Positions 1 through 64,000 of a stretch of DNA of 64,000 nt are shown here, one piece after another. The DNA lies in the NCBI GenBank assembly GCA_964500985.1, contig CAZCRB010000001.1, positions 8,173 through 72,172 of the forward strand, written 5' to 3'. A model generated the notes under the pieces. The model did no database searches. It saw nothing but the letters and a program-made list of their open reading frames with translations, and was not told the DNA's origin. Made by a program: the position numbers and the translations under genes. Position 1 is the stretch's first letter. The number at the start of each line of letters is the position of its first letter. Source of the stretch: an uncultured Eubacteriales bacterium. Lineage in GTDB: Bacteria > Actinomycetota > Coriobacteriia > Anaerosomatales > PHET01.

Positions 1-1113
1 TGGACGACCTCGCTGCAGTGGCTGCCGCTCAAGTGGTGGTTCACCCTCGCCGAGGGCGACGCCGCGACGATCGGGACGACCGGCGCGGGCGGGACCACGG
101 TCACGAGCGCCAAGATCCAGGGCGGTAAGTCCACCCTCGTCCTGCCCGAGAAGGACCTGTGCTGGATGTGCCACGGCGACCTTGCGGCCAAGCTCTCGGA
201 CGACTTCCCGCACCAGCCGTTCATGACGGGCCGCTGCTCGAACTGCCACAACCCGCATGCGTCGAACTACCGGTCGCTGCTGACGCAGGCTCCCAACAAG
301 ATCTGCTTCACCTGCCACCCCATGGGCATGGAGCTCTCTCGCGAACAGGCGCACCCGCCCGCGGCGCAGGGCTGGTGTACCGACTGCCACGACCCCCACG
401 CCTCGAACTACCGGGGCATCATCCTCACCAACCAGCGTGACCTGTGCTTCCGGTGTCACCCGTCGGTGGCCGTACTCGGCGGGCTTCCGGTCCAGCATGC
501 GCCGTTCCTCAACGATGACTGCACCGGTTGTCACGAGCCGCACGGCTCGAACTATCGTCCGCTGCTCGACGCCGAGCAGCCGCGACTCTGCTACAACTGC
601 CACCCCGGGATCGAGAACCAGTTCGCCCAGGCGAGCCATCACCCGGTCGGGCTGACGCTCAAGTGCGCGAGCTGCCACGACCCGCACGCGGCACAGTACG
701 CGGGTCTGCTCAACGCGAAGGACAACCAGTTCTGCTATCAGTGCCATGGCAGCTACGAGCAGGCGTTCGCGGCGTCCGCACACGACGAGCAGCTCTGCAT
801 CACCTGCCACACCCCGCACGGCTCTCCCTACACGCCGATCCTGCGCGAGTCGAACCCCGACCTGTGCCTGCAGTGCCACCCGCCCAGTGGCTACGACGAA
901 TCGTCCAAGACGGTGCGGCGCAACAACCACCCGGTGCGTCCGACCCACTACGACGTCAACGCGCGCGAGAACCTCACGTGCACCTCGTCGTGCCATAATC
1001 CGCACGGCACCAAGTACAACACCATGCTCCGCTACTTCCCGGCCCCGCTCGACGGCAACTGCCTGATGTGTCACGCCGTCACGCCCGGCAAGCGCGTCGG
1101 TATCGACTTCTAG
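1..1113 (+). CDS. multiheme cytochrome c, paired-CXXCH type; 5' end outside the window
   Basis: Frame 1 is open from base 1, with no stop and no ATG/GTG/TTG before 166. A CWMCH heme motif straddles the ORF-track start at 166, so the gene begins upstream. The visible part has 12 CXXCH motifs plus one CX3CH (CTSSCH), alternating CxxCHxPHxSNY and CxxCHP units. Confidence 0.85.
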   Translation, partial: WTTSLQWLPLKWWFTLAEGDAATIGTTGAGGTTVTSAKIQGGKSTLVLPEKDLCWMCHGDLAAKLSDDFPHQPFMTGRCSNCHNPHASNYRSLLTQAPNKICFTCHPMGMELSREQAHPPAAQGWCTDCHDPHASNYRGIILTNQRDLCFRCHPSVAVLGGLPVQHAPFLNDDCTGCHEPHGSNYRPLLDAEQPRLCYNCHPGIENQFAQASHHPVGLTLKCASCHDPHAAQYAGLLNAKDNQFCYQCHGSYEQAFAASAHDEQLCITCHTPHGSPYTPILRESNPDLCLQCHPPSGYDESSKTVRRNNHPVRPTHYDVNARENLTCTSSCHNPHGTKYNTMLRYFPAPLDGNCLMCHAVTPGKRVGIDF

Positions 1114-1128
1114 CGTTCGGAGAGATTC

Positions 1129-2337
1129 ATGCCTCGCATCTCGCTCGATGGCTTCAAGAATCCGGTCACCCGGCCGCGCTTCATCATCTGGACCGGTGTC
1201 GGCATCCTGGTGCTCGCGGCCGTCATGATCGTGGCGCTCGGCGTGACGTCGACCCGCTGGTTCTGCGCCAACGGCTGCCACAAGGTCCAGGACGACACCA
1301 TCACCGCCTACGAGCACTCGCCGCACAGCGAGATCAGCTGCATGGCATGTCACATGCCCGTCAACGCGAACCCCATCGTGTTCATCCTGCACAAGGCCGA
1401 GGCCCTGGGCGAGCTGTACCTGACGGTGACCGACAACTTCGAGCTGCCGCTCAATCCCGAGTCCGAGGTCAGCCTCACGATGAAGGAGGGTCAGTGCACG
1501 CAGTGCCACAACCTGGACCTGCGTCCCGTGACCCCCTCGCCCGGCATCGTCATCGACCACAAGGTGCACTCCGAGAAGGAAGTGACGTGCGCCATCTGTC
1601 ACAACCGGACCGCGCACGTCGAGGACTTCGAGCTGACGCTGACCGATCCGGCGACCGGGGAGCCCAACAAGAAGCACGAGGACTTCATGAGCATGACCGC
1701 GTGCTTCCGCTGCCACACGCAGGGTGAGCCCGCCGGTCCGATCACCGCCCCCGGCGAGTGCGCCCTGTGCCACACGCCCGAGTTCCAGCTCAAGCCGCCG
1801 TCGCATCTCGAGCCCGGCTTCTTCCCCGAGGGCCACGCCGCGCTTGCCCAGGAAGAGGCGAGCCGTGTGGCCGGCTCCGAGGGCGCTACGGCATCCGCCG
1901 AAGCCGCTAAGCAGGCCAAGGAGGGCGAGGCCGAGGCCGCCGGTGGCAAGGGTGAGGGCGAGGCCGCAGGCGAGGGCATCGGACCGTCGCTGCCGCGCGT
2001 CGGTGAGATCAACGAGTGCTACACGTGCCATAAGGAGACGTTCTGCACCGACTGCCACGGCGTGGAGATGCCGCACCCGGCGGACTTCAAGAAGACCCAC
2101 GGGGCTGCCGGCAAGGCCGACCCGCAGGTGTGTGCCAAGTGCCACGGCGACGTGAACCAGTTCTGCAACGAGTGCCACCACGGGTCCGCGCTCGACTGGA
2201 AGTACGACACCAAGGTGCCGTGGCTCAAGCAGCACCCGGACGCCGTCCGCACCTCGGGCGCCAACGCATGCTTCGAGTGCCACGACCCGACCTACTGCGC
2301 CAACTGCCACGTGAACGGACCGGGCGCGTCGCAATAG
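1129..2337 (+). CDS. membrane-anchored multiheme cytochrome c with NapC/NrfH-like N-terminal module
   Basis: 402 aa. N-terminal TM helix (IIWTGVGILVLAAVMIVALGV), then 11 CXXCH motifs plus one CX3CH (CANGCH). An A/E/G-rich linker separates two heme-rich halves. Starts 16 nt after the upstream cytochrome gene. Confidence 0.8.
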   Translation: MPRISLDGFKNPVTRPRFIIWTGVGILVLAAVMIVALGVTSTRWFCANGCHKVQDDTITAYEHSPHSEISCMACHMPVNANPIVFILHKAEALGELYLTVTDNFELPLNPESEVSLTMKEGQCTQCHNLDLRPVTPSPGIVIDHKVHSEKEVTCAICHNRTAHVEDFELTLTDPATGEPNKKHEDFMSMTACFRCHTQGEPAGPITAPGECALCHTPEFQLKPPSHLEPGFFPEGHAALAQEEASRVAGSEGATASAEAAKQAKEGEAEAAGGKGEGEAAGEGIGPSLPRVGEINECYTCHKETFCTDCHGVEMPHPADFKKTHGAAGKADPQVCAKCHGDVNQFCNECHHGSALDWKYDTKVPWLKQHPDAVRTSGANACFECHDPTYCANCHVNGPGASQ

Positions 2338-2397
2338 TGCGCCCGATCCACGCCGCCGGGCGCCGGGGGCAGCGCAAGGACATGAAGGGTCTGCATC

Positions 2398-3048
2398 GTG
2401 AGTGATGGCGCACGTATCTCGGACGCTTCGGTGTACCGCCTTTCGCTGTACCACTGCTACCTCGGTGAAGCGCTGAGGACAGGCGTCGCCGGCCGCATCA
2501 CGTCGCGTCAGCTCGCTGAGTCTCTCGACATCAAAGACGAGACCGTGCGGCGCGACCTCTCGTTCGTGGGCGGCGGCGGGCGTCCCGGTGCCGGCTACGA
2601 TATGGTCGTGCTGTTCGGCGCCATTCAGGAGTTCCTGGGACTCCGGGACGAGTACCCGATCGTGAAGGTCGGGTCGGTGCAGATGATCGAGGCGCTCTCG
2701 GTGGTGTTTCCCGCCCACAGCTATGGGGTGGAGCCGGTCGCCTTCTTCTCCGAGTTGGAAGGGGATACGGGCGCCGTGGTCAACGGCATCACCGTGGCGC
2801 ACGTGTCGGATATCCCGCGCCTCGTGCCCCCGCTGGGAGTGTCCGTGGCCCTGGTGGCAACGTCTCCGGGCTGGGTGCAGGCGACGCTCGACCTGCTCGC
2901 AGGGGCCGGGATCACGGGGGTGCTCCTGTTGACCCCGGCGATTCGCCTCGAGCGACCGCACGGGGTCGAGGTCACGCACGTGCGCATGCCGTGCGACATC
3001 AAGTCACTCGCGTGTCGCTGCAAGCCCGCGCGAGGTGCCGACCTCTAG
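2398..3048 (+). CDS. rex: Rex-like redox-sensing transcriptional repressor (divergent)
   Basis: The N-terminus (SVYRLSLYHCYL ... ITSRQLAESLDIKDETVRRDLSFVG ... GYDM) aligns by eye with the Rex winged-helix region, and the C-terminus (VALVATSPGWVQATLDLLAGAGITGVLLLTP) with the Rex Rossmann domain. The glycine loop position reads GSVQMI instead of GxGxxG. Confidence 0.7.
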   Translation: MSDGARISDASVYRLSLYHCYLGEALRTGVAGRITSRQLAESLDIKDETVRRDLSFVGGGGRPGAGYDMVVLFGAIQEFLGLRDEYPIVKVGSVQMIEALSVVFPAHSYGVEPVAFFSELEGDTGAVVNGITVAHVSDIPRLVPPLGVSVALVATSPGWVQATLDLLAGAGITGVLLLTPAIRLERPHGVEVTHVRMPCDIKSLACRCKPARGADL

Positions 3049-3128
3049 ACGGCGCTCCGCGTTGCAGGGATTGCCGCACTCGCGCAGAACCTGCTGGTAC
3101 GGCCTCGTGGAGGAGTGCTGCGCTCGCG

Positions 3129-3137
3129 TGTTACACT
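3129..3137 (+). promoter_or_regulatory. putative extended -10 promoter element (TGtTACACT)
   Basis: TGn+TAnnnT motif in the 171-bp gap upstream of the radical SAM gene. No good -35. Motif-only prediction. Confidence 0.3.
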
Positions 3138-3219
3138 CGGCTCCTGCCTCTCGGGGCAGGGGGCGCGGCGAGGGCCGCAGGGTATCCGGAGTCGTCATAC
3201 GGAAAGGACCTGCGCAGCC

Positions 3220-5031
3220 ATGCCTCGCGTCGACTTCGTGCTTCTTCACGCTCCTGCGGTGTTCGACTTCCGCGAGCGCTCCATCATGTTCGGCCCCGTG
3301 TCCGACATGGTTCCCTCCACCCCGATCTTCGAGATGTACCCGCTGGGTTTCACCACCATGGCCGAGTACCTCGAGCGCCACGGCATCCGCGTGCGCATCG
3401 TCAACCTCGCGGTGCTGATGCTCAACAAGCCCGACTTCGACGTCGAGGCCTACATCCGCTCGCTCGACGCGACGCTGTTCGGTGTCGACCTGCACTGGCT
3501 GCCTCATTGCCACGGCTCGATCGAGGTCGCGCGGCTCGTCAAGAAGTGCCACCCGGACACGCCGGTCGTCTTTGGCGGGCTCTCGTCGAGCTACTTCCAT
3601 GAGGAGCTCGCGGGCTACGACTGTGTCGACTTCGTGTTGCGCGGCGACTCGACCGAGGAGCCCTCGCGTCTGCTCATCGAGGTGCTCAAGGGCAAGGGCA
3701 GTCTCGACGAGGTCCCCAACCTGACGTGGAAGGACGCCACCGGTTCGGTGCACGTCAACCCGCTCTCCTGGGTGCCGGCGGACATGAACTCCATTTCGCT
3801 CGACTACTCGTTCAACATGAAGTCCGTCATCCGCTATCGCGACATGATGGGCGTCGTGCCGTTCAAGGACTGGCTCAAGTACCCGGTCTGCGCGTCGCTC
3901 ACGTGTCGCGGCTGCACGCACGACTGCGTGACCTGCGGCGGTTCGGCGTACTCGTTCCGCGAGCATTTCGGCCGCGACAAGGTCGCCTTCCGCGACCCGG
4001 ATCTGCTCGTGCGCGACATCGAGCACATCCAGCGCTACATCCCGGGGCCGATGTTCGTCCTCAACGACTTCTTGCAGGCGGGGCGCACCTACACGCGCGA
4101 CTTCGTCAAAGGCCTGCAGCGCATCAAGATGAAGAACCCGATCGGCTTCGAGTTCTTCAAGCCGCCGCACGAGGAGTTCTACGAGTTCCTCGACGGCCAC
4201 CTCAACGACTACTCCGTCGAGATCAGCGTCGAGAGCCACGATGACGGCGTGCGCGCCGCCTTTGGCAAGAGCCACTACACGATCGACCAGGTCGAGGAGA
4301 CCGTGAAGGCCGCGCTGAAGAACGGGTGCTCTCGTTTCGACCTGTACTTCATGACCGGCATCCCCACGCAGACCGCCGAGTCGGTCCGGGAGACCGCCGA
4401 CTACGTCAAGCACCTCTATGCGGCGGTGGGCAACGACCCGCGCCTGCTGTGCTTCATCAGCCCGATGGCGCCGTTCCTCGATCCGGGATCGCGCGCGTTC
4501 GACAACCCCGAGGCGCACGGCTACACCCTGCGCGCCAAGACGCTCGAGCAGCACCGCGAGCGCATGGTCCTGCCGTCGTGGAAGCACATCATGAACTACG
4601 AGAGCGCGAGCATGAGTCCCGACGACATGGTCGAGGCGACCTACGACGCGGGCCTGGCGCTCAACCGCATCAAGGCCGACGCCGGCATCATCGATCAGGT
4701 GACGGCTGCGCGCACGGAGGCGCGGGTGGCCGAGGCGCGCGTGGCCATGCGTCGCATCGACGACATCCTCGCAGGCCCCGCCGAGACGCACGACCTGGGG
4801 CTGTGGGCCCTCAAGGAGGAGTTCGACCGCCTCTCCGAGTCCACCGTCTGCGAGAAGACCGAGCTGAACTGGCCCCACTCCGTGGAGCTCAAGCACGTCG
4901 CCGCGGCCGCCAGTTTGTTCGTCCGCGAGAATGTGGGTAACCTTGTCGGGCGCAAGCGCGGGGAGTACCGCCCCGCCACGTCCGATCAGCACCCGCGGCC
5001 CACGGTGCCCGCGGTGAAACCGGAAGGCTAA
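3220..5031 (+). CDS. B12-binding-domain radical SAM protein, substrate unknown
   Basis: The ORF-track frame was trimmed to the ATG at 3220 (GGAAAGGA about 10 nt upstream). N-terminal Rossmann-like B12-type domain (VDFVLLHAP...VVFGG), then a CTHDCVTC (CxxxCxxC) radical SAM cluster motif. About 603 aa. Confidence 0.8.
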   Translation: MPRVDFVLLHAPAVFDFRERSIMFGPVSDMVPSTPIFEMYPLGFTTMAEYLERHGIRVRIVNLAVLMLNKPDFDVEAYIRSLDATLFGVDLHWLPHCHGSIEVARLVKKCHPDTPVVFGGLSSSYFHEELAGYDCVDFVLRGDSTEEPSRLLIEVLKGKGSLDEVPNLTWKDATGSVHVNPLSWVPADMNSISLDYSFNMKSVIRYRDMMGVVPFKDWLKYPVCASLTCRGCTHDCVTCGGSAYSFREHFGRDKVAFRDPDLLVRDIEHIQRYIPGPMFVLNDFLQAGRTYTRDFVKGLQRIKMKNPIGFEFFKPPHEEFYEFLDGHLNDYSVEISVESHDDGVRAAFGKSHYTIDQVEETVKAALKNGCSRFDLYFMTGIPTQTAESVRETADYVKHLYAAVGNDPRLLCFISPMAPFLDPGSRAFDNPEAHGYTLRAKTLEQHRERMVLPSWKHIMNYESASMSPDDMVEATYDAGLALNRIKADAGIIDQVTAARTEARVAEARVAMRRIDDILAGPAETHDLGLWALKEEFDRLSESTVCEKTELNWPHSVELKHVAAAASLFVRENVGNLVGRKRGEYRPATSDQHPRPTVPAVKPEG

Positions 5032-5039
5032 GAGCCCAC

Positions 5040-5762
5040 ATGCCCGAGCAGACCCCTGCGCCCGGCGAAGCGACCACCGAGCGCGTCCGCGGCATCTTCT
5101 CCAACATCGCGGGCCGCTACGACACCTTCAACATGCTCGCCAGCATGGGCATCGACCGCTCGTGGCGCCGCGCGCTCGTGAAGGCCTGCGCTCTGGACCG
5201 CGGCTCGCGGGTGCTCGACCTTGCGGCGGGCACGGGCGACGTGTCGCTCGCGATCGCCCGACAGGCCGCACCGGCCGAGATCCTCGTGACCGACTTCACC
5301 CCCGAGATGCTCGAGGTGGCCGAGCGCAAGATCGCTCAGTACGAGGGCCCCACCAGCATGTCGGTACACCTCGCCGACGCGCAGGACCTGCCCTTCGATG
5401 ACGCCAGCTTCGACGTCGTGACGGTCGCCTTCGGGGTCCGCAACTTCCCCGAGCGCGACCGCAACTTCGCCGAGGTGCTGCGCGTCCTCAAGCCCGGCGG
5501 GCGCTACGTGGTGCTCGAGTTCAGCCGGCCCACCTTCGCGCCCTGGCGGGCCGCGTATCACGCCTACCTCTACACCGCCATCCCGGCGATCGGCGGCGTG
5601 CTCACCGGCGATCGTGACTCCTTCGTGTACCTCAACGACTCCATCCGCCGCTTCCCCACGCAGCCTCAGCTCGCGGCGGAGCTGCGCGCGGCGGGGTTCT
5701 CGGCGATCACGTGGCGCGATCTGTCGGGGGGCATCGTGGCGCTGCACACTGCGGTCAAGTAG
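5040..5762 (+). CDS. menG: demethylmenaquinone/ubiquinone C-methyltransferase (UbiE/MenG family)
   Basis: Typical UbiE N-terminus (VRGIFSNIAGRYDTFNMLASMGIDRSWRR) and SAM motif (VLDLAAGTGD); also AFGVRNFPERD and LKPGGRYVVLEFS. Confidence 0.9.
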   Translation: MPEQTPAPGEATTERVRGIFSNIAGRYDTFNMLASMGIDRSWRRALVKACALDRGSRVLDLAAGTGDVSLAIARQAAPAEILVTDFTPEMLEVAERKIAQYEGPTSMSVHLADAQDLPFDDASFDVVTVAFGVRNFPERDRNFAEVLRVLKPGGRYVVLEFSRPTFAPWRAAYHAYLYTAIPAIGGVLTGDRDSFVYLNDSIRRFPTQPQLAAELRAAGFSAITWRDLSGGIVALHTAVK

Positions 5763-5822
5763 CAGGTGACGTGGGCGCGGGTGCGGTAGAATCGCATTCG
5801 AGCCACCACTTCGGAGGAACCC

Positions 5823-7169
5823 ATGCTTCTCACCGCGCGCTACGTGCTTCCGATCGCCGCTCCGCACATCGAGTTCGGAGCCGTCCTGGTCAGAGACGAC
5901 AAGATCGTCGAGATCGGCGACCTGGACCATCTGCGTGACCTTCACCCCGAAGAGGAGATCGTCGACTTCGGCCTCGCGGCGTTGCTGCCGGGCTTCGTCG
6001 ACGTGCACACGCATCTCGAGTACACGGCGATGCGCGGCCTCGTCGACGACTTGCCCTACTCGCGCTGGAAGCTGCAGCTCCTGCAGAAGGAGCAGCTGTT
6101 CTCATCTCAGGACTGGGACGATTCGGCGCTGCTCGGCGCGCTCGAGGCCGTCCAGTCCGGCATCACCACCGTCGCCGACATCACCGAGACCGGCGCGTCG
6201 GGTCATGCGGTCCAGGCCTCGGGCCTGCGCGGTGTGATCTATCGCGAGGTCGCGACGATGGACCGGCGCAAGGTCGACGCCACGATGGCGACGGCAGCCG
6301 CCGACATCGAGGCCTGGCGCGCCACGAGCGACGCGAAGCGCATCAGCGTGGGCATCGCCCCCCATGCGCCCTACTCGTGCCACCCCGAGCTGTTCCGCAA
6401 GGTGGCGGCGTTCGCGATGGACGGCACGCCCGTGACGGTGCACTTGGCGGGAAGCCGCGAGGAGTACCAGTTCGTCAAGTACGGGTCCTCGATGCTGGCG
6501 ACAGACGTCCGCGACGAGTTCGACGCCGAGGCGCCCCTGTGGCTGCCCACCGGCGTGAGCCCCGTGCGCTACGTGCTGCAGTGGGGCCTGTTCGATGCGC
6601 CGAACGTGATGGCCGTGCATCTGACGCAGGTCGACGCCGACGACATCGAGATTCTCGCCAGCCACGACGTCGCGGTGGCGCACTGCCCCCGCTGCAACGC
6701 CAAGCTCGGCATGGGTATCGCACCGGTCAGCGACTTCTTGCGCGCGGGGCTGCGCGTGGGCCTTGGCACCGACTCGCCTGCGGCGTCCAACTCGATGGAC
6801 GTGTTCGAGGAGATGCGCATCGGTCTGCTCGTGCAGCGGGCCGTTCTCGGCGAGGAGCACTTCATCCCCGCTCGCCAGTTCGTCAAGATGGCCACGCTCG
6901 ATGCGGCGCGCGCGTTGGGCATCGACGACCAGGTCGGTTCGCTGGAACCGGGCAAGCAGGCCGACATCATCGCGGTCGACCTGTCCAAGTCCCACCAGAT
7001 CCCGACGCACTACCCGTACGGCACGCTCGTGCACACCGCCAACCAGGAGAACGTGCTCTGGACGATGATCGCAGGCGAGGTCGTCTACGAGAACCGCGAG
7101 TGGCGCACCCTGGACAACGAGCGGGTGTTCGCGCGGGCCGAAGAGATGCGGATGAAGCTGCGCAACTAG
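5823..7169 (+). CDS. amidohydrolase-superfamily deaminase (MTA/SAH deaminase or aminodeoxyfutalosine deaminase type)
   Basis: 448 aa. Metal-binding HxH (FVDVHTHLEY), a later HLAGS and a C-terminal GTDS motif typical of the cytosine-deaminase-like subgroup. Sits next to menG. Confidence 0.75.
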   Translation: MLLTARYVLPIAAPHIEFGAVLVRDDKIVEIGDLDHLRDLHPEEEIVDFGLAALLPGFVDVHTHLEYTAMRGLVDDLPYSRWKLQLLQKEQLFSSQDWDDSALLGALEAVQSGITTVADITETGASGHAVQASGLRGVIYREVATMDRRKVDATMATAAADIEAWRATSDAKRISVGIAPHAPYSCHPELFRKVAAFAMDGTPVTVHLAGSREEYQFVKYGSSMLATDVRDEFDAEAPLWLPTGVSPVRYVLQWGLFDAPNVMAVHLTQVDADDIEILASHDVAVAHCPRCNAKLGMGIAPVSDFLRAGLRVGLGTDSPAASNSMDVFEEMRIGLLVQRAVLGEEHFIPARQFVKMATLDAARALGIDDQVGSLEPGKQADIIAVDLSKSHQIPTHYPYGTLVHTANQENVLWTMIAGEVVYENREWRTLDNERVFARAEEMRMKLRN

Positions 7170-7258
7170 CGCGCGACCGCACGCTTAAGTCTCCTGAAAT
7201 CATTGGCGCGCGGGTTGCTGTTTGGTGTGCAAAGCAGCAGGGAGCGCGCGGGGACGCG

Positions 7259-7267
7259 TGCTATACT
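7259..7267 (+). promoter_or_regulatory. putative extended -10 promoter element (TGcTATACT)
   Basis: TGn+TATACT lies 69 nt upstream of the GTG at 7336. Motif-only prediction. Confidence 0.3.
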
Positions 7268-7335
7268 ATCCGACGGTTCAGGCAGGCAGAGGCGCGGGCG
7301 CCATGGCTCCCGTCCAACACAGGAGGATCACACAC

Positions 7336-7749
7336 GTGAGCGATCAGGACTTCTTCTTCGACGAGGACGAGCAGGCCGCCCCGGCCGCTGAGCAGAAGGC
7401 AGCCAAGGCCGCCCCGGCCAAGAAGCCGGCGGCGTCTTCGCGTCCGGCGAGCAAGTCGGCCGCACCGGCCGCCCCCGCCGCGCAGACCGTCACGATGACC
7501 ATCGCCGTGCTCATCGGCGTCATCGGGCTTCTCATCGGCGTGATCATCGGCGTCGTGCTCCCCATCGGTGGCAGCGACGTTCCGGCCCCCACGGGTGCGG
7601 CCACCGGCGCGGGCGCAGGCGCGGCCGGCGGTGCCGGTACCGCCCCGCAGCTCACCCCCGAGCAGCTCCAGGGCGGCCAGCTTCCGGCCGGTCACCCCAA
7701 CATCGGTGGCGGCGCGGCCAGCGGCTCCGCTGAGACCACCGGCAAGTAG
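7336..7749 (+). CDS. hypothetical single-pass membrane protein, A/P/K-rich N-terminus
   Basis: GTG at 7336 is preceded by AGGAGGA. One clear TM helix (MTIAVLIGVIGLLIGVIIGVVLPIGG) is flanked by low-complexity segments. GC3-rich codons. Confidence 0.5.
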   Translation: MSDQDFFFDEDEQAAPAAEQKAAKAAPAKKPAASSRPASKSAAPAAPAAQTVTMTIAVLIGVIGLLIGVIIGVVLPIGGSDVPAPTGAATGAGAGAAGGAGTAPQLTPEQLQGGQLPAGHPNIGGGAASGSAETTGK

Positions 7750-7833
7750 CAGCATTCGAACCGGATGCGGGTTCGGTCACCGGCGGCTCTCGCCGGTCCG
7801 GACCCGCATCGGTGTCTGAGGAGGAGGGGCTTC

Positions 7834-8523
7834 GTGGCGATTGACAAGTCAAACACTCCCGCATGGATGAAGGTCGTTCTGTGGGTGGTCATCATCGCGT
7901 TCGTGATGAGCTTCATCGGTTTGGGCGGCACTAGCATCTACACGCTGTTCACGGGGGGCCAGTCCAAGCCTGCGAACACGACCGCCAATGCGTCTGATGC
8001 GCTCAAGCAGCAGTACCAGCCGCAGGTCGATGCGTTCACGCAGCTCCTCCAGAGTGAGCCGACGAGCTACACCGTGCTCGTCAACCTCGGCAACACCTAC
8101 ATGGACTGGGCCGGCGGCCTCGAGCAGACCTTCGCGCAGGCTCAGCAGTCGCAACTGACCACGGCGCAGGCGGAGTTGCGCTTCAGCCTCTACACCAACG
8201 CCAAGGACGCCTACGACAAGGCGCTCAAGATCAAGGCCACCGAGGCGCCCGTGCTCGGCGACTACGCGATCACGCTGTACAGCACCGGTGACGTCAACGG
8301 CGCGATCCTGTGGATGGAGAAGGCGGTCGTCATCCAGCCGGACCTCCCGGTCCTGTGGTTCAACCTCGGCAACTTCTACGCCCAAGCCGGGCAGCTGGAC
8401 AAGTCCAAGGAAGCGCTGAACCGGTACCTGAAGCTCGATCCCAAGGGCGACCGGGCCCAGGCAGCCAAGGACGCCCTCAAGAAGCTCGATGAGGCGGCTG
8501 CGCAGACCACGTCCACGCCGTAG
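7834..8523 (+). CDS. TPR-repeat protein with N-terminal membrane anchor
   Basis: GTG at 7834 follows GAGGAGGAGGGG. TM helix (MKVVLWVVIIAFVMSFIGLGG), then TPR-like repeats (LGNTYMDWA..., YDKALKIKA..., NLGNFYAQAGQLDKSKEALNRYLKLDP). Confidence 0.6.
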   Translation: MAIDKSNTPAWMKVVLWVVIIAFVMSFIGLGGTSIYTLFTGGQSKPANTTANASDALKQQYQPQVDAFTQLLQSEPTSYTVLVNLGNTYMDWAGGLEQTFAQAQQSQLTTAQAELRFSLYTNAKDAYDKALKIKATEAPVLGDYAITLYSTGDVNGAILWMEKAVVIQPDLPVLWFNLGNFYAQAGQLDKSKEALNRYLKLDPKGDRAQAAKDALKKLDEAAAQTTSTP

Positions 8524-8551
8524 GCGAACCCCAACATCAACGCGCAATGAA

Positions 8552-8577
8552 AACGGGCACCCTCAGGGGTGCCCGTT
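8552..8577. terminator. bidirectional intrinsic-terminator-like hairpin between convergent genes
   Basis: AACGGGCACCC-tcag-GGGTGCCCGTT: perfect 11-bp stem with a 4-nt loop, A-run on the 5' side and T-rich on the 3' side. Lies between the TPR gene (+) and the STAS gene (-). Confidence 0.6.
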
Positions 8578-8605
8578 CTGCTTCTGCTGCCGGCTCGTCA
8601 GAGGA

Positions 8606-8953
8606 TCAGTTGACGGATCCCACGATCTGCTCGGCCTCTTCCAGGGATACCGCCGTGGAGAAGATGCCGTTGAGTCGCGTGAGCGACAAGATGTTGTCGA
8701 CCGTCTCGTTGGTGACCAGCACGAGCTTGCCGCCCTGCGCCCCGTACTCCTTGGAGAGCGAGAGCAGCAGGCCGAGCCCTGAGCTGTCCAGGTACTCGAG
8801 ACCGGACAGGTCGACGATCGTGGAAGCCGGCGCGGACTTGAGGATGCGGTCGATACTCATCCTGAACGAGGCGCATTCCCCGTAGTCCAGGTCCCCGTCG
8901 AGCTTGAGCACCCAGAACGAGGGTTCCTGAGCGAGATCGATGGTGAGTGCCAT
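8606..8953 (-). CDS. STAS-domain protein (anti-sigma factor antagonist, SpoIIAA/RsbV-like)
   Basis: The ORF-track frame was trimmed to the internal ATG (MALTIDL...), with AAGGAAGGA upstream. Has the conserved phosphorylatable motif LDSSGLGLLLSL. 115 aa. The only convincing minus-strand gene in the window. Confidence 0.75.
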   Translation of the reverse strand: MALTIDLAQEPSFWVLKLDGDLDYGECASFRMSIDRILKSAPASTIVDLSGLEYLDSSGLGLLLSLSKEYGAQGGKLVLVTNETVDNILSLTRLNGIFSTAVSLEEAEQIVGSVN

Positions 8954-9038
8954 GACGTCCTTCCTTGTCTGCGAAATCGTAAAGGTTTTACCCCGAAGGC
9001 ATGAGGATTGCACGCCATGCACCGCGAGCGTCTGCACT

Positions 9039-9066
9039 TTGAGTAGTGACCTGCGAGCGTTACAAT
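9039..9066 (+). promoter_or_regulatory. putative sigma70-type promoter (TTGAGT-16 nt-TACAAT)
   Basis: -35 TTGAGT at 9039-9044 and -10 TACAAT at 9061-9066, about 40 nt upstream of the + strand STAS gene. Motif-only prediction. Confidence 0.4.
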
Positions 9067-9107
9067 CACTTTCACCGTCATCCGTAGGCGCAAGGAGCCA
9101 CGTGAGC

Positions 9108-9443
9108 ATGGAACTCGACATCAGAACCGAGCGTGATAACAGCGTGTGTGTGGTATCGCTCACCGGCGAGGTCGACGTCTACACGGCGCCGCGCCTCAAA
9201 GAAGAGCTCGTGTCGGTCATCGAGGGCGGTTGCGAGAACGTCATCGTCGACCTCGAGCAGGTGGGCTTCATCGACAGCTCCGGTCTCGGCGTGCTCGTGA
9301 GCGCACTGCGACGGGCCCGCGAGCGTGACGGCGTGGTGCGCGTGGTCTGCACTCGCGACAACATTCTCAAGATCTTCCGCATCACCGGCCTCGACAAGGT
9401 GTTCCCCATCTTCTCCGAGGTCTCAGAAGCCAAGCAGTTCTAG
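9108..9443 (+). CDS. STAS-domain protein (anti-sigma factor antagonist, SpoIIAA/RsbV-like)
   Basis: ATG at 9108 follows AAGGAG. Motifs LTGEVDVYTAPRLKEEL and FIDSSGLGVLVSALRRA are typical of SpoIIAA/RsbV. 111 aa. Confidence 0.8.
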   Translation: MELDIRTERDNSVCVVSLTGEVDVYTAPRLKEELVSVIEGGCENVIVDLEQVGFIDSSGLGVLVSALRRARERDGVVRVVCTRDNILKIFRITGLDKVFPIFSEVSEAKQF

Positions 9444-9522
9444 TCGCTCGGCTCCGGTGGCCGGTACCACCGGAGGCAGGCCGTGACCGGCCTGTCGAGC
9501 GTCACGAGGTAAAGGCGGGGTT

Positions 9523-9840
9523 GTGTTCGGAATAGGCGGCACCGAGCTCGCCATCATCGCGCTGTTCGCGTTCCTGATCTTCGGACCCGACAAGGTTCCG
9601 GAGTTGGCGCGTACGCTCGGTAAGGCGATGCGCACGTTCAAGCGCGCCCAGGAAGACATGGAGCGCGTGATCCGCAGCGAGATGTACTCGTCGGACTCCA
9701 AGCCCGCGACGCCCAACCCGTTGCTCACACCCAAAGACACCGAGGCAGTGGCCGACGAGAAGTCCGACGCCCCCTCCGCGGCGGCGCAGGCCATTTGGGC
9801 AGCCACCGACGAGGACGAGGAAGAGGAGGACGAGGAGTAG
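9523..9840 (+). CDS. tatA: twin-arginine translocase TatA/TatB family protein
   Basis: N-terminus FGIGGTELAIIALFAFLIFGPDKVPELARTLGKAMRTFK is the TatA/E signature. Acidic C-terminal tail. Confidence 0.85.
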   Translation: MFGIGGTELAIIALFAFLIFGPDKVPELARTLGKAMRTFKRAQEDMERVIRSEMYSSDSKPATPNPLLTPKDTEAVADEKSDAPSAAAQAIWAATDEDEEEEDEE

Positions 9841-9858
9841 CCCTCCTCGCCTGACACC

Positions 9859-10677
9859 ATGCCCATCACTCCCGCACGCATGCCATTCTTCGAGCATCTC
9901 GCCGAGCTGCGTCAGCGGCTCTTCATCGTCATCGGCGTGGTCGCCGTGGCGTCGCTCGCGCTCTACGGCTTCGCCTGGAACATCTACGACTTCGTGCTCG
10001 CGCCGGTCTTGCCCTACCTCAAAGACGCCGGCGTCACGCAGCTCAACGTGCTCGGTCCCTTTGGCGGGTTCACGCTGCGCTTCAAAGTCGCGATGTACGC
10101 GTCGCTCGTCGTCGCAAGCCCCATCATCATCTGGCAGACGATGGCGTTCTTCCTGCCGGCTCTCAAGCCCCGGGAGCGCCGCTACGTCGTGCCGACGTTC
10201 TTCTCGATGGTGGCGCTGTTCGCCGCCGGCATCGTGTTCTGCTATCTGATCGTCGAGCCGGCCGCGTTCCAGTGGATGATCGGCCAGGTGGACTCCACGA
10301 CGCTCGGAGTGCTTCCCGACGCCGCGTTGTGGTTCCAGGCGGTGACCCTGCTGCTCTTGGCGTTCGGCATCGGGTTTCAGCTGCCGGTCATCGTGTTCTA
10401 CCTGCTCATCTTCAACGTCATCTCGTACAAGAAGCTGCGGCAGAGCTGGCGGGTCGCCTACGTCATCATGATGTGTGTGGCCGCCGTGGCGACGCCGGAC
10501 TGGTCTCCCGTGACGATGGGCGCGCTGTTCGGTGCTCTCGTGCTGCTTTACGAGGCCAGCATGCTGCTCTCGCGGGCCGTACTCTCTCGCCGGATCCGCG
10601 CGCAGAAGCGCCGCGAGGAGCTCGAGGATCAGGGCCTCAGTCCGGAAGAGATCGAGCAGGCACTCGCAAAGGGGTAG
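9859..10677 (+). CDS. tatC: twin-arginine translocase subunit TatC
   Basis: 272 aa polytopic membrane protein with the TatC N-terminal motif (MPFFEHLAELRQRL) and about 6 TM segments. Confidence 0.9.
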   Translation: MPITPARMPFFEHLAELRQRLFIVIGVVAVASLALYGFAWNIYDFVLAPVLPYLKDAGVTQLNVLGPFGGFTLRFKVAMYASLVVASPIIIWQTMAFFLPALKPRERRYVVPTFFSMVALFAAGIVFCYLIVEPAAFQWMIGQVDSTTLGVLPDAALWFQAVTLLLLAFGIGFQLPVIVFYLLIFNVISYKKLRQSWRVAYVIMMCVAAVATPDWSPVTMGALFGALVLLYEASMLLSRAVLSRRIRAQKRREELEDQGLSPEEIEQALAKG

Positions 10678-10680
10678 TTC

Positions 10681-11064
10681 ATGCACGAGATGGGCATCAC
10701 GCAAGGAATCCTCGACGCCTCGATCGAAGCGGCCCAGAACGCGGGCGGCGTGCGTATCACCGAGATCCGGGTGAGCGTGGGTGAGCTCACCGAGGTCGTC
10801 GAGTATGCCCTCCAGTTCGCTTTCGACGCGCTGACGCCGGACACCATGGCCGAGGGCGCGGTCCTGACCGTGAACATGATCCCGGCGCGCTCGCGCTGCA
10901 ATGACTGCGGGACCGAGTACGACCACGACCGGTTCCAGATGGTGTGCCCCCAGTGTGACTCCTTCAACATCACGCTGCTTCAGGGGCGCGAGCTTCAGAT
11001 CGACTCGATTGAGACAGACGACGAGGCCGAGGGCGAGAGTTCGCCTGCGGCCACGGAGGAGTGA
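10681..11064 (+). CDS. hypA: hydrogenase nickel insertion protein HypA
   Basis: MHEMGITQGIL N-terminus and a CxxC...CxxC zinc site (CNDCG ... CPQCDS). 127 aa. Confidence 0.9.
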   Translation: MHEMGITQGILDASIEAAQNAGGVRITEIRVSVGELTEVVEYALQFAFDALTPDTMAEGAVLTVNMIPARSRCNDCGTEYDHDRFQMVCPQCDSFNITLLQGRELQIDSIETDDEAEGESSPAATEE

Positions 11065-11750
11065 AGCGCATGGCCACGATCGACCTCTCCAAGCCCATAC
11101 TCGACAAGAACGAGAAGCTCGCCGCGACCAACCGGACCGTCTTTGACGAGAAGGGCGTCTTCGTCCTCGACCTGATGGCGAGCCCCGGCGCCGGCAAGAC
11201 CTCGACGATCCTTGCCACCATCGCCGCGCTGCGCGAACGCTACGGCATCGCGGTCATCGAAGGCGACATCGCGAGCAAGGTCGACGCCGAGAAGGTCAAG
11301 GCGCACGGCATCCCCGCTGTCCAGATCAACACCGGGGGAGCGTGTCACCTCGAAAGCGACATGATCCAGCGCGCGGTCGCGGCACTGGATCTGGACACGC
11401 TCGACCTCATCATCATCGAGAACGTCGGCAACCTCGTGTGTCCCACCGAGTTCTATCTCGGCGAGCACGCCAAGGTCATGATCCTGTCGGTGCCGGAGGG
11501 CCATGACAAGCCGTACAAGTATCCCGGCATCTTCCAGATCTCCGAGGCCGTCATCCTCAACAAGGTCGACACCATGCCGGTGTTCGACTTCGACGAGCCG
11601 GAGTTCGACGGCGTGGTCCGCTCGCTGAACCCGCAGGCGCCGATCTTCAAGATGAGCGCGACCAAGGGCGAGGGCGTGGACGCGTGGGCCGAGTGGCTCG
11701 CGCAGCGCATCGAGACGGTGCGCGTGGCGGCGGGCAAGGACCCCAAGTGA
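11061..11750 (+). CDS. hypB: hydrogenase nickel incorporation GTPase HypB
   Basis: Overlaps the hypA stop by 4 nt. P-loop SPGAGKTS, CH motif (GACHLE) and ENVGNLVCP are typical of HypB. Confidence 0.9.
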   Translation: MKRMATIDLSKPILDKNEKLAATNRTVFDEKGVFVLDLMASPGAGKTSTILATIAALRERYGIAVIEGDIASKVDAEKVKAHGIPAVQINTGGACHLESDMIQRAVAALDLDTLDLIIIENVGNLVCPTEFYLGEHAKVMILSVPEGHDKPYKYPGIFQISEAVILNKVDTMPVFDFDEPEFDGVVRSLNPQAPIFKMSATKGEGVDAWAEWLAQRIETVRVAAGKDPK

Positions 11751-12301
11751 TCTCCCGGGACGAGGCGTTCGCGCTCGTCGCCGAGCGCGTTGCCCAGCCC
11801 AACCTCGTCAATCACTGCGTCGCGACCGAGATCATCATGCGCGCCCTTGCCGAGCGCCTCGGCCTCGACGCCGACACGGCCGCGCGCTGGGCGCTCGCCG
11901 GTCTGCTGCACGATCTCGACTACGCCGAGACCGCCGATGACCCGGCGCGCCACGGGCTGGTGTCCGCCGCCGAGCTCGAGGGCATGATCGACCCCGAGAT
12001 GATCCACGCGATCCTCGCGCATGCCGACAAGGCCGAGCGCGAGACGCAGATGGACCACGCGCTGTGGTGCGCCGACCCGACGACCGGCTTCATCGTCGCG
12101 GCCGCCCTCGTGCGCCCCGACAAGGACCTCGCCGGCGTCGAGGTGCGCAGCCTCAAGAAGCGCTGGAAGGAGAAGTCCTTCGCCCGCGGCGCCTCCCGTG
12201 ACCAGATGGCGGGACACGAGATGCTCGGCCTCGATCGCGAGGAGTTCCTCGCGCTCTCACTTTCGGCGATGCAGGCGCGCGCGTCCGAGATCGGTCTCTG
12301 A
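11747..12301 (+). CDS. HD-domain metal-dependent phosphohydrolase
   Basis: The GTG start overlaps the hypB stop (GTGA). Has H...HD motifs (NHCVATE ... LLHDLDY ... HA). About 184 aa. Confidence 0.7.
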   Translation: MISRDEAFALVAERVAQPNLVNHCVATEIIMRALAERLGLDADTAARWALAGLLHDLDYAETADDPARHGLVSAAELEGMIDPEMIHAILAHADKAERETQMDHALWCADPTTGFIVAAALVRPDKDLAGVEVRSLKKRWKEKSFARGASRDQMAGHEMLGLDREEFLALSLSAMQARASEIGL

Positions 12302-12420
12302 CCCAAGACGCAGCCCACCCCTTCGGGGTGCGTGGCTCGCGGCTCCCCGGTTGCGCGGTGGGGTTGACGGCCGTGTGTATACTCGGCTCCAACAATCGAC
12401 CGCCGCATGGAGGCGCCACT

Positions 12421-14922
12421 TTGAAGCTCGTCGTCACCGAGAAGAACATCGCCGCGAAGAAGCTCGCGGAGATCCTCGCCACCGGTAAGCCCAAGACCGG
12501 CAAGGTCTACAACACGCCCATCTACGAGTTCCGCCGCGACGGCGAGGACTGGGTGTCGGTGGGTCTCAAGGGCCACATCCTCGGCGTGGACTTTCCGCTG
12601 CAGCTCGTGTTCGACGGCGGATGGAAGGCGGTGTGGGAGGAGGGCGCGGCCACGCCCGCGACGATCCCCGCGACGCTCGCCACTCCGCCGTGGCCCAAGA
12701 AGAAGCCCTTCACCGTCGACGGTGTCGACCTGAAGACTTGGAAGCTCGCATCGCTGCCGTACCTCGTCTACGCGCCGGTCGGCAAGACGCCCGCCGAGCG
12801 CGAGCTCATCCGGGCCTTGAAGAACCTCGCCAAGAAGGCCGACGAGATCATCATCGCGACCGACTTCGACCGCGAGGGCGAGCTCATCGGCTCGGACGCG
12901 CGCGGACTGGTGCGCGAGGTCAACAAGAACGCGCCGATCCACCGTGCCCGTTTCTCGGCCATCACGCGCGACGAGATCGAACGCGCCTTCTCCGAGCTGG
13001 CGACCGTCGACGACTGCCTCGCCCAGGCGGGCGAGTCGCGCCAGGACATCGACCTGGTCTGGGGTGCCGTGCTGACGCGCTACCTGACCATGGCCAAGTA
13101 CTCGGGCTTCGGCAACGTCAAGTCCGCGGGACGCGTGCAGACGCCTACCCTCGCGCTGGTCGTCGAGCGCGAGCGGGAGCGCGAGGCGTTCAACCCTGAG
13201 ACGTACTGGCAGATCAAAGCGCGCATGGAGGGTGCCGGCGAGGAGTTCGGCGCCGCGCATGCCGTCGACCGCTTCAAGGTCGAGGCGCAGGCCGCCAAGG
13301 CGATGGCGGCGATCGAGGGCGCGACCCGCGGGCAGGTCACCGAGATCACCAAGGCCCAGCGCAAGGCGCAGCCGCCCACGCCGTTCAACACGACCGCGTT
13401 GCAGGCGGCCGCCGCCTCCGAGGGTCTCTCGCCTGCTCGCACGATGCGCATCGCCGAGTCGCTCTACATGAACGGACTCATCAGCTACCCGCGTGTGGAC
13501 AACACCGTCTACCCGGCTTCGCTCGATTTGCGCTCGATCGTGTCCACGCTGGCCGAGGTGCCTGTGTATCGCGAGTTCGCCAACGGGCTGCTCAAGCAAG
13601 GGGCGCTCACGGCGACGCGCGGCAAGAAGGAGACGACCGACCACCCGCCGATCCACCCGACAGGCGCGGGCGACCCCGAGAAGATGAAGCCCGAGGAGTA
13701 CAAGCTCTACAACCTCGTGGCGCGCCGCTTCCTCGCCACCCTCTCGGGGCCCGCGACCATCGAGGGCACCAAGGTCACGATCGACGTCGCGGGCGAGCCG
13801 TTCGTGACCAAGGGCGACGTGCTCGTCTCGGCCGGATACCGGGCGATCTACCCGTACGGCCTGAAGAAGGACGAGCAGCTTCCGGCCCTCGAGCAGGGCC
13901 AAGAGGTCGCATTCCTCGGCGCGGAGCTCCTGGAGAAGCAGACCGAGCCGCCCAAGCGCTACAGCCAGGGTGCGCTCATCCAGGAGATGGAGAAGCGCGG
14001 ACTGGGGACCAAGGCGACCCGGCACGCGATCATCGAGCGCCTTTACGAGGTCCGCTACGCCGTCAACGACCCGCTCGAGCCGACCTGCCTCGGCCGTGCG
14101 GTCATCGACGCGCTCACCCAGTACGCGCCGCGCATCACCACTCCGGACATGACCGCCGAGCTCGAGGCCGAGATGGACGCCATCGCCAACGGCCGCAGCG
14201 AGCGGATCGACGTCGTCAATCACTCTCGCGACCTGCTCGCCAAGATCATGGGCGACCTGATACCGCAGGCCGCGGAGCTCGGCGAGATGCTCAAGGGGGC
14301 CACGGCGGAGGATGCCAAGGTCGGCGTCTGCCCCAAGTCCGGACACGACCTGCTCGTGAAGTCGTCGGCCAAGACGCGCGGTCAGTTCGTGGGCTGCTCG
14401 GGCTGGCCGGACTGCGACGTCACCTACCCACTGCCACAGGGCAAGATCGAGGCGAACCCAGAGATGTGCCCGGTGTGCGGCACCCCTCAGGTCACCGTGA
14501 TCCAGTTCCGCTCGAAGCCGCGCACCATGTGTCTTGACCCGGCATGCGAGACCAACAAGGAGCCCGAGATCGTGATCGGGCAGTGCGCCAAGTGCGCCGC
14601 CGAGGGTCGTGCCGGCGGGGACCTCATCGTGCGCAAGTCGCCCAGGACGCTCAAGCGGTTCGTCCGCTGCGCCAACTACGACGAGTGCGGCGTGAGCTAC
14701 CCGCTGCCGCAGCGCGGCGCGATCGAGGCGACGGGCGACACGTGCGAGCCGTGCGGGGCGCCGGTCGTCATCGTGCAGACGGTGCGTGGGCCGTGGCGCG
14801 TGTGTGTCGACCCCAACTGTCCCGGCAAGGATGCCGACAAGGCCAAGAAGCCGGCGGCCAAGGGCAAGGCGGGCGCCAAGAAGACCACCCGCAAGACCAC
14901 CCGCAAGCCCGCCGCGGGCTAG
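12421..14922 (+). CDS. topA: type IA DNA topoisomerase with C-terminal zinc fingers (archaeal/Topo III-like N-terminus)
   Basis: TTG at 12421 lies 6 nt after GGAGG. Toprim start KLVVTEKNIAAKKLAEIL, DxD (ATDFDREGE), active-site region GLISYPRVDN, and four C-terminal Cys4-type fingers. Confidence 0.85.
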   Translation: MKLVVTEKNIAAKKLAEILATGKPKTGKVYNTPIYEFRRDGEDWVSVGLKGHILGVDFPLQLVFDGGWKAVWEEGAATPATIPATLATPPWPKKKPFTVDGVDLKTWKLASLPYLVYAPVGKTPAERELIRALKNLAKKADEIIIATDFDREGELIGSDARGLVREVNKNAPIHRARFSAITRDEIERAFSELATVDDCLAQAGESRQDIDLVWGAVLTRYLTMAKYSGFGNVKSAGRVQTPTLALVVEREREREAFNPETYWQIKARMEGAGEEFGAAHAVDRFKVEAQAAKAMAAIEGATRGQVTEITKAQRKAQPPTPFNTTALQAAAASEGLSPARTMRIAESLYMNGLISYPRVDNTVYPASLDLRSIVSTLAEVPVYREFANGLLKQGALTATRGKKETTDHPPIHPTGAGDPEKMKPEEYKLYNLVARRFLATLSGPATIEGTKVTIDVAGEPFVTKGDVLVSAGYRAIYPYGLKKDEQLPALEQGQEVAFLGAELLEKQTEPPKRYSQGALIQEMEKRGLGTKATRHAIIERLYEVRYAVNDPLEPTCLGRAVIDALTQYAPRITTPDMTAELEAEMDAIANGRSERIDVVNHSRDLLAKIMGDLIPQAAELGEMLKGATAEDAKVGVCPKSGHDLLVKSSAKTRGQFVGCSGWPDCDVTYPLPQGKIEANPEMCPVCGTPQVTVIQFRSKPRTMCLDPACETNKEPEIVIGQCAKCAAEGRAGGDLIVRKSPRTLKRFVRCANYDECGVSYPLPQRGAIEATGDTCEPCGAPVVIVQTVRGPWRVCVDPNCPGKDADKAKKPAAKGKAGAKKTTRKTTRKPAAG

Positions 14923-15018
14923 TCGCGCACCGCGCGCAGCGCCCAGAATCGGCGTGTGAGCGCCGACGCGCGGTCGGGCAAGTACTGGACTGTCGGATGC
15001 CGCAACAGAGGAGCCGTC

Positions 15019-15708
15019 GTGAAGATCGCCGTGGTTCAGCACGCCCAGCGCGCGAATGCGTCCGCTGACGCCGAGGGCCTGTTCTCGGCCGCTCAGGCCG
15101 CCGCGTCCGCCGGAGGCGAGTTCGTCGTGATGCCGGAGGTCTTCTCCCTGCACGGCGACCCGGCGCGCGACGCCCTCTACGAGCGTCTCGGCGAGCTCGA
15201 CGGCATGCGCTTCATCCCGCACGTGGGCCGGCAGACGCAGGCGTTCGCCTATCTCGCCGACCACCTCGAGGGGCTCGAGCAGCTCGGACGGGTGGCGCTC
15301 GTGGTCGGGGACGCCGTCATGGACCCGGCGGAGCTCGAGCGCATCGCCGAGAACCCGCCCTCCGTGCTCCTGCTCGCCCCGCGCTCCGAGAGCGACCTGC
15401 AGGCCGAGGCCGTCCTCGAGCTCGCGATCGCGCTCTCCGAGTCGGTGGCGGGGCTCGTCGTCATCTCCGAGACCTCGGGAGCCGAACCCGGTGAGCCCGG
15501 GCATGGGGGCAGCGCCATCGTGCTGCTCGGCGAAGTGGTTGCCGAGGCGCTGGCGCCCGACGACGTCCTCGTGATCGACGTGCCCGTGCCGGTGCCGGTG
15601 CCCGAGCCACGCGAGCCGCTCCCGCCGGTGCCGCCGATCCTGCTGCAGCGCCTCGCGAGCCACCACGGCGAGAAGGTGCCGACGGACTATCCTGCCGACC
15701 TCTCCTGA
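15019..15708 (+). CDS. hypothetical protein, carbon-nitrogen hydrolase-like but lacking the catalytic Cys/Lys
   Basis: GTG at 15019 follows AGAGGAG. KIAVVQ, VVMPEVF and HGGSAIV resemble nitrilase-superfamily blocks. The protein contains no cysteine at all and no central lysine. The C-terminus is Pro-rich (VPVPVPVPEPREPLPPVPP). Confidence 0.45.
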   Translation: MKIAVVQHAQRANASADAEGLFSAAQAAASAGGEFVVMPEVFSLHGDPARDALYERLGELDGMRFIPHVGRQTQAFAYLADHLEGLEQLGRVALVVGDAVMDPAELERIAENPPSVLLLAPRSESDLQAEAVLELAIALSESVAGLVVISETSGAEPGEPGHGGSAIVLLGEVVAEALAPDDVLVIDVPVPVPVPEPREPLPPVPPILLQRLASHHGEKVPTDYPADLS

Positions 15709-15753
15709 GCGCGCTGCTCGACCGGTCGGCACCGCCGTCGGAGCGTGTCTGCG

Positions 15754-15762
15754 TGATAGAAT
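15754..15762 (+). promoter_or_regulatory. putative extended -10 promoter element (TGaTAGAAT)
   Basis: Lies 59 nt upstream of the mdh ATG and is followed by a perfect 8-bp GC hairpin (15777-15796, GCGCCCCG-tccg-CGGGGCGC) in the leader. Motif-only prediction. Confidence 0.35.
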
Positions 15763-15820
15763 CCGAGTGAATCCATGCGCCCCGTCCGCGGGGCGCTCGC
15801 ACATCCGCGAGAGGGGATCC

Positions 15821-16756
15821 ATGGCATACCCTAAGGTCACCGTTGTCGGTGCCGGCCAGGTCGGCGCGACCGCAGCCCAGCTGCTCGTACTCCACGATGT
15901 CGCTGACGTCGTCATGATCGATGTGGCAGAGGGGATGCCCCAGGGCAAGGCCCTCGATCTGATGCACCTGCGTTCGGTCGAGAAGTTCGGCCCCACCGTC
16001 ACCGGCACGAACGACTACGCCGACACCGCGGGATCCGACGTGGTGGTGATCACCGCCGGGCTGCCCCGCAAGCCTGGTATGACGCGCGACGACCTGCTCG
16101 CCGCCAACAGCGGCATCATGCGTTCGGTCATCTCGCAGGCCGCCGCGCAGTCGCCTGACGCGATCTTCGTGTGCGTGACCAACCCGCTCGACATCATGAC
16201 CTACCTCGCGTTCAAGGAGTCCGGCCTGCCGGCCGAGCGGGTCATCGGCATGGGCGGCGTGCTCGACTCCGCGCGTTTCGCCTTCGCCGTGGCCGAGAAG
16301 ACCGGTGCGAGCATCACCGACATCGACGCGCTCGCGATGGGAGCGCATGGCGACGCCATGGTGCCGATGCCGCGCTTCACGACGATCAAGGGGACGCCGA
16401 TCACCGAGACGCTGCCCGCCGAAGACGTCGCGGCGCTCGTCGAGCGCACGACCTTTGGCGGCGCGGAGGTCGTCGCGCTGCTCAAGACCGGCTCGGCGTT
16501 CTACGCGCCGGCCGGCTCGATCGTCGCGATGGTGCGCGCGATCCTCGGTGACACGGGCGAGACGCTGCCGAGCTGCGTCTACCTGCGCGGGGAGTACGGC
16601 ATCGAGGACGTCTACCTCTCGGTGCCCGCTCGACTCGGACGCTCTGGCCTCATCGAGGTCGTGGAACTCGATTTCGACGAGACCGAGCTGGCCGCCCTGA
16701 GAGCGTCGGCCGCCACCGTTGCCGAGTCGCTCGACGCGCTCGACCTGCGCGGGTAG
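15821..16756 (+). CDS. mdh: malate dehydrogenase (LDH-like family)
   Basis: Trimmed to the ATG at 15821 (MAYPKVTVVGAGQVGAT). GLPRKPGMTRDDLL, with Arg at the substrate-discriminating position, is typical of MDH rather than LDH. Confidence 0.9.
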   Translation: MAYPKVTVVGAGQVGATAAQLLVLHDVADVVMIDVAEGMPQGKALDLMHLRSVEKFGPTVTGTNDYADTAGSDVVVITAGLPRKPGMTRDDLLAANSGIMRSVISQAAAQSPDAIFVCVTNPLDIMTYLAFKESGLPAERVIGMGGVLDSARFAFAVAEKTGASITDIDALAMGAHGDAMVPMPRFTTIKGTPITETLPAEDVAALVERTTFGGAEVVALLKTGSAFYAPAGSIVAMVRAILGDTGETLPSCVYLRGEYGIEDVYLSVPARLGRSGLIEVVELDFDETELAALRASAATVAESLDALDLRG

Positions 16757-16757
16757 C

Positions 16758-17600
16758 GTGGTTCGGGCCTCACGCATAGCCGAGGCGGTGCGCGAGCTCG
16801 TGCCGCGTGCCGCGTGCGAGCTGCGCGCCGACGTCGCTGCCGCGCTGTCGGCCGCCGCGCTGGCCGAGCGCTCAGAGCGTGGTCGCGCCGTGCTCGAGCA
16901 GCTCGTCGCGAACGCGCGCATCGCCGATGCGGAGCGCGTCCCCGTCTGCCAAGACACCGGCACGGTGTGGGTCAGGGTCGAGCTCGGCCCCGACGAGTCG
17001 CTCGAGGGCGACGTCCAGGCCGAGGTCGATGCCGCAGTGGCCGCCGCCTATCGGGAGGCGGGCCTGCGGATGTCGTTGGTCAAAGACGCCCTGCTCGACC
17101 GCTCCAACACCGGAGACAACACGCCTGCCTTCGTCGAGATCGCCTGGCGCGAGCGACCGGGCGCGACCGTTCACGTCATGCTCAAGGGCGGCGGGAGCGA
17201 CAACGCGAGCCGCGTCGAGATGCTGCCGCCGGGTGCCGGGTTCGCGGGCGTGCGCAGCCTCGTTCTCGAGACCATCGAGGCCAAGGCGACCGGCGCGTGC
17301 CCGCCGCTGCTGGTCGGTGTAGGCGTCGGCGCCACGTTCGACAAGGTCGGGGCGCTCGCCAAAAGGGCGCTCCTGCGCGAGATCGGCTCGGTGCCGCCGC
17401 ACGAGCGGCTCGCTCCTCTTGAGGCCGAGCTGCTCGCGGCGATCAATGCGACCGGTATCGGTCCGGCGGGTCTGGGTGGCGACACCACGGCGCTTGCGGT
17501 GCATCTCGCGACCGCGCCGTGCCACATCGCGGCCCTGCCCGTGGCGGTCAACCTCGGCTGCTGTGCGGTCCGCACGGCATCGGCGGAGGTGGGCGCGTGA
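16758..17600 (+). CDS. Fe-S hydro-lyase alpha subunit (class I fumarate hydratase / tartrate dehydratase family)
   Basis: GTG lies 2 nt after the mdh stop. VPVCQDTGTVWV and MLKGGGSDN motifs belong to the class I fumarase N-terminal domain. Confidence 0.85.
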   Translation: MVRASRIAEAVRELVPRAACELRADVAAALSAAALAERSERGRAVLEQLVANARIADAERVPVCQDTGTVWVRVELGPDESLEGDVQAEVDAAVAAAYREAGLRMSLVKDALLDRSNTGDNTPAFVEIAWRERPGATVHVMLKGGGSDNASRVEMLPPGAGFAGVRSLVLETIEAKATGACPPLLVGVGVGATFDKVGALAKRALLREIGSVPPHERLAPLEAELLAAINATGIGPAGLGGDTTALAVHLATAPCHIAALPVAVNLGCCAVRTASAEVGA

Positions 17601-19141
17601 GCGAGACGTCGCCTGCGGCCCCTCAGTCCCAAGACAGGTCTCCCGCGGACTCGACGTTTGCCGAGGACGCGGCCAGCGCCGAGAAGGCGCAGGGGACGGG
17701 CGCGTATCGCCGCCTGCTGCGCGACGGTCGCTTCCGGCGGCTGTGGTCCGCCCAGTTCGTCAGCGGCATCGGAGACTGGCTCGTCATCGGCCTGCTCATG
17801 CCGGCTGTCAGCGCGCTGTCGGGTGGGTCCTCGTTCGCGGTCGCGGGCATCCTGATAGCCAAACTCGTCCCGGCGCTGATCCTGTCGTCGGTGACCGGCG
17901 TGCTCGTCGACCGCTTCGATCGCCGCAAGGTGATGATCACGGCCGACCTGACGCGCGCTGCGCTCGTGTTGCTGCTGATCGGAACGAACCAGCTGTGGGT
18001 CATCTACCTCGTGGTGCTGCTCATGGAGACGGCGTCGCTGTTCTTCTGGCCGGCGCGCAACGCGCTGATACCGTACCTCGTCGAGGAACACGACGTGACA
18101 GCCGCCAACGGGCTGGCCTACACGACCCAGCAGGCGTCCATGCTCGTCGGCCTGACTGCCTCGGCCGGTATCCTCGCGGCGTTCGAGGCCGCGGTCCGGT
18201 GGGCCCTGAACTCGCAGATCATCGGCCTGAGCCAGCTCGTCGGCCTGTTCGCGCCGGCGCTCCTGGGTTCGCGCGCGGGCTACACGCTGGACACCCTCAC
18301 GTTCCTGTTCTCGGCGGCGATGATCGCGAGCATCAAGGTCGTGGCGCGTCCCCCGCAGAGCGGCGAGCGCTTCACGCTCTCGATGCTCGGTGCCGATGTC
18401 TTGGACTCGTTCCGGTTCCTGCGCGACCACCGGGAACTGCGGGGGTTGCTCGTCACGATCGGCCTGGCGATCCTTGGCGGCGGCGCGATCGTGCCCGTCG
18501 GAGTCGTCTACATCCCGACGCTTGTGGGCGGCGTGCCCTTCGCCGAGCGTATCGATCTGCTCAGGCAGCTTGCCGCCGCGCCGACCACCCTCATGCTCGT
18601 GTTCCTCGCGCTGGGGATGGTGTCGGGCGCGCTGGTGGTGCCGCGGCTTGAGCGCAGGCTCAGGCTGCAGTTGCTCTTCGCGGGTAGCGTGATGGCCTTT
18701 GGCCTGTCGATGTTCGCCTTCGCGACGACGTCGCGTTACTGGGTGGCCGCGATATTCGGCACGATCGCCGGCGGCTGCATCGCCACCGTGACCGTCGCCG
18801 GCAACAGCTATGTCGTGCGGACCACCACCGATGACATCCGCGGACGCGTGTTCACGGCGCTCGAGAGCGTGATCAAGGTGGCGCTGCTGACGTCCATGAT
18901 CGTCATCGCCCCGGTCGGCGACTTCATAGCGGCCGCGGTGCGCAAGATCGCGCTCGCCAACGGCGTGCCGGTCAGTGAGCTCGCGATGTTCTCCGGTTCG
19001 CGGCTGACCCTGCAGCTCGCGTCGCTGATCGTCATCGGCGCGTCGGTCTACGCGTTCGTCGTGCTGCGCTGGCGCGAATGCGACGCCGACGAGGCAGACC
19101 CGGATTCGTGCCTGCCGCAGGGGGCGACGCCCGATGCCTGA
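17597..19141 (+). CDS. MFS transporter
   Basis: The GTG start overlaps the alpha-subunit stop (GTGA). About 514 aa with 12 or more hydrophobic segments. Has an MFS-type N-terminus (FRRLWSAQFVSGIGDWL) and a DRFDRRK loop motif. Confidence 0.8.
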   Translation: MSETSPAAPQSQDRSPADSTFAEDAASAEKAQGTGAYRRLLRDGRFRRLWSAQFVSGIGDWLVIGLLMPAVSALSGGSSFAVAGILIAKLVPALILSSVTGVLVDRFDRRKVMITADLTRAALVLLLIGTNQLWVIYLVVLLMETASLFFWPARNALIPYLVEEHDVTAANGLAYTTQQASMLVGLTASAGILAAFEAAVRWALNSQIIGLSQLVGLFAPALLGSRAGYTLDTLTFLFSAAMIASIKVVARPPQSGERFTLSMLGADVLDSFRFLRDHRELRGLLVTIGLAILGGGAIVPVGVVYIPTLVGGVPFAERIDLLRQLAAAPTTLMLVFLALGMVSGALVVPRLERRLRLQLLFAGSVMAFGLSMFAFATTSRYWVAAIFGTIAGGCIATVTVAGNSYVVRTTTDDIRGRVFTALESVIKVALLTSMIVIAPVGDFIAAAVRKIALANGVPVSELAMFSGSRLTLQLASLIVIGASVYAFVVLRWRECDADEADPDSCLPQGATPDA

Positions 19142-19712
19142 GCCGATTCGGATACAGCTGCCTGTGACGCGCGAGGCCCTGGCGTCTTTGCGCGCCGGAG
19201 ATGAGGTCGTGCTCTACGGGCCGGTCTACACGGCGCGCGATGCGGGGCACCTGAGACTGCTCGACGCCGTGCGGACCGACGGTGAGCTGCCGTTCGGGCT
19301 CGCGGGCCAGACGATCTTCTACGCCGGTCCCACGCCGCCGGCCGCGGGGCGACCTGCCGGGGCGGTGGGCCCCACCACCTCGAAGCGCATGGACGCCGCG
19401 ACGCCGGAGCTGTTGCGCGCGGGAATCGTCGCCACCATCGGCAAGGGGGCCCGCGCCGAGGCGGTGCGGCTCGCCTGCCAGGAGACCGGCAGCGTCTACT
19501 TCGCCGCGGTCGGCGGAGCGGCCGCCCTGCTGGCGACCTTCGTGACCGCCGCCGAGCCCGTGGCCTGGCCCGAGCTGGGGACCGAGGCCCTCGTGCGCAT
19601 GACGCTGGAGGGATTCCCGGCGTTCGTCGGCATCGACGCCGCCGGCAACGACCTGTACGCCTCTGCCCCCGAGAGCTGGCGGGCGATGCGTGACGCGGCG
19701 GGGGAGGAGTGA
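19134..19712 (+). CDS. Fe-S hydro-lyase beta subunit (class I fumarate hydratase / tartrate dehydratase family)
   Basis: The ATG overlaps the MFS gene end by 8 nt. LYGPVYTARDAGHLRL, FYAGPTP and IGKGAR motifs belong to the class I fumarase C-terminal domain. Confidence 0.85.
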   Translation: MPEPIRIQLPVTREALASLRAGDEVVLYGPVYTARDAGHLRLLDAVRTDGELPFGLAGQTIFYAGPTPPAAGRPAGAVGPTTSKRMDAATPELLRAGIVATIGKGARAEAVRLACQETGSVYFAAVGGAAALLATFVTAAEPVAWPELGTEALVRMTLEGFPAFVGIDAAGNDLYASAPESWRAMRDAAGEE

Positions 19713-20371
19713 GCGTGAGCGACGTTCGTGCGGATCACGCGGGCCTGTTCATCACCTTCGAAGGCGGCGAGGGAACCGGTAAGTCGACCCAGATCTCGCT
19801 GCTCGCCAACGAGCTGCGCAGCGCCGGGTTCACGGTGCGCGAGCTGCGTGAGCCTGGGGGTACGGCCATCGGCGAGGCGGTGCGCGCGCTCCTGCTCGAC
19901 CCCGCGCACGGCGCGCTCGACGCCCGAGCCGAGCTCCTGCTCTACGAGGCCGCCCGGGCCCAGCTCGTCGCCGAGATCGTCGAGCCGGCACTCCAGGCCG
20001 GCGAGATCGTGGTCTGCGACCGCTTCTTCGACTCCACGACCGCCTACCAGGGCTACGCCCGCGGCATCGCTCTGGACGAGATCGCCGCGCTGAACCATGC
20101 CGCCACCGCCGGCCTCGTCCCCGACCGCACGGTGCTGCTCGACCTGGACGTGCAGGAGGGGCTCTCGCGCGCCACGCGCGGCGGTGCGGACCGGCTTGAG
20201 GCCGAGGACGCCTCGTTTCACCGCGCGGTCCGTGACGGCTACCTTGCGATAGCGGCGGCGGAGCCCGCGCGCTTCCGCGTCGTGGACGCGTCGGGTTCGG
20301 TCGATGCGGTCGCCGCGCGCGTGGCTGCGGCCCTGCGAGACCTGCCGGCGCTGGCGCGCGTGCTAGACTGA
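19709..20371 (+). CDS. tmk: thymidylate kinase
   Basis: FITFEGGEGTGKSTQ P-loop and the DRF...S.AYQG motif. The start overlaps the upstream stop. Confidence 0.9.
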   Translation: MSVSDVRADHAGLFITFEGGEGTGKSTQISLLANELRSAGFTVRELREPGGTAIGEAVRALLLDPAHGALDARAELLLYEAARAQLVAEIVEPALQAGEIVVCDRFFDSTTAYQGYARGIALDEIAALNHAATAGLVPDRTVLLDLDVQEGLSRATRGGADRLEAEDASFHRAVRDGYLAIAAAEPARFRVVDASGSVDAVAARVAAALRDLPALARVLD

Positions 20372-20377
20372 CCCGCT

Positions 20378-21502
20378 ATGACACGCTGCGTATGGGACGA
20401 TCTGGTCGGCCAGTCTCAGGCCACCGCCTTCTTGCGCGCGGCCGCCGAGAGCGGTCGCGTCTCCCACGCGTACCTGTTTGTCGGCCCCCCGGGTGCCGGG
20501 AAGAAGTCAGCGGCAAAGGCGTTCGCCTGCTCGATCGTGTGTGAGGACGGCGGCTGCGGCGTGTGCGGAACGTGCACGCGCATCAAACGAGGCATCCACC
20601 CCGACGTGCACGTCATCGAGCCGGAGGGAGCAGCCGGCTACCTCACTGAGCAGGTGCGCGACATCATCCACGACGTGAGCCTCTCGCCCGTCGAGGCCAA
20701 GCGCAAGATCTACCTCGTCGAGAGCGCCGATCTCTTCAACGAGGGAAGCGCCAACGCGTTTCTCAAGACGCTCGAGGAGCCCCCGGACGACGTGGTGATC
20801 GTGCTCTCGGCACACCGCTACGATGCCGTGATGCCGACCATCTCGTCGCGTTGCCAGGTGGTGCGGTTCCGCCGCATCCCGCCGGCCGATGCCGTCGCCG
20901 TCCTGCGCCAGCAGACGGGCGCCGAGGCGGCCGAGGCCGAGGCCGCGCTCGCCGCAGCAGGGGGAGTGGTGGCGCGTGCGCGCGACTTCCTCGCGTCGCC
21001 GGGCCGCCGGCAGGCGCGCGCCGTGATCCTGCGCACGCTCAAGGACCTCGCGCAGAAGGACGACCTCGACACGCTCGAGTCGGCCAAGGAGCTGCTGACC
21101 GCGGTGCGGGCGCCGCTCGATGAGGTCAAGACCACTCAGGCGGCCGAGATGGCCGAGCGCCAGGAGTACCTGGGCAAGGGCGCGACCAAGGCGCTCGAGG
21201 AGCGACAGAAGCGCGAGCTGACGGCGCGCGAGCGCGACGGCCTGAGCGAAGTGCTCAACGTCGCGGAGAGCTGGCTGAGAGATTGCTTGGTACTGTCGCA
21301 GGGCCTCGACGATCTCGTGGCGAATCGTGACTCGCTCGATGCGATGTCCGAGGTCGCCGCGGTGATCACGCCACAGGCGGCGACGGTGGCCCTCGGCGCG
21401 GTGAACGTGGCCCGCCGCCGTATTTCGTATAATGTGAACCCGCAGCTGACCGTCGAGGTCATGCTGTTCGACATCCGGGAGGTCTTACGATGCCCACGGT
21501 AG
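20378..21502 (+). CDS. holB: DNA polymerase III delta-prime subunit
   Basis: HAYLFVGPPGAGKKSAA, a CxxCxxC zinc module (CGVCGTCTRI) and NAFLKTLEEPP are typical of HolB/DnaX-like clamp loader subunits. Confidence 0.85.
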   Translation: MTRCVWDDLVGQSQATAFLRAAAESGRVSHAYLFVGPPGAGKKSAAKAFACSIVCEDGGCGVCGTCTRIKRGIHPDVHVIEPEGAAGYLTEQVRDIIHDVSLSPVEAKRKIYLVESADLFNEGSANAFLKTLEEPPDDVVIVLSAHRYDAVMPTISSRCQVVRFRRIPPADAVAVLRQQTGAEAAEAEAALAAAGGVVARARDFLASPGRRQARAVILRTLKDLAQKDDLDTLESAKELLTAVRAPLDEVKTTQAAEMAERQEYLGKGATKALEERQKRELTARERDGLSEVLNVAESWLRDCLVLSQGLDDLVANRDSLDAMSEVAAVITPQAATVALGAVNVARRRISYNVNPQLTVEVMLFDIREVLRCPR

Positions 21503-22701
21503 TGGGAGTGAGGCTCCGGTTCTCGAAGACTCTCTGGTTCGATCCGGCGGGCACCACGCCCGTTGAGGGAGATACAGTAATCGTCGAGACCGAGCGCGGT
21601 ACCGAGCTCGGCACCATCGTCCACGCGCCTTACGAGGTGTCCGCCGACGATCTGCCCGCTCCACTCAAGCCCGTCATGCGTATAGCAGACGAGGAGGACT
21701 TGGCCTACGCCGAAGAGCTCGCGGAGCTCGAGCGCAAGGCCATGCCCGTGTTTCGCCAACTGGTCGTCGAGCAGAAGCTCGACATGAAGCCGGTCGACGT
21801 CGAGTACCTCTTCAGCGGGGACAAGGTCGTCTTCTACTTCTCGTCGGACGAGCGGATCGACTTTCGCGAGCTGGTCAAGGAGCTCGCCTCGCGCTTCCGC
21901 GCCCGCATCGATATGCGCCAGGTCGGCGTGCGCGATGAGGCGCGGATGGTGGGGGGTGTCGGCCACTGCGGGCAGGTGTTGTGCTGCGCGCGTATGGGCG
22001 GCGAGTTCCAGCCCGTCTCGATCCGGATGGCAAAAGAGCAGGACCTGCCACTTAACCCCTTGAAGATAAGCGGGCTTTGCGGCAGACTCATGTGCTGTCT
22101 GCGCTACGAGTTCGATGCCTACAAGGACTTCAAGTCCCGGGCACCGAAGAAGGGCGCGATGATCGAGACACCCACGGGTGAGGCGAAAGTCACGGAACTC
22201 AACACCCCCCGCGAGACCGTCACGTTGCGGTTGGCGGACGGCGAGAGGACCACGGTGCCGCTCTCGGGGATGACGTGCGCGAAGGGCGGAAGTTGCCCGT
22301 GCTGCGTCAGCGCCGAGACTCTCGAGCAGGCTGCAGGAGCCAAGGCCCCGATCGTCGCCCCGATCGCGGCCGCGACGCCGGCGCTCAAGGAGAGCGAGCC
22401 TCTCGTGGCGCCGGAGCCTCCCAAGGAGGGCGGCGGTCGCAGGCGTCGCCGTCGCAAGAGCGGCGGTTCGGCCGAGTCGGCCGGGCAGGCGGCGCCGAAG
22501 GCCACCGAGCCCAAGCGCTCGCCTCGGCAGTCGCCGAAGCAGGCGCCCAAGCAGGCACCCGCGCAGGGGGGCGCTGATGCGCCCAAGCAGGCGGCCTCGC
22601 AGCCGTCGGCGGAGGGCGACGCCAAGCCGCGCAGCGGCAGGCGGCGCAGGCGCCGTCGGTCGGGTGGCGGCGGCGGGACAGGCGCGCCGAGCGCTGAGTA
22701 G
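21490..22701 (+). CDS. PSP1 domain protein (YaaT/RicT-like) with a long basic low-complexity tail
   Basis: The N-terminal 270 aa match the PSP1/YaaT pattern (VVGVRLRF..., GRLMCCLRYE). The position after holB is the conserved Gram-positive context. The C-terminal 110 aa are P/A/K/R-rich, with RRRRRRK and RRRRRRR runs. Confidence 0.8.
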   Translation: MPTVVGVRLRFSKTLWFDPAGTTPVEGDTVIVETERGTELGTIVHAPYEVSADDLPAPLKPVMRIADEEDLAYAEELAELERKAMPVFRQLVVEQKLDMKPVDVEYLFSGDKVVFYFSSDERIDFRELVKELASRFRARIDMRQVGVRDEARMVGGVGHCGQVLCCARMGGEFQPVSIRMAKEQDLPLNPLKISGLCGRLMCCLRYEFDAYKDFKSRAPKKGAMIETPTGEAKVTELNTPRETVTLRLADGERTTVPLSGMTCAKGGSCPCCVSAETLEQAAGAKAPIVAPIAAATPALKESEPLVAPEPPKEGGGRRRRRRKSGGSAESAGQAAPKATEPKRSPRQSPKQAPKQAPAQGGADAPKQAASQPSAEGDAKPRSGRRRRRRRSGGGGGTGAPSAE

Positions 22702-22725
22702 GTAGGCGTGACAACCGGATAACGT

Positions 22726-22801
22726 GCCGACGTAGCTCAGCTGGTAGAGCAGCGCACTCGTAATGCGCAGGCCAGGGGTTCGAGTCCCCTCGTCGGCTCC
22801 A
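22726..22801 (+). tRNA. tRNA-Thr (anticodon CGU), with encoded CCA
   Basis: Cloverleaf read by eye: acceptor GCCGACG/CGTCGGC, D arm GCTCAGCTGGTAGAGC, anticodon stem GCGCA/TGCGC with loop CTCGTAA, T arm AGGGGTTCGAGTCCCCT, then TCCA. Confidence 0.9.
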
Positions 22802-22812
22802 CGGAACAGACA

Positions 22813-22843
22813 GAGGACGGTGCCCGGTGCACCGTCCTCTTTT
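22813..22843 (+). terminator. rho-independent terminator
   Basis: GAGGACGGTGC-ccggt-GCACCGTCCTC: perfect 11-bp stem followed by TTTT, immediately after the tRNA. Confidence 0.75.
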
Positions 22844-23119
22844 GCGTCCGCCACCGCGCGCACGAGCGTGCGGGCAGGAACCGCAGGTGAATGGCGCGAA
22901 CCTTGTAGCAAAGGGAGTCCGTGTCGCCGTACGCCCAAGATACCCATGCGGGTATCGGGAACCATTCACCGCCGCAGAATGGCCGTTCACCGAAAGAACC
23001 CGCCGCTCGACTGGTGAGAGGGCGTTCGGCGTGCGGTACTGTCCCACAACCACGGCACCCGCGTCGTTCGAGGGCGCCGAAACAGCGGTTCCTTTGCGAG
23101 ACCGGATGGGGGTGAGAGC

Positions 23120-23488
23120 GTGCAGTACGAGTTTCAGGAGATGGTGATAGCCGGCTTCGTGATCGTGGGCTCGCTCTTCACCGCGGTCGCGCTGACGTCT
23201 TCTTGGCTGCTCTCGCCCAAGAAGCCCTCGCCCGAGAAGGGCGAGACCTACGAGTGCGGCGTCGAGCCGATCGGGGGCCCCTGGGTCCGGTTCCGCTCGG
23301 GCTACTACGTCTACGCGCTTCTCTACGTGATCTTCGACATCGAGACGGTCTTCCTCTACCCGTGGGCGGTCACCTTCGGCCGGCCGGGCGTGAGCTGGTT
23401 CGTCTTCTTCGAGATGGTCGTCTTCGTGACGATCCTCATGGGTGGACTCATCTATGCCTGGAAGGAGGGCGCGCTCAGATGGCGATAG
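23120..23488 (+). CDS. nuoA: NADH-quinone oxidoreductase subunit A
   Basis: 122 aa, 3 TM segments, ETYECGVEP motif. Confidence 0.9.
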
Positions 23489-23985
23489 ACAAGCTCACGG
23501 GCGAGCACTCCATCGTGTTCATCAAGAGCGAGCAGCTCTTCGATTGGGCGCGCCGCCGCTCGCTGTGGTACATGGCGTTCGGGATCGCCTGCTGCGCGAT
23601 CGAGGGGCTCATGCACGCCTCCGGCCCCCGCTTCGACTTCGACCGGATGGGCGTGTTCTTCCGAGCGAGCCCGCGGCAGGCCGACGTGATGATCGTCGCC
23701 GGCACGGTCAACCGCAAGATGGCGCCGGTGGTCCGTCGCCTCTACGACCAGATGCCCGAGCCCAAATGGGTGGTGGCGATGGGTGCGTGTGCTTCCACCG
23801 GCGGCCCGTTCCGCGAGTACCCCAACGTGGTTCTCGGCGTGGACAAAGTGGTGCCGGTCGACGTCTACATCCCGGGGTGCCCCCCGCGGCCCGAATCGGT
23901 CCAGTACGCGTTCATGGTTCTCATGGACAAGATCAAGAACCAGACGGAGGAGCGGCTTGCAGCCCGACGCGACGCTCATATCTAG
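23479..23985 (+). CDS. nuoB: NADH-quinone oxidoreductase subunit B
   Basis: Trimmed to the ATG at 23479. N2 cluster cysteines are present ([28 protein letters not shown]). Confidence 0.9.
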
Positions 23986-24421
23986 AGTGCTTGAGCGCGC
24001 AGGATTGCGCGACGCGCTGGTCGAGGACGTGCCCGCCCTCGGCGTCGTCGTGCGCGTCGAGCCCATCGACACCCGCGCGGCGCTGTGCGCGTTGAAGGAC
24101 TCCGATCACGCGTTCACCGTGCTCGTCGACCTGTTCGGCGTCGACTCGGGCGAGGGCGTCGACGTGGTCTACCACCTGCGGTCGATCTCGCGTGACGAGG
24201 ACGTCATCGTCAAGGTCGCCCACCCGTACGGGGCCACGCTTGGCAGCGTCTGGACCGTCTTCCTGGCGGCCTCCTTCCCCGAGCGCGAGTGTGCCGAGAT
24301 GTTCGGCCTGACGCTCGAAGGCAACCCGAACCCCAAGCACCTGCTGCTCACCGACGGTGTCGCTCCGCTGTTGCTCAAGTGCGTCGACATCCGACCGGCC
24401 GAGGAGGTGCGCAACCGATGA
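23957..24421 (+). CDS. nuoC: NADH-quinone oxidoreductase subunit C
   Basis: NuoC 30-kDa motifs ([16 protein letters not shown]). The start is uncertain: TTG at 23957 after GGAGG, or GTG at 23987. Confidence 0.8.
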
Positions 24422-25623
24422 ACGACGCAGGATTCGTTGCGCACGCAGGCTGGCTGACACCCAACCCGCCCGACATCGCGCTGACCGCACCGCTGTCGCT
24501 GAAGCGCGCGCCCTCCGGCGTCGATCACGTCTCGACCGAGCACCTCATCGTCAACATGGGTCCCCAGCACCCGTCGACACACGGTGTCTTGCGGGTCCTG
24601 CTCGAGCTCGACGGCGAGGAGGTCATCGCCGGCGAGGCGGTCGTGGGCTACCTGCACCGCGGCATCGAGAAGCTCGCCGAGTCCCGGCGCTACTCCGCGG
24701 TCGGCACGCTGATGGACCGCGGTGACTACGTCTCCGGGATCCACAACGAGCTCGCATTCGCACTCGCCGCCGAGAAGATCGCCCAGATCGAGGTTCCGCG
24801 CCGCGGCAACTGGCTGCGCGTGCTCATGGGAGAGCTCAACCGCCTGGCAAGCCATCTGGTCTGGTACGGCACGATGGGCTTGGACACCGGGGCGATGGGC
24901 CAGTTCCTCTACGCGGTCCGCGACCGAGAGAATCTGCTCGACATCCTCGAGGACGTCACGGGCCAGCGCATGATGTTCAACTACGTCCGCCCCGGCGGCG
25001 TCCTGCGCGACATCACCCCCACCGCGGAGAAGAAGATCCGCGCGTTCCTCGAGACCTTCGACGGGTACCTCCAGGAGCACGAGGACCTGCTCGGTGGCAA
25101 CGAGATCTTCCAGGCGCGCACGCGCGGGCTCGGCGTGCTCGACCGTGAGACCGCCCTCGGCTTCTCGCTGACGGGCGCGAACCTCCGGGCGAGCGGCGTG
25201 AGCTTCGACATCCGCCGCGACCGCCCGTACGCCGCCTACGACGAGATGGACTTCGAGATCCCCGTCTCGGACGCGGGCGACGTCTTCGCGCGCTACCAGG
25301 TCCGCATGGAGGAGATGCGCCAGGCGGCCCGCATCTGCCGTCAGTGCATCGACGGCCTGCCCGAGGGCGACTTCACCGCCAAGGTGCCCAAGGTGCTGCG
25401 CCCGCCCGCGGGGGAGGCCTACGCGGCCGTCGAGTCGCCCCGCGGTGAGCTCGGCGTCCATCTCATCAGTGACGGCTCCGACAAGCCCTACCGCATGCGC
25501 TACCGTCCGCCGGCGTTCTACGCGCTGCAGGCGGGCGAGGCGATCTTGCCGGGCGTGCTGCTCGCCGACGCCGTCGTGATCCTCGGCAGCTTCGACGTGG
25601 TGCTGGGGGAGATCGACCGATGA
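24418..25623 (+). CDS. nuoD: NADH-quinone oxidoreductase subunit D
   Basis: The ATG overlaps the nuoC stop (ATGA). NMGPQHPSTHGVLR and ESPRGELG motifs. Confidence 0.95.
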   Translation: MNDAGFVAHAGWLTPNPPDIALTAPLSLKRAPSGVDHVSTEHLIVNMGPQHPSTHGVLRVLLELDGEEVIAGEAVVGYLHRGIEKLAESRRYSAVGTLMDRGDYVSGIHNELAFALAAEKIAQIEVPRRGNWLRVLMGELNRLASHLVWYGTMGLDTGAMGQFLYAVRDRENLLDILEDVTGQRMMFNYVRPGGVLRDITPTAEKKIRAFLETFDGYLQEHEDLLGGNEIFQARTRGLGVLDRETALGFSLTGANLRASGVSFDIRRDRPYAAYDEMDFEIPVSDAGDVFARYQVRMEEMRQAARICRQCIDGLPEGDFTAKVPKVLRPPAGEAYAAVESPRGELGVHLISDGSDKPYRMRYRPPAFYALQAGEAILPGVLLADAVVILGSFDVVLGEIDR

Positions 25624-26606
25624 ACCTCTGGCTCAACGTCGTGTTGCGGGTGCTGGCGGCCGTCGGGCTCATGCTCGTCAACGGCGTCGTGCTCATCTAC
25701 ATGCTCCGCAAGGTGCTCGGGCACCTGCACATACGGCTCGGCCCGATGGAGCTCGGCCCGCGCGGCATGTTCCAGACGCTCGCCGACGTCCTCAAGCTGC
25801 TGACCAAAGAGGACCCGACGCCCTCGAACGTCGATCGCGCCCTGTACTTCCTTGCGCCGGCCATGGTCTTCGTGCCGTCGCTGATGGCCTACGCCGCGCT
25901 GCCGTTCTCGGACACCTGGGTGATCGCCGACCTCAACGCCGGCGTGCTGTACACGTTCGCCGTCGTCTCGCTGGTGCCGCTCGGCATCGTGGCGGCGGGC
26001 TGGAGCAGCGCGAACAAGTGGTCGCTGCTCGGCGGCATGCGTGCCGTGGCGCAGCAGGTCACCTACGAGGTCCCGATGCTTTTGGCCGCACTCCCGCCGG
26101 TCATGATCGCCGGCTCGCTCAACCTCGTCGACATCGTCAAGGCGCAGAGCGCCATCTGGTTCTTCATCCCGTGCATCCCGGCGTTCCTCCTGTTCCTGAT
26201 CGCGGGGCTGGTCGAGTCGAACCAGACCCCGTTCGACATGTCGGAAGCCGAGTCCGAGCTCGTCGCGGGATTTGCGACCGAGTACGCGTCGATGAAGTTC
26301 GGCCTGTTGTTCCTCTCGGAGTTCAGCAACACCTTCGTGTTCTCCGCGATGATGGTGACGCTGTTCTTTGGCGGCTGGATGATCCCGTTCGTTCCGGCCG
26401 ACGTGCTCGGCGGTGGCTGGGGCGCCATCGTCTTCCTCATCAAGACCTATCTCGTGATCTTCTGCCTCATGTGGATCCGCGGCACGCTGCCGCGCGTGCG
26501 CATCGACCAGCTGCTCTCGTTCGGGTGGAAGTTCCTGCTGCCCGCATCGCTCGCCTGGGTCATGATCACCGGCGCGGCGGTCAAGCTCCTCGGGGGTGGC
26601 CTGTGA
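25620..26606 (+). CDS. nuoH: NADH-quinone oxidoreductase subunit H
   Basis: The start overlaps the nuoD stop by 4 nt. Polytopic protein with the ESELVAGFATEY motif. Confidence 0.95.
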   Translation: MNLWLNVVLRVLAAVGLMLVNGVVLIYMLRKVLGHLHIRLGPMELGPRGMFQTLADVLKLLTKEDPTPSNVDRALYFLAPAMVFVPSLMAYAALPFSDTWVIADLNAGVLYTFAVVSLVPLGIVAAGWSSANKWSLLGGMRAVAQQVTYEVPMLLAALPPVMIAGSLNLVDIVKAQSAIWFFIPCIPAFLLFLIAGLVESNQTPFDMSEAESELVAGFATEYASMKFGLLFLSEFSNTFVFSAMMVTLFFGGWMIPFVPADVLGGGWGAIVFLIKTYLVIFCLMWIRGTLPRVRIDQLLSFGWKFLLPASLAWVMITGAAVKLLGGGL

Positions 26607-27094
26607 GCTTCTGGGGCCGAGGGATCCTCAAGGGTCTCGCCATCACCATGAAGAACATGATGCGCGGCCCGATCACCGTGCAGTATCCGCACGAGCGGGT
26701 CGAGCTGCCCGAACGCGCGCGCTGGGCCGTCAAGATCAAGGAGCACGAGGACGGGCAGCACACCTGCACGGCCTGCCTCGCGTGCGAGAAGGCCTGCCCC
26801 GACTTCGTCATCAAGATCGACGTCACCACCGCGGAGGACCGCAGCAAGAACATCGACCGGTGGACCTACGAGATCGGCGCGTGCATGATGTGCGGCCTGT
26901 GTGTCGAGGCCTGCGGGTTTGACGCGATCGAGATGGGCCACGACTACGAGCTCGCGCGCACCGATGCCGCTCAGCTCAGTGTGGAGCTGCTCACCGATAG
27001 CCCCGCCGCGCGACCCAAGCGCAAGGAGCCCGCCGAGCGGCCCGCTCGACCGGCCGCCACACCCGCCGACGCAAAGGAGGTCGACGGTGACTGA
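26603..27094 (+). CDS. nuoI: NADH-quinone oxidoreductase subunit I
   Basis: The GTG overlaps the nuoH stop. Two 4Fe-4S motifs (CTACLACEKACP and CMMCGLCVEACG). Confidence 0.9.
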   Translation: MSFWGRGILKGLAITMKNMMRGPITVQYPHERVELPERARWAVKIKEHEDGQHTCTACLACEKACPDFVIKIDVTTAEDRSKNIDRWTYEIGACMMCGLCVEACGFDAIEMGHDYELARTDAAQLSVELLTDSPAARPKRKEPAERPARPAATPADAKEVDGD

Positions 27095-27593
27095 GACCCT
27101 CTCGGGAATCGCGTTCGCCGTGCTCGCGATCGCCTCGCTCGGCGGCGCCGTTGCGATGGTGTCGGCGCGAAACGTCGTGCACGCCGCGTTCTGGCTGCTC
27201 GAGGTGTCGGTGGCCGCCGCGGGCCTGTACTGGTTCCTCGGGGCCGAGTACATCGCCATCATCCAACTGCTCGTCTACGCCGGTGCGGTCGCCATCCTGC
27301 TGATCTTCACGATCATGATCACGCTTCGTCGCCGCGAGGACGCGATCAGGCCGCGCGACTTCTCGTGGCTCGCGCTCGTGCTCTCGGTCTCCTTCTTCGC
27401 GCTCGTGGCCCTTGCGCTCGGCGGGTGGGACCGCCAGCCGGTCAAGCTGCCCGCGCACGCTCCGGCCTTGGTGGACTTCGGTGCGCTGATGTTCTCGCCC
27501 ACCGGCTGGGCCCTGCCGTTCGAGATCGCTTCGCTCGTGCTCACGGCGGCGCTGGTGGCCGCCATCTGGTGGTCGAGGGAGGAGGACGAGTAG
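27087..27593 (+). CDS. nuoJ: NADH-quinone oxidoreductase subunit J
   Basis: GTG at 27087 follows AAAGGAGG. 5-TM protein with the YAGAVAILLIF motif. Confidence 0.85.
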   Translation: MTETLSGIAFAVLAIASLGGAVAMVSARNVVHAAFWLLEVSVAAAGLYWFLGAEYIAIIQLLVYAGAVAILLIFTIMITLRRREDAIRPRDFSWLALVLSVSFFALVALALGGWDRQPVKLPAHAPALVDFGALMFSPTGWALPFEIASLVLTAALVAAIWWSREEDE

Positions 27594-27905
27594 ATGCGTG
27601 TCGGTCTTGAAGCGTTCCTCCTGTTGGGTGCGGCGCTGTTCGCCGTCGGACTGTACGGCGCCGTCTCCAAGAAGGGCGCGGTGCAGGTCCTCATGTCGCT
27701 CGAGCTCATGGCCATCGCCGTGAACCTGAACCTGCTGGCCTTCTCGCGGTTTGTGGACCCGACGCCGATGACAGGCTGGTTCTTCACCGTGTTCGCGATG
27801 GTCGTGTCCGCCGCCGAGGTGGGACTCGGACTCGCGCTGATCCTGGCCATCTATCGGGTCTCTCGTGACAGTGAAGTCACGGGGCTGTCGGAACTGAAGG
27901 GGTAG
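27594..27905 (+). CDS. nuoK: NADH-quinone oxidoreductase subunit K
   Basis: 103 aa, 3 TM segments, MSLELM and SAAEVGLGLA motifs. Starts immediately after the nuoJ stop. Confidence 0.9.
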   Translation: MRVGLEAFLLLGAALFAVGLYGAVSKKGAVQVLMSLELMAIAVNLNLLAFSRFVDPTPMTGWFFTVFAMVVSAAEVGLGLALILAIYRVSRDSEVTGLSELKG

Positions 27906-27908
27906 CGG

Positions 27909-29813
27909 ATGGACTGGGTCATCGCCATACCGCTGCTGCCGGCGCTCGCGTTCTGCGTGCTGCTGCCCCTGTCGCGCCGGCTGCGAAACCGCCTGCTGTG
28001 GCTGCCGGTCGGCGCCATGGCAGCGTCGGCTGCGCTCGCCATCGGCGCGTTCGCGTCCGTCTGGCCGGGTGGCTCGGAAGAACCGGTCTGGGGATTCTCG
28101 TGGCAGTTCCTCGAGGTCGCCGGGCGCCCGTACTCGGTGGGGCTCGCGTTGGACCCGGTCGCGGCCGTCATGCTGGTCGTCGTCACCATCGTCGGCACCT
28201 GCGTGCAGGTCTACTCCCTCGGCTACATGCACAAAGACGAGCGGGAGGGCTGGTACTTCGCGGTGCTCTCGCTGTTCACCTCGGCGATGCTCGTGCTCGT
28301 GCTTGCCGACAACATCCTGCTCACGTTCGCCATGTGGGAGCTCATGGGCCTGTGCTCGTACCTGCTCATCGGCTTCTGGTACGAGCTCGAGGCGCCGCGC
28401 AAGGCGTCGATGAAGGCGTTTCTGACCACGCGCGTCGGCGACATCGGGTTCCTCGTGGCGCTGTTCGCGATCTTCGGCGCCGCAGGGACCTTCGAGATCG
28501 CGCCCATGCTTGCAAGCGCGCCCGGATGGCCCCACGCGGCTGCGGTCGCGGTCTCGGCCGGCCTGCTCTGGGCGGCGATGGGCAAGTCCGCACAGGTCCC
28601 GCTCCACGTCTGGCTGCCCGACGCCATGGCCGGCCCGACGCCGGCTTCGGCTCTGATCCATGCGGCGACCATGGTCGCGGCCGGCGTATTCGTCATCGCC
28701 AAGATGCTGCCGATCCTCGAGCTGGTTCCCGCCGTCATGACGACCATGCTCGTCGTGGGGCTGGTCACCACGCTGGCGGGCGGCCTGCTCGCCGCGGTCC
28801 AGCACGACATCAAGAAGGTCCTCGCGTACTCGACGATCAGCCAGCTCGGGCTCATGTTCGTCGCGCTCGGCGCGGGCAGCTCGTTCGCCGCGATGTGGCA
28901 CCTCACGACGCACGCCTTCTTCAAGTCCCTCACGTTCCTGGCCGCAGGCGTGATCATCCATGCGGCGCACACGCAGGACATGCGCGAGATGGGCGGGCTG
29001 GCCAAGTTCCTCCCTGTCACCACCGTCACGTTCACCATCGGTGCCGCGGCGCTGGCCGGCCTCGTGCCCACCTCCGGGTTCTTCAGCAAAGACGAGATCC
29101 TCAACGTCTTGGTCGAACAGCAGCTGTGGGTTCCGTTCGCACTGGTCGTCTTCGGGGCGGCGGTGACGTCGTTCTACGTCACCCGCCTGTGGTTCCGGGT
29201 CTTCTCCGGACCGACGCAGAGCGAGCACATCCACGAGGGGCACAAGTCGATGCTCGGACCGATGATCGTGCTCGCCGCGATCACGCTCGTGCTTGGCTTC
29301 TTCGCCCATTCGTTCGGGGCGTTTCTCGGTGACGAGGTGCCGCCGATCAACCTCGCCGTGGCGGGTGTGTCCTCGCTGGCGACGCTCGTCGGCTTCAGCG
29401 TCGGGTGGTGGGTCTACGGCCGCCGCTCGGTCGTGGTCAACACGCGCGTGTGGAAGCAGCGGTTCGGCGTGGCCTACGGGGCGCTGCATCAGAAGCTCTA
29501 CTTCGACACGGTGTACGACGCGGTGTTCGTGCGCGGCTACCGGGTGCTGTCCGAGCTTCTCGCGATCGGCGATCGTCGGGTCCTCGACGGCGCGGTCAAC
29601 GGGGTCGGGCGCGGCTGGATCGTCCTCAGTGGGTTCACCTGGCGCTTCGACAGCGCCTTCATCGACGGATGCGTCAACGGGCTCGGCACGCTTGCGCGCC
29701 GCGTCGGTGGGTCGCTGCGCAGAATACAGACCGGTCGCCTGCAGAGCTACCAGCGCCTCGTGCTGGCAGCGGTCGTGGCGCTCATGGTGTTGCTCGTGCT
29801 GAAGGGGGCCTAA
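27909..29813 (+). CDS. nuoL: NADH-quinone oxidoreductase subunit L
   Basis: 634 aa antiporter-like subunit (WELMGLCSYLLIGFW, LPDAMAGPTPASALIHAATMV). Confidence 0.95.
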   Translation: MDWVIAIPLLPALAFCVLLPLSRRLRNRLLWLPVGAMAASAALAIGAFASVWPGGSEEPVWGFSWQFLEVAGRPYSVGLALDPVAAVMLVVVTIVGTCVQVYSLGYMHKDEREGWYFAVLSLFTSAMLVLVLADNILLTFAMWELMGLCSYLLIGFWYELEAPRKASMKAFLTTRVGDIGFLVALFAIFGAAGTFEIAPMLASAPGWPHAAAVAVSAGLLWAAMGKSAQVPLHVWLPDAMAGPTPASALIHAATMVAAGVFVIAKMLPILELVPAVMTTMLVVGLVTTLAGGLLAAVQHDIKKVLAYSTISQLGLMFVALGAGSSFAAMWHLTTHAFFKSLTFLAAGVIIHAAHTQDMREMGGLAKFLPVTTVTFTIGAAALAGLVPTSGFFSKDEILNVLVEQQLWVPFALVVFGAAVTSFYVTRLWFRVFSGPTQSEHIHEGHKSMLGPMIVLAAITLVLGFFAHSFGAFLGDEVPPINLAVAGVSSLATLVGFSVGWWVYGRRSVVVNTRVWKQRFGVAYGALHQKLYFDTVYDAVFVRGYRVLSELLAIGDRRVLDGAVNGVGRGWIVLSGFTWRFDSAFIDGCVNGLGTLARRVGGSLRRIQTGRLQSYQRLVLAAVVALMVLLVLKGA

Positions 29814-29815
29814 GG

Positions 29816-31273
29816 GTGCTCAGTCTGATCACATTCCTGCCGCTGCTCGGAGTCGTTGCGTGCGCGGTGCTGCCAAGCGGGAGGCGTGACCTCGCCAAGT
29901 GGGTCGCTCTCGCGGTGACCGGCGTCGACCTCGTGGTGGCCACGGTCATGCTCGTCGGCTTCCAGACCGGCGGCGGCCTGCAGTACGTCGAGCGGTTCTC
30001 GTGGGTGCCTCAGGTCGGCATCGAGTACTTCATGGCCGTCGACGGCATGTCGGCGCCGCTTGTGGCGCTCTCGGCGCTGCTGACCTTCCTCGCGGTGCTG
30101 GCCAGCTTCAAGATCGAGGACCGGCCGGCGTTCTACTTCGCGATGCTGCTGCTTCTACAGGTGGGCATGAACGGCGTCTTCATGGCGTTGGACTTCGTGC
30201 TGTTCTACGTCTTCTGGGAGCTCGTGCTCGTGCCGATGTACTTCCTGATCGCGCAGTGGGGCGGTCCGCGCCGCCAGTACGCCGCGATCAAGTTCTTCCT
30301 CTACACGCTGTTCGGCTCGGTGTTCATGCTCGTGGGCATCCTGGCGGTCTATCTGAGTCCCCAGGGCGGCACGTTCAACATGATCGAGTTGATCGGTCGC
30401 AGCTTCTCGCCCACGTTCCAGTTCTGGGTGTTCGCGGCGTTCTTCCTCGGCTTCGCCGTCAAGGTGCCGATGTGGCCGTTCCACACCTGGCTGCCCGACG
30501 CGCACGTCGAAGCGCCGACCGCGGCATCGGTGCTGCTGGCCGGCGTGATGCTGAAGATGGGGACCTACGGGTTCCTGCGCGTGTCGCTCCCGATCCTGCC
30601 CGAAGGGTTCGCGTCGTGGCAGTGGGCGATCGCGGTGCTCGCGGTGATCTCGATCATCTACGGTGCATCGGTGGCGTTCGCCCAAGCCGATGTGAAGAAG
30701 CTCGTCGCCTACTCGTCGGTGTCGCACATGGGCTTCGCGATGCTCGGTATCGCATCGGCCACGACCGCGGGCCTCAACGGTGCGATGGCGGTCAACATCA
30801 GCCACGGCCTGACCACGGGCATGCTGTTCTTCCTCGTGGGCATGGTATATGACCGCACACATACTCGACAGATCTCCGAGCTCTCCGGGCTCGCTTCCCA
30901 GATGCCGGTCATCGCGGGCCTCATGGCGTTCGCGAGCTTCGCGTCCATGGGACTGCCCGGGCTGTCCGGGTTCGTGGGCGAGTTCCTCTCGCTGCTCGGC
31001 GCGTTCCTCTCGCCCGACCTCACCTGGTGGCTCGTGCTCATCGCATCGGTGGGCGTGCTCTTCGGCGCCGCCTACATCCTCTACATGCTCCAGCGTGTCG
31101 TGCTCGGCCAGCCGAGCTACATCGTGGCCGACCAGCCCGATGCGACGCCACGCGACATCTTGACGGTGGCCCCGCTCGTGGTGCTCATCGTCGTGATCGG
31201 CGTCTACTGGAACGCGCTGCTCCAGTACACCGATCCGGCCATGACCGCGCTCGCGAAAGTGGTGGGTGGCTAG
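29816..31273 (+). CDS. nuoM: NADH-quinone oxidoreductase subunit M
   Basis: Trimmed to the GTG at 29816 (VLSLITFLPLLG). Has WLPDAHVEAPTAASVLLAGVMLKMG. Confidence 0.9.
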   Translation: MLSLITFLPLLGVVACAVLPSGRRDLAKWVALAVTGVDLVVATVMLVGFQTGGGLQYVERFSWVPQVGIEYFMAVDGMSAPLVALSALLTFLAVLASFKIEDRPAFYFAMLLLLQVGMNGVFMALDFVLFYVFWELVLVPMYFLIAQWGGPRRQYAAIKFFLYTLFGSVFMLVGILAVYLSPQGGTFNMIELIGRSFSPTFQFWVFAAFFLGFAVKVPMWPFHTWLPDAHVEAPTAASVLLAGVMLKMGTYGFLRVSLPILPEGFASWQWAIAVLAVISIIYGASVAFAQADVKKLVAYSSVSHMGFAMLGIASATTAGLNGAMAVNISHGLTTGMLFFLVGMVYDRTHTRQISELSGLASQMPVIAGLMAFASFASMGLPGLSGFVGEFLSLLGAFLSPDLTWWLVLIASVGVLFGAAYILYMLQRVVLGQPSYIVADQPDATPRDILTVAPLVVLIVVIGVYWNALLQYTDPAMTALAKVVGG

Positions 31274-32644
31274 ATGACGGGCTACGGCCTCATCGTTCCC
31301 GAGCTGCTGGTCATCGCCGCTGCCGCGTGGGCGCTCTTCGCCGAGCGCCTGGTCGGCGGCGACCGTGGCGCCGCGTGGGTCGGGGCGGGCGCATGCGCCG
31401 TGGCCGGGCTGGCGGCTGCCGCCGCGCCGGCGAGCGGGCTGCTCTTTGGCGGACTGCTCGGGTTCGACGGCGCGGCGAAGTTCGCCCGCGTGGGGATCGC
31501 ACTGCTCGCGGCGTTGTGGCTGCTGTGGACCGCGGGACGCGGGACGGGGCGCGTGCGCGAGGCGGTCGCACTCGCTCTGCTCGCCACCGTCGGCGCCATG
31601 CTCATGTGCGAGGCGCGCGATCTGATCACGCTCGTGCTCGCGGTCGAGCTGGCCACGATGCCCGCGTACGTCTTGATGGGCTACCGTCGCCAGCGGCTCG
31701 ACGGCCTCGAAGGTGCGATCAAGTACTTCCTGCTCTCGATGCTGACGTCTCTCGTGATGCTCTACGGCATGTCGTTCCTCTACGGCGTGACCGGGACCAC
31801 GCGCTATGCCGGTCTCGACCTGAGCCAGGCGGGTTCCCTCGGCGTGCTCGCGGTGCTGCTCACGTTCGTGGGCCTGTTCGCCAAGCTCTCCGCGGCCCCG
31901 TTCCACTACTGGGCCCCCGACGCCTACGCCGGCGCCGAGCCGTGGTCGGTGGCGTTCGTTTCCACCGTGCCCAAGGTCGCCGGCGCGGTTGCGCTCGTGC
32001 GGCTCACCGCGGCGCTTGCCCCATCGGCGACGCTCCTCGCGCCGGTGTTGCTCGTCGGCGCGGTGCTCTCGATGCTTCTGGGAAACCTCGCCGCACTCAC
32101 GCAAGACGACCTGCGACGGATGATGGCGTACTCGGGCGTGGCCCATACCGGCTACCTGCTGCTCGGCACCGCGGCGCTGTCGGGAGCCGGATTCAGGGCG
32201 GCGATCCTCTACTCGGTGGCGTACGCGTTGCCGTCACTGGGGATCATGCTGGTCCTCGCCGAGGAGGGGCCGGCGCTCGGCGACGTCGCCGGTCTGGCCC
32301 AGAGGCGGCCGGCGGCTGCGTGGGCGGTCGTGGTCATGCTCCTGTCGCTCATCGGCGTGCCGCCGCTCGTCGGCTTCTTTGGGAAGTTCTTCTTGTTCGG
32401 GGCGGCGCTTCAGGCGCATCTGACGTGGTGGGTCGTGCTCGGTATCGTGATGAGCGTCGTCTCCGCCGGCTACTACCTGCGCATCGTCCGCTCGATGTTC
32501 TTCGCTGAGCCCGACGTCGAACGCCCGGCTGTCGGGTCGTCCTGGCCGGCGAGTGTCTCGGTGGGGCTTGCCGCCGTGCTGACGGTGGCACTGGGTCTCG
32601 CCGCGGGCCAGATCCTCCAGGTACTGAGCGGTTCGCTGCTCTAG
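31274..32644 (+). CDS. nuoN: NADH-quinone oxidoreductase subunit N
   Basis: 456 aa antiporter-like subunit (FHYWAPDAYAGAEPWSVAF). Starts immediately after the nuoM stop. Confidence 0.9.
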   Translation: MTGYGLIVPELLVIAAAAWALFAERLVGGDRGAAWVGAGACAVAGLAAAAAPASGLLFGGLLGFDGAAKFARVGIALLAALWLLWTAGRGTGRVREAVALALLATVGAMLMCEARDLITLVLAVELATMPAYVLMGYRRQRLDGLEGAIKYFLLSMLTSLVMLYGMSFLYGVTGTTRYAGLDLSQAGSLGVLAVLLTFVGLFAKLSAAPFHYWAPDAYAGAEPWSVAFVSTVPKVAGAVALVRLTAALAPSATLLAPVLLVGAVLSMLLGNLAALTQDDLRRMMAYSGVAHTGYLLLGTAALSGAGFRAAILYSVAYALPSLGIMLVLAEEGPALGDVAGLAQRRPAAAWAVVVMLLSLIGVPPLVGFFGKFFLFGAALQAHLTWWVVLGIVMSVVSAGYYLRIVRSMFFAEPDVERPAVGSSWPASVSVGLAAVLTVALGLAAGQILQVLSGSLL

Positions 32645-32761
32645 CTGCGGCCGCCTGGCTCGTGGAGCGGCGGTCGAGTCGGCGTGCTGATTCTGTGTAC
32701 GCTGTTCCGCCACGGGCCCAGTGGTAGTAGCGTTGCTGTTCGAAGGCCATGAGTCCCCTGA

Positions 32762-34261
32762 ATGACGCCGTGGACGAGGTGCAGTGACGTGACCGATACC
32801 AACACTCCCGATCCCGCCGGACAGCAGCCCGCCGGACAGCAACCCGCCGACCCCGACCGCGCGCTCGAGATCGCGCGCGAGGTGGCGGCGACCGACTGGC
32901 AGGTGTCCGACGAGCCCGAGCCGCTCGGTGCGGAGGGCGAGGACATCGCGTGGATGGCCGACCCCGATGCGCACCTGTCCGACGTGGAGCCGCACGAGCC
33001 GGACGTGGTCGAGATCGACGGGCCACTGCCGGTGTGCGATTACTCTGGCGAGGGCGACGAGCCGTGCGAGGAGCCGACCGTGCAGCGTCGCTGGTCGGGC
33101 GCTGCCGTGGTCACGGCGGCCGCCGTCGGCGCGGTGGTGGGCGGGCTCTTTGTCGCCGCCGCGCTCGTCTGGGCGCTCGGCCTGCTCCCCAACGTCAAGC
33201 CGCTCGCGCTCGGGCGCGGCGCGTCGAGCGATGCGCCGACCGTGCCGGTCCAGAACCGCGTCCAGATCACGCCGGGCAGCGTCAAGGCGGACATCTCCGA
33301 AGCGGTGGCCGCCAAGGTGGTCCCGAGCGTCGTCAACGTCACGATCAAGCAAGCGGGCATCGATCCGCTGACCGGTGCGCGCATCACGCAGGAGGCCGGC
33401 AACGGCTCCGGCGTCATCATCCGCGACGACGGCTACGTGCTGACCAACAACCACGTGGTCCAGGGCGCCGACGAGATCATCGTGACCGTGGGCGTCGAAG
33501 ACAAGAAGGCGACCGTGGTCGGCACCGACCCGTCCAGCGACCTGGCGGTGCTCAAGATCGAGGGCTCCGGCGAGGCGAGCACGTACCCGGCCGTCGAGGT
33601 CGGCAGCTCCAAGAACCTCAAGGTCGGCCAGTACGTGATGGCGGTCGGCAGTCCCTTTGGCCTGGACAAGACCGCGACCGTCGGCATCGTCTCGGCGCTC
33701 GATCGCACCAACGTCGTGCAGGACCGCACCGACCTGACCACCTACACCAACCTCATCCAGACCGACGCGGCGATCAACCCCGGCAACTCGGGCGGGGCCC
33801 TGGTCAACGCGGCCGGCGAGCTCGTCGGCATCAACACGCTCATCGAGTCGCCGTCCGGCGCGGTGGGCACGCCGCAGTCCGCGGGCATCGGATTCGCCAT
33901 CCCGGTCGACTTCGCCATCGACATCGCCAAGCAGCTCATCGAATCGGGCAAGGCCACCCACGCCTATCTCGGCGTGAGCACCGCCACCGTGGACCAGAGC
34001 GCGGCGCGCCAGTTCAACCTGCCGGTGTCGAGCGGCGCTCTGGTCCGGTTCGTCCAGCCCGACTCGCCCGCCGAGAAGGCCGGCATCGAGCGCGGCGACA
34101 TCGTGGTGCGCTTCGGCACCAAGAAGGTCGAGTCCGCCGAGGACATGTATGCGGCCATCCGCGAACACCGGATCGGCGACACGGTCGAGGTCGAACTGGT
34201 GCGCGGCGACACCTCGCGAACGATGCCGGTGACGTTGGCGTCCGACGCCATCAGGAACTGA
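32762..34261 (+). CDS. HtrA/DegP-family serine protease with PDZ domain and acidic N-terminal extension
   Basis: TNNHVV, DLAVLKI and GNSGGALV form the catalytic triad, and a C-terminal PDZ domain is present (GDIVVRFG...). A TM helix lies near residue 115. The start is uncertain. Confidence 0.85.
   Translation: MTPWTRCSDVTDTNTPDPAGQQPAGQQPADPDRALEIAREVAATDWQVSDEPEPLGAEGEDIAWMADPDAHLSDVEPHEPDVVEIDGPLPVCDYSGEGDEPCEEPTVQRRWSGAAVVTAAAVGAVVGGLFVAAALVWALGLLPNVKPLALGRGASSDAPTVPVQNRVQITPGSVKADISEAVAAKVVPSVVNVTIKQAGIDPLTGARITQEAGNGSGVIIRDDGYVLTNNHVVQGADEIIVTVGVEDKKATVVGTDPSSDLAVLKIEGSGEASTYPAVEVGSSKNLKVGQYVMAVGSPFGLDKTATVGIVSALDRTNVVQDRTDLTTYTNLIQTDAAINPGNSGGALVNAAGELVGINTLIESPSGAVGTPQSAGIGFAIPVDFAIDIAKQLIESGKATHAYLGVSTATVDQSAARQFNLPVSSGALVRFVQPDSPAEKAGIERGDIVVRFGTKKVESAEDMYAAIREHRIGDTVEVELVRGDTSRTMPVTLASDAIRN
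32813..32842 (+). repeat. 2 x 15-nt in-frame tandem repeat (PAGQQ PAGQQ)
   Basis: CCCGCCGGACAGCAG followed by CCCGCCGGACAGCAA, inside the htrA-like N-terminal extension. Confidence 0.6.
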
Positions 34262-34268
34262 GCGCGGG

Positions 34269-34739
34269 ATGCGGATCTCGGTAGTCGCGGTCGGTCGGCT
34301 CAAGGAACGCTTCTGGGTCCAAGCGTGTGACGAGTACCTCAAGCGGCTCAAGGGCTACGCCGATGTGCGCGTGGTCGAGGTCGGCGACCGCGACCCGGGC
34401 CGTGCGGGCACCGAAGAACGCGCGCGGTCTCTCGAGGGCGCCGACGTGCTCAAGGCCCTGCCGGAGGGCACGCACGTGATCGCGCTCGACATCGCGGGCC
34501 GCGCCCTGAGCAGCGAGGCGTTCGCCGGGCACCTCGCCAAGCTCGCGCTCGACGGGCGCAGCACCGTCGCGTTCGTGATCGGCGGGTCCACCGGACTCGC
34601 TCCGGAGGTCCTCGCGCGCGCCGACGAGCGGCTCTCGCTCGGCCCTCTGACACTGCCGCACAATCTTGCGAGAGTCGTGCTTCTCGAGCAGGTCTACCGG
34701 GCCTTTCGGATCCAGCGCGGCGAGCCCTACCACAAGTAG
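34269..34739 (+). CDS. rlmH: 23S rRNA (pseudouridine1915-N3)-methyltransferase RlmH
   Basis: 156 aa SPOUT protein (MRISVVAVGRLKE ... FVIGGSTGL ... EQVYRAFRI). Confidence 0.9.
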   Translation: MRISVVAVGRLKERFWVQACDEYLKRLKGYADVRVVEVGDRDPGRAGTEERARSLEGADVLKALPEGTHVIALDIAGRALSSEAFAGHLAKLALDGRSTVAFVIGGSTGLAPEVLARADERLSLGPLTLPHNLARVVLLEQVYRAFRIQRGEPYHK

Positions 34740-34866
34740 CAGCCGCGCTGTCGGCACGGGGTCTCGCGCCTGGCTTGCGGGGGCGGGTCCGCTTTGCTGG
34801 GGTACAGGCTCATCGGGTATCCTTACCGCTCACATTCGTGCGTGACACCCGAAGGGTTCTGCTGCC

Positions 34867-36573
34867 GTGAGAGACGCCATCTCCGAACTCGTGTCGTCCG
34901 CCGTGGCCGCCGCCATCGAGGTCGGCGAGCTGCCGCTCGGTGCGGTGCCCGACCCGGCGCTCGAGCGCCCGCGCGACGCCTCCCATGGTGACTGGGCGAC
35001 CACCGTCGCCCTGCGCTGCGCCAAAGAGGCGGGCATGAACCCTCGCCAGGTGGCCGAGATCGTCGCCGCCCGGCTCGGCGAGGACCCCGACATCGCGGCT
35101 GTCGAGATTGCGGGACCGGGCTTCATCAACGTGCGGCTGGCTCCGGCGGCGTTTCATCGCGTGGTCCGGCTCGCGCGCGACGACGCGGCCGCGTTCGGCG
35201 CCTCCGGTACCGGCGAGGGCCGGCGCGTCCAGGTCGAGTTCGTGTCCGCCAACCCGGTCGGCCCGATGCACGTCGGGCACGGGCGCTGGGCGGCTCTCGG
35301 TGACGCGATCGCCCGGCTGCTGACGTTCACCGGCTGGGACGTTCAGCGCGAGTTCTACGTCAACGACGCCGGCGTCCAGATGGACAACTTCGCCGCGAGC
35401 GTCTCGGCACGCTACCTCGAGCAGTGCGGCGCGACCGTCGAGTTCCCCGACGACGGGTACCGCGGTGCCTACATCGTCGACATCGCCCGCGACATCTTCG
35501 AGCAGGAGAGCACGTGCTGGCTCGATGCGACGCCCGAGAACCGGGAGAGCCACTTCAAGGAGCAGGCCTACGTTCAGGTGCTCGAGCACCTCAAGAGCGT
35601 CTTGCATGACTTCGGCGTCGACTTCGACGTCTGGTTCTCCGAGCGTACGCTGCACGAGCCGGGTCCCAACGGCGAGCCGTCCGAGGTGGAGCAGGCCATC
35701 GCCCAGCTGCGCGAGGCGGGCCACATCTACGAGCTCGACGGCGCGACCTGGTTCCGCTCGACGCCCTTCGGTGACGACAAGGACCGCGTGCTCAAGAAGG
35801 CCGACGGCGCCTACACCTACTTCGCGGCCGACATCGCGTATCACAAGGACAAGTTCGATCGCGGCTTCGACCGCGTCATCAACATCTGGGGCGCCGACCA
35901 CCACGGCTACGTCGGCCGCATGCAGGCCGCGGTCGCGGCCCTCGGTCACCCGGGGCAGCTCGACGTCGTGATCGGTCAGCTCGTCAACCTGTTCCGCAAC
36001 GGCGAGGCCGTGCGGATGAGCAAGCGCACCGGCGAGATGGTCACCTTCGAGGAGCTCGTCGAGGAGGTCGGGGCCGACGCCGCCCGCTACTGGTTCCTTC
36101 GGCGCAGCACCGACCAGCCCGTCGACTTCGACATCGAGCTCGCGCGCCAGCAGAGCGCCGACAACCCCGTCTACTACGTGCAGTACGCCTACGCGCGCAT
36201 CTGCTCGATCCTGCGCAAGGCCGCGCAGGCGGGGGAGGACGACACCTTCGACGCCGACACGCTCTCGGCGCGCCTTTCGCTCGCCGGCGCGGACCTCGAG
36301 CCGCTCTCGCAGGAGGCCGAGCTCGCGTTGATGCGCAAGCTCGACGAGTTCCCGGACGTCGTCGAGGCCGCCGCACGCGACCTGGCTCCCAACCGCATCG
36401 CCCGCTACGCCGAGGATCTTGCGGCGACCTTCCACCAGTTCTACACGGTGTGTCGCGTCGTGAGCGACGATGAGAGGCTGACCGCCGCGCGCCTCGCACT
36501 CGTGGACGCGACGCGACGCGTTCTGCGCACCTCGCTGGGGCTGCTCGGCGTAGGCGCGCCGGAGCGCATGTAG
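34867..36573 (+). CDS. argS: arginine--tRNA ligase
   Basis: 568 aa. Class I HIGH-type motif (NPVGPMHVGHGR), MSKR(TG) motif and a DALR anticodon-binding C-terminus. Confidence 0.95.
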   Translation: MRDAISELVSSAVAAAIEVGELPLGAVPDPALERPRDASHGDWATTVALRCAKEAGMNPRQVAEIVAARLGEDPDIAAVEIAGPGFINVRLAPAAFHRVVRLARDDAAAFGASGTGEGRRVQVEFVSANPVGPMHVGHGRWAALGDAIARLLTFTGWDVQREFYVNDAGVQMDNFAASVSARYLEQCGATVEFPDDGYRGAYIVDIARDIFEQESTCWLDATPENRESHFKEQAYVQVLEHLKSVLHDFGVDFDVWFSERTLHEPGPNGEPSEVEQAIAQLREAGHIYELDGATWFRSTPFGDDKDRVLKKADGAYTYFAADIAYHKDKFDRGFDRVINIWGADHHGYVGRMQAAVAALGHPGQLDVVIGQLVNLFRNGEAVRMSKRTGEMVTFEELVEEVGADAARYWFLRRSTDQPVDFDIELARQQSADNPVYYVQYAYARICSILRKAAQAGEDDTFDADTLSARLSLAGADLEPLSQEAELALMRKLDEFPDVVEAAARDLAPNRIARYAEDLAATFHQFYTVCRVVSDDERLTAARLALVDATRRVLRTSLGLLGVGAPERM

Positions 36574-36578
36574 CTCCC

Positions 36579-36607
36579 TTGACGCATCGCCGCCACACAT
36601 CTAGCAT
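36579..36607 (+). promoter_or_regulatory. putative promoter for lysA-hom-thrB (TTGACG-17 nt-TAGCAT)
   Basis: -35 TTGACG at 36579-36584 and -10 TAGCAT at 36602-36607, with exactly 17 nt between them. Motif-only prediction. Confidence 0.4.
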
Positions 36608-36620
36608 GTGCGAATCGCAT

Positions 36621-36640
36621 TACTTAGCATATACTAAGTA
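36621..36640. promoter_or_regulatory. AT-rich 20-bp near-perfect palindrome (candidate operator) in the lysA leader
   Basis: TACTTAGCAT|ATACTAAGTA: 9 of 10 positions are self-complementary and 15 of 20 bases are A/T, in a very GC-rich genome. Lies between the predicted -10 and the lysA RBS. Confidence 0.4.
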
Positions 36641-36665
36641 GCCCGTCGACCAAAGGGGAGAGACC

Positions 36666-38027
36666 ATGGGCAGGCCTTCAGCGCCCCGACCGCCGGCGAC
36701 GCCGGACCGCAAGACCGCACACGACCTGATGTCGGTGCTGCCGATGACGGCCGAGGTCAAGGACGGTCACCTGTGGGTCGGCGGTGTCGACACCGTCGAG
36801 CTCGCCGCCGAGGCGGGCACGGCGCTCTACGTCATGGACGAGGCGACGATCCGCCGCCAGCTGCGCGAGTACGTGAAGTGGACGACCTATCACTGGCCCG
36901 ACGTCGACGTGGTCTACGCCGGCAAGGCGTTCATGTCGCTGGCGATGGTCAAGCTCGTGGCCGAGGAAGGCTGCTGTCTCGATGTCTCGAGCGGCGGCGA
37001 GCTCGCGTTCGCCCGGCGCGCCGGTTTCCCGATGGAGCGCATCTACGTCCACGGCAACAACAAGACGCCGGGGGAGCTCGTCGAGTGCCTTGAGGCCGGA
37101 GTCGGCCGCATCGTCGTCGACTCGTTCGAGGAGATGGACCGCCTGAGCGCGCTGGCCACCGAGCGGGGCGTCTCGCAGAAGGTGTTGCTGCGCGTCACGC
37201 CGGGCGTCGAGGCCGACACCCACGACTTCATCATGACCGGCGCCGAGGACTCGAAGTTCGGCTTCGGGCGCAACCAGGGCCTCGCGATGCAGGCGGTCAA
37301 GCGCGCCATCGAGCTGCCCGGCATCGACTTCGACGGCCTGCACATGCACATCGGCAGCCAGATCTTCGCGCTGCACAGCTTCTCCAAGGCCATCGAGGTC
37401 ATCGTCGACTTCATCGCCGAGATCAAGGCCGAGACCGGAGTCGAGGTGCGCATGCTCGATACCGGCGGCGGGCTGGGCATCGCCTACGGCATCCCGGACG
37501 AGCCGTCCACGATCCAGGACTACGGCAAGGTGGTCGTCGACGGGATCAAGGAGGAGTGCGAGAAGCACGGCCTCACCGTGCCCGCGATGGCAGTCGAGCC
37601 GGGCCGCTCGATCGTGGCAAACGCCGGCGTGACGCTCTACACCGTGGGCTCCATCAAGGAGATCCCGAACATCCGCACCTACGTGGCGGTCGACGGCGGC
37701 ATGTCGGACAACATCCGCACCTCGCTCTACGACGCGCACTACGAGGCGCTGCTGGCCAACAAGGCGGACCAGCCGCGCGAGATGGTCGCCACCGTGGCCG
37801 GCAAGCACTGCGAGAGTGGCGACATCGTCGTCAACGACGCGCCGCTGCAGTGTCCCGAGGTCGGCGACGTGCTGTGTGTCTGCGCAACCGGGGCGTACTG
37901 CCAGTCGATGAGCAGCAACTACAACAAGCAGGTGCGCCCCGGTGTCGTCTTCGTGGCCGACGGCTCCTGGCGCTGGGTGGTGCGCCGCGAGACCTACGAC
38001 GACCTCATGAAGTGCGAGGTCGAGTAG
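36666..38027 (+). CDS. lysA: diaminopimelate decarboxylase
   Basis: 453 aa. PLP fold-III decarboxylase motifs (YAGKAF, HIGSQ, DTGGGLG, CESGD). Confidence 0.95.
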   Translation: MGRPSAPRPPATPDRKTAHDLMSVLPMTAEVKDGHLWVGGVDTVELAAEAGTALYVMDEATIRRQLREYVKWTTYHWPDVDVVYAGKAFMSLAMVKLVAEEGCCLDVSSGGELAFARRAGFPMERIYVHGNNKTPGELVECLEAGVGRIVVDSFEEMDRLSALATERGVSQKVLLRVTPGVEADTHDFIMTGAEDSKFGFGRNQGLAMQAVKRAIELPGIDFDGLHMHIGSQIFALHSFSKAIEVIVDFIAEIKAETGVEVRMLDTGGGLGIAYGIPDEPSTIQDYGKVVVDGIKEECEKHGLTVPAMAVEPGRSIVANAGVTLYTVGSIKEIPNIRTYVAVDGGMSDNIRTSLYDAHYEALLANKADQPREMVATVAGKHCESGDIVVNDAPLQCPEVGDVLCVCATGAYCQSMSSNYNKQVRPGVVFVADGSWRWVVRRETYDDLMKCEVE

Positions 38028-38029
38028 GG

Positions 38030-38395
38030 GTGGACGAGTTCGCGATCAAGGGCCGCCTGTGGACCTCGGCCGTGGTCGACGCGCGGCTCAGGGCGGTCTT
38101 CTCGGGAGCCGACGCCAACCGGGCGGCCGTGCTGGTGGCGGGCCTGGTCGGCGAGGACCCCGGCGGCGACCCCGAGCTCTCGGACCTCACGTCGTGCCGC
38201 CTGATGCTGGCGGCGCTCAAGCTCAGTGACGGTGATCTCGGGAAGCTGGCGATGTGGGTCGAGGCCGGGCGTGCGGACCCGCGCGACCTGATCGCGGCGG
38301 CCGAGTACCGTCGCGAGCTGCAGGGGGGCGGGGAGTCGGCGCGGCAGGCCGACCTCGCGGAGTACCTCGGTTGGATGGCCGGCGACCAGCTCTAG
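38030..38395 (+). CDS. hypothetical protein (about 121 aa)
   Basis: GTG lies 2 nt after the lysA stop, in the ORF-track frame 37556..38395. Strong GC3 bias and no recognisable motif. It fills the whole lysA-hom gap. Confidence 0.4.
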   Translation: MDEFAIKGRLWTSAVVDARLRAVFSGADANRAAVLVAGLVGEDPGGDPELSDLTSCRLMLAALKLSDGDLGKLAMWVEAGRADPRDLIAAAEYRRELQGGGESARQADLAEYLGWMAGDQL

Positions 38396-38490
38396 CCGCC
38401 GCCGGCCCTCACCGCCCGCGCGGGGTCGGCTACAATAGGCGCACTTCGTCACTGGTATCGCTCCCGCAGGAGCGCTCGGAGGTAGTAGTC

Positions 38491-39780
38491 ATGCGTACCG
38501 TCCGCGTCGGCCTCATCGGCCTGGGCACCGTCGGCAGCGGTGTCGTCGACATCCTGAACCGTCACCGCGAGGACTTCCGCCGTCGGGCGGGCGTCGACAT
38601 CGAGCTCGCTCGTTTCGCCGATCGCAGCGAGTCCCGTTTCGCCGAGCTCGGTCTGCCGCTCGACGCGTGCACGACAGACGCGTTCGCGCTCATCGACGAC
38701 CCGTCGCTCGACGTGGTCATCGAGCTCATCGGCGGCACGGGTGTGGCGCGCGATGTCGTGCTCACCGCGCTCGGGTCGGGCAAGGCCGTCGTGACCGCGA
38801 ACAAGGCGCTGATGGCGACGTCGGGCGAGGAGGTCATGGAGGCGGCCGAGGCCAACGGGGTCGACATCCGCTTCGAGGCCAGCGTCGGCGGCGGCATCCC
38901 GATCATCGAGCCGCTCAAGCACTCGCTGACGAGCAACGAGATCTCCACGGTCATGGGCATCGTCAACGGCACCACCAACTACATGCTCACGCGCATGGCC
39001 GAGAACGGCCTGGACTACGCGAGCGCTCTGGCCGAGGCCCAGGAGCGCGGCTTCGCCGAGGCGGACCCGACCGCCGATGTCGACGGCTACGACGCCGCCG
39101 CCAAGATCGCGATCCTCGCGTCCATCGCCTTCAACAGCAGGGTCGTGCTGCCGCAGGTCCCCGCGGAGGGCATCCGATCGATCGCTCCCGCCGACATCGC
39201 CTACGCGCGCCAGATCGGCTACACCATCAAGCTGCTCGCCATCGCGCGGCGCACGCCTGAGGGCATCGACATCCGGGTCCACCCGACGATGATCCCGGCC
39301 GCGCACCCGCTCGCGAGCGTCAACGGGGTCTACAACGCCATCTACGTCGTCGGTGACGCCGTGGGCGAGACGATGTTCTTCGGCGAGGGCGCCGGCTCGC
39401 TGCCGGCCGCCTCCGCCGTCGTCGGTGACCTCGTCGAGGTCGCGCGCAACATCCAGACGGACTGCGCTCCGGTCGTCGGTTGCACCTGCACCGAGCACCA
39501 CGCGGTCCGCGACATCTCCGACCTGCAGACCCGCTACTACATCCGCCTTCTCGTGGCCGACAAGCCCGGCGTCCTCGCCGCCACCGCCAAGGTCTTTGGC
39601 GACCACGGCGTGTCGCTCGCGAGTGTGATCCAGCGTCCGGCTCAGGAGGGTGTCACCGCCGAGCTCGTCTACGTGACGCACACCGCGCTTGAGGCCGACG
39701 TGCGCACCGCTCTCGACGAGATCGGCGAGAACGAGTCGGTTCTCGAGATCGCCGCCGTCATCCGCGTCGAGGACCTGTAG
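38491..39780 (+). CDS. hom: homoserine dehydrogenase
   Basis: Trimmed to the ATG at 38491 after GGAGG. VGLIGLGTVGSGV NAD motif, a catalytic domain and a C-terminal ACT domain. Confidence 0.95.
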   Translation: MRTVRVGLIGLGTVGSGVVDILNRHREDFRRRAGVDIELARFADRSESRFAELGLPLDACTTDAFALIDDPSLDVVIELIGGTGVARDVVLTALGSGKAVVTANKALMATSGEEVMEAAEANGVDIRFEASVGGGIPIIEPLKHSLTSNEISTVMGIVNGTTNYMLTRMAENGLDYASALAEAQERGFAEADPTADVDGYDAAAKIAILASIAFNSRVVLPQVPAEGIRSIAPADIAYARQIGYTIKLLAIARRTPEGIDIRVHPTMIPAAHPLASVNGVYNAIYVVGDAVGETMFFGEGAGSLPAASAVVGDLVEVARNIQTDCAPVVGCTCTEHHAVRDISDLQTRYYIRLLVADKPGVLAATAKVFGDHGVSLASVIQRPAQEGVTAELVYVTHTALEADVRTALDEIGENESVLEIAAVIRVEDL

Positions 39781-39784
39781 AGCC

Positions 39785-40702
39785 GTGGGCGCCGCCGTCC
39801 TCGTCCCGGCCACGTCGGCCAACCTCGGTCCCGGGTTCGACAGCTTCGGACTCGCGTTGGACCTGCGCAACCGCTTCGAGGCCGAGCTCGCGCCGGACTG
39901 GGCCGTGCAGGTCGAGGGCGAGGGTGCTGGCGTGCTCGCGACCGACGCCACCAACGTCGTCGCGCTGTCGATGGCGCGGGCCTTCGCCGAGGCGGACCGG
40001 CCCGAGCTGTGTGCGCACATCCGCTGCCTGAACCGCATCCCCACCGGCTCGGGGCTCGGCTCGTCGAGCGCCGCGATCGTCGGCGGACTGCTCTTGGGCG
40101 AGGCGCTGGCCGGTGCCGACTTCGGCGACCAGCGACGCCTCGAGATCGCGGCCGAGATCGAGGGCCATCCCGACAACGTCGCCGCCGCGCTCTTTGGCGG
40201 CTTCACCGTCTGCTGGACCGACGAGGGCCGCGCGCGGTTCGCGCGGTTCGAGCCCGCCCGCGGGCTGGCGGCCGTGGCCGTGCCGGCACTCACCGAGCTG
40301 TCGACGAGGACCGCCCGCGCCATGCTCCCCGACGAGGTCTCGCACGCCGACGCCTCGTTCAACGTCGCGCACGCCGGGCTGCTTGCCGCGTCGATAGCGG
40401 CCGGTCGTCCCGAGCTGTTCGGCGACGCCTTCGCGGATCGCCTGCACGAGCCGTATCGCGCCAAGGCCGTCGGTGACCTGCAGCAGGTCGCCGCCATCCT
40501 GCGTGACGCCGGGGCGGCGGGTGTCGCGCTCTCCGGAGCGGGCCCGACCGTCATCGGCATCGTCGCCGGCGACACCGATCGCGCGGCGCACGATCTGGCC
40601 GAGGAGATCGCGGGCCGGGCCGCGTCGCGTATCCGGGCCCTCGGGACCCGCCGCTCGCCTGAGGCGCTCGCGATCGACCGTTGGGGCGCACGGCTGCTCT
40701 AG
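39785..40702 (+). CDS. thrB: homoserine kinase
   Basis: GTG at 39785. GHMP kinase motifs (PATSANLGPGFD and PTGSGLGSSSAA). Confidence 0.9.
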   Translation: MGAAVLVPATSANLGPGFDSFGLALDLRNRFEAELAPDWAVQVEGEGAGVLATDATNVVALSMARAFAEADRPELCAHIRCLNRIPTGSGLGSSSAAIVGGLLLGEALAGADFGDQRRLEIAAEIEGHPDNVAAALFGGFTVCWTDEGRARFARFEPARGLAAVAVPALTELSTRTARAMLPDEVSHADASFNVAHAGLLAASIAAGRPELFGDAFADRLHEPYRAKAVGDLQQVAAILRDAGAAGVALSGAGPTVIGIVAGDTDRAAHDLAEEIAGRAASRIRALGTRRSPEALAIDRWGARLL

Positions 40703-40843
40703 CCCGTGCTGGCCTGCGGCGCTGTTTCGCGCGGCGCACCCGTTTGGTGGCGCCGATCGTGTTGACCCGCCCTTGCTCGTGGGGAAGAATCTGGGTACCG
40801 CTCCGTCCGCCGCTCGGCGTGACGCGTCTCACCCGGAGGTAAC

Positions 40844-41881
40844 ATGCCCGATCAGGGATTCCCGTCGCAGCCGCCTGTCGCTCCCGTCCCGCCCGCCGCC
40901 GCGGAGCCGTCGGTTCCCCCCGCGTCGCCGCAGGACGACGGTGCCCGGCCCGAGCCTCCGCGCCGGTCGCGTGCGTGGATCTGGTGGACGCTCGGCGCGG
41001 TGCTCGTCATCGCGGGGCTCGTGACCAGCTGCGCGTTCAGCATCGCCAGCCTCGGTGGCAGTTCCGATGCGCTCGGCGCCGGCATATCCGGTGACGCGGT
41101 CGCGGTGATCTACATCGACGGCGTGATCGCCGGCACCGGCGACCCCTACGGCGGGTACGTGACGCCGGAGTACTTCCAAGACCAGCTCCAGCAGGCGATC
41201 GACGACGAGTCGGTCAAGGCGATCGTGCTGCGGGTCGACTCTCCCGGCGGCACGGTGGCCGCCAGCGAGGAGATCGCGAGCTATGTCAAGGACTGCGACA
41301 AGCCCGTCGTGGTCTCGTCCGGAGACGTCAACGCGTCGGGCGCCTACATGGTCTCCTCTCAGGCGGACCAGATCTGGGCGCTTCCCGGCACGGCCGTGGG
41401 CAGCATCGGTGTCATCTCCGAGATCCCCAACGTCTCCGGGCTCCTCGACAAGGTGGGTGTCGAGTTCCAGGTGATCACCGCCGGCAAGTACAAGGACGCC
41501 GGCTCGCCCTATCGCCCGCTGACCGAGGAGGAGCGCGCGCTCATCCAAGGCGAGGTCGACAACTCCTACGAGCAGTTCATCGACATCGTGGCCGAGGGCC
41601 GCGACATGCCCCGCTCCGAGGTCGAGAGCCTGGCCACCGGGTGGGCATGGGACGGTGACACCGCCAAGGGGCTCGGGCTCGTGGACAAGCTGGGCACGAT
41701 GCAGGAGGCACTCGACGCGGCGGCGCGTGCCGGCGGCATCAAGGGCGACTACGACACGATCACCTACGAGGAGGACCTGGGGCCGCTGCTCTCGAGCCTC
41801 GTGGGCCTGACCGACCGGCTCGACACGATCGGCGCGCTCATGCAGCGCGAGGACGCAGCGCGCAGCACGTTGCCACACTAG
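40844..41881 (+). CDS. sppA: signal peptide peptidase SppA (S49 family, 36K type)
   Basis: Pro-rich N-terminus, a TM helix, then RVDSPGGTVAAS and ASGAYMVS motifs of ClpP/S49-fold peptidases. Confidence 0.85.
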   Translation: MPDQGFPSQPPVAPVPPAAAEPSVPPASPQDDGARPEPPRRSRAWIWWTLGAVLVIAGLVTSCAFSIASLGGSSDALGAGISGDAVAVIYIDGVIAGTGDPYGGYVTPEYFQDQLQQAIDDESVKAIVLRVDSPGGTVAASEEIASYVKDCDKPVVVSSGDVNASGAYMVSSQADQIWALPGTAVGSIGVISEIPNVSGLLDKVGVEFQVITAGKYKDAGSPYRPLTEEERALIQGEVDNSYEQFIDIVAEGRDMPRSEVESLATGWAWDGDTAKGLGLVDKLGTMQEALDAAARAGGIKGDYDTITYEEDLGPLLSSLVGLTDRLDTIGALMQREDAARSTLPH

Positions 41882-41906
41882 CGAGTCCCCGACCGGGGGA
41901 GGGGCG

Positions 41907-42710
41907 ATGGAAGACAAGGTCGTCATCGCACACATATCGGACCTGCACTGCGGGTCGCGCTACCACATCCCGTCGCTCGCCAAGCGCGTGATCGACGAGC
42001 TCAACGAGATCGGGCCGGACATGGTGGTGGTCTCCGGCGATCTGACCGACATGGGCTTCAGGCAGGAGTTCAAGGCAGCCAAACGGCTCATCGACGGCCT
42101 CGAGTGCGAGAGCCGCATGGTGTTGCTCGGCAACCACGACGCGCGCAACGTGGGGGACGAGCACTTCACCGAGCTGTTCGGCGCGCGCAGCCAGGAGATG
42201 CAGGTCGGCGCGGTACGCGTGCTCGGGCTGGACTCGAGCGAGCCCGACCTGGACTCCGGGCGCATCGGGCGCGAACGCTACCGGTGGATCCAGGAGCGCT
42301 TCAACGACTGCGGCGAGGACTTCCGCGTCGTCACGATGCACCACCACCTCGTCCCCGTGCCCGGCACGGGGCGGGAACGCAACATCGTCTTCGACGCCGG
42401 CGACCTGCTGCGCGTGCTGGCCGACACCGGCGTCGATCTCGTGCTGTGCGGGCACAAGCACGTCCCCAACGTCTGGCGCCTCGAGGACATGCTCATCGTG
42501 AACGCGGGGACCTGCTGCACGCACCGCCTGCGCGGCAAGGTGCGCCCCTGCTACAACGTCATCGAGATCTCCGAGGGCTCGCGTGTCCGGGTGATGCTCA
42601 AGGAGCCCTACGTCGATGCGCACGTCGTCGCCGACTACCGCGACATCAACCAGCCGGTCTGCAACTGGCGCCACGCCGCGTCGTTTGCCGAGCACGATGA
42701 TGAGGAGTAG
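41907..42710 (+). CDS. metallophosphoesterase (calcineurin-like)
   Basis: All MPE motifs are present: ISDLHCG, SGDLTD, GNHD, MHHH, GHKH. 267 aa. Confidence 0.85.
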   Translation: MEDKVVIAHISDLHCGSRYHIPSLAKRVIDELNEIGPDMVVVSGDLTDMGFRQEFKAAKRLIDGLECESRMVLLGNHDARNVGDEHFTELFGARSQEMQVGAVRVLGLDSSEPDLDSGRIGRERYRWIQERFNDCGEDFRVVTMHHHLVPVPGTGRERNIVFDAGDLLRVLADTGVDLVLCGHKHVPNVWRLEDMLIVNAGTCCTHRLRGKVRPCYNVIEISEGSRVRVMLKEPYVDAHVVADYRDINQPVCNWRHAASFAEHDDEE

Positions 42711-42713
42711 GCG

Positions 42714-44063
42714 ATGAGCCGCGTGGTTGCCCTTGTCGATGGCGAGCACTACCCGCCGGTCGTCCGCTTCGCGCTCAGCGCGCTCGGCGCCGAGCACGAT
42801 GTGGCGGCCGCCTGCTTCATCGGCGGCACCGAGAAGGTCGACCTCGAGCACGGCATGGCCGCCTATGGCGTCCCGATCGTGACGGGCGAGACGCCGGAGG
42901 CGGCGGTGCGCTGCGCGATAGAGCGCTTCGAGCCCGACGCGCTCGTGGACCTCTCCGACGAGCCGGTGCTCTCGAGCGCGGACCGCTTCAGCCTTGCGTC
43001 GATCGCGCTCGGGTGCGGCGTCGACTACCGTGGCGCGGACTTCTCGTTCACGGCACCGCGCGCTCGCGTCGTGGTGTGCACGCCGACGCTCGGCATCATC
43101 GGTACGGGCAAGCGGGTCGGCAAGACGGCCGTGTCCGCCTACGTGGCGCGACGACTCAAGGCGGCGGGGCGTGATGTCGTCGTGCTCGCCATGGGGCGGG
43201 GCGGCCCGAGCGAGCCGGAGCTGATCCACGGCGAACAGGTCGAGCTGACGACGCCGGATCTGCTGGCGCTGGCACGCGAGGGGAAGCACGCCTCGAGCGA
43301 CAACTACGAGGACGCGGTCATGAGCCGCGTGACGACCGTCGGCTGTCGCCGCTGCGGAGGCGGCATGGCCGGCGAGACGTACTTCAGCAACGTGCCCGAC
43401 GGCGCGCGTCTCGCCGACTCGCTGTGCAAGGAGATCATGGTGCTCGAGGGCTCCGGCGCCGCCATTCCGCCGGTGCATGCCGACGCCTCCATCCTCGTGG
43501 CCTCCGCGGCGCGTGGGGCGGGCTACATCACGGACTTCTTCGGCCCGTACCGCGTCGGCCGCGCCGATCTGGCGATCATCGCGTCGGCCGAGGAGCCGCT
43601 CGCGTCCGCAGAGCAGATCGAAGAGGTGCGCGCGGCGTTCGCCCAGCTGGCGCCCGACCTTCCCGTGGTCGCCACCACGCTGCGTCCGGCGCCGATCCTG
43701 CCGGTCGAGGGCCATCGCGTGCTCTTCGCGACGACCGCACCGCCGGCGATCGCGCCGCGGCTGGCGGACTATCTCGAGAGCGAGTTCGGCTGCGAGGTCG
43801 TCGCGGTCAGCACCTCGCTGTCCAATCGCAAGCGGCTGCGCGCGGACCTGCAGCGACACGCGGGCGCGTTCGACATGCTCGTCACCGAGCTCAAGGCCGC
43901 AGCCATCGACGTGGTCGCTGCCGCCGGCGAGGAGGTCGGCGTGCCCACGGTGCTGTGCGACAACGTGCCGGTGGCGGTCGACGGTCACGACCTCGGGCAT
44001 CTCGTGGACCGTGCGGCGGCGCTCGCGCTCGAGCGCGGCACCGCGCGGACGAAGGGGCGCTGA
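42714..44063 (+). CDS. cpgS: candidate cyclic 2,3-diphosphoglycerate synthetase (COG2403-like)
   Basis: 449 aa. The N-terminus VALVDGEHYPPV...FIGGTEK and the P-loop-like GTGKRVGKTAVS match my recollection of the archaeal cDPG synthetase family. Starts 3 nt after the MPE gene. Assignment from memory; no search was run. Confidence 0.65.
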   Translation: MSRVVALVDGEHYPPVVRFALSALGAEHDVAAACFIGGTEKVDLEHGMAAYGVPIVTGETPEAAVRCAIERFEPDALVDLSDEPVLSSADRFSLASIALGCGVDYRGADFSFTAPRARVVVCTPTLGIIGTGKRVGKTAVSAYVARRLKAAGRDVVVLAMGRGGPSEPELIHGEQVELTTPDLLALAREGKHASSDNYEDAVMSRVTTVGCRRCGGGMAGETYFSNVPDGARLADSLCKEIMVLEGSGAAIPPVHADASILVASAARGAGYITDFFGPYRVGRADLAIIASAEEPLASAEQIEEVRAAFAQLAPDLPVVATTLRPAPILPVEGHRVLFATTAPPAIAPRLADYLESEFGCEVVAVSTSLSNRKRLRADLQRHAGAFDMLVTELKAAAIDVVAAAGEEVGVPTVLCDNVPVAVDGHDLGHLVDRAAALALERGTARTKGR

Positions 44064-44065
44064 GC

Positions 44066-44971
44066 ATGCCCGATTCGCAGCCGCAGATCACCATCTCGGA
44101 CAAGGCGCACGGCCTGCCGTTCTCCAAAGGGCTTCTCGCGCAGTCGCTCACCGCGACCGGACTCGCCCCGAGCAAGGCGTACGAGATAGCTCAGGCGATC
44201 CAGACCGACCTGCGCGACCGCGCCGAGCTCGACATCAGCAGCGACCGGCTGCGGCAGCTGGCGGCCGAGTACCTCTCGAATCTGGCCGACGAGTCTTACG
44301 CTCGCCGCTACCTGCGGCTTCGCGACGTCTCGCGGCTCGACCGCCCGCTGATCGTGCTCATCGGCGGCACGACCGGCGTCGGCAAGTCGACCGTGGCCAC
44401 CGAGGTCGCCCACCGCCTGGGTATCACGAGGATTTCCTCGACGGATTCCGTCCGGGAGGTCATGCGTGGTATATTCAGTCGTGACCTCATGCCCGCGATC
44501 TACGAGAGCGCGTTCTCGGCGTGGCGGGGTCTGCGAGTCCCGGTGCCGCAGGGCGCCAATCCCGTGATCGTCGGCTTCCGCGAGCAGACCGCTGTCGTGA
44601 ACACCGGCGTCAAAGCCCTCATCGACCGCGCGGTACTCGAAGGCGTGTCGCTGGTGATCGAGGGCGTGCACCTCGTGCCGGGGTATCTCGATCCGCTCCA
44701 GTTCAAGAACGCGCGGGTCGTGCAGCTTGTCATAGGTGTGGATGACGAGCGGTCTCATCTGAGCCACTTCTACATCCGCGACATCCAGACGGAGGGGACG
44801 CGCCCGCTGGATCGGTACCGGTCGAACTTCGGGGACATCCGACTGCTTGGCCACTACATCGAGGACCTTGCCCGGGAACGCGGCATCCCGGTGATCTACA
44901 GCCACCAGCTCGACCGCACCGTCGCTGACGTGCTCGAGCACGTGGTGGCCGCCGCAATCGAAGAGGAATGA
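44066..44971 (+). CDS. pgk2: candidate 2-phosphoglycerate kinase (COG2074-like)
   Basis: Trimmed to the ATG at 44066, 2 nt after the upstream stop. Has an ATP-cone-like N-terminus (GLPFSKGLLAQSL...AYEIAQAI), Walker A (GGTTGVGKST), then SSTDSVREVMR. 301 aa, the size of archaeal 2PGK. Confidence 0.7.
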   Translation: MPDSQPQITISDKAHGLPFSKGLLAQSLTATGLAPSKAYEIAQAIQTDLRDRAELDISSDRLRQLAAEYLSNLADESYARRYLRLRDVSRLDRPLIVLIGGTTGVGKSTVATEVAHRLGITRISSTDSVREVMRGIFSRDLMPAIYESAFSAWRGLRVPVPQGANPVIVGFREQTAVVNTGVKALIDRAVLEGVSLVIEGVHLVPGYLDPLQFKNARVVQLVIGVDDERSHLSHFYIRDIQTEGTRPLDRYRSNFGDIRLLGHYIEDLARERGIPVIYSHQLDRTVADVLEHVVAAAIEEE

Positions 44972-45017
44972 GAGCCGGCACAAGGCCCGGCTTGAGGAAC
45001 CGAGAGGACAGCGCAAC

Positions 45018-45680
45018 GTGAAGTTCTTCCTGGACACGGCGAACATCGCCGAAATCGAGGAGGCCGCCAGCTGGGGCGTGCTCGCCGGCGTGACGACCAA
45101 CCCCACGCTCTACGCACGCGAAGGCGGCAAGCTCGCCGACTTCCACAACCACCTCAAGCGGATCTGCGAGATCTGCGAGGGCCCCGTCAGCGGCGAGACC
45201 GTCGGACTGCACCGCGACGAGATCATCCGTGAGGGCGAGGAGCTGGCCGAGCTGGCCCCCAACCTCATCGTGAAGGTCCCCACGATGCCCGAGGGCCTCG
45301 CGGCCACCAAGGCGCTGCACGCCAAGGGCATCAAGGTGAACATGACCCTGTGCTTCACCGTGCCTCAGGCCATGCTGGCCGCCCGCTCGGGCGCCTCGTA
45401 CATCTCGCCGTTCGTGGGTCGTTTCGACGACATCTCCGAGGACGGCATCGCCCAGCTCAACGACGTCGTCGTCGCGCTGAACAACTACGACTTCGGCCAC
45501 GACGTCGAGGTCATCGCGGCCTCGATCCGCTCGGCGAACCACGTGACGCAGGCCGCGCTCATGGGCGCCGACATCGCGACGGTCCCGTTCGCCGTACTCA
45601 AGAACCTCGTGAAGCACCCGCTGACCGACCGCGGTCTCGAGTCCTTCCTTGCTGACTGGGAAAAGGTGAAGAACGCATGA
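45018..45680 (+). CDS. tal: transaldolase / fructose-6-phosphate aldolase family (short type)
   Basis: MKFFLDTANIAEI, GVTTNPTL, the Schiff-base Lys region IVKVP and ISPFVGR motifs. 220 aa. Confidence 0.9.
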   Translation: MKFFLDTANIAEIEEAASWGVLAGVTTNPTLYAREGGKLADFHNHLKRICEICEGPVSGETVGLHRDEIIREGEELAELAPNLIVKVPTMPEGLAATKALHAKGIKVNMTLCFTVPQAMLAARSGASYISPFVGRFDDISEDGIAQLNDVVVALNNYDFGHDVEVIAASIRSANHVTQAALMGADIATVPFAVLKNLVKHPLTDRGLESFLADWEKVKNA

Positions 45681-47032
45681 CGGCACGACCTCGCAAGCGT
45701 GGGCGCCGCGGAGGCGGTCAGGGCGGTCAGCAGGATGCGGCTCCCAAGCCGTCAGTGACACGCGAGCAGCTCACGGCGATGACCGTCGCCGAGCTTCGGG
45801 CGATGGCAGCCGAGATCGAGCTCGACGTGAAGTCCCTCAAGAAGAAGGACGAGATCGTTGACGCCGTGCTGGAGGCCAAGGTCAAGGCCGAGGGCTTCAT
45901 CGAGATCTCGGGCGTGCTCGACGTGCTTCCGGAGGGCTACGGCTTCGTTCGCACGAGCGGCTACCTTCCCGGCGATCACGACGTCTACGTCTCGATGTCG
46001 GCGGTTCGCCGCAACGAGCTTCGCCGCGGCGACATGATCATCGGTCAGGTCCGTCCGCCGCGCGACAACGAGAAGTACCCGGCGATCCAGCGCATCGACC
46101 TCATCAACGGCAAGGCCCCCGACCAGAACAAGGGGCGCCCCCGTTTCGCCGACCTGACGCCCGTCTATCCCGATGAGCGCCTGCGGATGGAGCACGGCAC
46201 CAAGCAGCTCACCGCGCGCACCATCGACCTGGTCGCCCCGATCGGCAAGGGCCAGCGTGGCCTGATCGTCTCGCCGCCCAAGGCCGGCAAGACCACCGTT
46301 CTCAAAGACGTCGCGGCCGCGATCTCGGCCAACAACCCCGAGGTCTACCTCATGTGCCTGCTCGTCGACGAGCGCCCTGAGGAAGTCACGGACATGGAGC
46401 GCTCGATCCACGGCGAGGTCGTCTCGTCGACCTTCGACATGCCGAGCGACCAGCACATCGCCGTCGCCGAGCTCGTCATCGAGCGCGCCAAGCGACTCGT
46501 CGAGGGCGGCGCCGACGTCGTGATCCTGCTCGACTCGATCACCCGCCTCGCGCGTGCCTACAACCTCGCCCAGCCGGCGTCGGGCCGAATCCTGTCCGGC
46601 GGCGTCGACTCGACCGCGCTGTACCCGCCCAAGAAGTTCTTCGGCGCCGCGCGCAACATCGAGCACGGCGGCTCGCTCACGATCCTGGCCACCGCGCTCA
46701 TCGACACCGGGTCGAAGATGGACGAGGTGATCTTCGAGGAGTTCAAGGGCACCGGCAACATGGAGCTGCGCCTGGACCGCGGCCTCGCAGACCGCCGCAT
46801 CTTCCCGGCGATCGACGTCATCAGCTCCGGCACCCGCAAAGAGGAGCTGCTGCTCGACCCGCAGGAAGCCCCGTTCGTGTGGGGCGTGCGCCGCATCCTG
46901 CACGGCATCGACAGCCCCGAGCGCGCGATGGACATGCTGCTCAAGGGCCTGAAGCAGACCGACTCCAACATGGAGTTCCTCGGCAAGATGGCGCGCAAGG
47001 CGTCGGAGAAGGGCAACGGAATAGACCTGTAG
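45677..47032 (+). CDS. rho: transcription termination factor Rho
   Basis: The start overlaps the tal stop. Has a Rho N-terminal domain, a CSD-like RNA-binding region (GYGFVR) and Walker A (PPKAGKTT). Confidence 0.95.
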   Translation: MTARPRKRGRRGGGQGGQQDAAPKPSVTREQLTAMTVAELRAMAAEIELDVKSLKKKDEIVDAVLEAKVKAEGFIEISGVLDVLPEGYGFVRTSGYLPGDHDVYVSMSAVRRNELRRGDMIIGQVRPPRDNEKYPAIQRIDLINGKAPDQNKGRPRFADLTPVYPDERLRMEHGTKQLTARTIDLVAPIGKGQRGLIVSPPKAGKTTVLKDVAAAISANNPEVYLMCLLVDERPEEVTDMERSIHGEVVSSTFDMPSDQHIAVAELVIERAKRLVEGGADVVILLDSITRLARAYNLAQPASGRILSGGVDSTALYPPKKFFGAARNIEHGGSLTILATALIDTGSKMDEVIFEEFKGTGNMELRLDRGLADRRIFPAIDVISSGTRKEELLLDPQEAPFVWGVRRILHGIDSPERAMDMLLKGLKQTDSNMEFLGKMARKASEKGNGIDL

Positions 47033-47049
47033 GCCGCTCAGTCGCACCG

Positions 47050-47078
47050 TTGCCGCATCGCGTGCGCGGTGGTAGACT
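47050..47078 (+). promoter_or_regulatory. putative promoter for rpmE (TTGCCG-17 nt-TAGACT)
   Basis: The spacing is exactly 17 nt. A 7-bp leader hairpin CTCTGGT-cggaa-ACCAGAG (47096-47114) follows. Motif-only prediction. Confidence 0.4.
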
Positions 47079-47135
47079 GCTCGGGCTGTCCTCAGCTCTG
47101 GTCGGAAACCAGAGCACCATCGGAGGTGTTCAGAA

Positions 47136-47573
47136 GTGAAAGAGGGTATCCACCCTAACTACGAGACGACCACGGTTGTCTGCTCCTGCGGCAGCCGTTT
47201 CGAGACTCGTTCCTCGGCCGGCGGCGAGCTGCACGTGGAACTGTGCAACCAGTGCCACCCGTTCTTCACCGGTCAGCAGAAGTTCGTTGACACCGGTGGG
47301 CGCGTCCAGCGCTTCGCCGACAAGTTCGGTTCGGCCGCCAGCGCCGTCCTCGAGAAGGAGGCCGCCGAGAAGGAGGCCCGCCGCAAGGCTGCCGAGGATG
47401 CCGCTGCCAAGCTCAAGGCCGAGCGCGACGCCAAGGCCGCCGAGAAGGCCGCCCGCGCCGCCAAGTTCGAGGACGAGGCCCCCAAGGCCAAGGCCGTCGA
47501 GGAGGTTGCCGCTGTCGAGGAGACCGCCGGCGACGTCGTCGAGGAGCCCGCTGCCGAGGAGACCGCCGAGTAG
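47136..47573 (+). CDS. rpmE: 50S ribosomal protein L31 with a long A/E/K-rich C-terminal extension
   Basis: MKEGIHPNY...CSCG...[10 protein letters not shown] is the Zn-type L31 signature. The L31 core ends near residue 70, and about 75 further low-complexity residues follow. Confidence 0.9.
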
Positions 47574-47604
47574 CCCTCGCGCATCTCGCACGCACGACTA
47601 GAAT

Positions 47605-47636
47605 GGGGAGGCGCGCTGCGCCTCCCCGTTTCGTTT
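47605..47636 (+). terminator. rho-independent terminator
   Basis: GGGGAGGCGC-gct-GCGCCTCCCC: perfect 10-bp stem followed by GTTTCGTTT. Confidence 0.7.
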
Positions 47637-47672
47637 CCACCGATGCTCGCCGCGTCGAAAGGCCACAAGGCA

Positions 47673-48362
47673 ATGGACGTCCGCCTGCTTTCCCACACGC
47701 CGGACCCCGAGCGCGCGATCGCCGTCGCCGCCCGCGTCTGCTACGCGCCGGTCGGCGCCGCCGAGCTCATGGAGCACATGAGCGACGAGGCGGTCGAGAA
47801 GGTGCTCTACACGATCATGTCGAGCGGGCATTTCTCGGCGCTCGAGCACGTGAGCTACACCTTCGCGATCGACGGCGTGAGCCGGGCGCTCACCCACCAG
47901 CTCGTACGGCACCGGCTCGCGAGCTACAACCAGCAGTCGCAGCGCTACGTCGCCTACGACGACGACCCCGCCTTCATCGTGCCGCCGACGGTCGACGCCG
48001 ACCCCGAGGCGCGCCAGGCGTTTCTCGAGGCGTGCGGTGAGGCGTTTCTCGCGTACCGCGCGCTGATCGACGCCGGCGTGCCCGCGGAGGACGCCCGCTA
48101 CCTGCTGCCCAACGCCATGGAGACCAAGATCGTGGTCACCATGAACGTCCGCGAGCTGCTCCACTTCCTCGAGCTGCGCTGCTGCAAGCGCGCGCAGTGG
48201 GAGATCAGGGACCTCGCGCTCGCGATGCTCGATCTGGTCGAGCCGACCGCGCCGTACCTGTTCAGCGACGCGGGAGCTTCCTGCCGTCGCGGTGCGTGCC
48301 GCGAGGGCGCGATGACCTGTGGCGACCCCTACCCCAAGGCCCCGAAACGAGTGAAGCCGTGA
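47673..48362 (+). CDS. thyX: FAD-dependent thymidylate synthase ThyX
   Basis: RHRLASYNQQSQRY is the ThyX signature. The start is probably the ATG at 47673 (MDVRLLSHTPDPE); the alternative is ATG at 47643. Confidence 0.9.
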   Translation: MDVRLLSHTPDPERAIAVAARVCYAPVGAAELMEHMSDEAVEKVLYTIMSSGHFSALEHVSYTFAIDGVSRALTHQLVRHRLASYNQQSQRYVAYDDDPAFIVPPTVDADPEARQAFLEACGEAFLAYRALIDAGVPAEDARYLLPNAMETKIVVTMNVRELLHFLELRCCKRAQWEIRDLALAMLDLVEPTAPYLFSDAGASCRRGACREGAMTCGDPYPKAPKRVKP

Positions 48363-49375
48363 GCGAGAGTACCGCCGCCCCGCAGCAAGACGCCGTCGTG
48401 CGCCTCGACGGCCCGGTGAGCCACACCCACATCGGCGGCCAGGCCGTCCTCGAGGGCGTGATGATGCGCGGCAAGTACAACTGGGCCGTCGCCGTGCGCA
48501 CCCCGGACGGCGCGATCCACTTCGAGGAGCACGACCTGACCTCGGCGGCCAAGAAGCACGAATGGATGCGCAAGCCGATCATCCGTGGCGTCGTGGCGCT
48601 CGTGGAGACCCTCTCGCTCGCGATGAAGGCGTTCACCGTCTCGGCGGCGCTGTCCGGCGAGACCGAGGAGGAGCAGCTCAGCGGCAAGGAGATCACGTTC
48701 TCGCTGATCTTCGGCGTCGGCCTCGCGCTGCTGATCTTCATCGTGGCGCCCGCCGTGCTCACCAACTTCATGGTCGGTTCGCAGATCGACCACCCGTTCA
48801 CCTGGAACGTCGTCGACGGCGTCTTGCGCGTCGTCGCGTTCTTCGTCTACATCTGGGCGATCAGCCGGCTCGAGGACATCCAGCGGGTGTTCGCCTACCA
48901 CGGGGCGGAGCACAAGGTCATCCACGCCTACGAGCACGGCATCCCGCTCGAGGCGCCGCTGATCCAGAAGTACTCGACCAAGCACGTGCGCTGCGGTACG
49001 TCGTTCCTGCTCATGGTCATGATCGTGGCGCTCATCGTGTTCTCGCTCGTGCCCGTCCGGTGGATGGCCGCGCAGCTGGGGCTCGACGCCCGCTGGCAGG
49101 TGCTGCTGCTCTCGATCTTCACCCGCATCCTGTTCCTGCCGCTGGTCGCCGGGCTCGCCTACGAGGTGACCGTCAAGTGGGCGGGCTCGCACTCGGAGAA
49201 CCCGATCGTCAAGGCCGTCCTGTGGCCCGGCCTGCAGCTGCAGCGGATGACCACCCGGGAGCCCGATGACCAGATGATCGAGGTCGCCGTCGCCGCCGTG
49301 TTGCCGGTCATCGCTCGCGAGGACCGGGAAGAGGGGCGCGTCCCCGTCGACGACCCGCTGCTCGACCTCGCCTGA
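48359..49375 (+). CDS. DUF1385 (YqhQ-like) membrane protein
   Basis: The GTG overlaps the thyX stop. GGQAVLEGVMMRG and YHGAEHKVIH motifs with 4-5 TM segments. This family is commonly found next to prfA. Confidence 0.75.
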   Translation: MSESTAAPQQDAVVRLDGPVSHTHIGGQAVLEGVMMRGKYNWAVAVRTPDGAIHFEEHDLTSAAKKHEWMRKPIIRGVVALVETLSLAMKAFTVSAALSGETEEEQLSGKEITFSLIFGVGLALLIFIVAPAVLTNFMVGSQIDHPFTWNVVDGVLRVVAFFVYIWAISRLEDIQRVFAYHGAEHKVIHAYEHGIPLEAPLIQKYSTKHVRCGTSFLLMVMIVALIVFSLVPVRWMAAQLGLDARWQVLLLSIFTRILFLPLVAGLAYEVTVKWAGSHSENPIVKAVLWPGLQLQRMTTREPDDQMIEVAVAAVLPVIAREDREEGRVPVDDPLLDLA

Positions 49376-49450
49376 GGGCGCCGGAGCGCCGACGGCTGCG
49401 TGCTAGGATTGAGTCCCTGATCTGACCCCTTTGAGGAGTATCTGAACCAC

Positions 49451-50524
49451 ATGCGCGAGAAGCTCGAAAAGATCATCAGCATCTTCGACGAACTCACCGC
49501 CAAGCTCGGCGATCCCGCCGTGCTCGCGGACCAGAAGGAGTACGCGCGCCTCGCCAAGGAGCAGCGTTCGCAGGCCCCGCTCGCCGAGAAGGCGCGCGAG
49601 TACCTGAGCGTGCTCGACGAGCTCGAAGGCGCCAAAGAGGTGCTCCACAACGAGACCGACCCCGAGTTCAAGGAGATGGCGGCCGAGGAGGCCAAGGAGC
49701 TCGAGGCCCGCATCCCCGCGCTCGAGGACGAGATCAAGGTCATGATGCTGCCGGGCGACCCCAACGACGAGAAGGACATCATCGTCGAGATCCGCTCGGG
49801 CGCCGGTGGCGATGAGGCGGCGATCTTCGCCGGCGACCTGTACCGCATGTACACCCGCTACGCCGAGCTCCAGAAGTGGAAGGTCGAGGAGATCGACGCG
49901 AGCGAGTCCGACACGGGCGGCTTCAAGGACGTCTCGTTCCGCATCAAGGGTGACAAGGTCTACTCCAAGATGAAGTTCGAGTCCGGCGTGCACCGCGTGC
50001 AGCGCGTTCCCGCCACCGAGTCCCAGGGCCGCATCCACACCTCGACCGCCACGGTCGCCGTGCTTCCCGAGGTCGAGGACGTCGAGGTCGAGATCCACCA
50101 GAGCGATCTGCGCATCGACGTCTACCGCGCGAGCGGTCCCGGCGGCCAGTCCGTCAACACGACCGACTCGGCGGTGCGCATCACGCACCTGCCCACCGGC
50201 ACCGTCGTGCAGTCGCAGAACCAGAAGTCGCAGCTCCAGAACAAGGAAGCCGCGATGCGCGTCCTGCGCGCCCGCATCTACGAGGTCGAGCTCGAGAAGC
50301 AGCAGGCCGAGCTCGGGGCGCAGCGGCGCAGCCAGATCGGCTCGGGCGATCGCTCCGAGAAGATCCGCACCTACAACTACCCCCAGGACCGCGTCACCGA
50401 CCACCGTATCGGCCTGACCGTCCACAACATCCCCGCCATCATGGCCGGCGAGATCGACCACATCGTCGAGGCGCTCGTCGCCGCCGACCGCGCGGAGCGT
50501 CTCGCCGCCTTCGCCGAGGGCTAG
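49451..50524 (+). CDS. prfA: peptide chain release factor 1
   Basis: PAT tripeptide (VPATESQGR) and GGQ motif ([11 protein letters not shown]). Confidence 0.95.
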
Positions 50525-50531
50525 GCCGCCG

Positions 50532-51407
50532 GTGGCCGAGCAGGTCTGGACGCTCAAGGCCGCGCTCGACTGGACGCGCGGCTATCTCGCGGACAAGGGT
50601 GACGAGCACCCGCGTCGCAGCGCGGAGTGGCTGCTCTCGGCGGCCACCGGCCTGTCGCGCGTCGAGCTCTACGCCTACCACGACCGCCCCCTCACGCCCG
50701 AGGAGCGCTCCATGCTGCGCGAGGCGGTCAAGCGCCGCGCGGCCGGGGAGCCGCTGCAGTACGTCACCGGCGAGGTCGCGTTTCGCCATCTGATCGTCAA
50801 GGTGCGCCCCGGCGTCTTGATCCCGCGTCCGGAGACCGAGATCTTGGTGGGGGAGGCGCTCGAGGCCCTCGCGGGTATCGAGGCGCCGCTCGTGGCCGAT
50901 CCGTGCACCGGGTCGGGCGTGGTGGCGCTGTCGCTGGCGCAGGAGCACCCCGGTGCACGCGTGTGGGCGACCGACCTGTCCGACGAGGCGGTCACCGTCG
51001 CCGCGGACAACGCGGCCCGGCTCGCGCTGGACGATCGCGTCACCGCGCTGGTGGGCGACCTGCTCGCGCCGCTGCCGCCCGAGCTGGAAGGCCGGCTCGA
51101 TGCGATCGTCAGCAATCCGCCCTACATCCCAAGCGCGGACGTGCCGGGTTTGCCCGCCGAGGTCGTCGGCTACGAGCCGCACCTCGCGCTGGACGGCGGT
51201 CCCGACGGCCTCGACGTGTTTCGCCGTCTCGCGTTCGAGGCGACGCGCTGGCTGCGCAGGGGTGGGCTGCTCGCCGTCGAACTGGACGAAAGAAGGGCGC
51301 AAGCCGCCGCTGAAGAAGCGCTAGAGTGGTATGAAGAGGTCAGGGTCGTGCGCGATCTGACCGGCCGCGACAGAGTCCTGGTCGCGCGGCTCGCGCAGAC
51401 GCCCTGA
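50532..51407 (+). CDS. prmC: release factor glutamine methyltransferase PrmC/HemK
   Basis: SAM motif (DPCTGSG) and NPPY. Lies directly after prfA. Confidence 0.9.
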   Translation: MAEQVWTLKAALDWTRGYLADKGDEHPRRSAEWLLSAATGLSRVELYAYHDRPLTPEERSMLREAVKRRAAGEPLQYVTGEVAFRHLIVKVRPGVLIPRPETEILVGEALEALAGIEAPLVADPCTGSGVVALSLAQEHPGARVWATDLSDEAVTVAADNAARLALDDRVTALVGDLLAPLPPELEGRLDAIVSNPPYIPSADVPGLPAEVVGYEPHLALDGGPDGLDVFRRLAFEATRWLRRGGLLAVELDERRAQAAAEEALEWYEEVRVVRDLTGRDRVLVARLAQTP

Positions 51408-51476
51408 AGCGTGTGAAGGTCCGGGTTCGTTCCCGGGTCCGACCGTCAAAGTTGGGGAGACAGGAGGCGGTACGCT

Positions 51477-52112
51477 ATGTCCAAGAGCTACCACATCGAT
51501 CCGGAGAACCCGTCTGCAGAAGTGATAAATCTCGCCGCCACGGTACTCCGTGACGGCGGGATCATCGTGTTTCCCACCGAGACCGTGTACGGTCTCGGTG
51601 CGCTTGCGGACTCCAAGTTCGGGCCGCACGAGATGTTCGAGGTCAAGGTCCGTCCCGCCGACCTTCCGATCCCGATGCTGGTCGAGACCGAGGACGCGCT
51701 CGACACCTGGGGCGCCGAGGTGCCCGCGTACGCGCACAAGATCGCTCACGAGTTCTGGCCCGGCGCGGTCACGATCGTCGTGAAGGCGTCGGAGCGGGTG
51801 CCGCGCGACTTCGTGGCCCCCGACGGCACCATCGGCCTGCGCTCTCCCGATCACGAGGTCGTCCGCGAGCTCCTCATCGCGGCCGGCGGGCCGATCTTCG
51901 CGACGTCGGCCAACACCCACGGAAACCCCGCCCCCGGCTCGTTCGCAGAGGTCGAGCCGCGGATCATCGCCCATGCGGACCTCTCCCTCGACGGTGGCGA
52001 GACCGAGCACCAGATGGCCTCGACCGTCGTCGTGTGCACGGGCGCCGAGCCCGTCGTCGTCCGCGAGGGTGCGGTGGCGGCCGAGCGCATCAAGGAAGTC
52101 GCCGCGTCCTAG
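51477..52112 (+). CDS. tsaC: L-threonylcarbamoyladenylate synthase (YrdC/Sua5 family, YrdC-domain only)
   Basis: FPTETVYGLGA and SANTHG motifs. 211 aa. Confidence 0.85.
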   Translation: MSKSYHIDPENPSAEVINLAATVLRDGGIIVFPTETVYGLGALADSKFGPHEMFEVKVRPADLPIPMLVETEDALDTWGAEVPAYAHKIAHEFWPGAVTIVVKASERVPRDFVAPDGTIGLRSPDHEVVRELLIAAGGPIFATSANTHGNPAPGSFAEVEPRIIAHADLSLDGGETEHQMASTVVVCTGAEPVVVREGAVAAERIKEVAAS

Positions 52113-52139
52113 GCCCGTTCACTTCACGCGTGCTGTACT

Positions 52140-52174
52140 CGAAGGGCCCCGGACGCGCACCCCGGGGCCCTTCG
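52140..52174 (+). terminator. terminator-like GC hairpin
   Basis: CGAAGGGCCCCGG-9 nt-CCGGGGCCCTTCG: perfect 13-bp stem with no clear T-tract. Confidence 0.55.
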
Positions 52175-52277
52175 TGCGCGCAGGACTGCGCCGCGCCCGT
52201 GTAGGGCATCGCCGGACGGCGGGTGTGAGGTACAATCTCTAGACTCCGGAACCCAACCCGAGGGGGCACTCGATCCC

Positions 52278-52715
52278 ATGCGCGTCGCCATCGCTTCCGA
52301 TCACGCCGGCTTCGAGCAGAAAGAGCGCCTCAGGACGCATCTCGAGTCCGAGGGGCACGAGGTCAGCGACCTCGGCACCTTCAACGAGGAGTCCGTCGAC
52401 TACCCGGACTACGCGCTCGCGGTCGCGCGTGCGGTGAGCACAGGCGAGGCCGAGCGCGGGGTGCTCGTCTGCGGCACGGGTATCGGCATGGCGATCGCCG
52501 CCAACAAAGTCGACGGCGTGCGCGCCGCCAACGTGACGAGCCCCGAGTTCGCTGCGCTGGCCCGCGAGCACAACGACGCCAACGTCGTCACCGTCTCGGG
52601 CCGCTTCGTGCCGGTCCAGGTCAACGAGCAGATCGTCGACGCCTTCGTCGACACGGCTTTTGGCGGCGAGCGTCACCAGCGTCGCATCGACAAGATCACC
52701 GCACTGGAGAAGTAG
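52278..52715 (+). CDS. rpiB: ribose-5-phosphate isomerase B
   Basis: [12 protein letters not shown] and [13 protein letters not shown] motifs. 145 aa. Confidence 0.9.
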
Positions 52716-52770
52716 CCTGCGCCGCGACGAACAAGCTGCGCAGACCGGTCAGGAAGGACGAGAGGGAACC

Positions 52771-54018
52771 ATGGCACTCGAGCACATCCGCATGCAGGAC
52801 CCTGAGATCGCTGCCGTCATCGACTGCGAACTCGCCCGCCAGCGAGGCACCATCGAGCTCATCGCCAGCGAGAACTTCGTCTCGCCCGCGGTCCTCGAGG
52901 CCGCCGGCACCGTTCTGACCAACAAGTACGCCGAGGGCCTGCCCGGCAAGCGCTACTACGGCGGTTGCGAGTGCGTCGACGTCGCCGAGGACCTCGCCCG
53001 CGAGCGCGCCAAGCAGCTCTTCGGCGCCGACCACGCCAACGTGCAGCCGCACGCGGGCGCGCAGGCGAACATGGCGGTCTTCTACGCGCTGCTCAACCCC
53101 GGCGACACCGTCCTCGGCATGAACCTCGCGATGGGCGGCCACCTCACCCACGGCTCGCCGGTCAACTTCTCCGGCAAGTGGTTCAGCGTCGTGCCCTACG
53201 GCCTGAACCCCGACACCGAGACCATCGACTACGACGAGGTCGAGGCGCTCGCCCTCGAGCATCGCCCCAAGATGATCATCGCCGGCGCCAGCGCCTACCC
53301 GCGCGTCATCGATTTCGAGCGCTTCGCCGACATCGCCAAGAAGGTCGACGCCAAGCTCATGGTCGACATGGCCCACATCGCCGGCCTCGTGGCCACCGGC
53401 GCCCACCCCTCGCCGGTGCCGTTCGCCGACGTCGTGACCTCGACCTCGCACAAGACGCTGCGCGGTCCCCGCAGCGGCTTCATCCTGTGCAAGGAGGAGC
53501 ACGCCGTCGCCATCGACAAGGCCGTGTTCCCGGGTCTTCAGGGCGGGCCGCTCGAGCACATCATCGCGGCCAAGGCCGTGGCGTTCAAAGAGGCCATGCA
53601 GCCCGAGTTCAAGACCTACATCGACCAGGTCGTCGTCAACGCCAAGGCGATGGGCGCCGCGATGGTCGAGTGCGGTCTGCGCCTCGTCTCCGGCGGTACC
53701 GACAACCACCTCATGCTCGTGGACCTGCGCCCCGCCGGCATCACCGGCAAGGAAGCGGAGAAGCTCCTCGAAGAGGTCGGCTTCACCGTCAACAAGAACG
53801 CCATCCCCAACGACCCGGAGAGCCCGTTCGTCACGAGCGGTATCAGGGTCGGCACGCCGGCGATGACGACGCGCGGGTTCTCCGAGGGCGAAGCGCACAC
53901 CGTGGGCTGCCTGCTCGCCAACGCGATCTTCAAGCGCGAGGACGCCGCCCTGCTCGAAGACATCAAGACCGACGTGCAGGCACTTCTCGACAAGCACCCG
54001 CTCTATCCCGGGCTCTAA
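52771..54018 (+). CDS. glyA: serine hydroxymethyltransferase
   Basis: Trimmed to the ATG at 52771. LIASENF, GGHLTHG and the PLP lysine region [12 protein letters not shown]. Confidence 0.95.
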
Positions 54019-54049
54019 CATCCCTTTGAATCGCGAGAGGAGCCGCACC

Positions 54050-54700
54050 ATGGCCGTCGACCCGCGCTATCCCGACAACGTCATCGTCGTCGATCACCCG
54101 CTCGTCCAGCACAAGCTCTCGATCCTGCGCGACGTCCACACCGGCGCGAAGGAGTTCCGCGAGCTCGTCAAAGAGCTTGCGATGCTCGAGGCCTACGAGG
54201 CCACGCGCGGGTTCCACCTGGAGGAGACGACCGTCACCACCCCGGTGACCGAGACGACCACCAAGGTGCTCGCGGGCAAGAAGGTCGCGGTCGTGCCGAT
54301 CCTGCGCGCCGGCCTGGGCATGGTCGAGGGCATCCTCGAGCTGATCCCGGCGGCCAAGGTCGGTCACGTGGGCCTCTATCGTGACCCGGAGACGCTGCTG
54401 CCGGTCGAGTACTACGCGAAGCTGCCCGACGACATCGCCGACCGCGACGTGCTCATCGTCGACCCGATGCTCGCGACCGGCGGTTCGGCTTCGGCCGCCG
54501 TGCACTTCCTGCGCGAGAAGGGTGCGCGCCACATCAACCTGCTCGTGCTCATCGCCGCGCCGGAGGGCATCGACGAGGTCCTGCGCACGACCGAGGACGT
54601 CTGCATCTACACCTGCTCGATCGATTCGCACCTCAACGACCACGGCTACATCGTGCCCGGTCTCGGCGACGCCGGCGACCGACTCTTCGGCACCAAGTAG
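54050..54700 (+). CDS. upp: uracil phosphoribosyltransferase
   Basis: Trimmed to the ATG at 54050. [27 protein letters not shown] motif and [12 protein letters not shown]. Confidence 0.95.
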
Positions 54701-54719
54701 CAGGCGAGGGAGCCGCACC

Positions 54720-55199
54720 ATGCCGCGCCCTTCCTGGGACGAGTACTTCATGGCCATCGCCGAGCAGGTCTCCGGCCGCTCCACGTGCACCCGGCGACAC
54801 ACCGGGGCGGTGCTGGTCAAGGACAAGCGCATCCTAGCCACCGGCTACAACGGCGTGCCCAAGGGCCTCGCACACTGCGAGGAGGTCGGCTGCCTGCGCG
54901 AGCAGCGCGGCATCCCGTCGGGCTCGCATCACGAGCTGTGCCGTGGTATCCACGCCGAACAGAACGCGGTGATTCAGGCTGCCAAGCACGGCATCGCGAT
55001 GGATGGCGCGATCGCGTACTGCACGCATCAGCCGTGCGTGCTGTGCGCCAAGATCCTGCTCAACGCCGGCGTGGTCGACATCGTGTTCCGCGACCCCTAT
55101 CCCGACCCGCTCTCCGAGGAGCTGCTCGCCGAGGCCGGGCTGGTGCCGCGCCGGCTCGAGCGGTCCGCCGACGCGTCGCCTGAGGGTGCGCGGGCGTGA
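54720..55199 (+). CDS. dCMP deaminase (ComEB-type cytidine/deoxycytidylate deaminase)
   Basis: Trimmed to the ATG at 54720. WDEYFM, HAEQNA and PCVLCAKIL zinc motifs. Confidence 0.85.
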
Positions 55200-56287
55200 G
55201 CATCCGGCACTACCTCGTGCTCATCGCTGTGGCTGCGGTCATCACGCTGCTGACCACGCCCGTCGTGATGCGCATCTCGCGCCGCTACGGGCTCGTGGTG
55301 ATGCCTGGCGGGCGCAAGATCCACTCGCACCCGGTCTCGCAGATGGGCGGCGTCGCGATCTTCCTCGGCGTGATGGGCTCGATCGCGGTCCAGGCCTTTG
55401 GCGAGATCAGGCTGGGTTGGGGCGGGTCGTTCGCGGATGCCGCCGGACCGGGGGTCAACCTCTACGGGGTGCTCGCCGGACTCGTCGCCATGTTCGCGGT
55501 CGGTATCGTCGACGACCTGCTCGATCTGCGGCCCGGCTGGAAGCTCGCCGGGCAGATCGCGGCGGCCGGTATCGTCGTTGCCGCGGGGCTGCGCATCGAG
55601 TTCGTGGGAGACCCGCTCTCCGGCGGGCTGGTCATGCTCGGGCTGCTGTCGATCCCGATCACGATCGTCTACCTGGTCGGGTTCGCCAACGTGATCAACC
55701 TCATCGACGGGCTCGACGGGCTTGCGGCAGGCGTCTCGGCGATCGCCGCCACGAGCCTGCTGGTGCTCGCGGCGCAGGGCAACCGGCTCGATGCGGCGGC
55801 GCTCGCGGCTGCGGTCATCGGCGCGTGTCTCGGCTTCCTGCGGTTCAACTTCAACCCGGCCAAGATCTTCATGGGCGACTCCGGGGCGATGTTTCTCGGG
55901 TTCACGCTCGCGACAGTGTCGCTGCTGGGCGTGATGAAGACGACAGCGGCCATCGCGCTCGCGGTCCCGCTGATCATCATCGGCGTGCCCATCTTCGACA
56001 CGGCCTCGGCCATCGTGCGCCGCGTGCGGCACAACCGGCCGATCCAGGAGGCCGACAAGGGGCACATCCACCACCGCCTGCTTGGCCGCGGGTTCGACCA
56101 GCGCCAGACCGTCATCATCATCTACATCTGGTCGGCAGCGCTTGCGCTGGGGGCGTACGCCGTCCGTTACGCGCCGGGCATCGTCAAGTTCGCCGCACTG
56201 GCCGCGCTGTTCGCCGTCACCGCGTTCATGGCCTACTGGCTGGGGCTTTACGAGGCGGCGCATCACCCCGAGGACGACAAGCGCTGA
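55196..56287 (+). CDS. wecA: polyprenyl-phosphate N-acetylhexosamine-1-phosphate transferase (MraY/WecA/TagO family, GT4)
   Basis: The start overlaps the upstream stop. [17 protein letters not shown] and [12 protein letters not shown] motifs. About 10 TM segments. Confidence 0.85.
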
Positions 56288-56456
56288 GGCGGCGGCGAGC
56301 CGTTCGCGGACTCGCGTCACCGAATCGTTCTGTAACTGTTGTTCACAGTAGGGTGCTCGTGTACCATGACCGCGACCGCCAGCCGAGGCTGGACTGGTAC
56401 CGCGCCGGGACGCGCGGTGTGTAGGGGTCCGAGGGTAAGGGACGGCCGCAACAATC

Positions 56457-56783
56457 TTGGGACTGCGAGAACTGCTAGCGACTCCGTTTGTCGCCCTGAT
56501 ACTCGGCGCTCTGGTCGGCTTGCTTCTCCTTCTCCCGGTCCTGTTGGGCTATCGCTTCCTCGGAGCCGAGAGGATCGACCTCGGCATCGGGGTCACGACG
56601 GGCGGCGTGTTCGTCGGCATGCTCGTCGCGGTGGGAGCGCTGTTCGGATACCGCGCGCTCGCTGAGGAAGGGCTCGTGTACTTCGGGCCCGCGCTTATCG
56701 GAGGGTTTGTCATCGGGCTCGTGGTGTTCGCGCTTCGGGTTGCGAAGACGATGTTGGAGTCAGACAAGAAGGCGAGGAGCTAG
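56457..56783 (+). CDS. small hydrophobic protein, AtpI-like position
   Basis: 108 aa with about 4 TM segments, immediately upstream of atpB. TTG start from the ORF track. Assigned by position only. Confidence 0.45.
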   Translation: MGLRELLATPFVALILGALVGLLLLLPVLLGYRFLGAERIDLGIGVTTGGVFVGMLVAVGALFGYRALAEEGLVYFGPALIGGFVIGLVVFALRVAKTMLESDKKARS

Positions 56784-56786
56784 CGC

Positions 56787-57608
56787 GTGGACGTTCTCCA
56801 GTCACTTCCTGAAGAGGTAAACGGCCTACTGCACCACCTGAGCACGCTCAGCGTGAACGGCCAGCCGGTCGAGCAGGGCGAGTTCGTCCTCACCAACTAC
56901 ATCTTCTTCATGTTCGTGGCCATCGCGATCCTCGCGATCGTCATGTTCATCGCGGTTCGGCGCCTGGCGCTCGTGCCGCAGAGCCGGACCTCCAACGCCG
57001 TCGAGGCGCTCGCGCAGTTCGTGCGTGACGACATCGCTGGCACCATGATCGAGCACGGCGGCGCCAAGTACTTCCCGTTCCTGGGCTCGCTGTTCTTCTT
57101 CATCCTCTTCAACAACCTCGTCGGCCTCGTTCCCGGCTGCAAGCCGGGTACCGGCACGATGGGCGTGACGGTCGCGCTGTCGACCTTCGTGTTCTTCTTC
57201 TTCAACGCCGTCGGCTTCAAGAACCAGGGCGCCTGGGGCTACATCAAGAGCTTCGCTCCCGCGGGCGTTCCGTTCCCGATCAACCTGATCGTCTGGTTCA
57301 TCGAGGTCTTCTCGGCCTTCCTGCGCATCTTCACGCTGGCCGTTCGTCTGTTCGCCAACATGTACGCCGGTCACATCATCCTCGGCATCTTCGCGATCCT
57401 CACGTCGCTGTTCGTAGAGCCGCTCATCCACTCGATCCAGACGGGTGTGGGTGTCGGGGGCTCGCTGGTCGCGGCACTGCCGGCCATCGGCTGGCTGCTG
57501 CTCATGATCGCGCTCTACCTGCTCGAGGTGCTCGTCGCCTTCGTGCAGGCCTACGTCTTCACGCTGCTGTCGGCCGTCTACATCGGACAGGCTGCGCACG
57601 CGCACTAG
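56787..57608 (+). CDS. atpB: F0F1 ATP synthase subunit a
   Basis: Essential Arg region LAVRLFANMYAGH. 273 aa polytopic protein. Confidence 0.9.
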   Translation: MDVLQSLPEEVNGLLHHLSTLSVNGQPVEQGEFVLTNYIFFMFVAIAILAIVMFIAVRRLALVPQSRTSNAVEALAQFVRDDIAGTMIEHGGAKYFPFLGSLFFFILFNNLVGLVPGCKPGTGTMGVTVALSTFVFFFFNAVGFKNQGAWGYIKSFAPAGVPFPINLIVWFIEVFSAFLRIFTLAVRLFANMYAGHIILGIFAILTSLFVEPLIHSIQTGVGVGGSLVAALPAIGWLLLMIALYLLEVLVAFVQAYVFTLLSAVYIGQAAHAH

Positions 57609-57696
57609 TTCGGCTCGATCGCCGGTAAGACGCCGGCGTCGGATATAGCGTTGAAAGGGAGCCCGGATGGTCCGGGCCCGGCAACAAGGAGGAACT

Positions 57697-57912
57697 GTGA
57701 ACTTCATCGGCTTTGGTCTGCTGTACGGTCTCGCCGTCACCGCGCCGGCTCTGACCATCGGCATCGTCGGTGGCAAGGCTGCCGAGTCCACCGCCCGCCA
57801 GCCCGAGATGGCCGGCCGCATCTTCACCGTCTTCATCCTGTCCGCGGCCTTCGTTGAGGCGCTCGCGCTCCTCGGCTTCGTCCTCGGCATCCTGGTCCAG
57901 GGCAAGCTGTAG
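57697..57912 (+). CDS. atpE: F0F1 ATP synthase subunit c
   Basis: GTG at 57697 follows AAGGAGG. Hairpin protein with an RQPE loop and the ion-binding Glu in AFVEALAL. E is followed by A, so no Na+ signature. Confidence 0.9.
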   Translation: MNFIGFGLLYGLAVTAPALTIGIVGGKAAESTARQPEMAGRIFTVFILSAAFVEALALLGFVLGILVQGKL

Positions 57913-57945
57913 GGTCACTCCCTCTCACCTACGGAGGAGTGAACC

Positions 57946-58536
57946 GTGGACGCGATCATCTATAGCCTGGCACTGCTCGCGAGCGAGGGTGCGGCTGCAA
58001 CCGAAGGCGCTGCCGAGAGTGGCGGCGGGGGAGGCGCTGAGGCGCTGATCCCCAAGGCGGCGGAGTTCATCCCTGCCATCATCGCCTTTGCAGTCGTGTA
58101 CTTCCTGCTCGCGAAGTTCGCATGGCCGGCGATCTCGGGCATGCTCGACCAGCGTGCGACGAACATCCGTGAGTCGCTCGAGAAGGCCGAGGAGGCCAAG
58201 GTCGAGGCGGAGCGTCTGCTCGCCGAGTACAAGCAGGCGGTCGCTGAGGCGCGCAAGGAGGCCACTGCGATCCTGCAGCAGGCCAAGCAGGCCGCCGAGA
58301 CCACCCGCACGGAAGCCTCTGCCAAGGCGCAGGCCGAGTATGAAGCGATGATCGAGAAGGCACGTCAGGCCATCGAGGGCGAGAAGCAGGCCGCCATCGC
58401 GGACCTGCAGTCGTCGGTCGCCGACCTCTCGGTCGCCGTGGCCGGAAAGCTCATCGGCTCTGAGCTCTCGAAGGAAGACCACCTGAAGGTCATCGAGAAG
58501 TACGTGAGCGAGGCGGGTAGCCTCAATGCGAACTAG
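57946..58536 (+). CDS. atpF: F0F1 ATP synthase subunit b
   Basis: One TM helix, then a long A/E/K coiled-coil. The N-terminal 35 aa are an unusual G/A/E-rich extension. Confidence 0.85.
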   Translation: MDAIIYSLALLASEGAAATEGAAESGGGGGAEALIPKAAEFIPAIIAFAVVYFLLAKFAWPAISGMLDQRATNIRESLEKAEEAKVEAERLLAEYKQAVAEARKEATAILQQAKQAAETTRTEASAKAQAEYEAMIEKARQAIEGEKQAAIADLQSSVADLSVAVAGKLIGSELSKEDHLKVIEKYVSEAGSLNAN

Positions 58537-59094
58537 CCGAGCGCTCGCCAAGCAGATCATCGACACGTACGCCACGGTGCTGTTGGAGGCCGCCATCGCG
58601 GACTCTACCGTCGACGTCGTCGGTACCCAGCTCGACGAGGCCGCCGCCATCGTGCGCGGTCACGCCGACCTGCGTGACGCGCTGCTCGACGACAACATCG
58701 ACGCCGAGCACCGCGGAGCAATCACCCGCGAGGTCTTCGGGTCGTTCGATCCGGCTCTCGTCGCCACTCTCGGCCTCATGGCCGAGCGCGGCAACATCGA
58801 CCTGCTCAGCAGTGTCGTTGAGGCCTACGCACGCGTCACCGAGGAGCGTCTTGACACGGTTGCCGTCGATGTGACGACGGTCGTGGAGCTCAACGATGCG
58901 CTGCGCGAGGCCATCAGCACCAAGCTTGCTGCCGACTTCGGCAAGAAGGTCGTCCTTCGCGAGAAGGTCGACCCGTCGATCATCGGCGGCATCATATTCA
59001 GCACGCACGGGCAGCGGCTGGACGCGAGCATCGCGCACCAGCTCGAGGCGGCCCGGTCTACGCTCTCGACCGCACACACTGGAGGTGATGCGTA

Positions 59095-59095
<1 letters not shown>
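58526..59095 (+). CDS. atpH: F0F1 ATP synthase subunit delta
   Basis: 189 aa OSCP-like protein. The C-terminal [18 protein letters not shown] motif and the operon position support the call. Confidence 0.85.
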
Positions 59096-60705
<1,610 letters not shown>

Positions 60706-60713
60706 GGGACTTC

Positions 60714-61610
60714 ATGGCGACGCTGCGAGATATCAAGAAGCGCATCACCAGCGTCCAGTCGACGCGGCAGATCACGCGCACCATGGAGATGGTGTCGACG
60801 GCAAAGATCCGCAGGGCCCAGGAGCGCATCGAGAACGCGCGCCCCTATGCCCTCACGATCGCCGAGGTGCTCGGCAACGTCGTCAAGTACGTAGGCGACG
60901 CCACCCACCCGCTGCTCGAGGTTCGCGAAGAGCGTCGGCGGGTCTGCGTCATCGCGGTCACGTCCGACCGTGGTCTCGCTGGCGCCTTCAACAGCAACAT
61001 CATCCGCATGGCTGAGCGTACGGTCACCGACCTGACCGCTCAGGGCGTCGAGGTCGAACTCATCACCGTCGGCAAGAAGGCGCTCGGCTACTTCCGTTAT
61101 CGCGGGGTCGAGCCGGCCGTCTCGCTTGTGGGGATCTCCGACAAGCCGACGTACGAGGACGCCCGTTCGCTCGCCGTGCACGTGATGGACGAGTACGGCG
61201 ACGGCGCCGTCGATGCGGTCTACGTGATGTTCAACCGCTTCAAGAACCTTGCGGAGCAGAAGCCGGAGAGCCACCAGCTCCTCCCGATCGAGCACGACGT
61301 GCTCGCTCAGGCGGAGTCCGACGTCGAGGCGTCGGGCCGCGCGCTCGAGTATCTCTTCGAGCCGTCGAGCGAAGCGGTTCTCGCAAGCCTGCTCCCGACG
61401 TACGTCGAAGCACTGATCTACCGCGCGCTGCTGGAGTCCGCTGCTTCTGAGCACGGTGCGCGCCGCACGGCGATGAAGTCGGCCACCGACAACGCGACCG
61501 ACATGATCTCGACGCTGACGCGCAGCTACAACCGCGCCCGTCAGGCCGCGATCACCACGGAGATCGCAGAGATCGTTGGCGGCGCAGCCGCGCTGGAGGA
61601 CCAGGGTTAG
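60714..61610 (+). CDS. atpG: F0F1 ATP synthase subunit gamma
   Basis: MATLRDIKKRITSVQSTRQITRTMEMVS N-terminus and ITTEIAEIVGGAAAL C-terminus. Confidence 0.95.
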   Translation: MATLRDIKKRITSVQSTRQITRTMEMVSTAKIRRAQERIENARPYALTIAEVLGNVVKYVGDATHPLLEVREERRRVCVIAVTSDRGLAGAFNSNIIRMAERTVTDLTAQGVEVELITVGKKALGYFRYRGVEPAVSLVGISDKPTYEDARSLAVHVMDEYGDGAVDAVYVMFNRFKNLAEQKPESHQLLPIEHDVLAQAESDVEASGRALEYLFEPSSEAVLASLLPTYVEALIYRALLESAASEHGARRTAMKSATDNATDMISTLTRSYNRARQAAITTEIAEIVGGAAALEDQG

Positions 61611-63041
<1,431 letters not shown>

Positions 63042-63054
63042 GGAGCCCTTGGGA

Positions 63055-63486
63055 ATGGCACGCACCCTACTTGCAGAGATCGTCACACCCGAGCGCATCC
63101 TCTACACCAACGAGGTGCTGATGCTCGTGGCCACGACGCCCGAGGGTGAGATCGGCATCCTGCCGCTCCACTCTCCGATCGTGACCACGCTGGCTCCCGG
63201 CGAGGTTCGGCTGCAGCATGGTAGCTCGGCGGGCGACTGGGAGTACTTCTCGGTTTCCGGCGGCTACCTGCAGGTTCACGAGGACAAGGTCATCGTGCTT
63301 GCGGACCAGGCGGTGAGCGTGTCGCAGATCGATACGGCCCGCGCACAGGAATCGCGCGAGCGTATCGCCGAGCAGCTCTCGAAGCTGCCGGCCGATGCCG
63401 AGCAGGAGCGCGAGCAGTGCAAGCGCGACCTGATGTGGTGCGATCTGCAGATCCAGGCCGCGGAGCGCCGTAGCAACAAGCGGTAG
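63055..63486 (+). CDS. atpC: F0F1 ATP synthase subunit epsilon
   Basis: ATG at 63055 lies 9 nt after AAGGAG. Has the beta-sandwich N-terminus (VTPERILY...GILPLHSP). Confidence 0.9.
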   Translation: MARTLLAEIVTPERILYTNEVLMLVATTPEGEIGILPLHSPIVTTLAPGEVRLQHGSSAGDWEYFSVSGGYLQVHEDKVIVLADQAVSVSQIDTARAQESRERIAEQLSKLPADAEQEREQCKRDLMWCDLQIQAAERRSNKR

Positions 63487-63511
63487 CGCACGGCACACGC
63501 AACGAACGTCT

Positions 63512-63541
63512 GAGGGCGGGCCCAAACGGGTCCGCCCTCTT
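63512..63541 (+). terminator. terminator-like hairpin after the atp operon
   Basis: GAGGGCGGGCCC-aaac-GGGTCCGCCCTC: 12-bp stem including one G-U pair, followed by only TT. Confidence 0.6.
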
Positions 63542-63607
63542 CGCGTCGTGGTGTCGGGAGCGTGACGGGTGAGGCACGCCGGCGGCCAGTACGCTATCCT
63601 GTGCCGC

Positions 63608-64000
63608 ATGGAATCCATCGTAGTTCGCGGGGGACTGCCCCTCTCCGGCACGGTCGCCGTCGAGGGCGCGAAGAACTCAGCTCTCAAGCTCATGGCGGCA
63701 ACGCTGCTCGCGCCGGGAGTCTCGCGCATCACCAACGTTCCGGATATCGCAGACGTCGACATCATGTCCGAGGTGCTTGCGGGCCTTGGCGCACCCGTGC
63801 GCAGGGCCGATCACGCGCTCGAGGTGGACGCGACGCGGATCACGAGCGTCGAGGCGCCCTACGAGGTCGTCGCCAAGATGCGCGCCTCCATCGCGGTGCT
63901 CGGCCCGCTCGTTGCGCGCTGCGGGCTCGCGCGGGTCGCGATGCCGGGCGGGTGCAACATCGGCAGCCGCAAGATCGACATGCACCTCCGGGGCCTCGAG
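63608..64000 (+). CDS. murA: UDP-N-acetylglucosamine 1-carboxyvinyltransferase; 3' end outside the window
   Basis: Not in the ORF track because no stop lies within the window. My translation from the ATG at 63608 gives [35 protein letters not shown]...[11 protein letters not shown], the MurA N-terminus. The frame is open to base 64000. Confidence 0.9.

Follow-up and report, generated by a model that had tools for sequence, protein, structure and literature searches.

Reviews confine cyclic 2,3-diphosphoglycerate (cDPG) to hyperthermophilic methanogens. Likewise, the 2023 paper describing the structure of cDPG synthetase (cDPGS) from Methanothermus fervidus (8ORK/8ORU) states that the compound occurs exclusively in these organisms (PMC10690619). 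That paper lists the residues in contact with 2,3-diphosphoglycerate (2,3-DPG), Mg and ADP. K145, R146, K149 and T150 of the P-loop bind the ATP phosphates, Mg and 2,3-DPG, while E45 and K46 of the N-terminal domain extend to the partner protomer's 2,3-DPG site; E45, K46, K145 and R146 contact 2,3-DPG itself. D208 is an Mg ligand, and E305, P335, T353, E404 and K406 are adenosine or ribose contacts (PMC10690619). In the non-methanogen Pyrococcus yayanosii, the cDPG-synthesis genes PYCH_14390–14400 are adjacent and co-regulated, and the study proposed that they serve energy supply and not thermoprotection (PMC4890121). As to degradation, a cDPG hydrolase of Methanothermobacter thermautotrophicus, which converts cDPG to 2,3-DPG, is described in the account of Sastry et al. 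(1992) given in PMC1224877 as a membrane-bound enzyme that K+ and Pi inhibit.

Here we describe a bacterial locus in which putative counterparts of both archaeal biosynthetic enzymes lie side by side. In the window (the whole 64,000-nucleotide stretch of DNA analysed), three plus-strand open reading frames occupy positions 41907–42710 (a metallophosphoesterase, MPE, of 267 residues; Pfam PF00149), 42714–44063 (ORF2, 449 residues, a cDPG synthetase orthologue, CpgS, by homology to 8ORK/8ORU) and 44066–44971 (ORF3, 301 residues, a 2-phosphoglycerate kinase (2PGK)-type protein by NF003259 and its ATP-cone), separated by 3 nt and then 2 nt. The MPE/ORF2 junction reads ...GAGGAG TAG gcg ATG and the ORF2/ORF3 junction reads ...GAAGGGGCGC TGA gc ATG, and at both of them a purine-rich, RBS-like stretch lies within the upstream gene. 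The longest reading frame of ORF3 begins at 43424; the ATG at 44066 is the start that agrees with homologues, and the stop is at 44971. The coordinates and junctions agree with the tight packing of three plus-strand genes reported in the first-pass annotation, which had also described the MPE as fused to the pair; the MPE is instead an ORF by itself, ending in its own stop codon, and closely abuts ORF2.

The block is flanked upstream by thrB (homoserine kinase; 39785–40702, plus strand; TIGR00191, E 5.6e-62, above cut-off), which keeps this position in related loci, and by sppA (S49 signal-peptide peptidase; 40844–41881, plus strand; TIGR00706, E 6.6e-67). The sppA slot is variable and lies outside the constant core: L034-type loci carry a Wzy_C-like gene there, and Aquicultor-type loci have no gene in it. 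Downstream, a type-3B transaldolase/fructose-6-phosphate aldolase gene (tal/fsa; 45018–45680, plus strand; TIGR00875, E 2.2e-78, above cut-off) is constant after 2PGK in related loci, and its stop is overlapped by 4 nt by the start of rho (45677–47032, plus strand; TIGR00767, E 5.7e-193). The ORF list and profile matches thereby bear out the annotated order thrB, sppA, the three genes, tal and rho. The tal/fsa gene is a constant neighbour with no shown functional link to the cDPG pair. A sigma-70-like promoter match (TTGACC-17-AAGAAT, 9/12 matches; 40762–40790, plus strand) lies in the thrB–sppA gap, and no terminator-like site was found between it and rho; the match is a resemblance to consensus rather than proof of function, and serves as a weak lead. 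The block resembles PYCH_14390–14400 of P. yayanosii in the adjacency of the two cDPG genes and in its non-methanogen host, but the P. yayanosii pair is archaeal and hyperthermophilic, lies in a mobile-element/CRISPR region and has no MPE reported (PMC4890121).

ORF2 aligns with the crystallised M. fervidus cDPGS over its full length (E 2.2e-122, 47% identity; residues 3–432 of 449 against 5–442 of 459). The two proteins share a two-domain length, the GTGKRxGKT P-loop and the FIGGTEK contact, the landmarks of ORF2 being MSRVVALVDGEHYPPV...FIGGTEK...GTGKRVGKT. Residues E40, K41, K133, R134, K137 and T138 of ORF2 correspond to E45, K46, K145, R146, K149 and T150 of the M. fervidus enzyme, and D196, E293, T341, E392 and K394 correspond to D208, E305, T353, E404 and K406. 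Across 72 aligned bacterial and archaeal cDPGS sequences, the listed contact residues are identical in 70–72, with the exception of position 335; the P-loop residues K133, R134, K137 and T138 are invariant (72/72), and E40/K41 of FIGGTEK are conserved in 71. The column mapped to position 335 holds F in M. fervidus and L in ORF2, a mapping that is ambiguous with respect to the published P335, and the adjoining R-P-x-P is invariant. The local Pfam and NCBIfam profile copies held no model matching ORF2; a database protein identical to it (P0001) carries a precomputed PF27272 CpgS_N match. By comparison with M. fervidus, the host of this putative synthetase is bacterial, high-GC and apparently mesophilic, and the gene shares an operon with those for 2PGK and an MPE, whereas cDPGS stands alone in nine Methanobacteriales loci.

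ORF3 shares with archaeal 2PGK (NF003259/PRK04220) an architecture of ATP-cone plus P-loop kinase, and holds the P-loop GGTTGVGKST and the motif SSTDSVREVMR. It matches the NCBIfam 2PGK profile NF003259 almost end to end (E 1.4e-91; protein residues 6–296, profile positions 4–291 of 306) with 307.1 bits, under the curated equivalog cut-off of 343. Although formally below threshold, the score misses it narrowly, which is what one would expect of a divergent bacterial orthologue. The ATP-cone (PF03477, residues 18–88) scores 31.8 bits against a cut-off of 25.8 (E 2.1e-7). ORF3 also matches mevalonate-3-phosphate 5-kinase with 79 bits, and the superfamily spans kinases with other substrates; no solved 2PGK structure is available against which the substrate residues of ORF3 could be checked. 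The assignments first made from conserved blocks, of ORF2 to the cDPG synthetase family and of ORF3 to the 2PGK family, are both upheld by these full-length matches, whose E-values lie far outside chance, together with the retained contact residues of the former and the ATP-cone of the latter.

The arrangement is not peculiar to this genome. The order MPE–cDPGS–2PGK–tal–rho recurs in about 70 uncultured, species-level genomes of Actinomycetota, whose cDPGS identity falls as low as 45%, and spans Coriobacteriia-like and Aquicultor-like lineages. The close carriers found are all MAGs. NCBI and JGI pipelines already name such bacterial genes (cyclic) 2,3-diphosphoglycerate synthetase, and no paper treating a bacterial gene was found in the literature searched on cDPG synthetase. 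Of 66 bacterial loci, 63 have the 2PGK gene as the immediate downstream neighbour of cDPGS, the median gap being −1 nt. The order is the other way round in L072, an unrelated bacterial MAG, where 2PGK lies upstream of cDPGS and an archaeal-type phosphoglycerate mutase gene (apgM) accompanies the pair. Phosphoglycerate mutase makes 2-phosphoglycerate (2-PG) from 3-phosphoglycerate, so apgM beside the pair provides independent context support for 2-PG as the substrate.

Since orthologues of both archaeal enzymes occur in one block shared by dozens of related bacteria, bacteria probably make cDPG. By orthology, the ATP-cone/P-loop kinase (44066–44971) would phosphorylate 2-PG to 2,3-DPG, and the putative synthetase would then convert 2,3-DPG and ATP into cDPG, ADP and Pi, with the 3-phosphate attacking, Pi leaving and the cyclic pyrophosphate closing. 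We regard these two steps, kinase and then cyclisation, as reasonably likely. The first-pass annotation had described cDPG as a thermoprotective solute; that role is not supported by the carriers, which, judged by record titles, come mostly from groundwater, peat, soil and sediment. As these carriers are apparently mostly mesophilic anaerobes, cDPG would likely act in them as an anionic solute and a phosphate or energy store, not as protection near boiling.

The MPE is the least certain member of the block. It matches Pfam Metallophos PF00149 (E 8e-18; 66 bits, gathering 21.5), and, as originally annotated, its motifs are complete (D12xH14, G44D45, G75N76H77D78, H145–147 and G182H183xH185); DxH, GD, GNHD, H and GHxH are invariant across 58 orthologues. 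The AF2 model (pLDDT 82.9) shows an MPE fold. Its nearest PDB matches by sequence and fold, GpdQ (2DXL/2ZO9) and Rv0805 (2HY1/3IB7) of the class III phosphodiesterase type, share the calcineurin-like fold and seven metal ligands with it, but only ~20% identity. What sets the MPE subfamily apart is a set of six invariant basic residues beside the metal site, R94, R122, R156, R158, R207 and R209, which fits a polyanionic substrate. Identity as a CpdA/Icc 3',5'-cAMP phosphodiesterase, as databases label many homologues, is not supported, with 37.8 bits on NF008359 against a cut-off of 225 and the low identity to Rv0805; the CpdA/Icc labels that JGI uses are generic annotation transfers.

The MPE would be co-transcribed, and probably translationally coupled, with the pair. 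A tentative role for it would be to open the cyclic pyrophosphate of cDPG by hydrolysis, or else to remove phosphate from 2,3-DPG; carbon and phosphate would in this way return to glycolysis, and synthesis and mobilisation would be encoded together. To our knowledge, no gene is known for the M. thermautotrophicus cDPG hydrolase. The reaction proposed for the MPE is that of this archaeal enzyme and fits a phosphate and carbon store, as far as the account in PMC1224877 describes it; in that account, however, the hydrolase is membrane-bound, whereas no hydrophobic segment was found in the MPE (its Kyte–Doolittle mean over 19 residues peaks at 1.09), which therefore looks soluble. The MPE may be put forward as a plausible candidate for a cDPG or 2,3-DPG hydrolase, although we lean against that assignment.

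There is about an even chance that the pair makes cDPG and that the MPE is a mere syntenic neighbour, a housekeeping phosphodiesterase or phosphatase with an unrelated substrate, for instance a cyclic nucleotide or other phosphoester. A survey of its co-occurrence with the pair covered 68 bacterial loci: in 60 of them the MPE immediately precedes cDPGS, the median junction being a 4-nt overlap, with gaps of at most 10 nt in 88%; elsewhere the subfamily was found apart from cDPG genes. Such start/stop overlap speaks against a mere syntenic neighbour. Yet synteny covers everything from argS to thyX, and tal and rho overlap as often as MPE and cDPGS (median distance −4 nt across 55 loci), so adjacency by itself is weak evidence; moreover, the pair is kept without the MPE in eight of the 68 loci, in at least four lineages. 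On the other hand, the variable slot sits upstream of the MPE, so that the constant part of the module begins with the MPE, which is as conserved as its neighbour (49–56% identity where cDPGS has 45–53%).

The subfamily is widespread, with 180 clusters (at 50% identity) at E <= 1e-30 and members in Methanobrevibacter, Methanobacterium, Altiarchaeales, Wukongarchaeota, WOR-3, Thermoleophilum and Gaiellaceae, and a Thermococcus member is a tandem double domain. Relatives with 42–44% identity in Methanobrevibacter, Thermoleophilum and WOR-3 keep the same basic residues in unrelated contexts (NAC–MPE–PRORP-like in Methanobrevibacter; beside pst/phoU in Thermoleophilum), with no cDPG genes within 8–10 kb of those examined, which favours a neighbour with a substrate of its own. 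No MPE was found within 6 kb of cDPGS in nine methanogen loci; against the neighbour reading, Methanobacteriales have cDPGS as well as an orthologue of the MPE, so the two may yet co-occur phyletically.

A different use of the pair, in which the pathway ends at or mainly serves 2,3-DPG as a regulator or dPGM cofactor, the MPE is a 2,3-DPG phosphatase and cDPG does not accumulate, seems improbable. Monoesterase action of the MPE on 2,3-DPG would be chemically simpler than ring opening, and mesophilic-looking carriers do not obviously need molar solute pools; the catalytic residues of the synthetase, however, are intact in nearly every aligned sequence, which would be pointless were cyclisation unused.

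Still less probable is that ORF2 and ORF3 catalyse something else and no cDPG is made, as would be so if ORF2 were an arginine synthetase of the ArcE type or if the pair phosphorylated another acid. ArcE (TK2200) of Thermococcus kodakarensis, formerly a 'putative GTPase', is an arginine synthetase that works with arcB and arcC; it is a distant cDPGS homologue, widespread in bacteria and long mis-annotated (PMC11032458). ArcE and ORF2 are distant members of the same P-loop superfamily, and the sub-threshold score of ORF3 and the mevalonate-3-phosphate 5-kinase among 2PGK relatives leave some room for another substrate. By comparison, the similarity between ArcE and cDPGS is low (PMC11032458), whereas ORF2 aligns along its whole length with the cDPGS that was assayed and keeps the equivalents of E45, K46, K145 and R146. 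Neither arcB nor arcC, the partners of ArcE, lies near the window locus, and ORF2 falls firmly on the cDPGS side; the recurrent 2PGK-type neighbour, and apgM in L072, further argue for the cDPG pathway.

As judged by comparative evidence, uncultured Coriobacteriia-type Actinomycetota have inherited the block vertically, as an operon module of long standing. The identities of 2PGK, MPE and Rho to the window proteins co-vary with that of cDPGS (Spearman 0.94, 0.88 and 0.76, respectively), which indicates long vertical retention. The block had been described as inserted at the thrB–rho junction; read as a recent event this fails, and a recently acquired genomic island was rejected, since GC is flat (0.66–0.72) through block and flanks, no integrase, tRNA or repeat is evident in the window ORF list, the order is shared by about 70 related genomes and cDPGS divergence tracks that of rho. 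It is accordingly very unlikely that this genome recently gained an archaeal cassette by horizontal transfer, although five additional genes lie between thrB and rho relative to Mycobacterium tuberculosis (whose order we take to be argS–lysA–hom–thrC–thrB–rho–rpmE–prfA) and the characterised family members are all archaeal, because the same gene order extends across deep Actinomycetota lineages and a midpoint-rooted NJ tree, weak and drawn among the matches listed, nests Methanobacteriales beside non-Coriobacteriia bacteria and not outside all bacteria. An ancient transfer may have taken place in either direction.

The broadest interpretation, that cDPG is a widespread phosphate, energy or anionic-solute reserve of mesophilic, uncultured subsurface Actinomycetota, that the MPE is the missing cDPG (or 2,3-DPG) hydrolase and that the Methanobacteriales MPEs are the archaeal hydrolases, is unlikely to be right in all its parts. 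The MPE offers a concrete candidate for a cDPG-degrading enzyme; should it prove unrelated, a solid, incremental result would stand, namely bacterial orthologues of a known archaeal pathway that pipelines had already named. If the pair is active, it would supply mesophilic enzymes for the biotechnological production now pursued with M. fervidus proteins. Furthermore, the makers of cDPG would then include a large group of anaerobic bacteria that live at ordinary temperatures and abound in groundwater, peat and sediments, and its presumed role would shift from heat protection to phosphate or energy storage or charge balance.

The metallophosphoesterase gene (MPE, ORF1; 41907–42710, + strand, 267 aa), ORF2 (42714–44063, + strand, 449 aa) and ORF3 (ATG at 44066, stop at 44971, + strand, 301 aa) were confirmed by the ORF list and by junction reading at the positions proposed in the first-pass annotation. 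The start of ORF3 is backed by homology; the longest ORF in its frame opens at 43424, within ORF2, but does not mark the true start. The junctions, read directly as GAGGAG-TAG-gcg-ATG between MPE and ORF2 and as GAAGGGGCGC-TGA-gc-ATG between ORF2 and ORF3, establish gaps of 3 and 2 nt, and at both an RBS-like purine-rich stretch lies within the preceding gene. These stop codons and gaps rule out a gene fusion, so that the description of the MPE as fused to the pair has to be withdrawn: the genes only abut. The MPE start lies 25 nt past the sppA stop, with a GGGGGAGGGG stretch ahead of it. No paralogues of the three genes were found elsewhere within the window. The search for terminators that would delimit the operon returned none, and a single weak promoter-like site was found ahead of sppA. 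A hairpin-capable stretch, GAGCCGG...CCGGCTTGAG, without a T run, occupies 44972–45000 directly after the stop of the ORF3 kinase gene and before tal, and could be an attenuator or an RNA-processing site. No RNA element was detected in the block by an Rfam E-value scan of 34000–51000, which gave only the leader before rpmE (RF03128, 'L31-Coriobacteria ribosomal protein leader', 47095–47125, + strand; 33.6 bits against a gathering threshold of 33). This Coriobacteria-specific leader agrees with the taxonomy assigned to the window. The downstream rpmE (47136–47573) encodes a 145-aa L31 with a long Ala/Glu/Lys-rich C-terminal tail.

ORF2 has no match in Pfam or NCBIfam profile searches, and a database protein identical to it is assigned to the new Pfam family PF27272 CpgS_N. 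Its comparison with the crystallised cyclic 2,3-diphosphoglycerate (cDPG) synthetase (cDPGS) of M. fervidus (PDB 8ORK/8ORU) extends over essentially the whole length (E 2.2e-122, 47% identity). In the M. fervidus enzyme, E45 and K46 make partner-protomer contacts, K145, R146, K149 and T150 belong to the P-loop, D208 is the Mg ligand, and E305, P335, T353, E404 and K406 lie around ADP (PMC10690619). The equivalents in a 72-sequence alignment are E40, K41, K133, R134, K137, T138, D196, E293, T341, E392 and K394 of ORF2, and these contact columns are kept in 70–72 of the 72 sequences. The '335' column, whose mapping is ambiguous, holds F in M. fervidus and L in the window, with no proline in this numbering, and the R-P-x-P beside it is invariant. 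The assignment of ORF2 to the cDPGS family in the first-pass annotation is borne out by the identity and by the kept contact residues. A third solved structure named cyclic 2,3-diphosphoglycerate synthetase, PDB 9sxb_A, is a 436-aa, Lys/Ile-rich protein (E 4e-106 to ORF2). For ORF3, the proposed 2-phosphoglycerate kinase (2PGK) family is supported by a match to the whole NCBIfam equivalog profile NF003259 (E 1.4e-91) and by the presence of an ATP-cone, but the score of 307 bits falls just under the 343-bit cut-off. A PDB search returned no relatives of the 2PGK family with a solved structure.

The closest proteins to ORF2 are 68–81% identical, and the bacterial genes are already recognised by annotation pipelines and auto-annotated. 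With each GTDB species represented by a single genome, the family was found in at least 567 species genomes, and at E <=1e-10 it comprises at least 7997 clusters; both counts may include sequences like the arginine synthetase ArcE. The best 80 loci were analysed, all of them cDPGS-type by identity and conserved residues. About 70 of these best 80 come from MAGs of uncultured Actinomycetota, among them Coriobacteriia-like bacteria and Candidatus Aquicultor, whose record titles name groundwater, peat, soil, mud volcanoes and sediment as sample sources; nine are Methanobrevibacter or Methanobacteriaceae with 42–45% identity. Gene context was surveyed with tblastn, the twelve genes of the window serving as queries against the best 80 loci. 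The order hom-thrB-(variable)-MPE-cDPGS-2PGK-tal-rho-rpmE-thyX is kept down to 45% cDPGS identity, and in one complete 2.5-Mb genome (L001) the order from argS to prmC is identical to that of the window. Of 66 bacterial loci, 63 have 2PGK directly downstream of cDPGS; in the other three the genes are ordered differently (L072) or the assembly seems to be broken. The co-occurrence of MPE with the pair, cDPGS plus 2PGK, extends to 60 of 68 bacterial loci, where MPE is directly upstream of cDPGS, but eight loci keep the pair without it. The estimated median distances are –4 nt for MPE–cDPGS and –1 nt for cDPGS–2PGK, both junctions being 10 nt or less in about 88–89%, and 21 nt for sppA–MPE, 24 nt for 2PGK–tal and –4 nt for tal–rho; the medians for thrB–sppA and rho–rpmE are over 100 nt. 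Because the content of the thrB–MPE slot varies (sppA in the window, a Wzy_C-like membrane protein in L034-type loci, empty in Aquicultor), the constant module starts with MPE. In the window, the tal/fsa stop and the rho start share 4 nt (45677–45680), and since the same overlap is the median among 55 related loci, the aldolase/transaldolase gene appears translationally coupled to the terminator gene rho across the lineage.

Further differences occur around the module. In the window, hom and thrB are 4 nt apart (39780–39785) without thrC between them; an Aquicultor-type locus (L054, 2585–3640) keeps thrC in the order hom-thrC(PALP)-thrB. A small ORF without a Pfam match (38030–38395, + strand) lies between lysA and hom, and the complete genome L001 has a 127-aa gene without Pfam at the same site. 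In an unclassified bacterial MAG (L072, 4820–9094), overlapping genes encode a 2PGK with two ATP-cones, cDPGS, an archaeal-type, 2,3-BPG-independent phosphoglycerate mutase (PF10143) and a CBS protein, with no MPE; the mutase ties the pair independently to the supply of 2-phosphoglycerate. The cDPGS gene of Methanobacteriaceae has hisD, UPF0058 and a thermosome gene as neighbours, with neither 2PGK nor MPE within 6 kb.

The MPE belongs to the calcineurin-like metallophosphoesterases (Pfam PF00149, E 8e-18) and carries all five motifs (D12xH14, GD45, GN76H77D, H145–147 and GH183xH185). The nearest solved structures by sequence are GpdQ (E 7e-13) and Rv0805 (E 4e-11), which are also the best by fold to its AlphaFold model (pLDDT 82.9), at only about 20% identity. 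A CpdA/Icc identity is rejected (37.8 against a cut-off of 225 bits), and the top match, to the anti-phage phosphoesterase NCBIfam DS9_1, is partial, at 71 against 420 bits, and reflects generic domain similarity. In 1.84 billion representatives, searched exhaustively, its subfamily numbers 180 clusters at E <=1e-30, with relatives at 38–46% identity in Methanobrevibacter, Methanobacterium, Altiarchaeales, Wukongarchaeota, WOR-3, Thermoleophilum album and Gaiellaceae. Thermococcus barophilus and relatives (P0247–P0254) encode proteins of about 500 aa, roughly 505 aa in Thermococcus, with two tandem MPE domains, 29–36% identical to the window MPE, the C-terminal copy being without several metal ligands. 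In Methanobrevibacter (L082–L084, 9644–11833), the MPE orthologue (44% identity) sits far from cDPGS in a conserved NAC-MPE-PRORP/PIN-like order, with no cDPG gene near it. In T. album (L085, 6964–14856), the homologue P0438 (41% identity, tblastn) overlaps a CpsB/PHP-type phosphatase-like gene and is followed by a 570-aa protein without Pfam, next to pstSCAB-phoU and a response regulator, a phosphate-related neighbourhood. The WOR-3 relative has miscellaneous neighbours unrelated to cDPG.

The MPE may be a mere neighbour of the pair, outside the pathway. To our knowledge, no gene is known for the cDPG-hydrolysing activity of M. thermautotrophicus. A role in the pathway is favoured by the high adjacency to and overlap with cDPGS, by the place of MPE at the head of the constant module, and by its sequence, which is no less conserved than that of cDPGS. 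In addition, the invariant basic residues beside its metal site (R94, R122, R156, R158, R207, R209 and K184) suit a polyanionic substrate, and a cDPG-hydrolysing activity does exist in M. thermautotrophicus, although there it is reported to be membrane-bound (PMC1224877), whereas the window MPE has no hydrophobic segment and looks soluble. On the other hand, the entire neighbourhood is syntenic and tal–rho overlap equally often, so adjacency and coupling here say little on function. Furthermore, the eight loci with the pair and no MPE fall in at least four separate places of the tree, and the subfamily is broad, the contexts read in Methanobrevibacter, T. album and WOR-3 being unrelated to cDPG genes. 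Since the basic residues are conserved across the whole subfamily, it probably has one substrate class. Methanobacteriales encode an MPE orthologue as well as cDPGS, and in view of this and of the phosphate-related context in T. album the MPE may have a phosphate-mobilising role. That the MPE is a hydrolase of cDPG or 2,3-DPG is a tentative proposal.

It is very improbable that ORF2 and ORF3 perform some chemistry other than that of cDPG. ArcE is a distant sister in the cDPGS superfamily, widespread in bacteria and formerly a 'putative GTPase', and its similarity to cDPGS is termed low (PMC11032458). An ArcE identity for ORF2 is rejected on account of the 47% identity to an assayed cDPGS, the kept 2,3-DPG contacts and the 2PGK pairing; neither arcB nor arcC lies near ORF2.

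The first-pass annotation had also regarded the block as inserted at the thrB–rho junction. Its comparison was with M. tuberculosis, whose order is argS-lysA-hom-thrC-thrB-rho-rpmE-prfA, and is fair, since in the window thrB and rho are separated by five genes that are not at this place in M. tuberculosis. The block is not a recent insertion, because GC is 0.66–0.72 throughout block and flanks, mobility genes are not evident, synteny spans deep lineages, and cDPGS identity to the window co-varies (Spearman) with that of Rho (0.76), Tal (0.69), 2PGK (0.94) and MPE (0.88). A recent archaeal island is rejected on the flat GC and deep synteny. A midpoint-rooted NJ tree, limited to the best 80 loci and M. 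fervidus and too thinly sampled for the direction of any ancient transfer, places Methanobacteriales beside non-Coriobacteriia bacterial sequences, not outside all bacteria.

cDPG is stated to be known only from hyperthermophilic methanogens (PMC10690619; also a 2025 synthesis paper), and neither this 2023 structure paper nor the 2025 paper mentions bacterial homologues or a hydrolase gene. The microbial literature found to name the synthetase concerns methanogens, ammonia-oxidising archaea, where it serves as a thermophily marker, Pyrococcus yayanosii, where the two cDPG genes lie side by side and a part in energy supply has been suggested (PMC4890121), and ArcE. The synthetase is not mentioned in the paper on the first cultured OPB41 Coriobacteriia, and no report of bacterial cDPG was found in the literature searched, which is not proof that none exists. 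The original observation is confirmed and its interpretation partly supported. The block probably encodes a bacterial form of the two-enzyme cDPG pathway that is ancient and has been passed on vertically, with the MPE as an unproven candidate for the degradative step. The genes had already been named by automatic annotation, and their chemistry in bacteria is putative. Bacterial cDPG would more likely be an anionic solute and a phosphate or energy store in mesophilic anaerobes, rather than a thermoprotectant.
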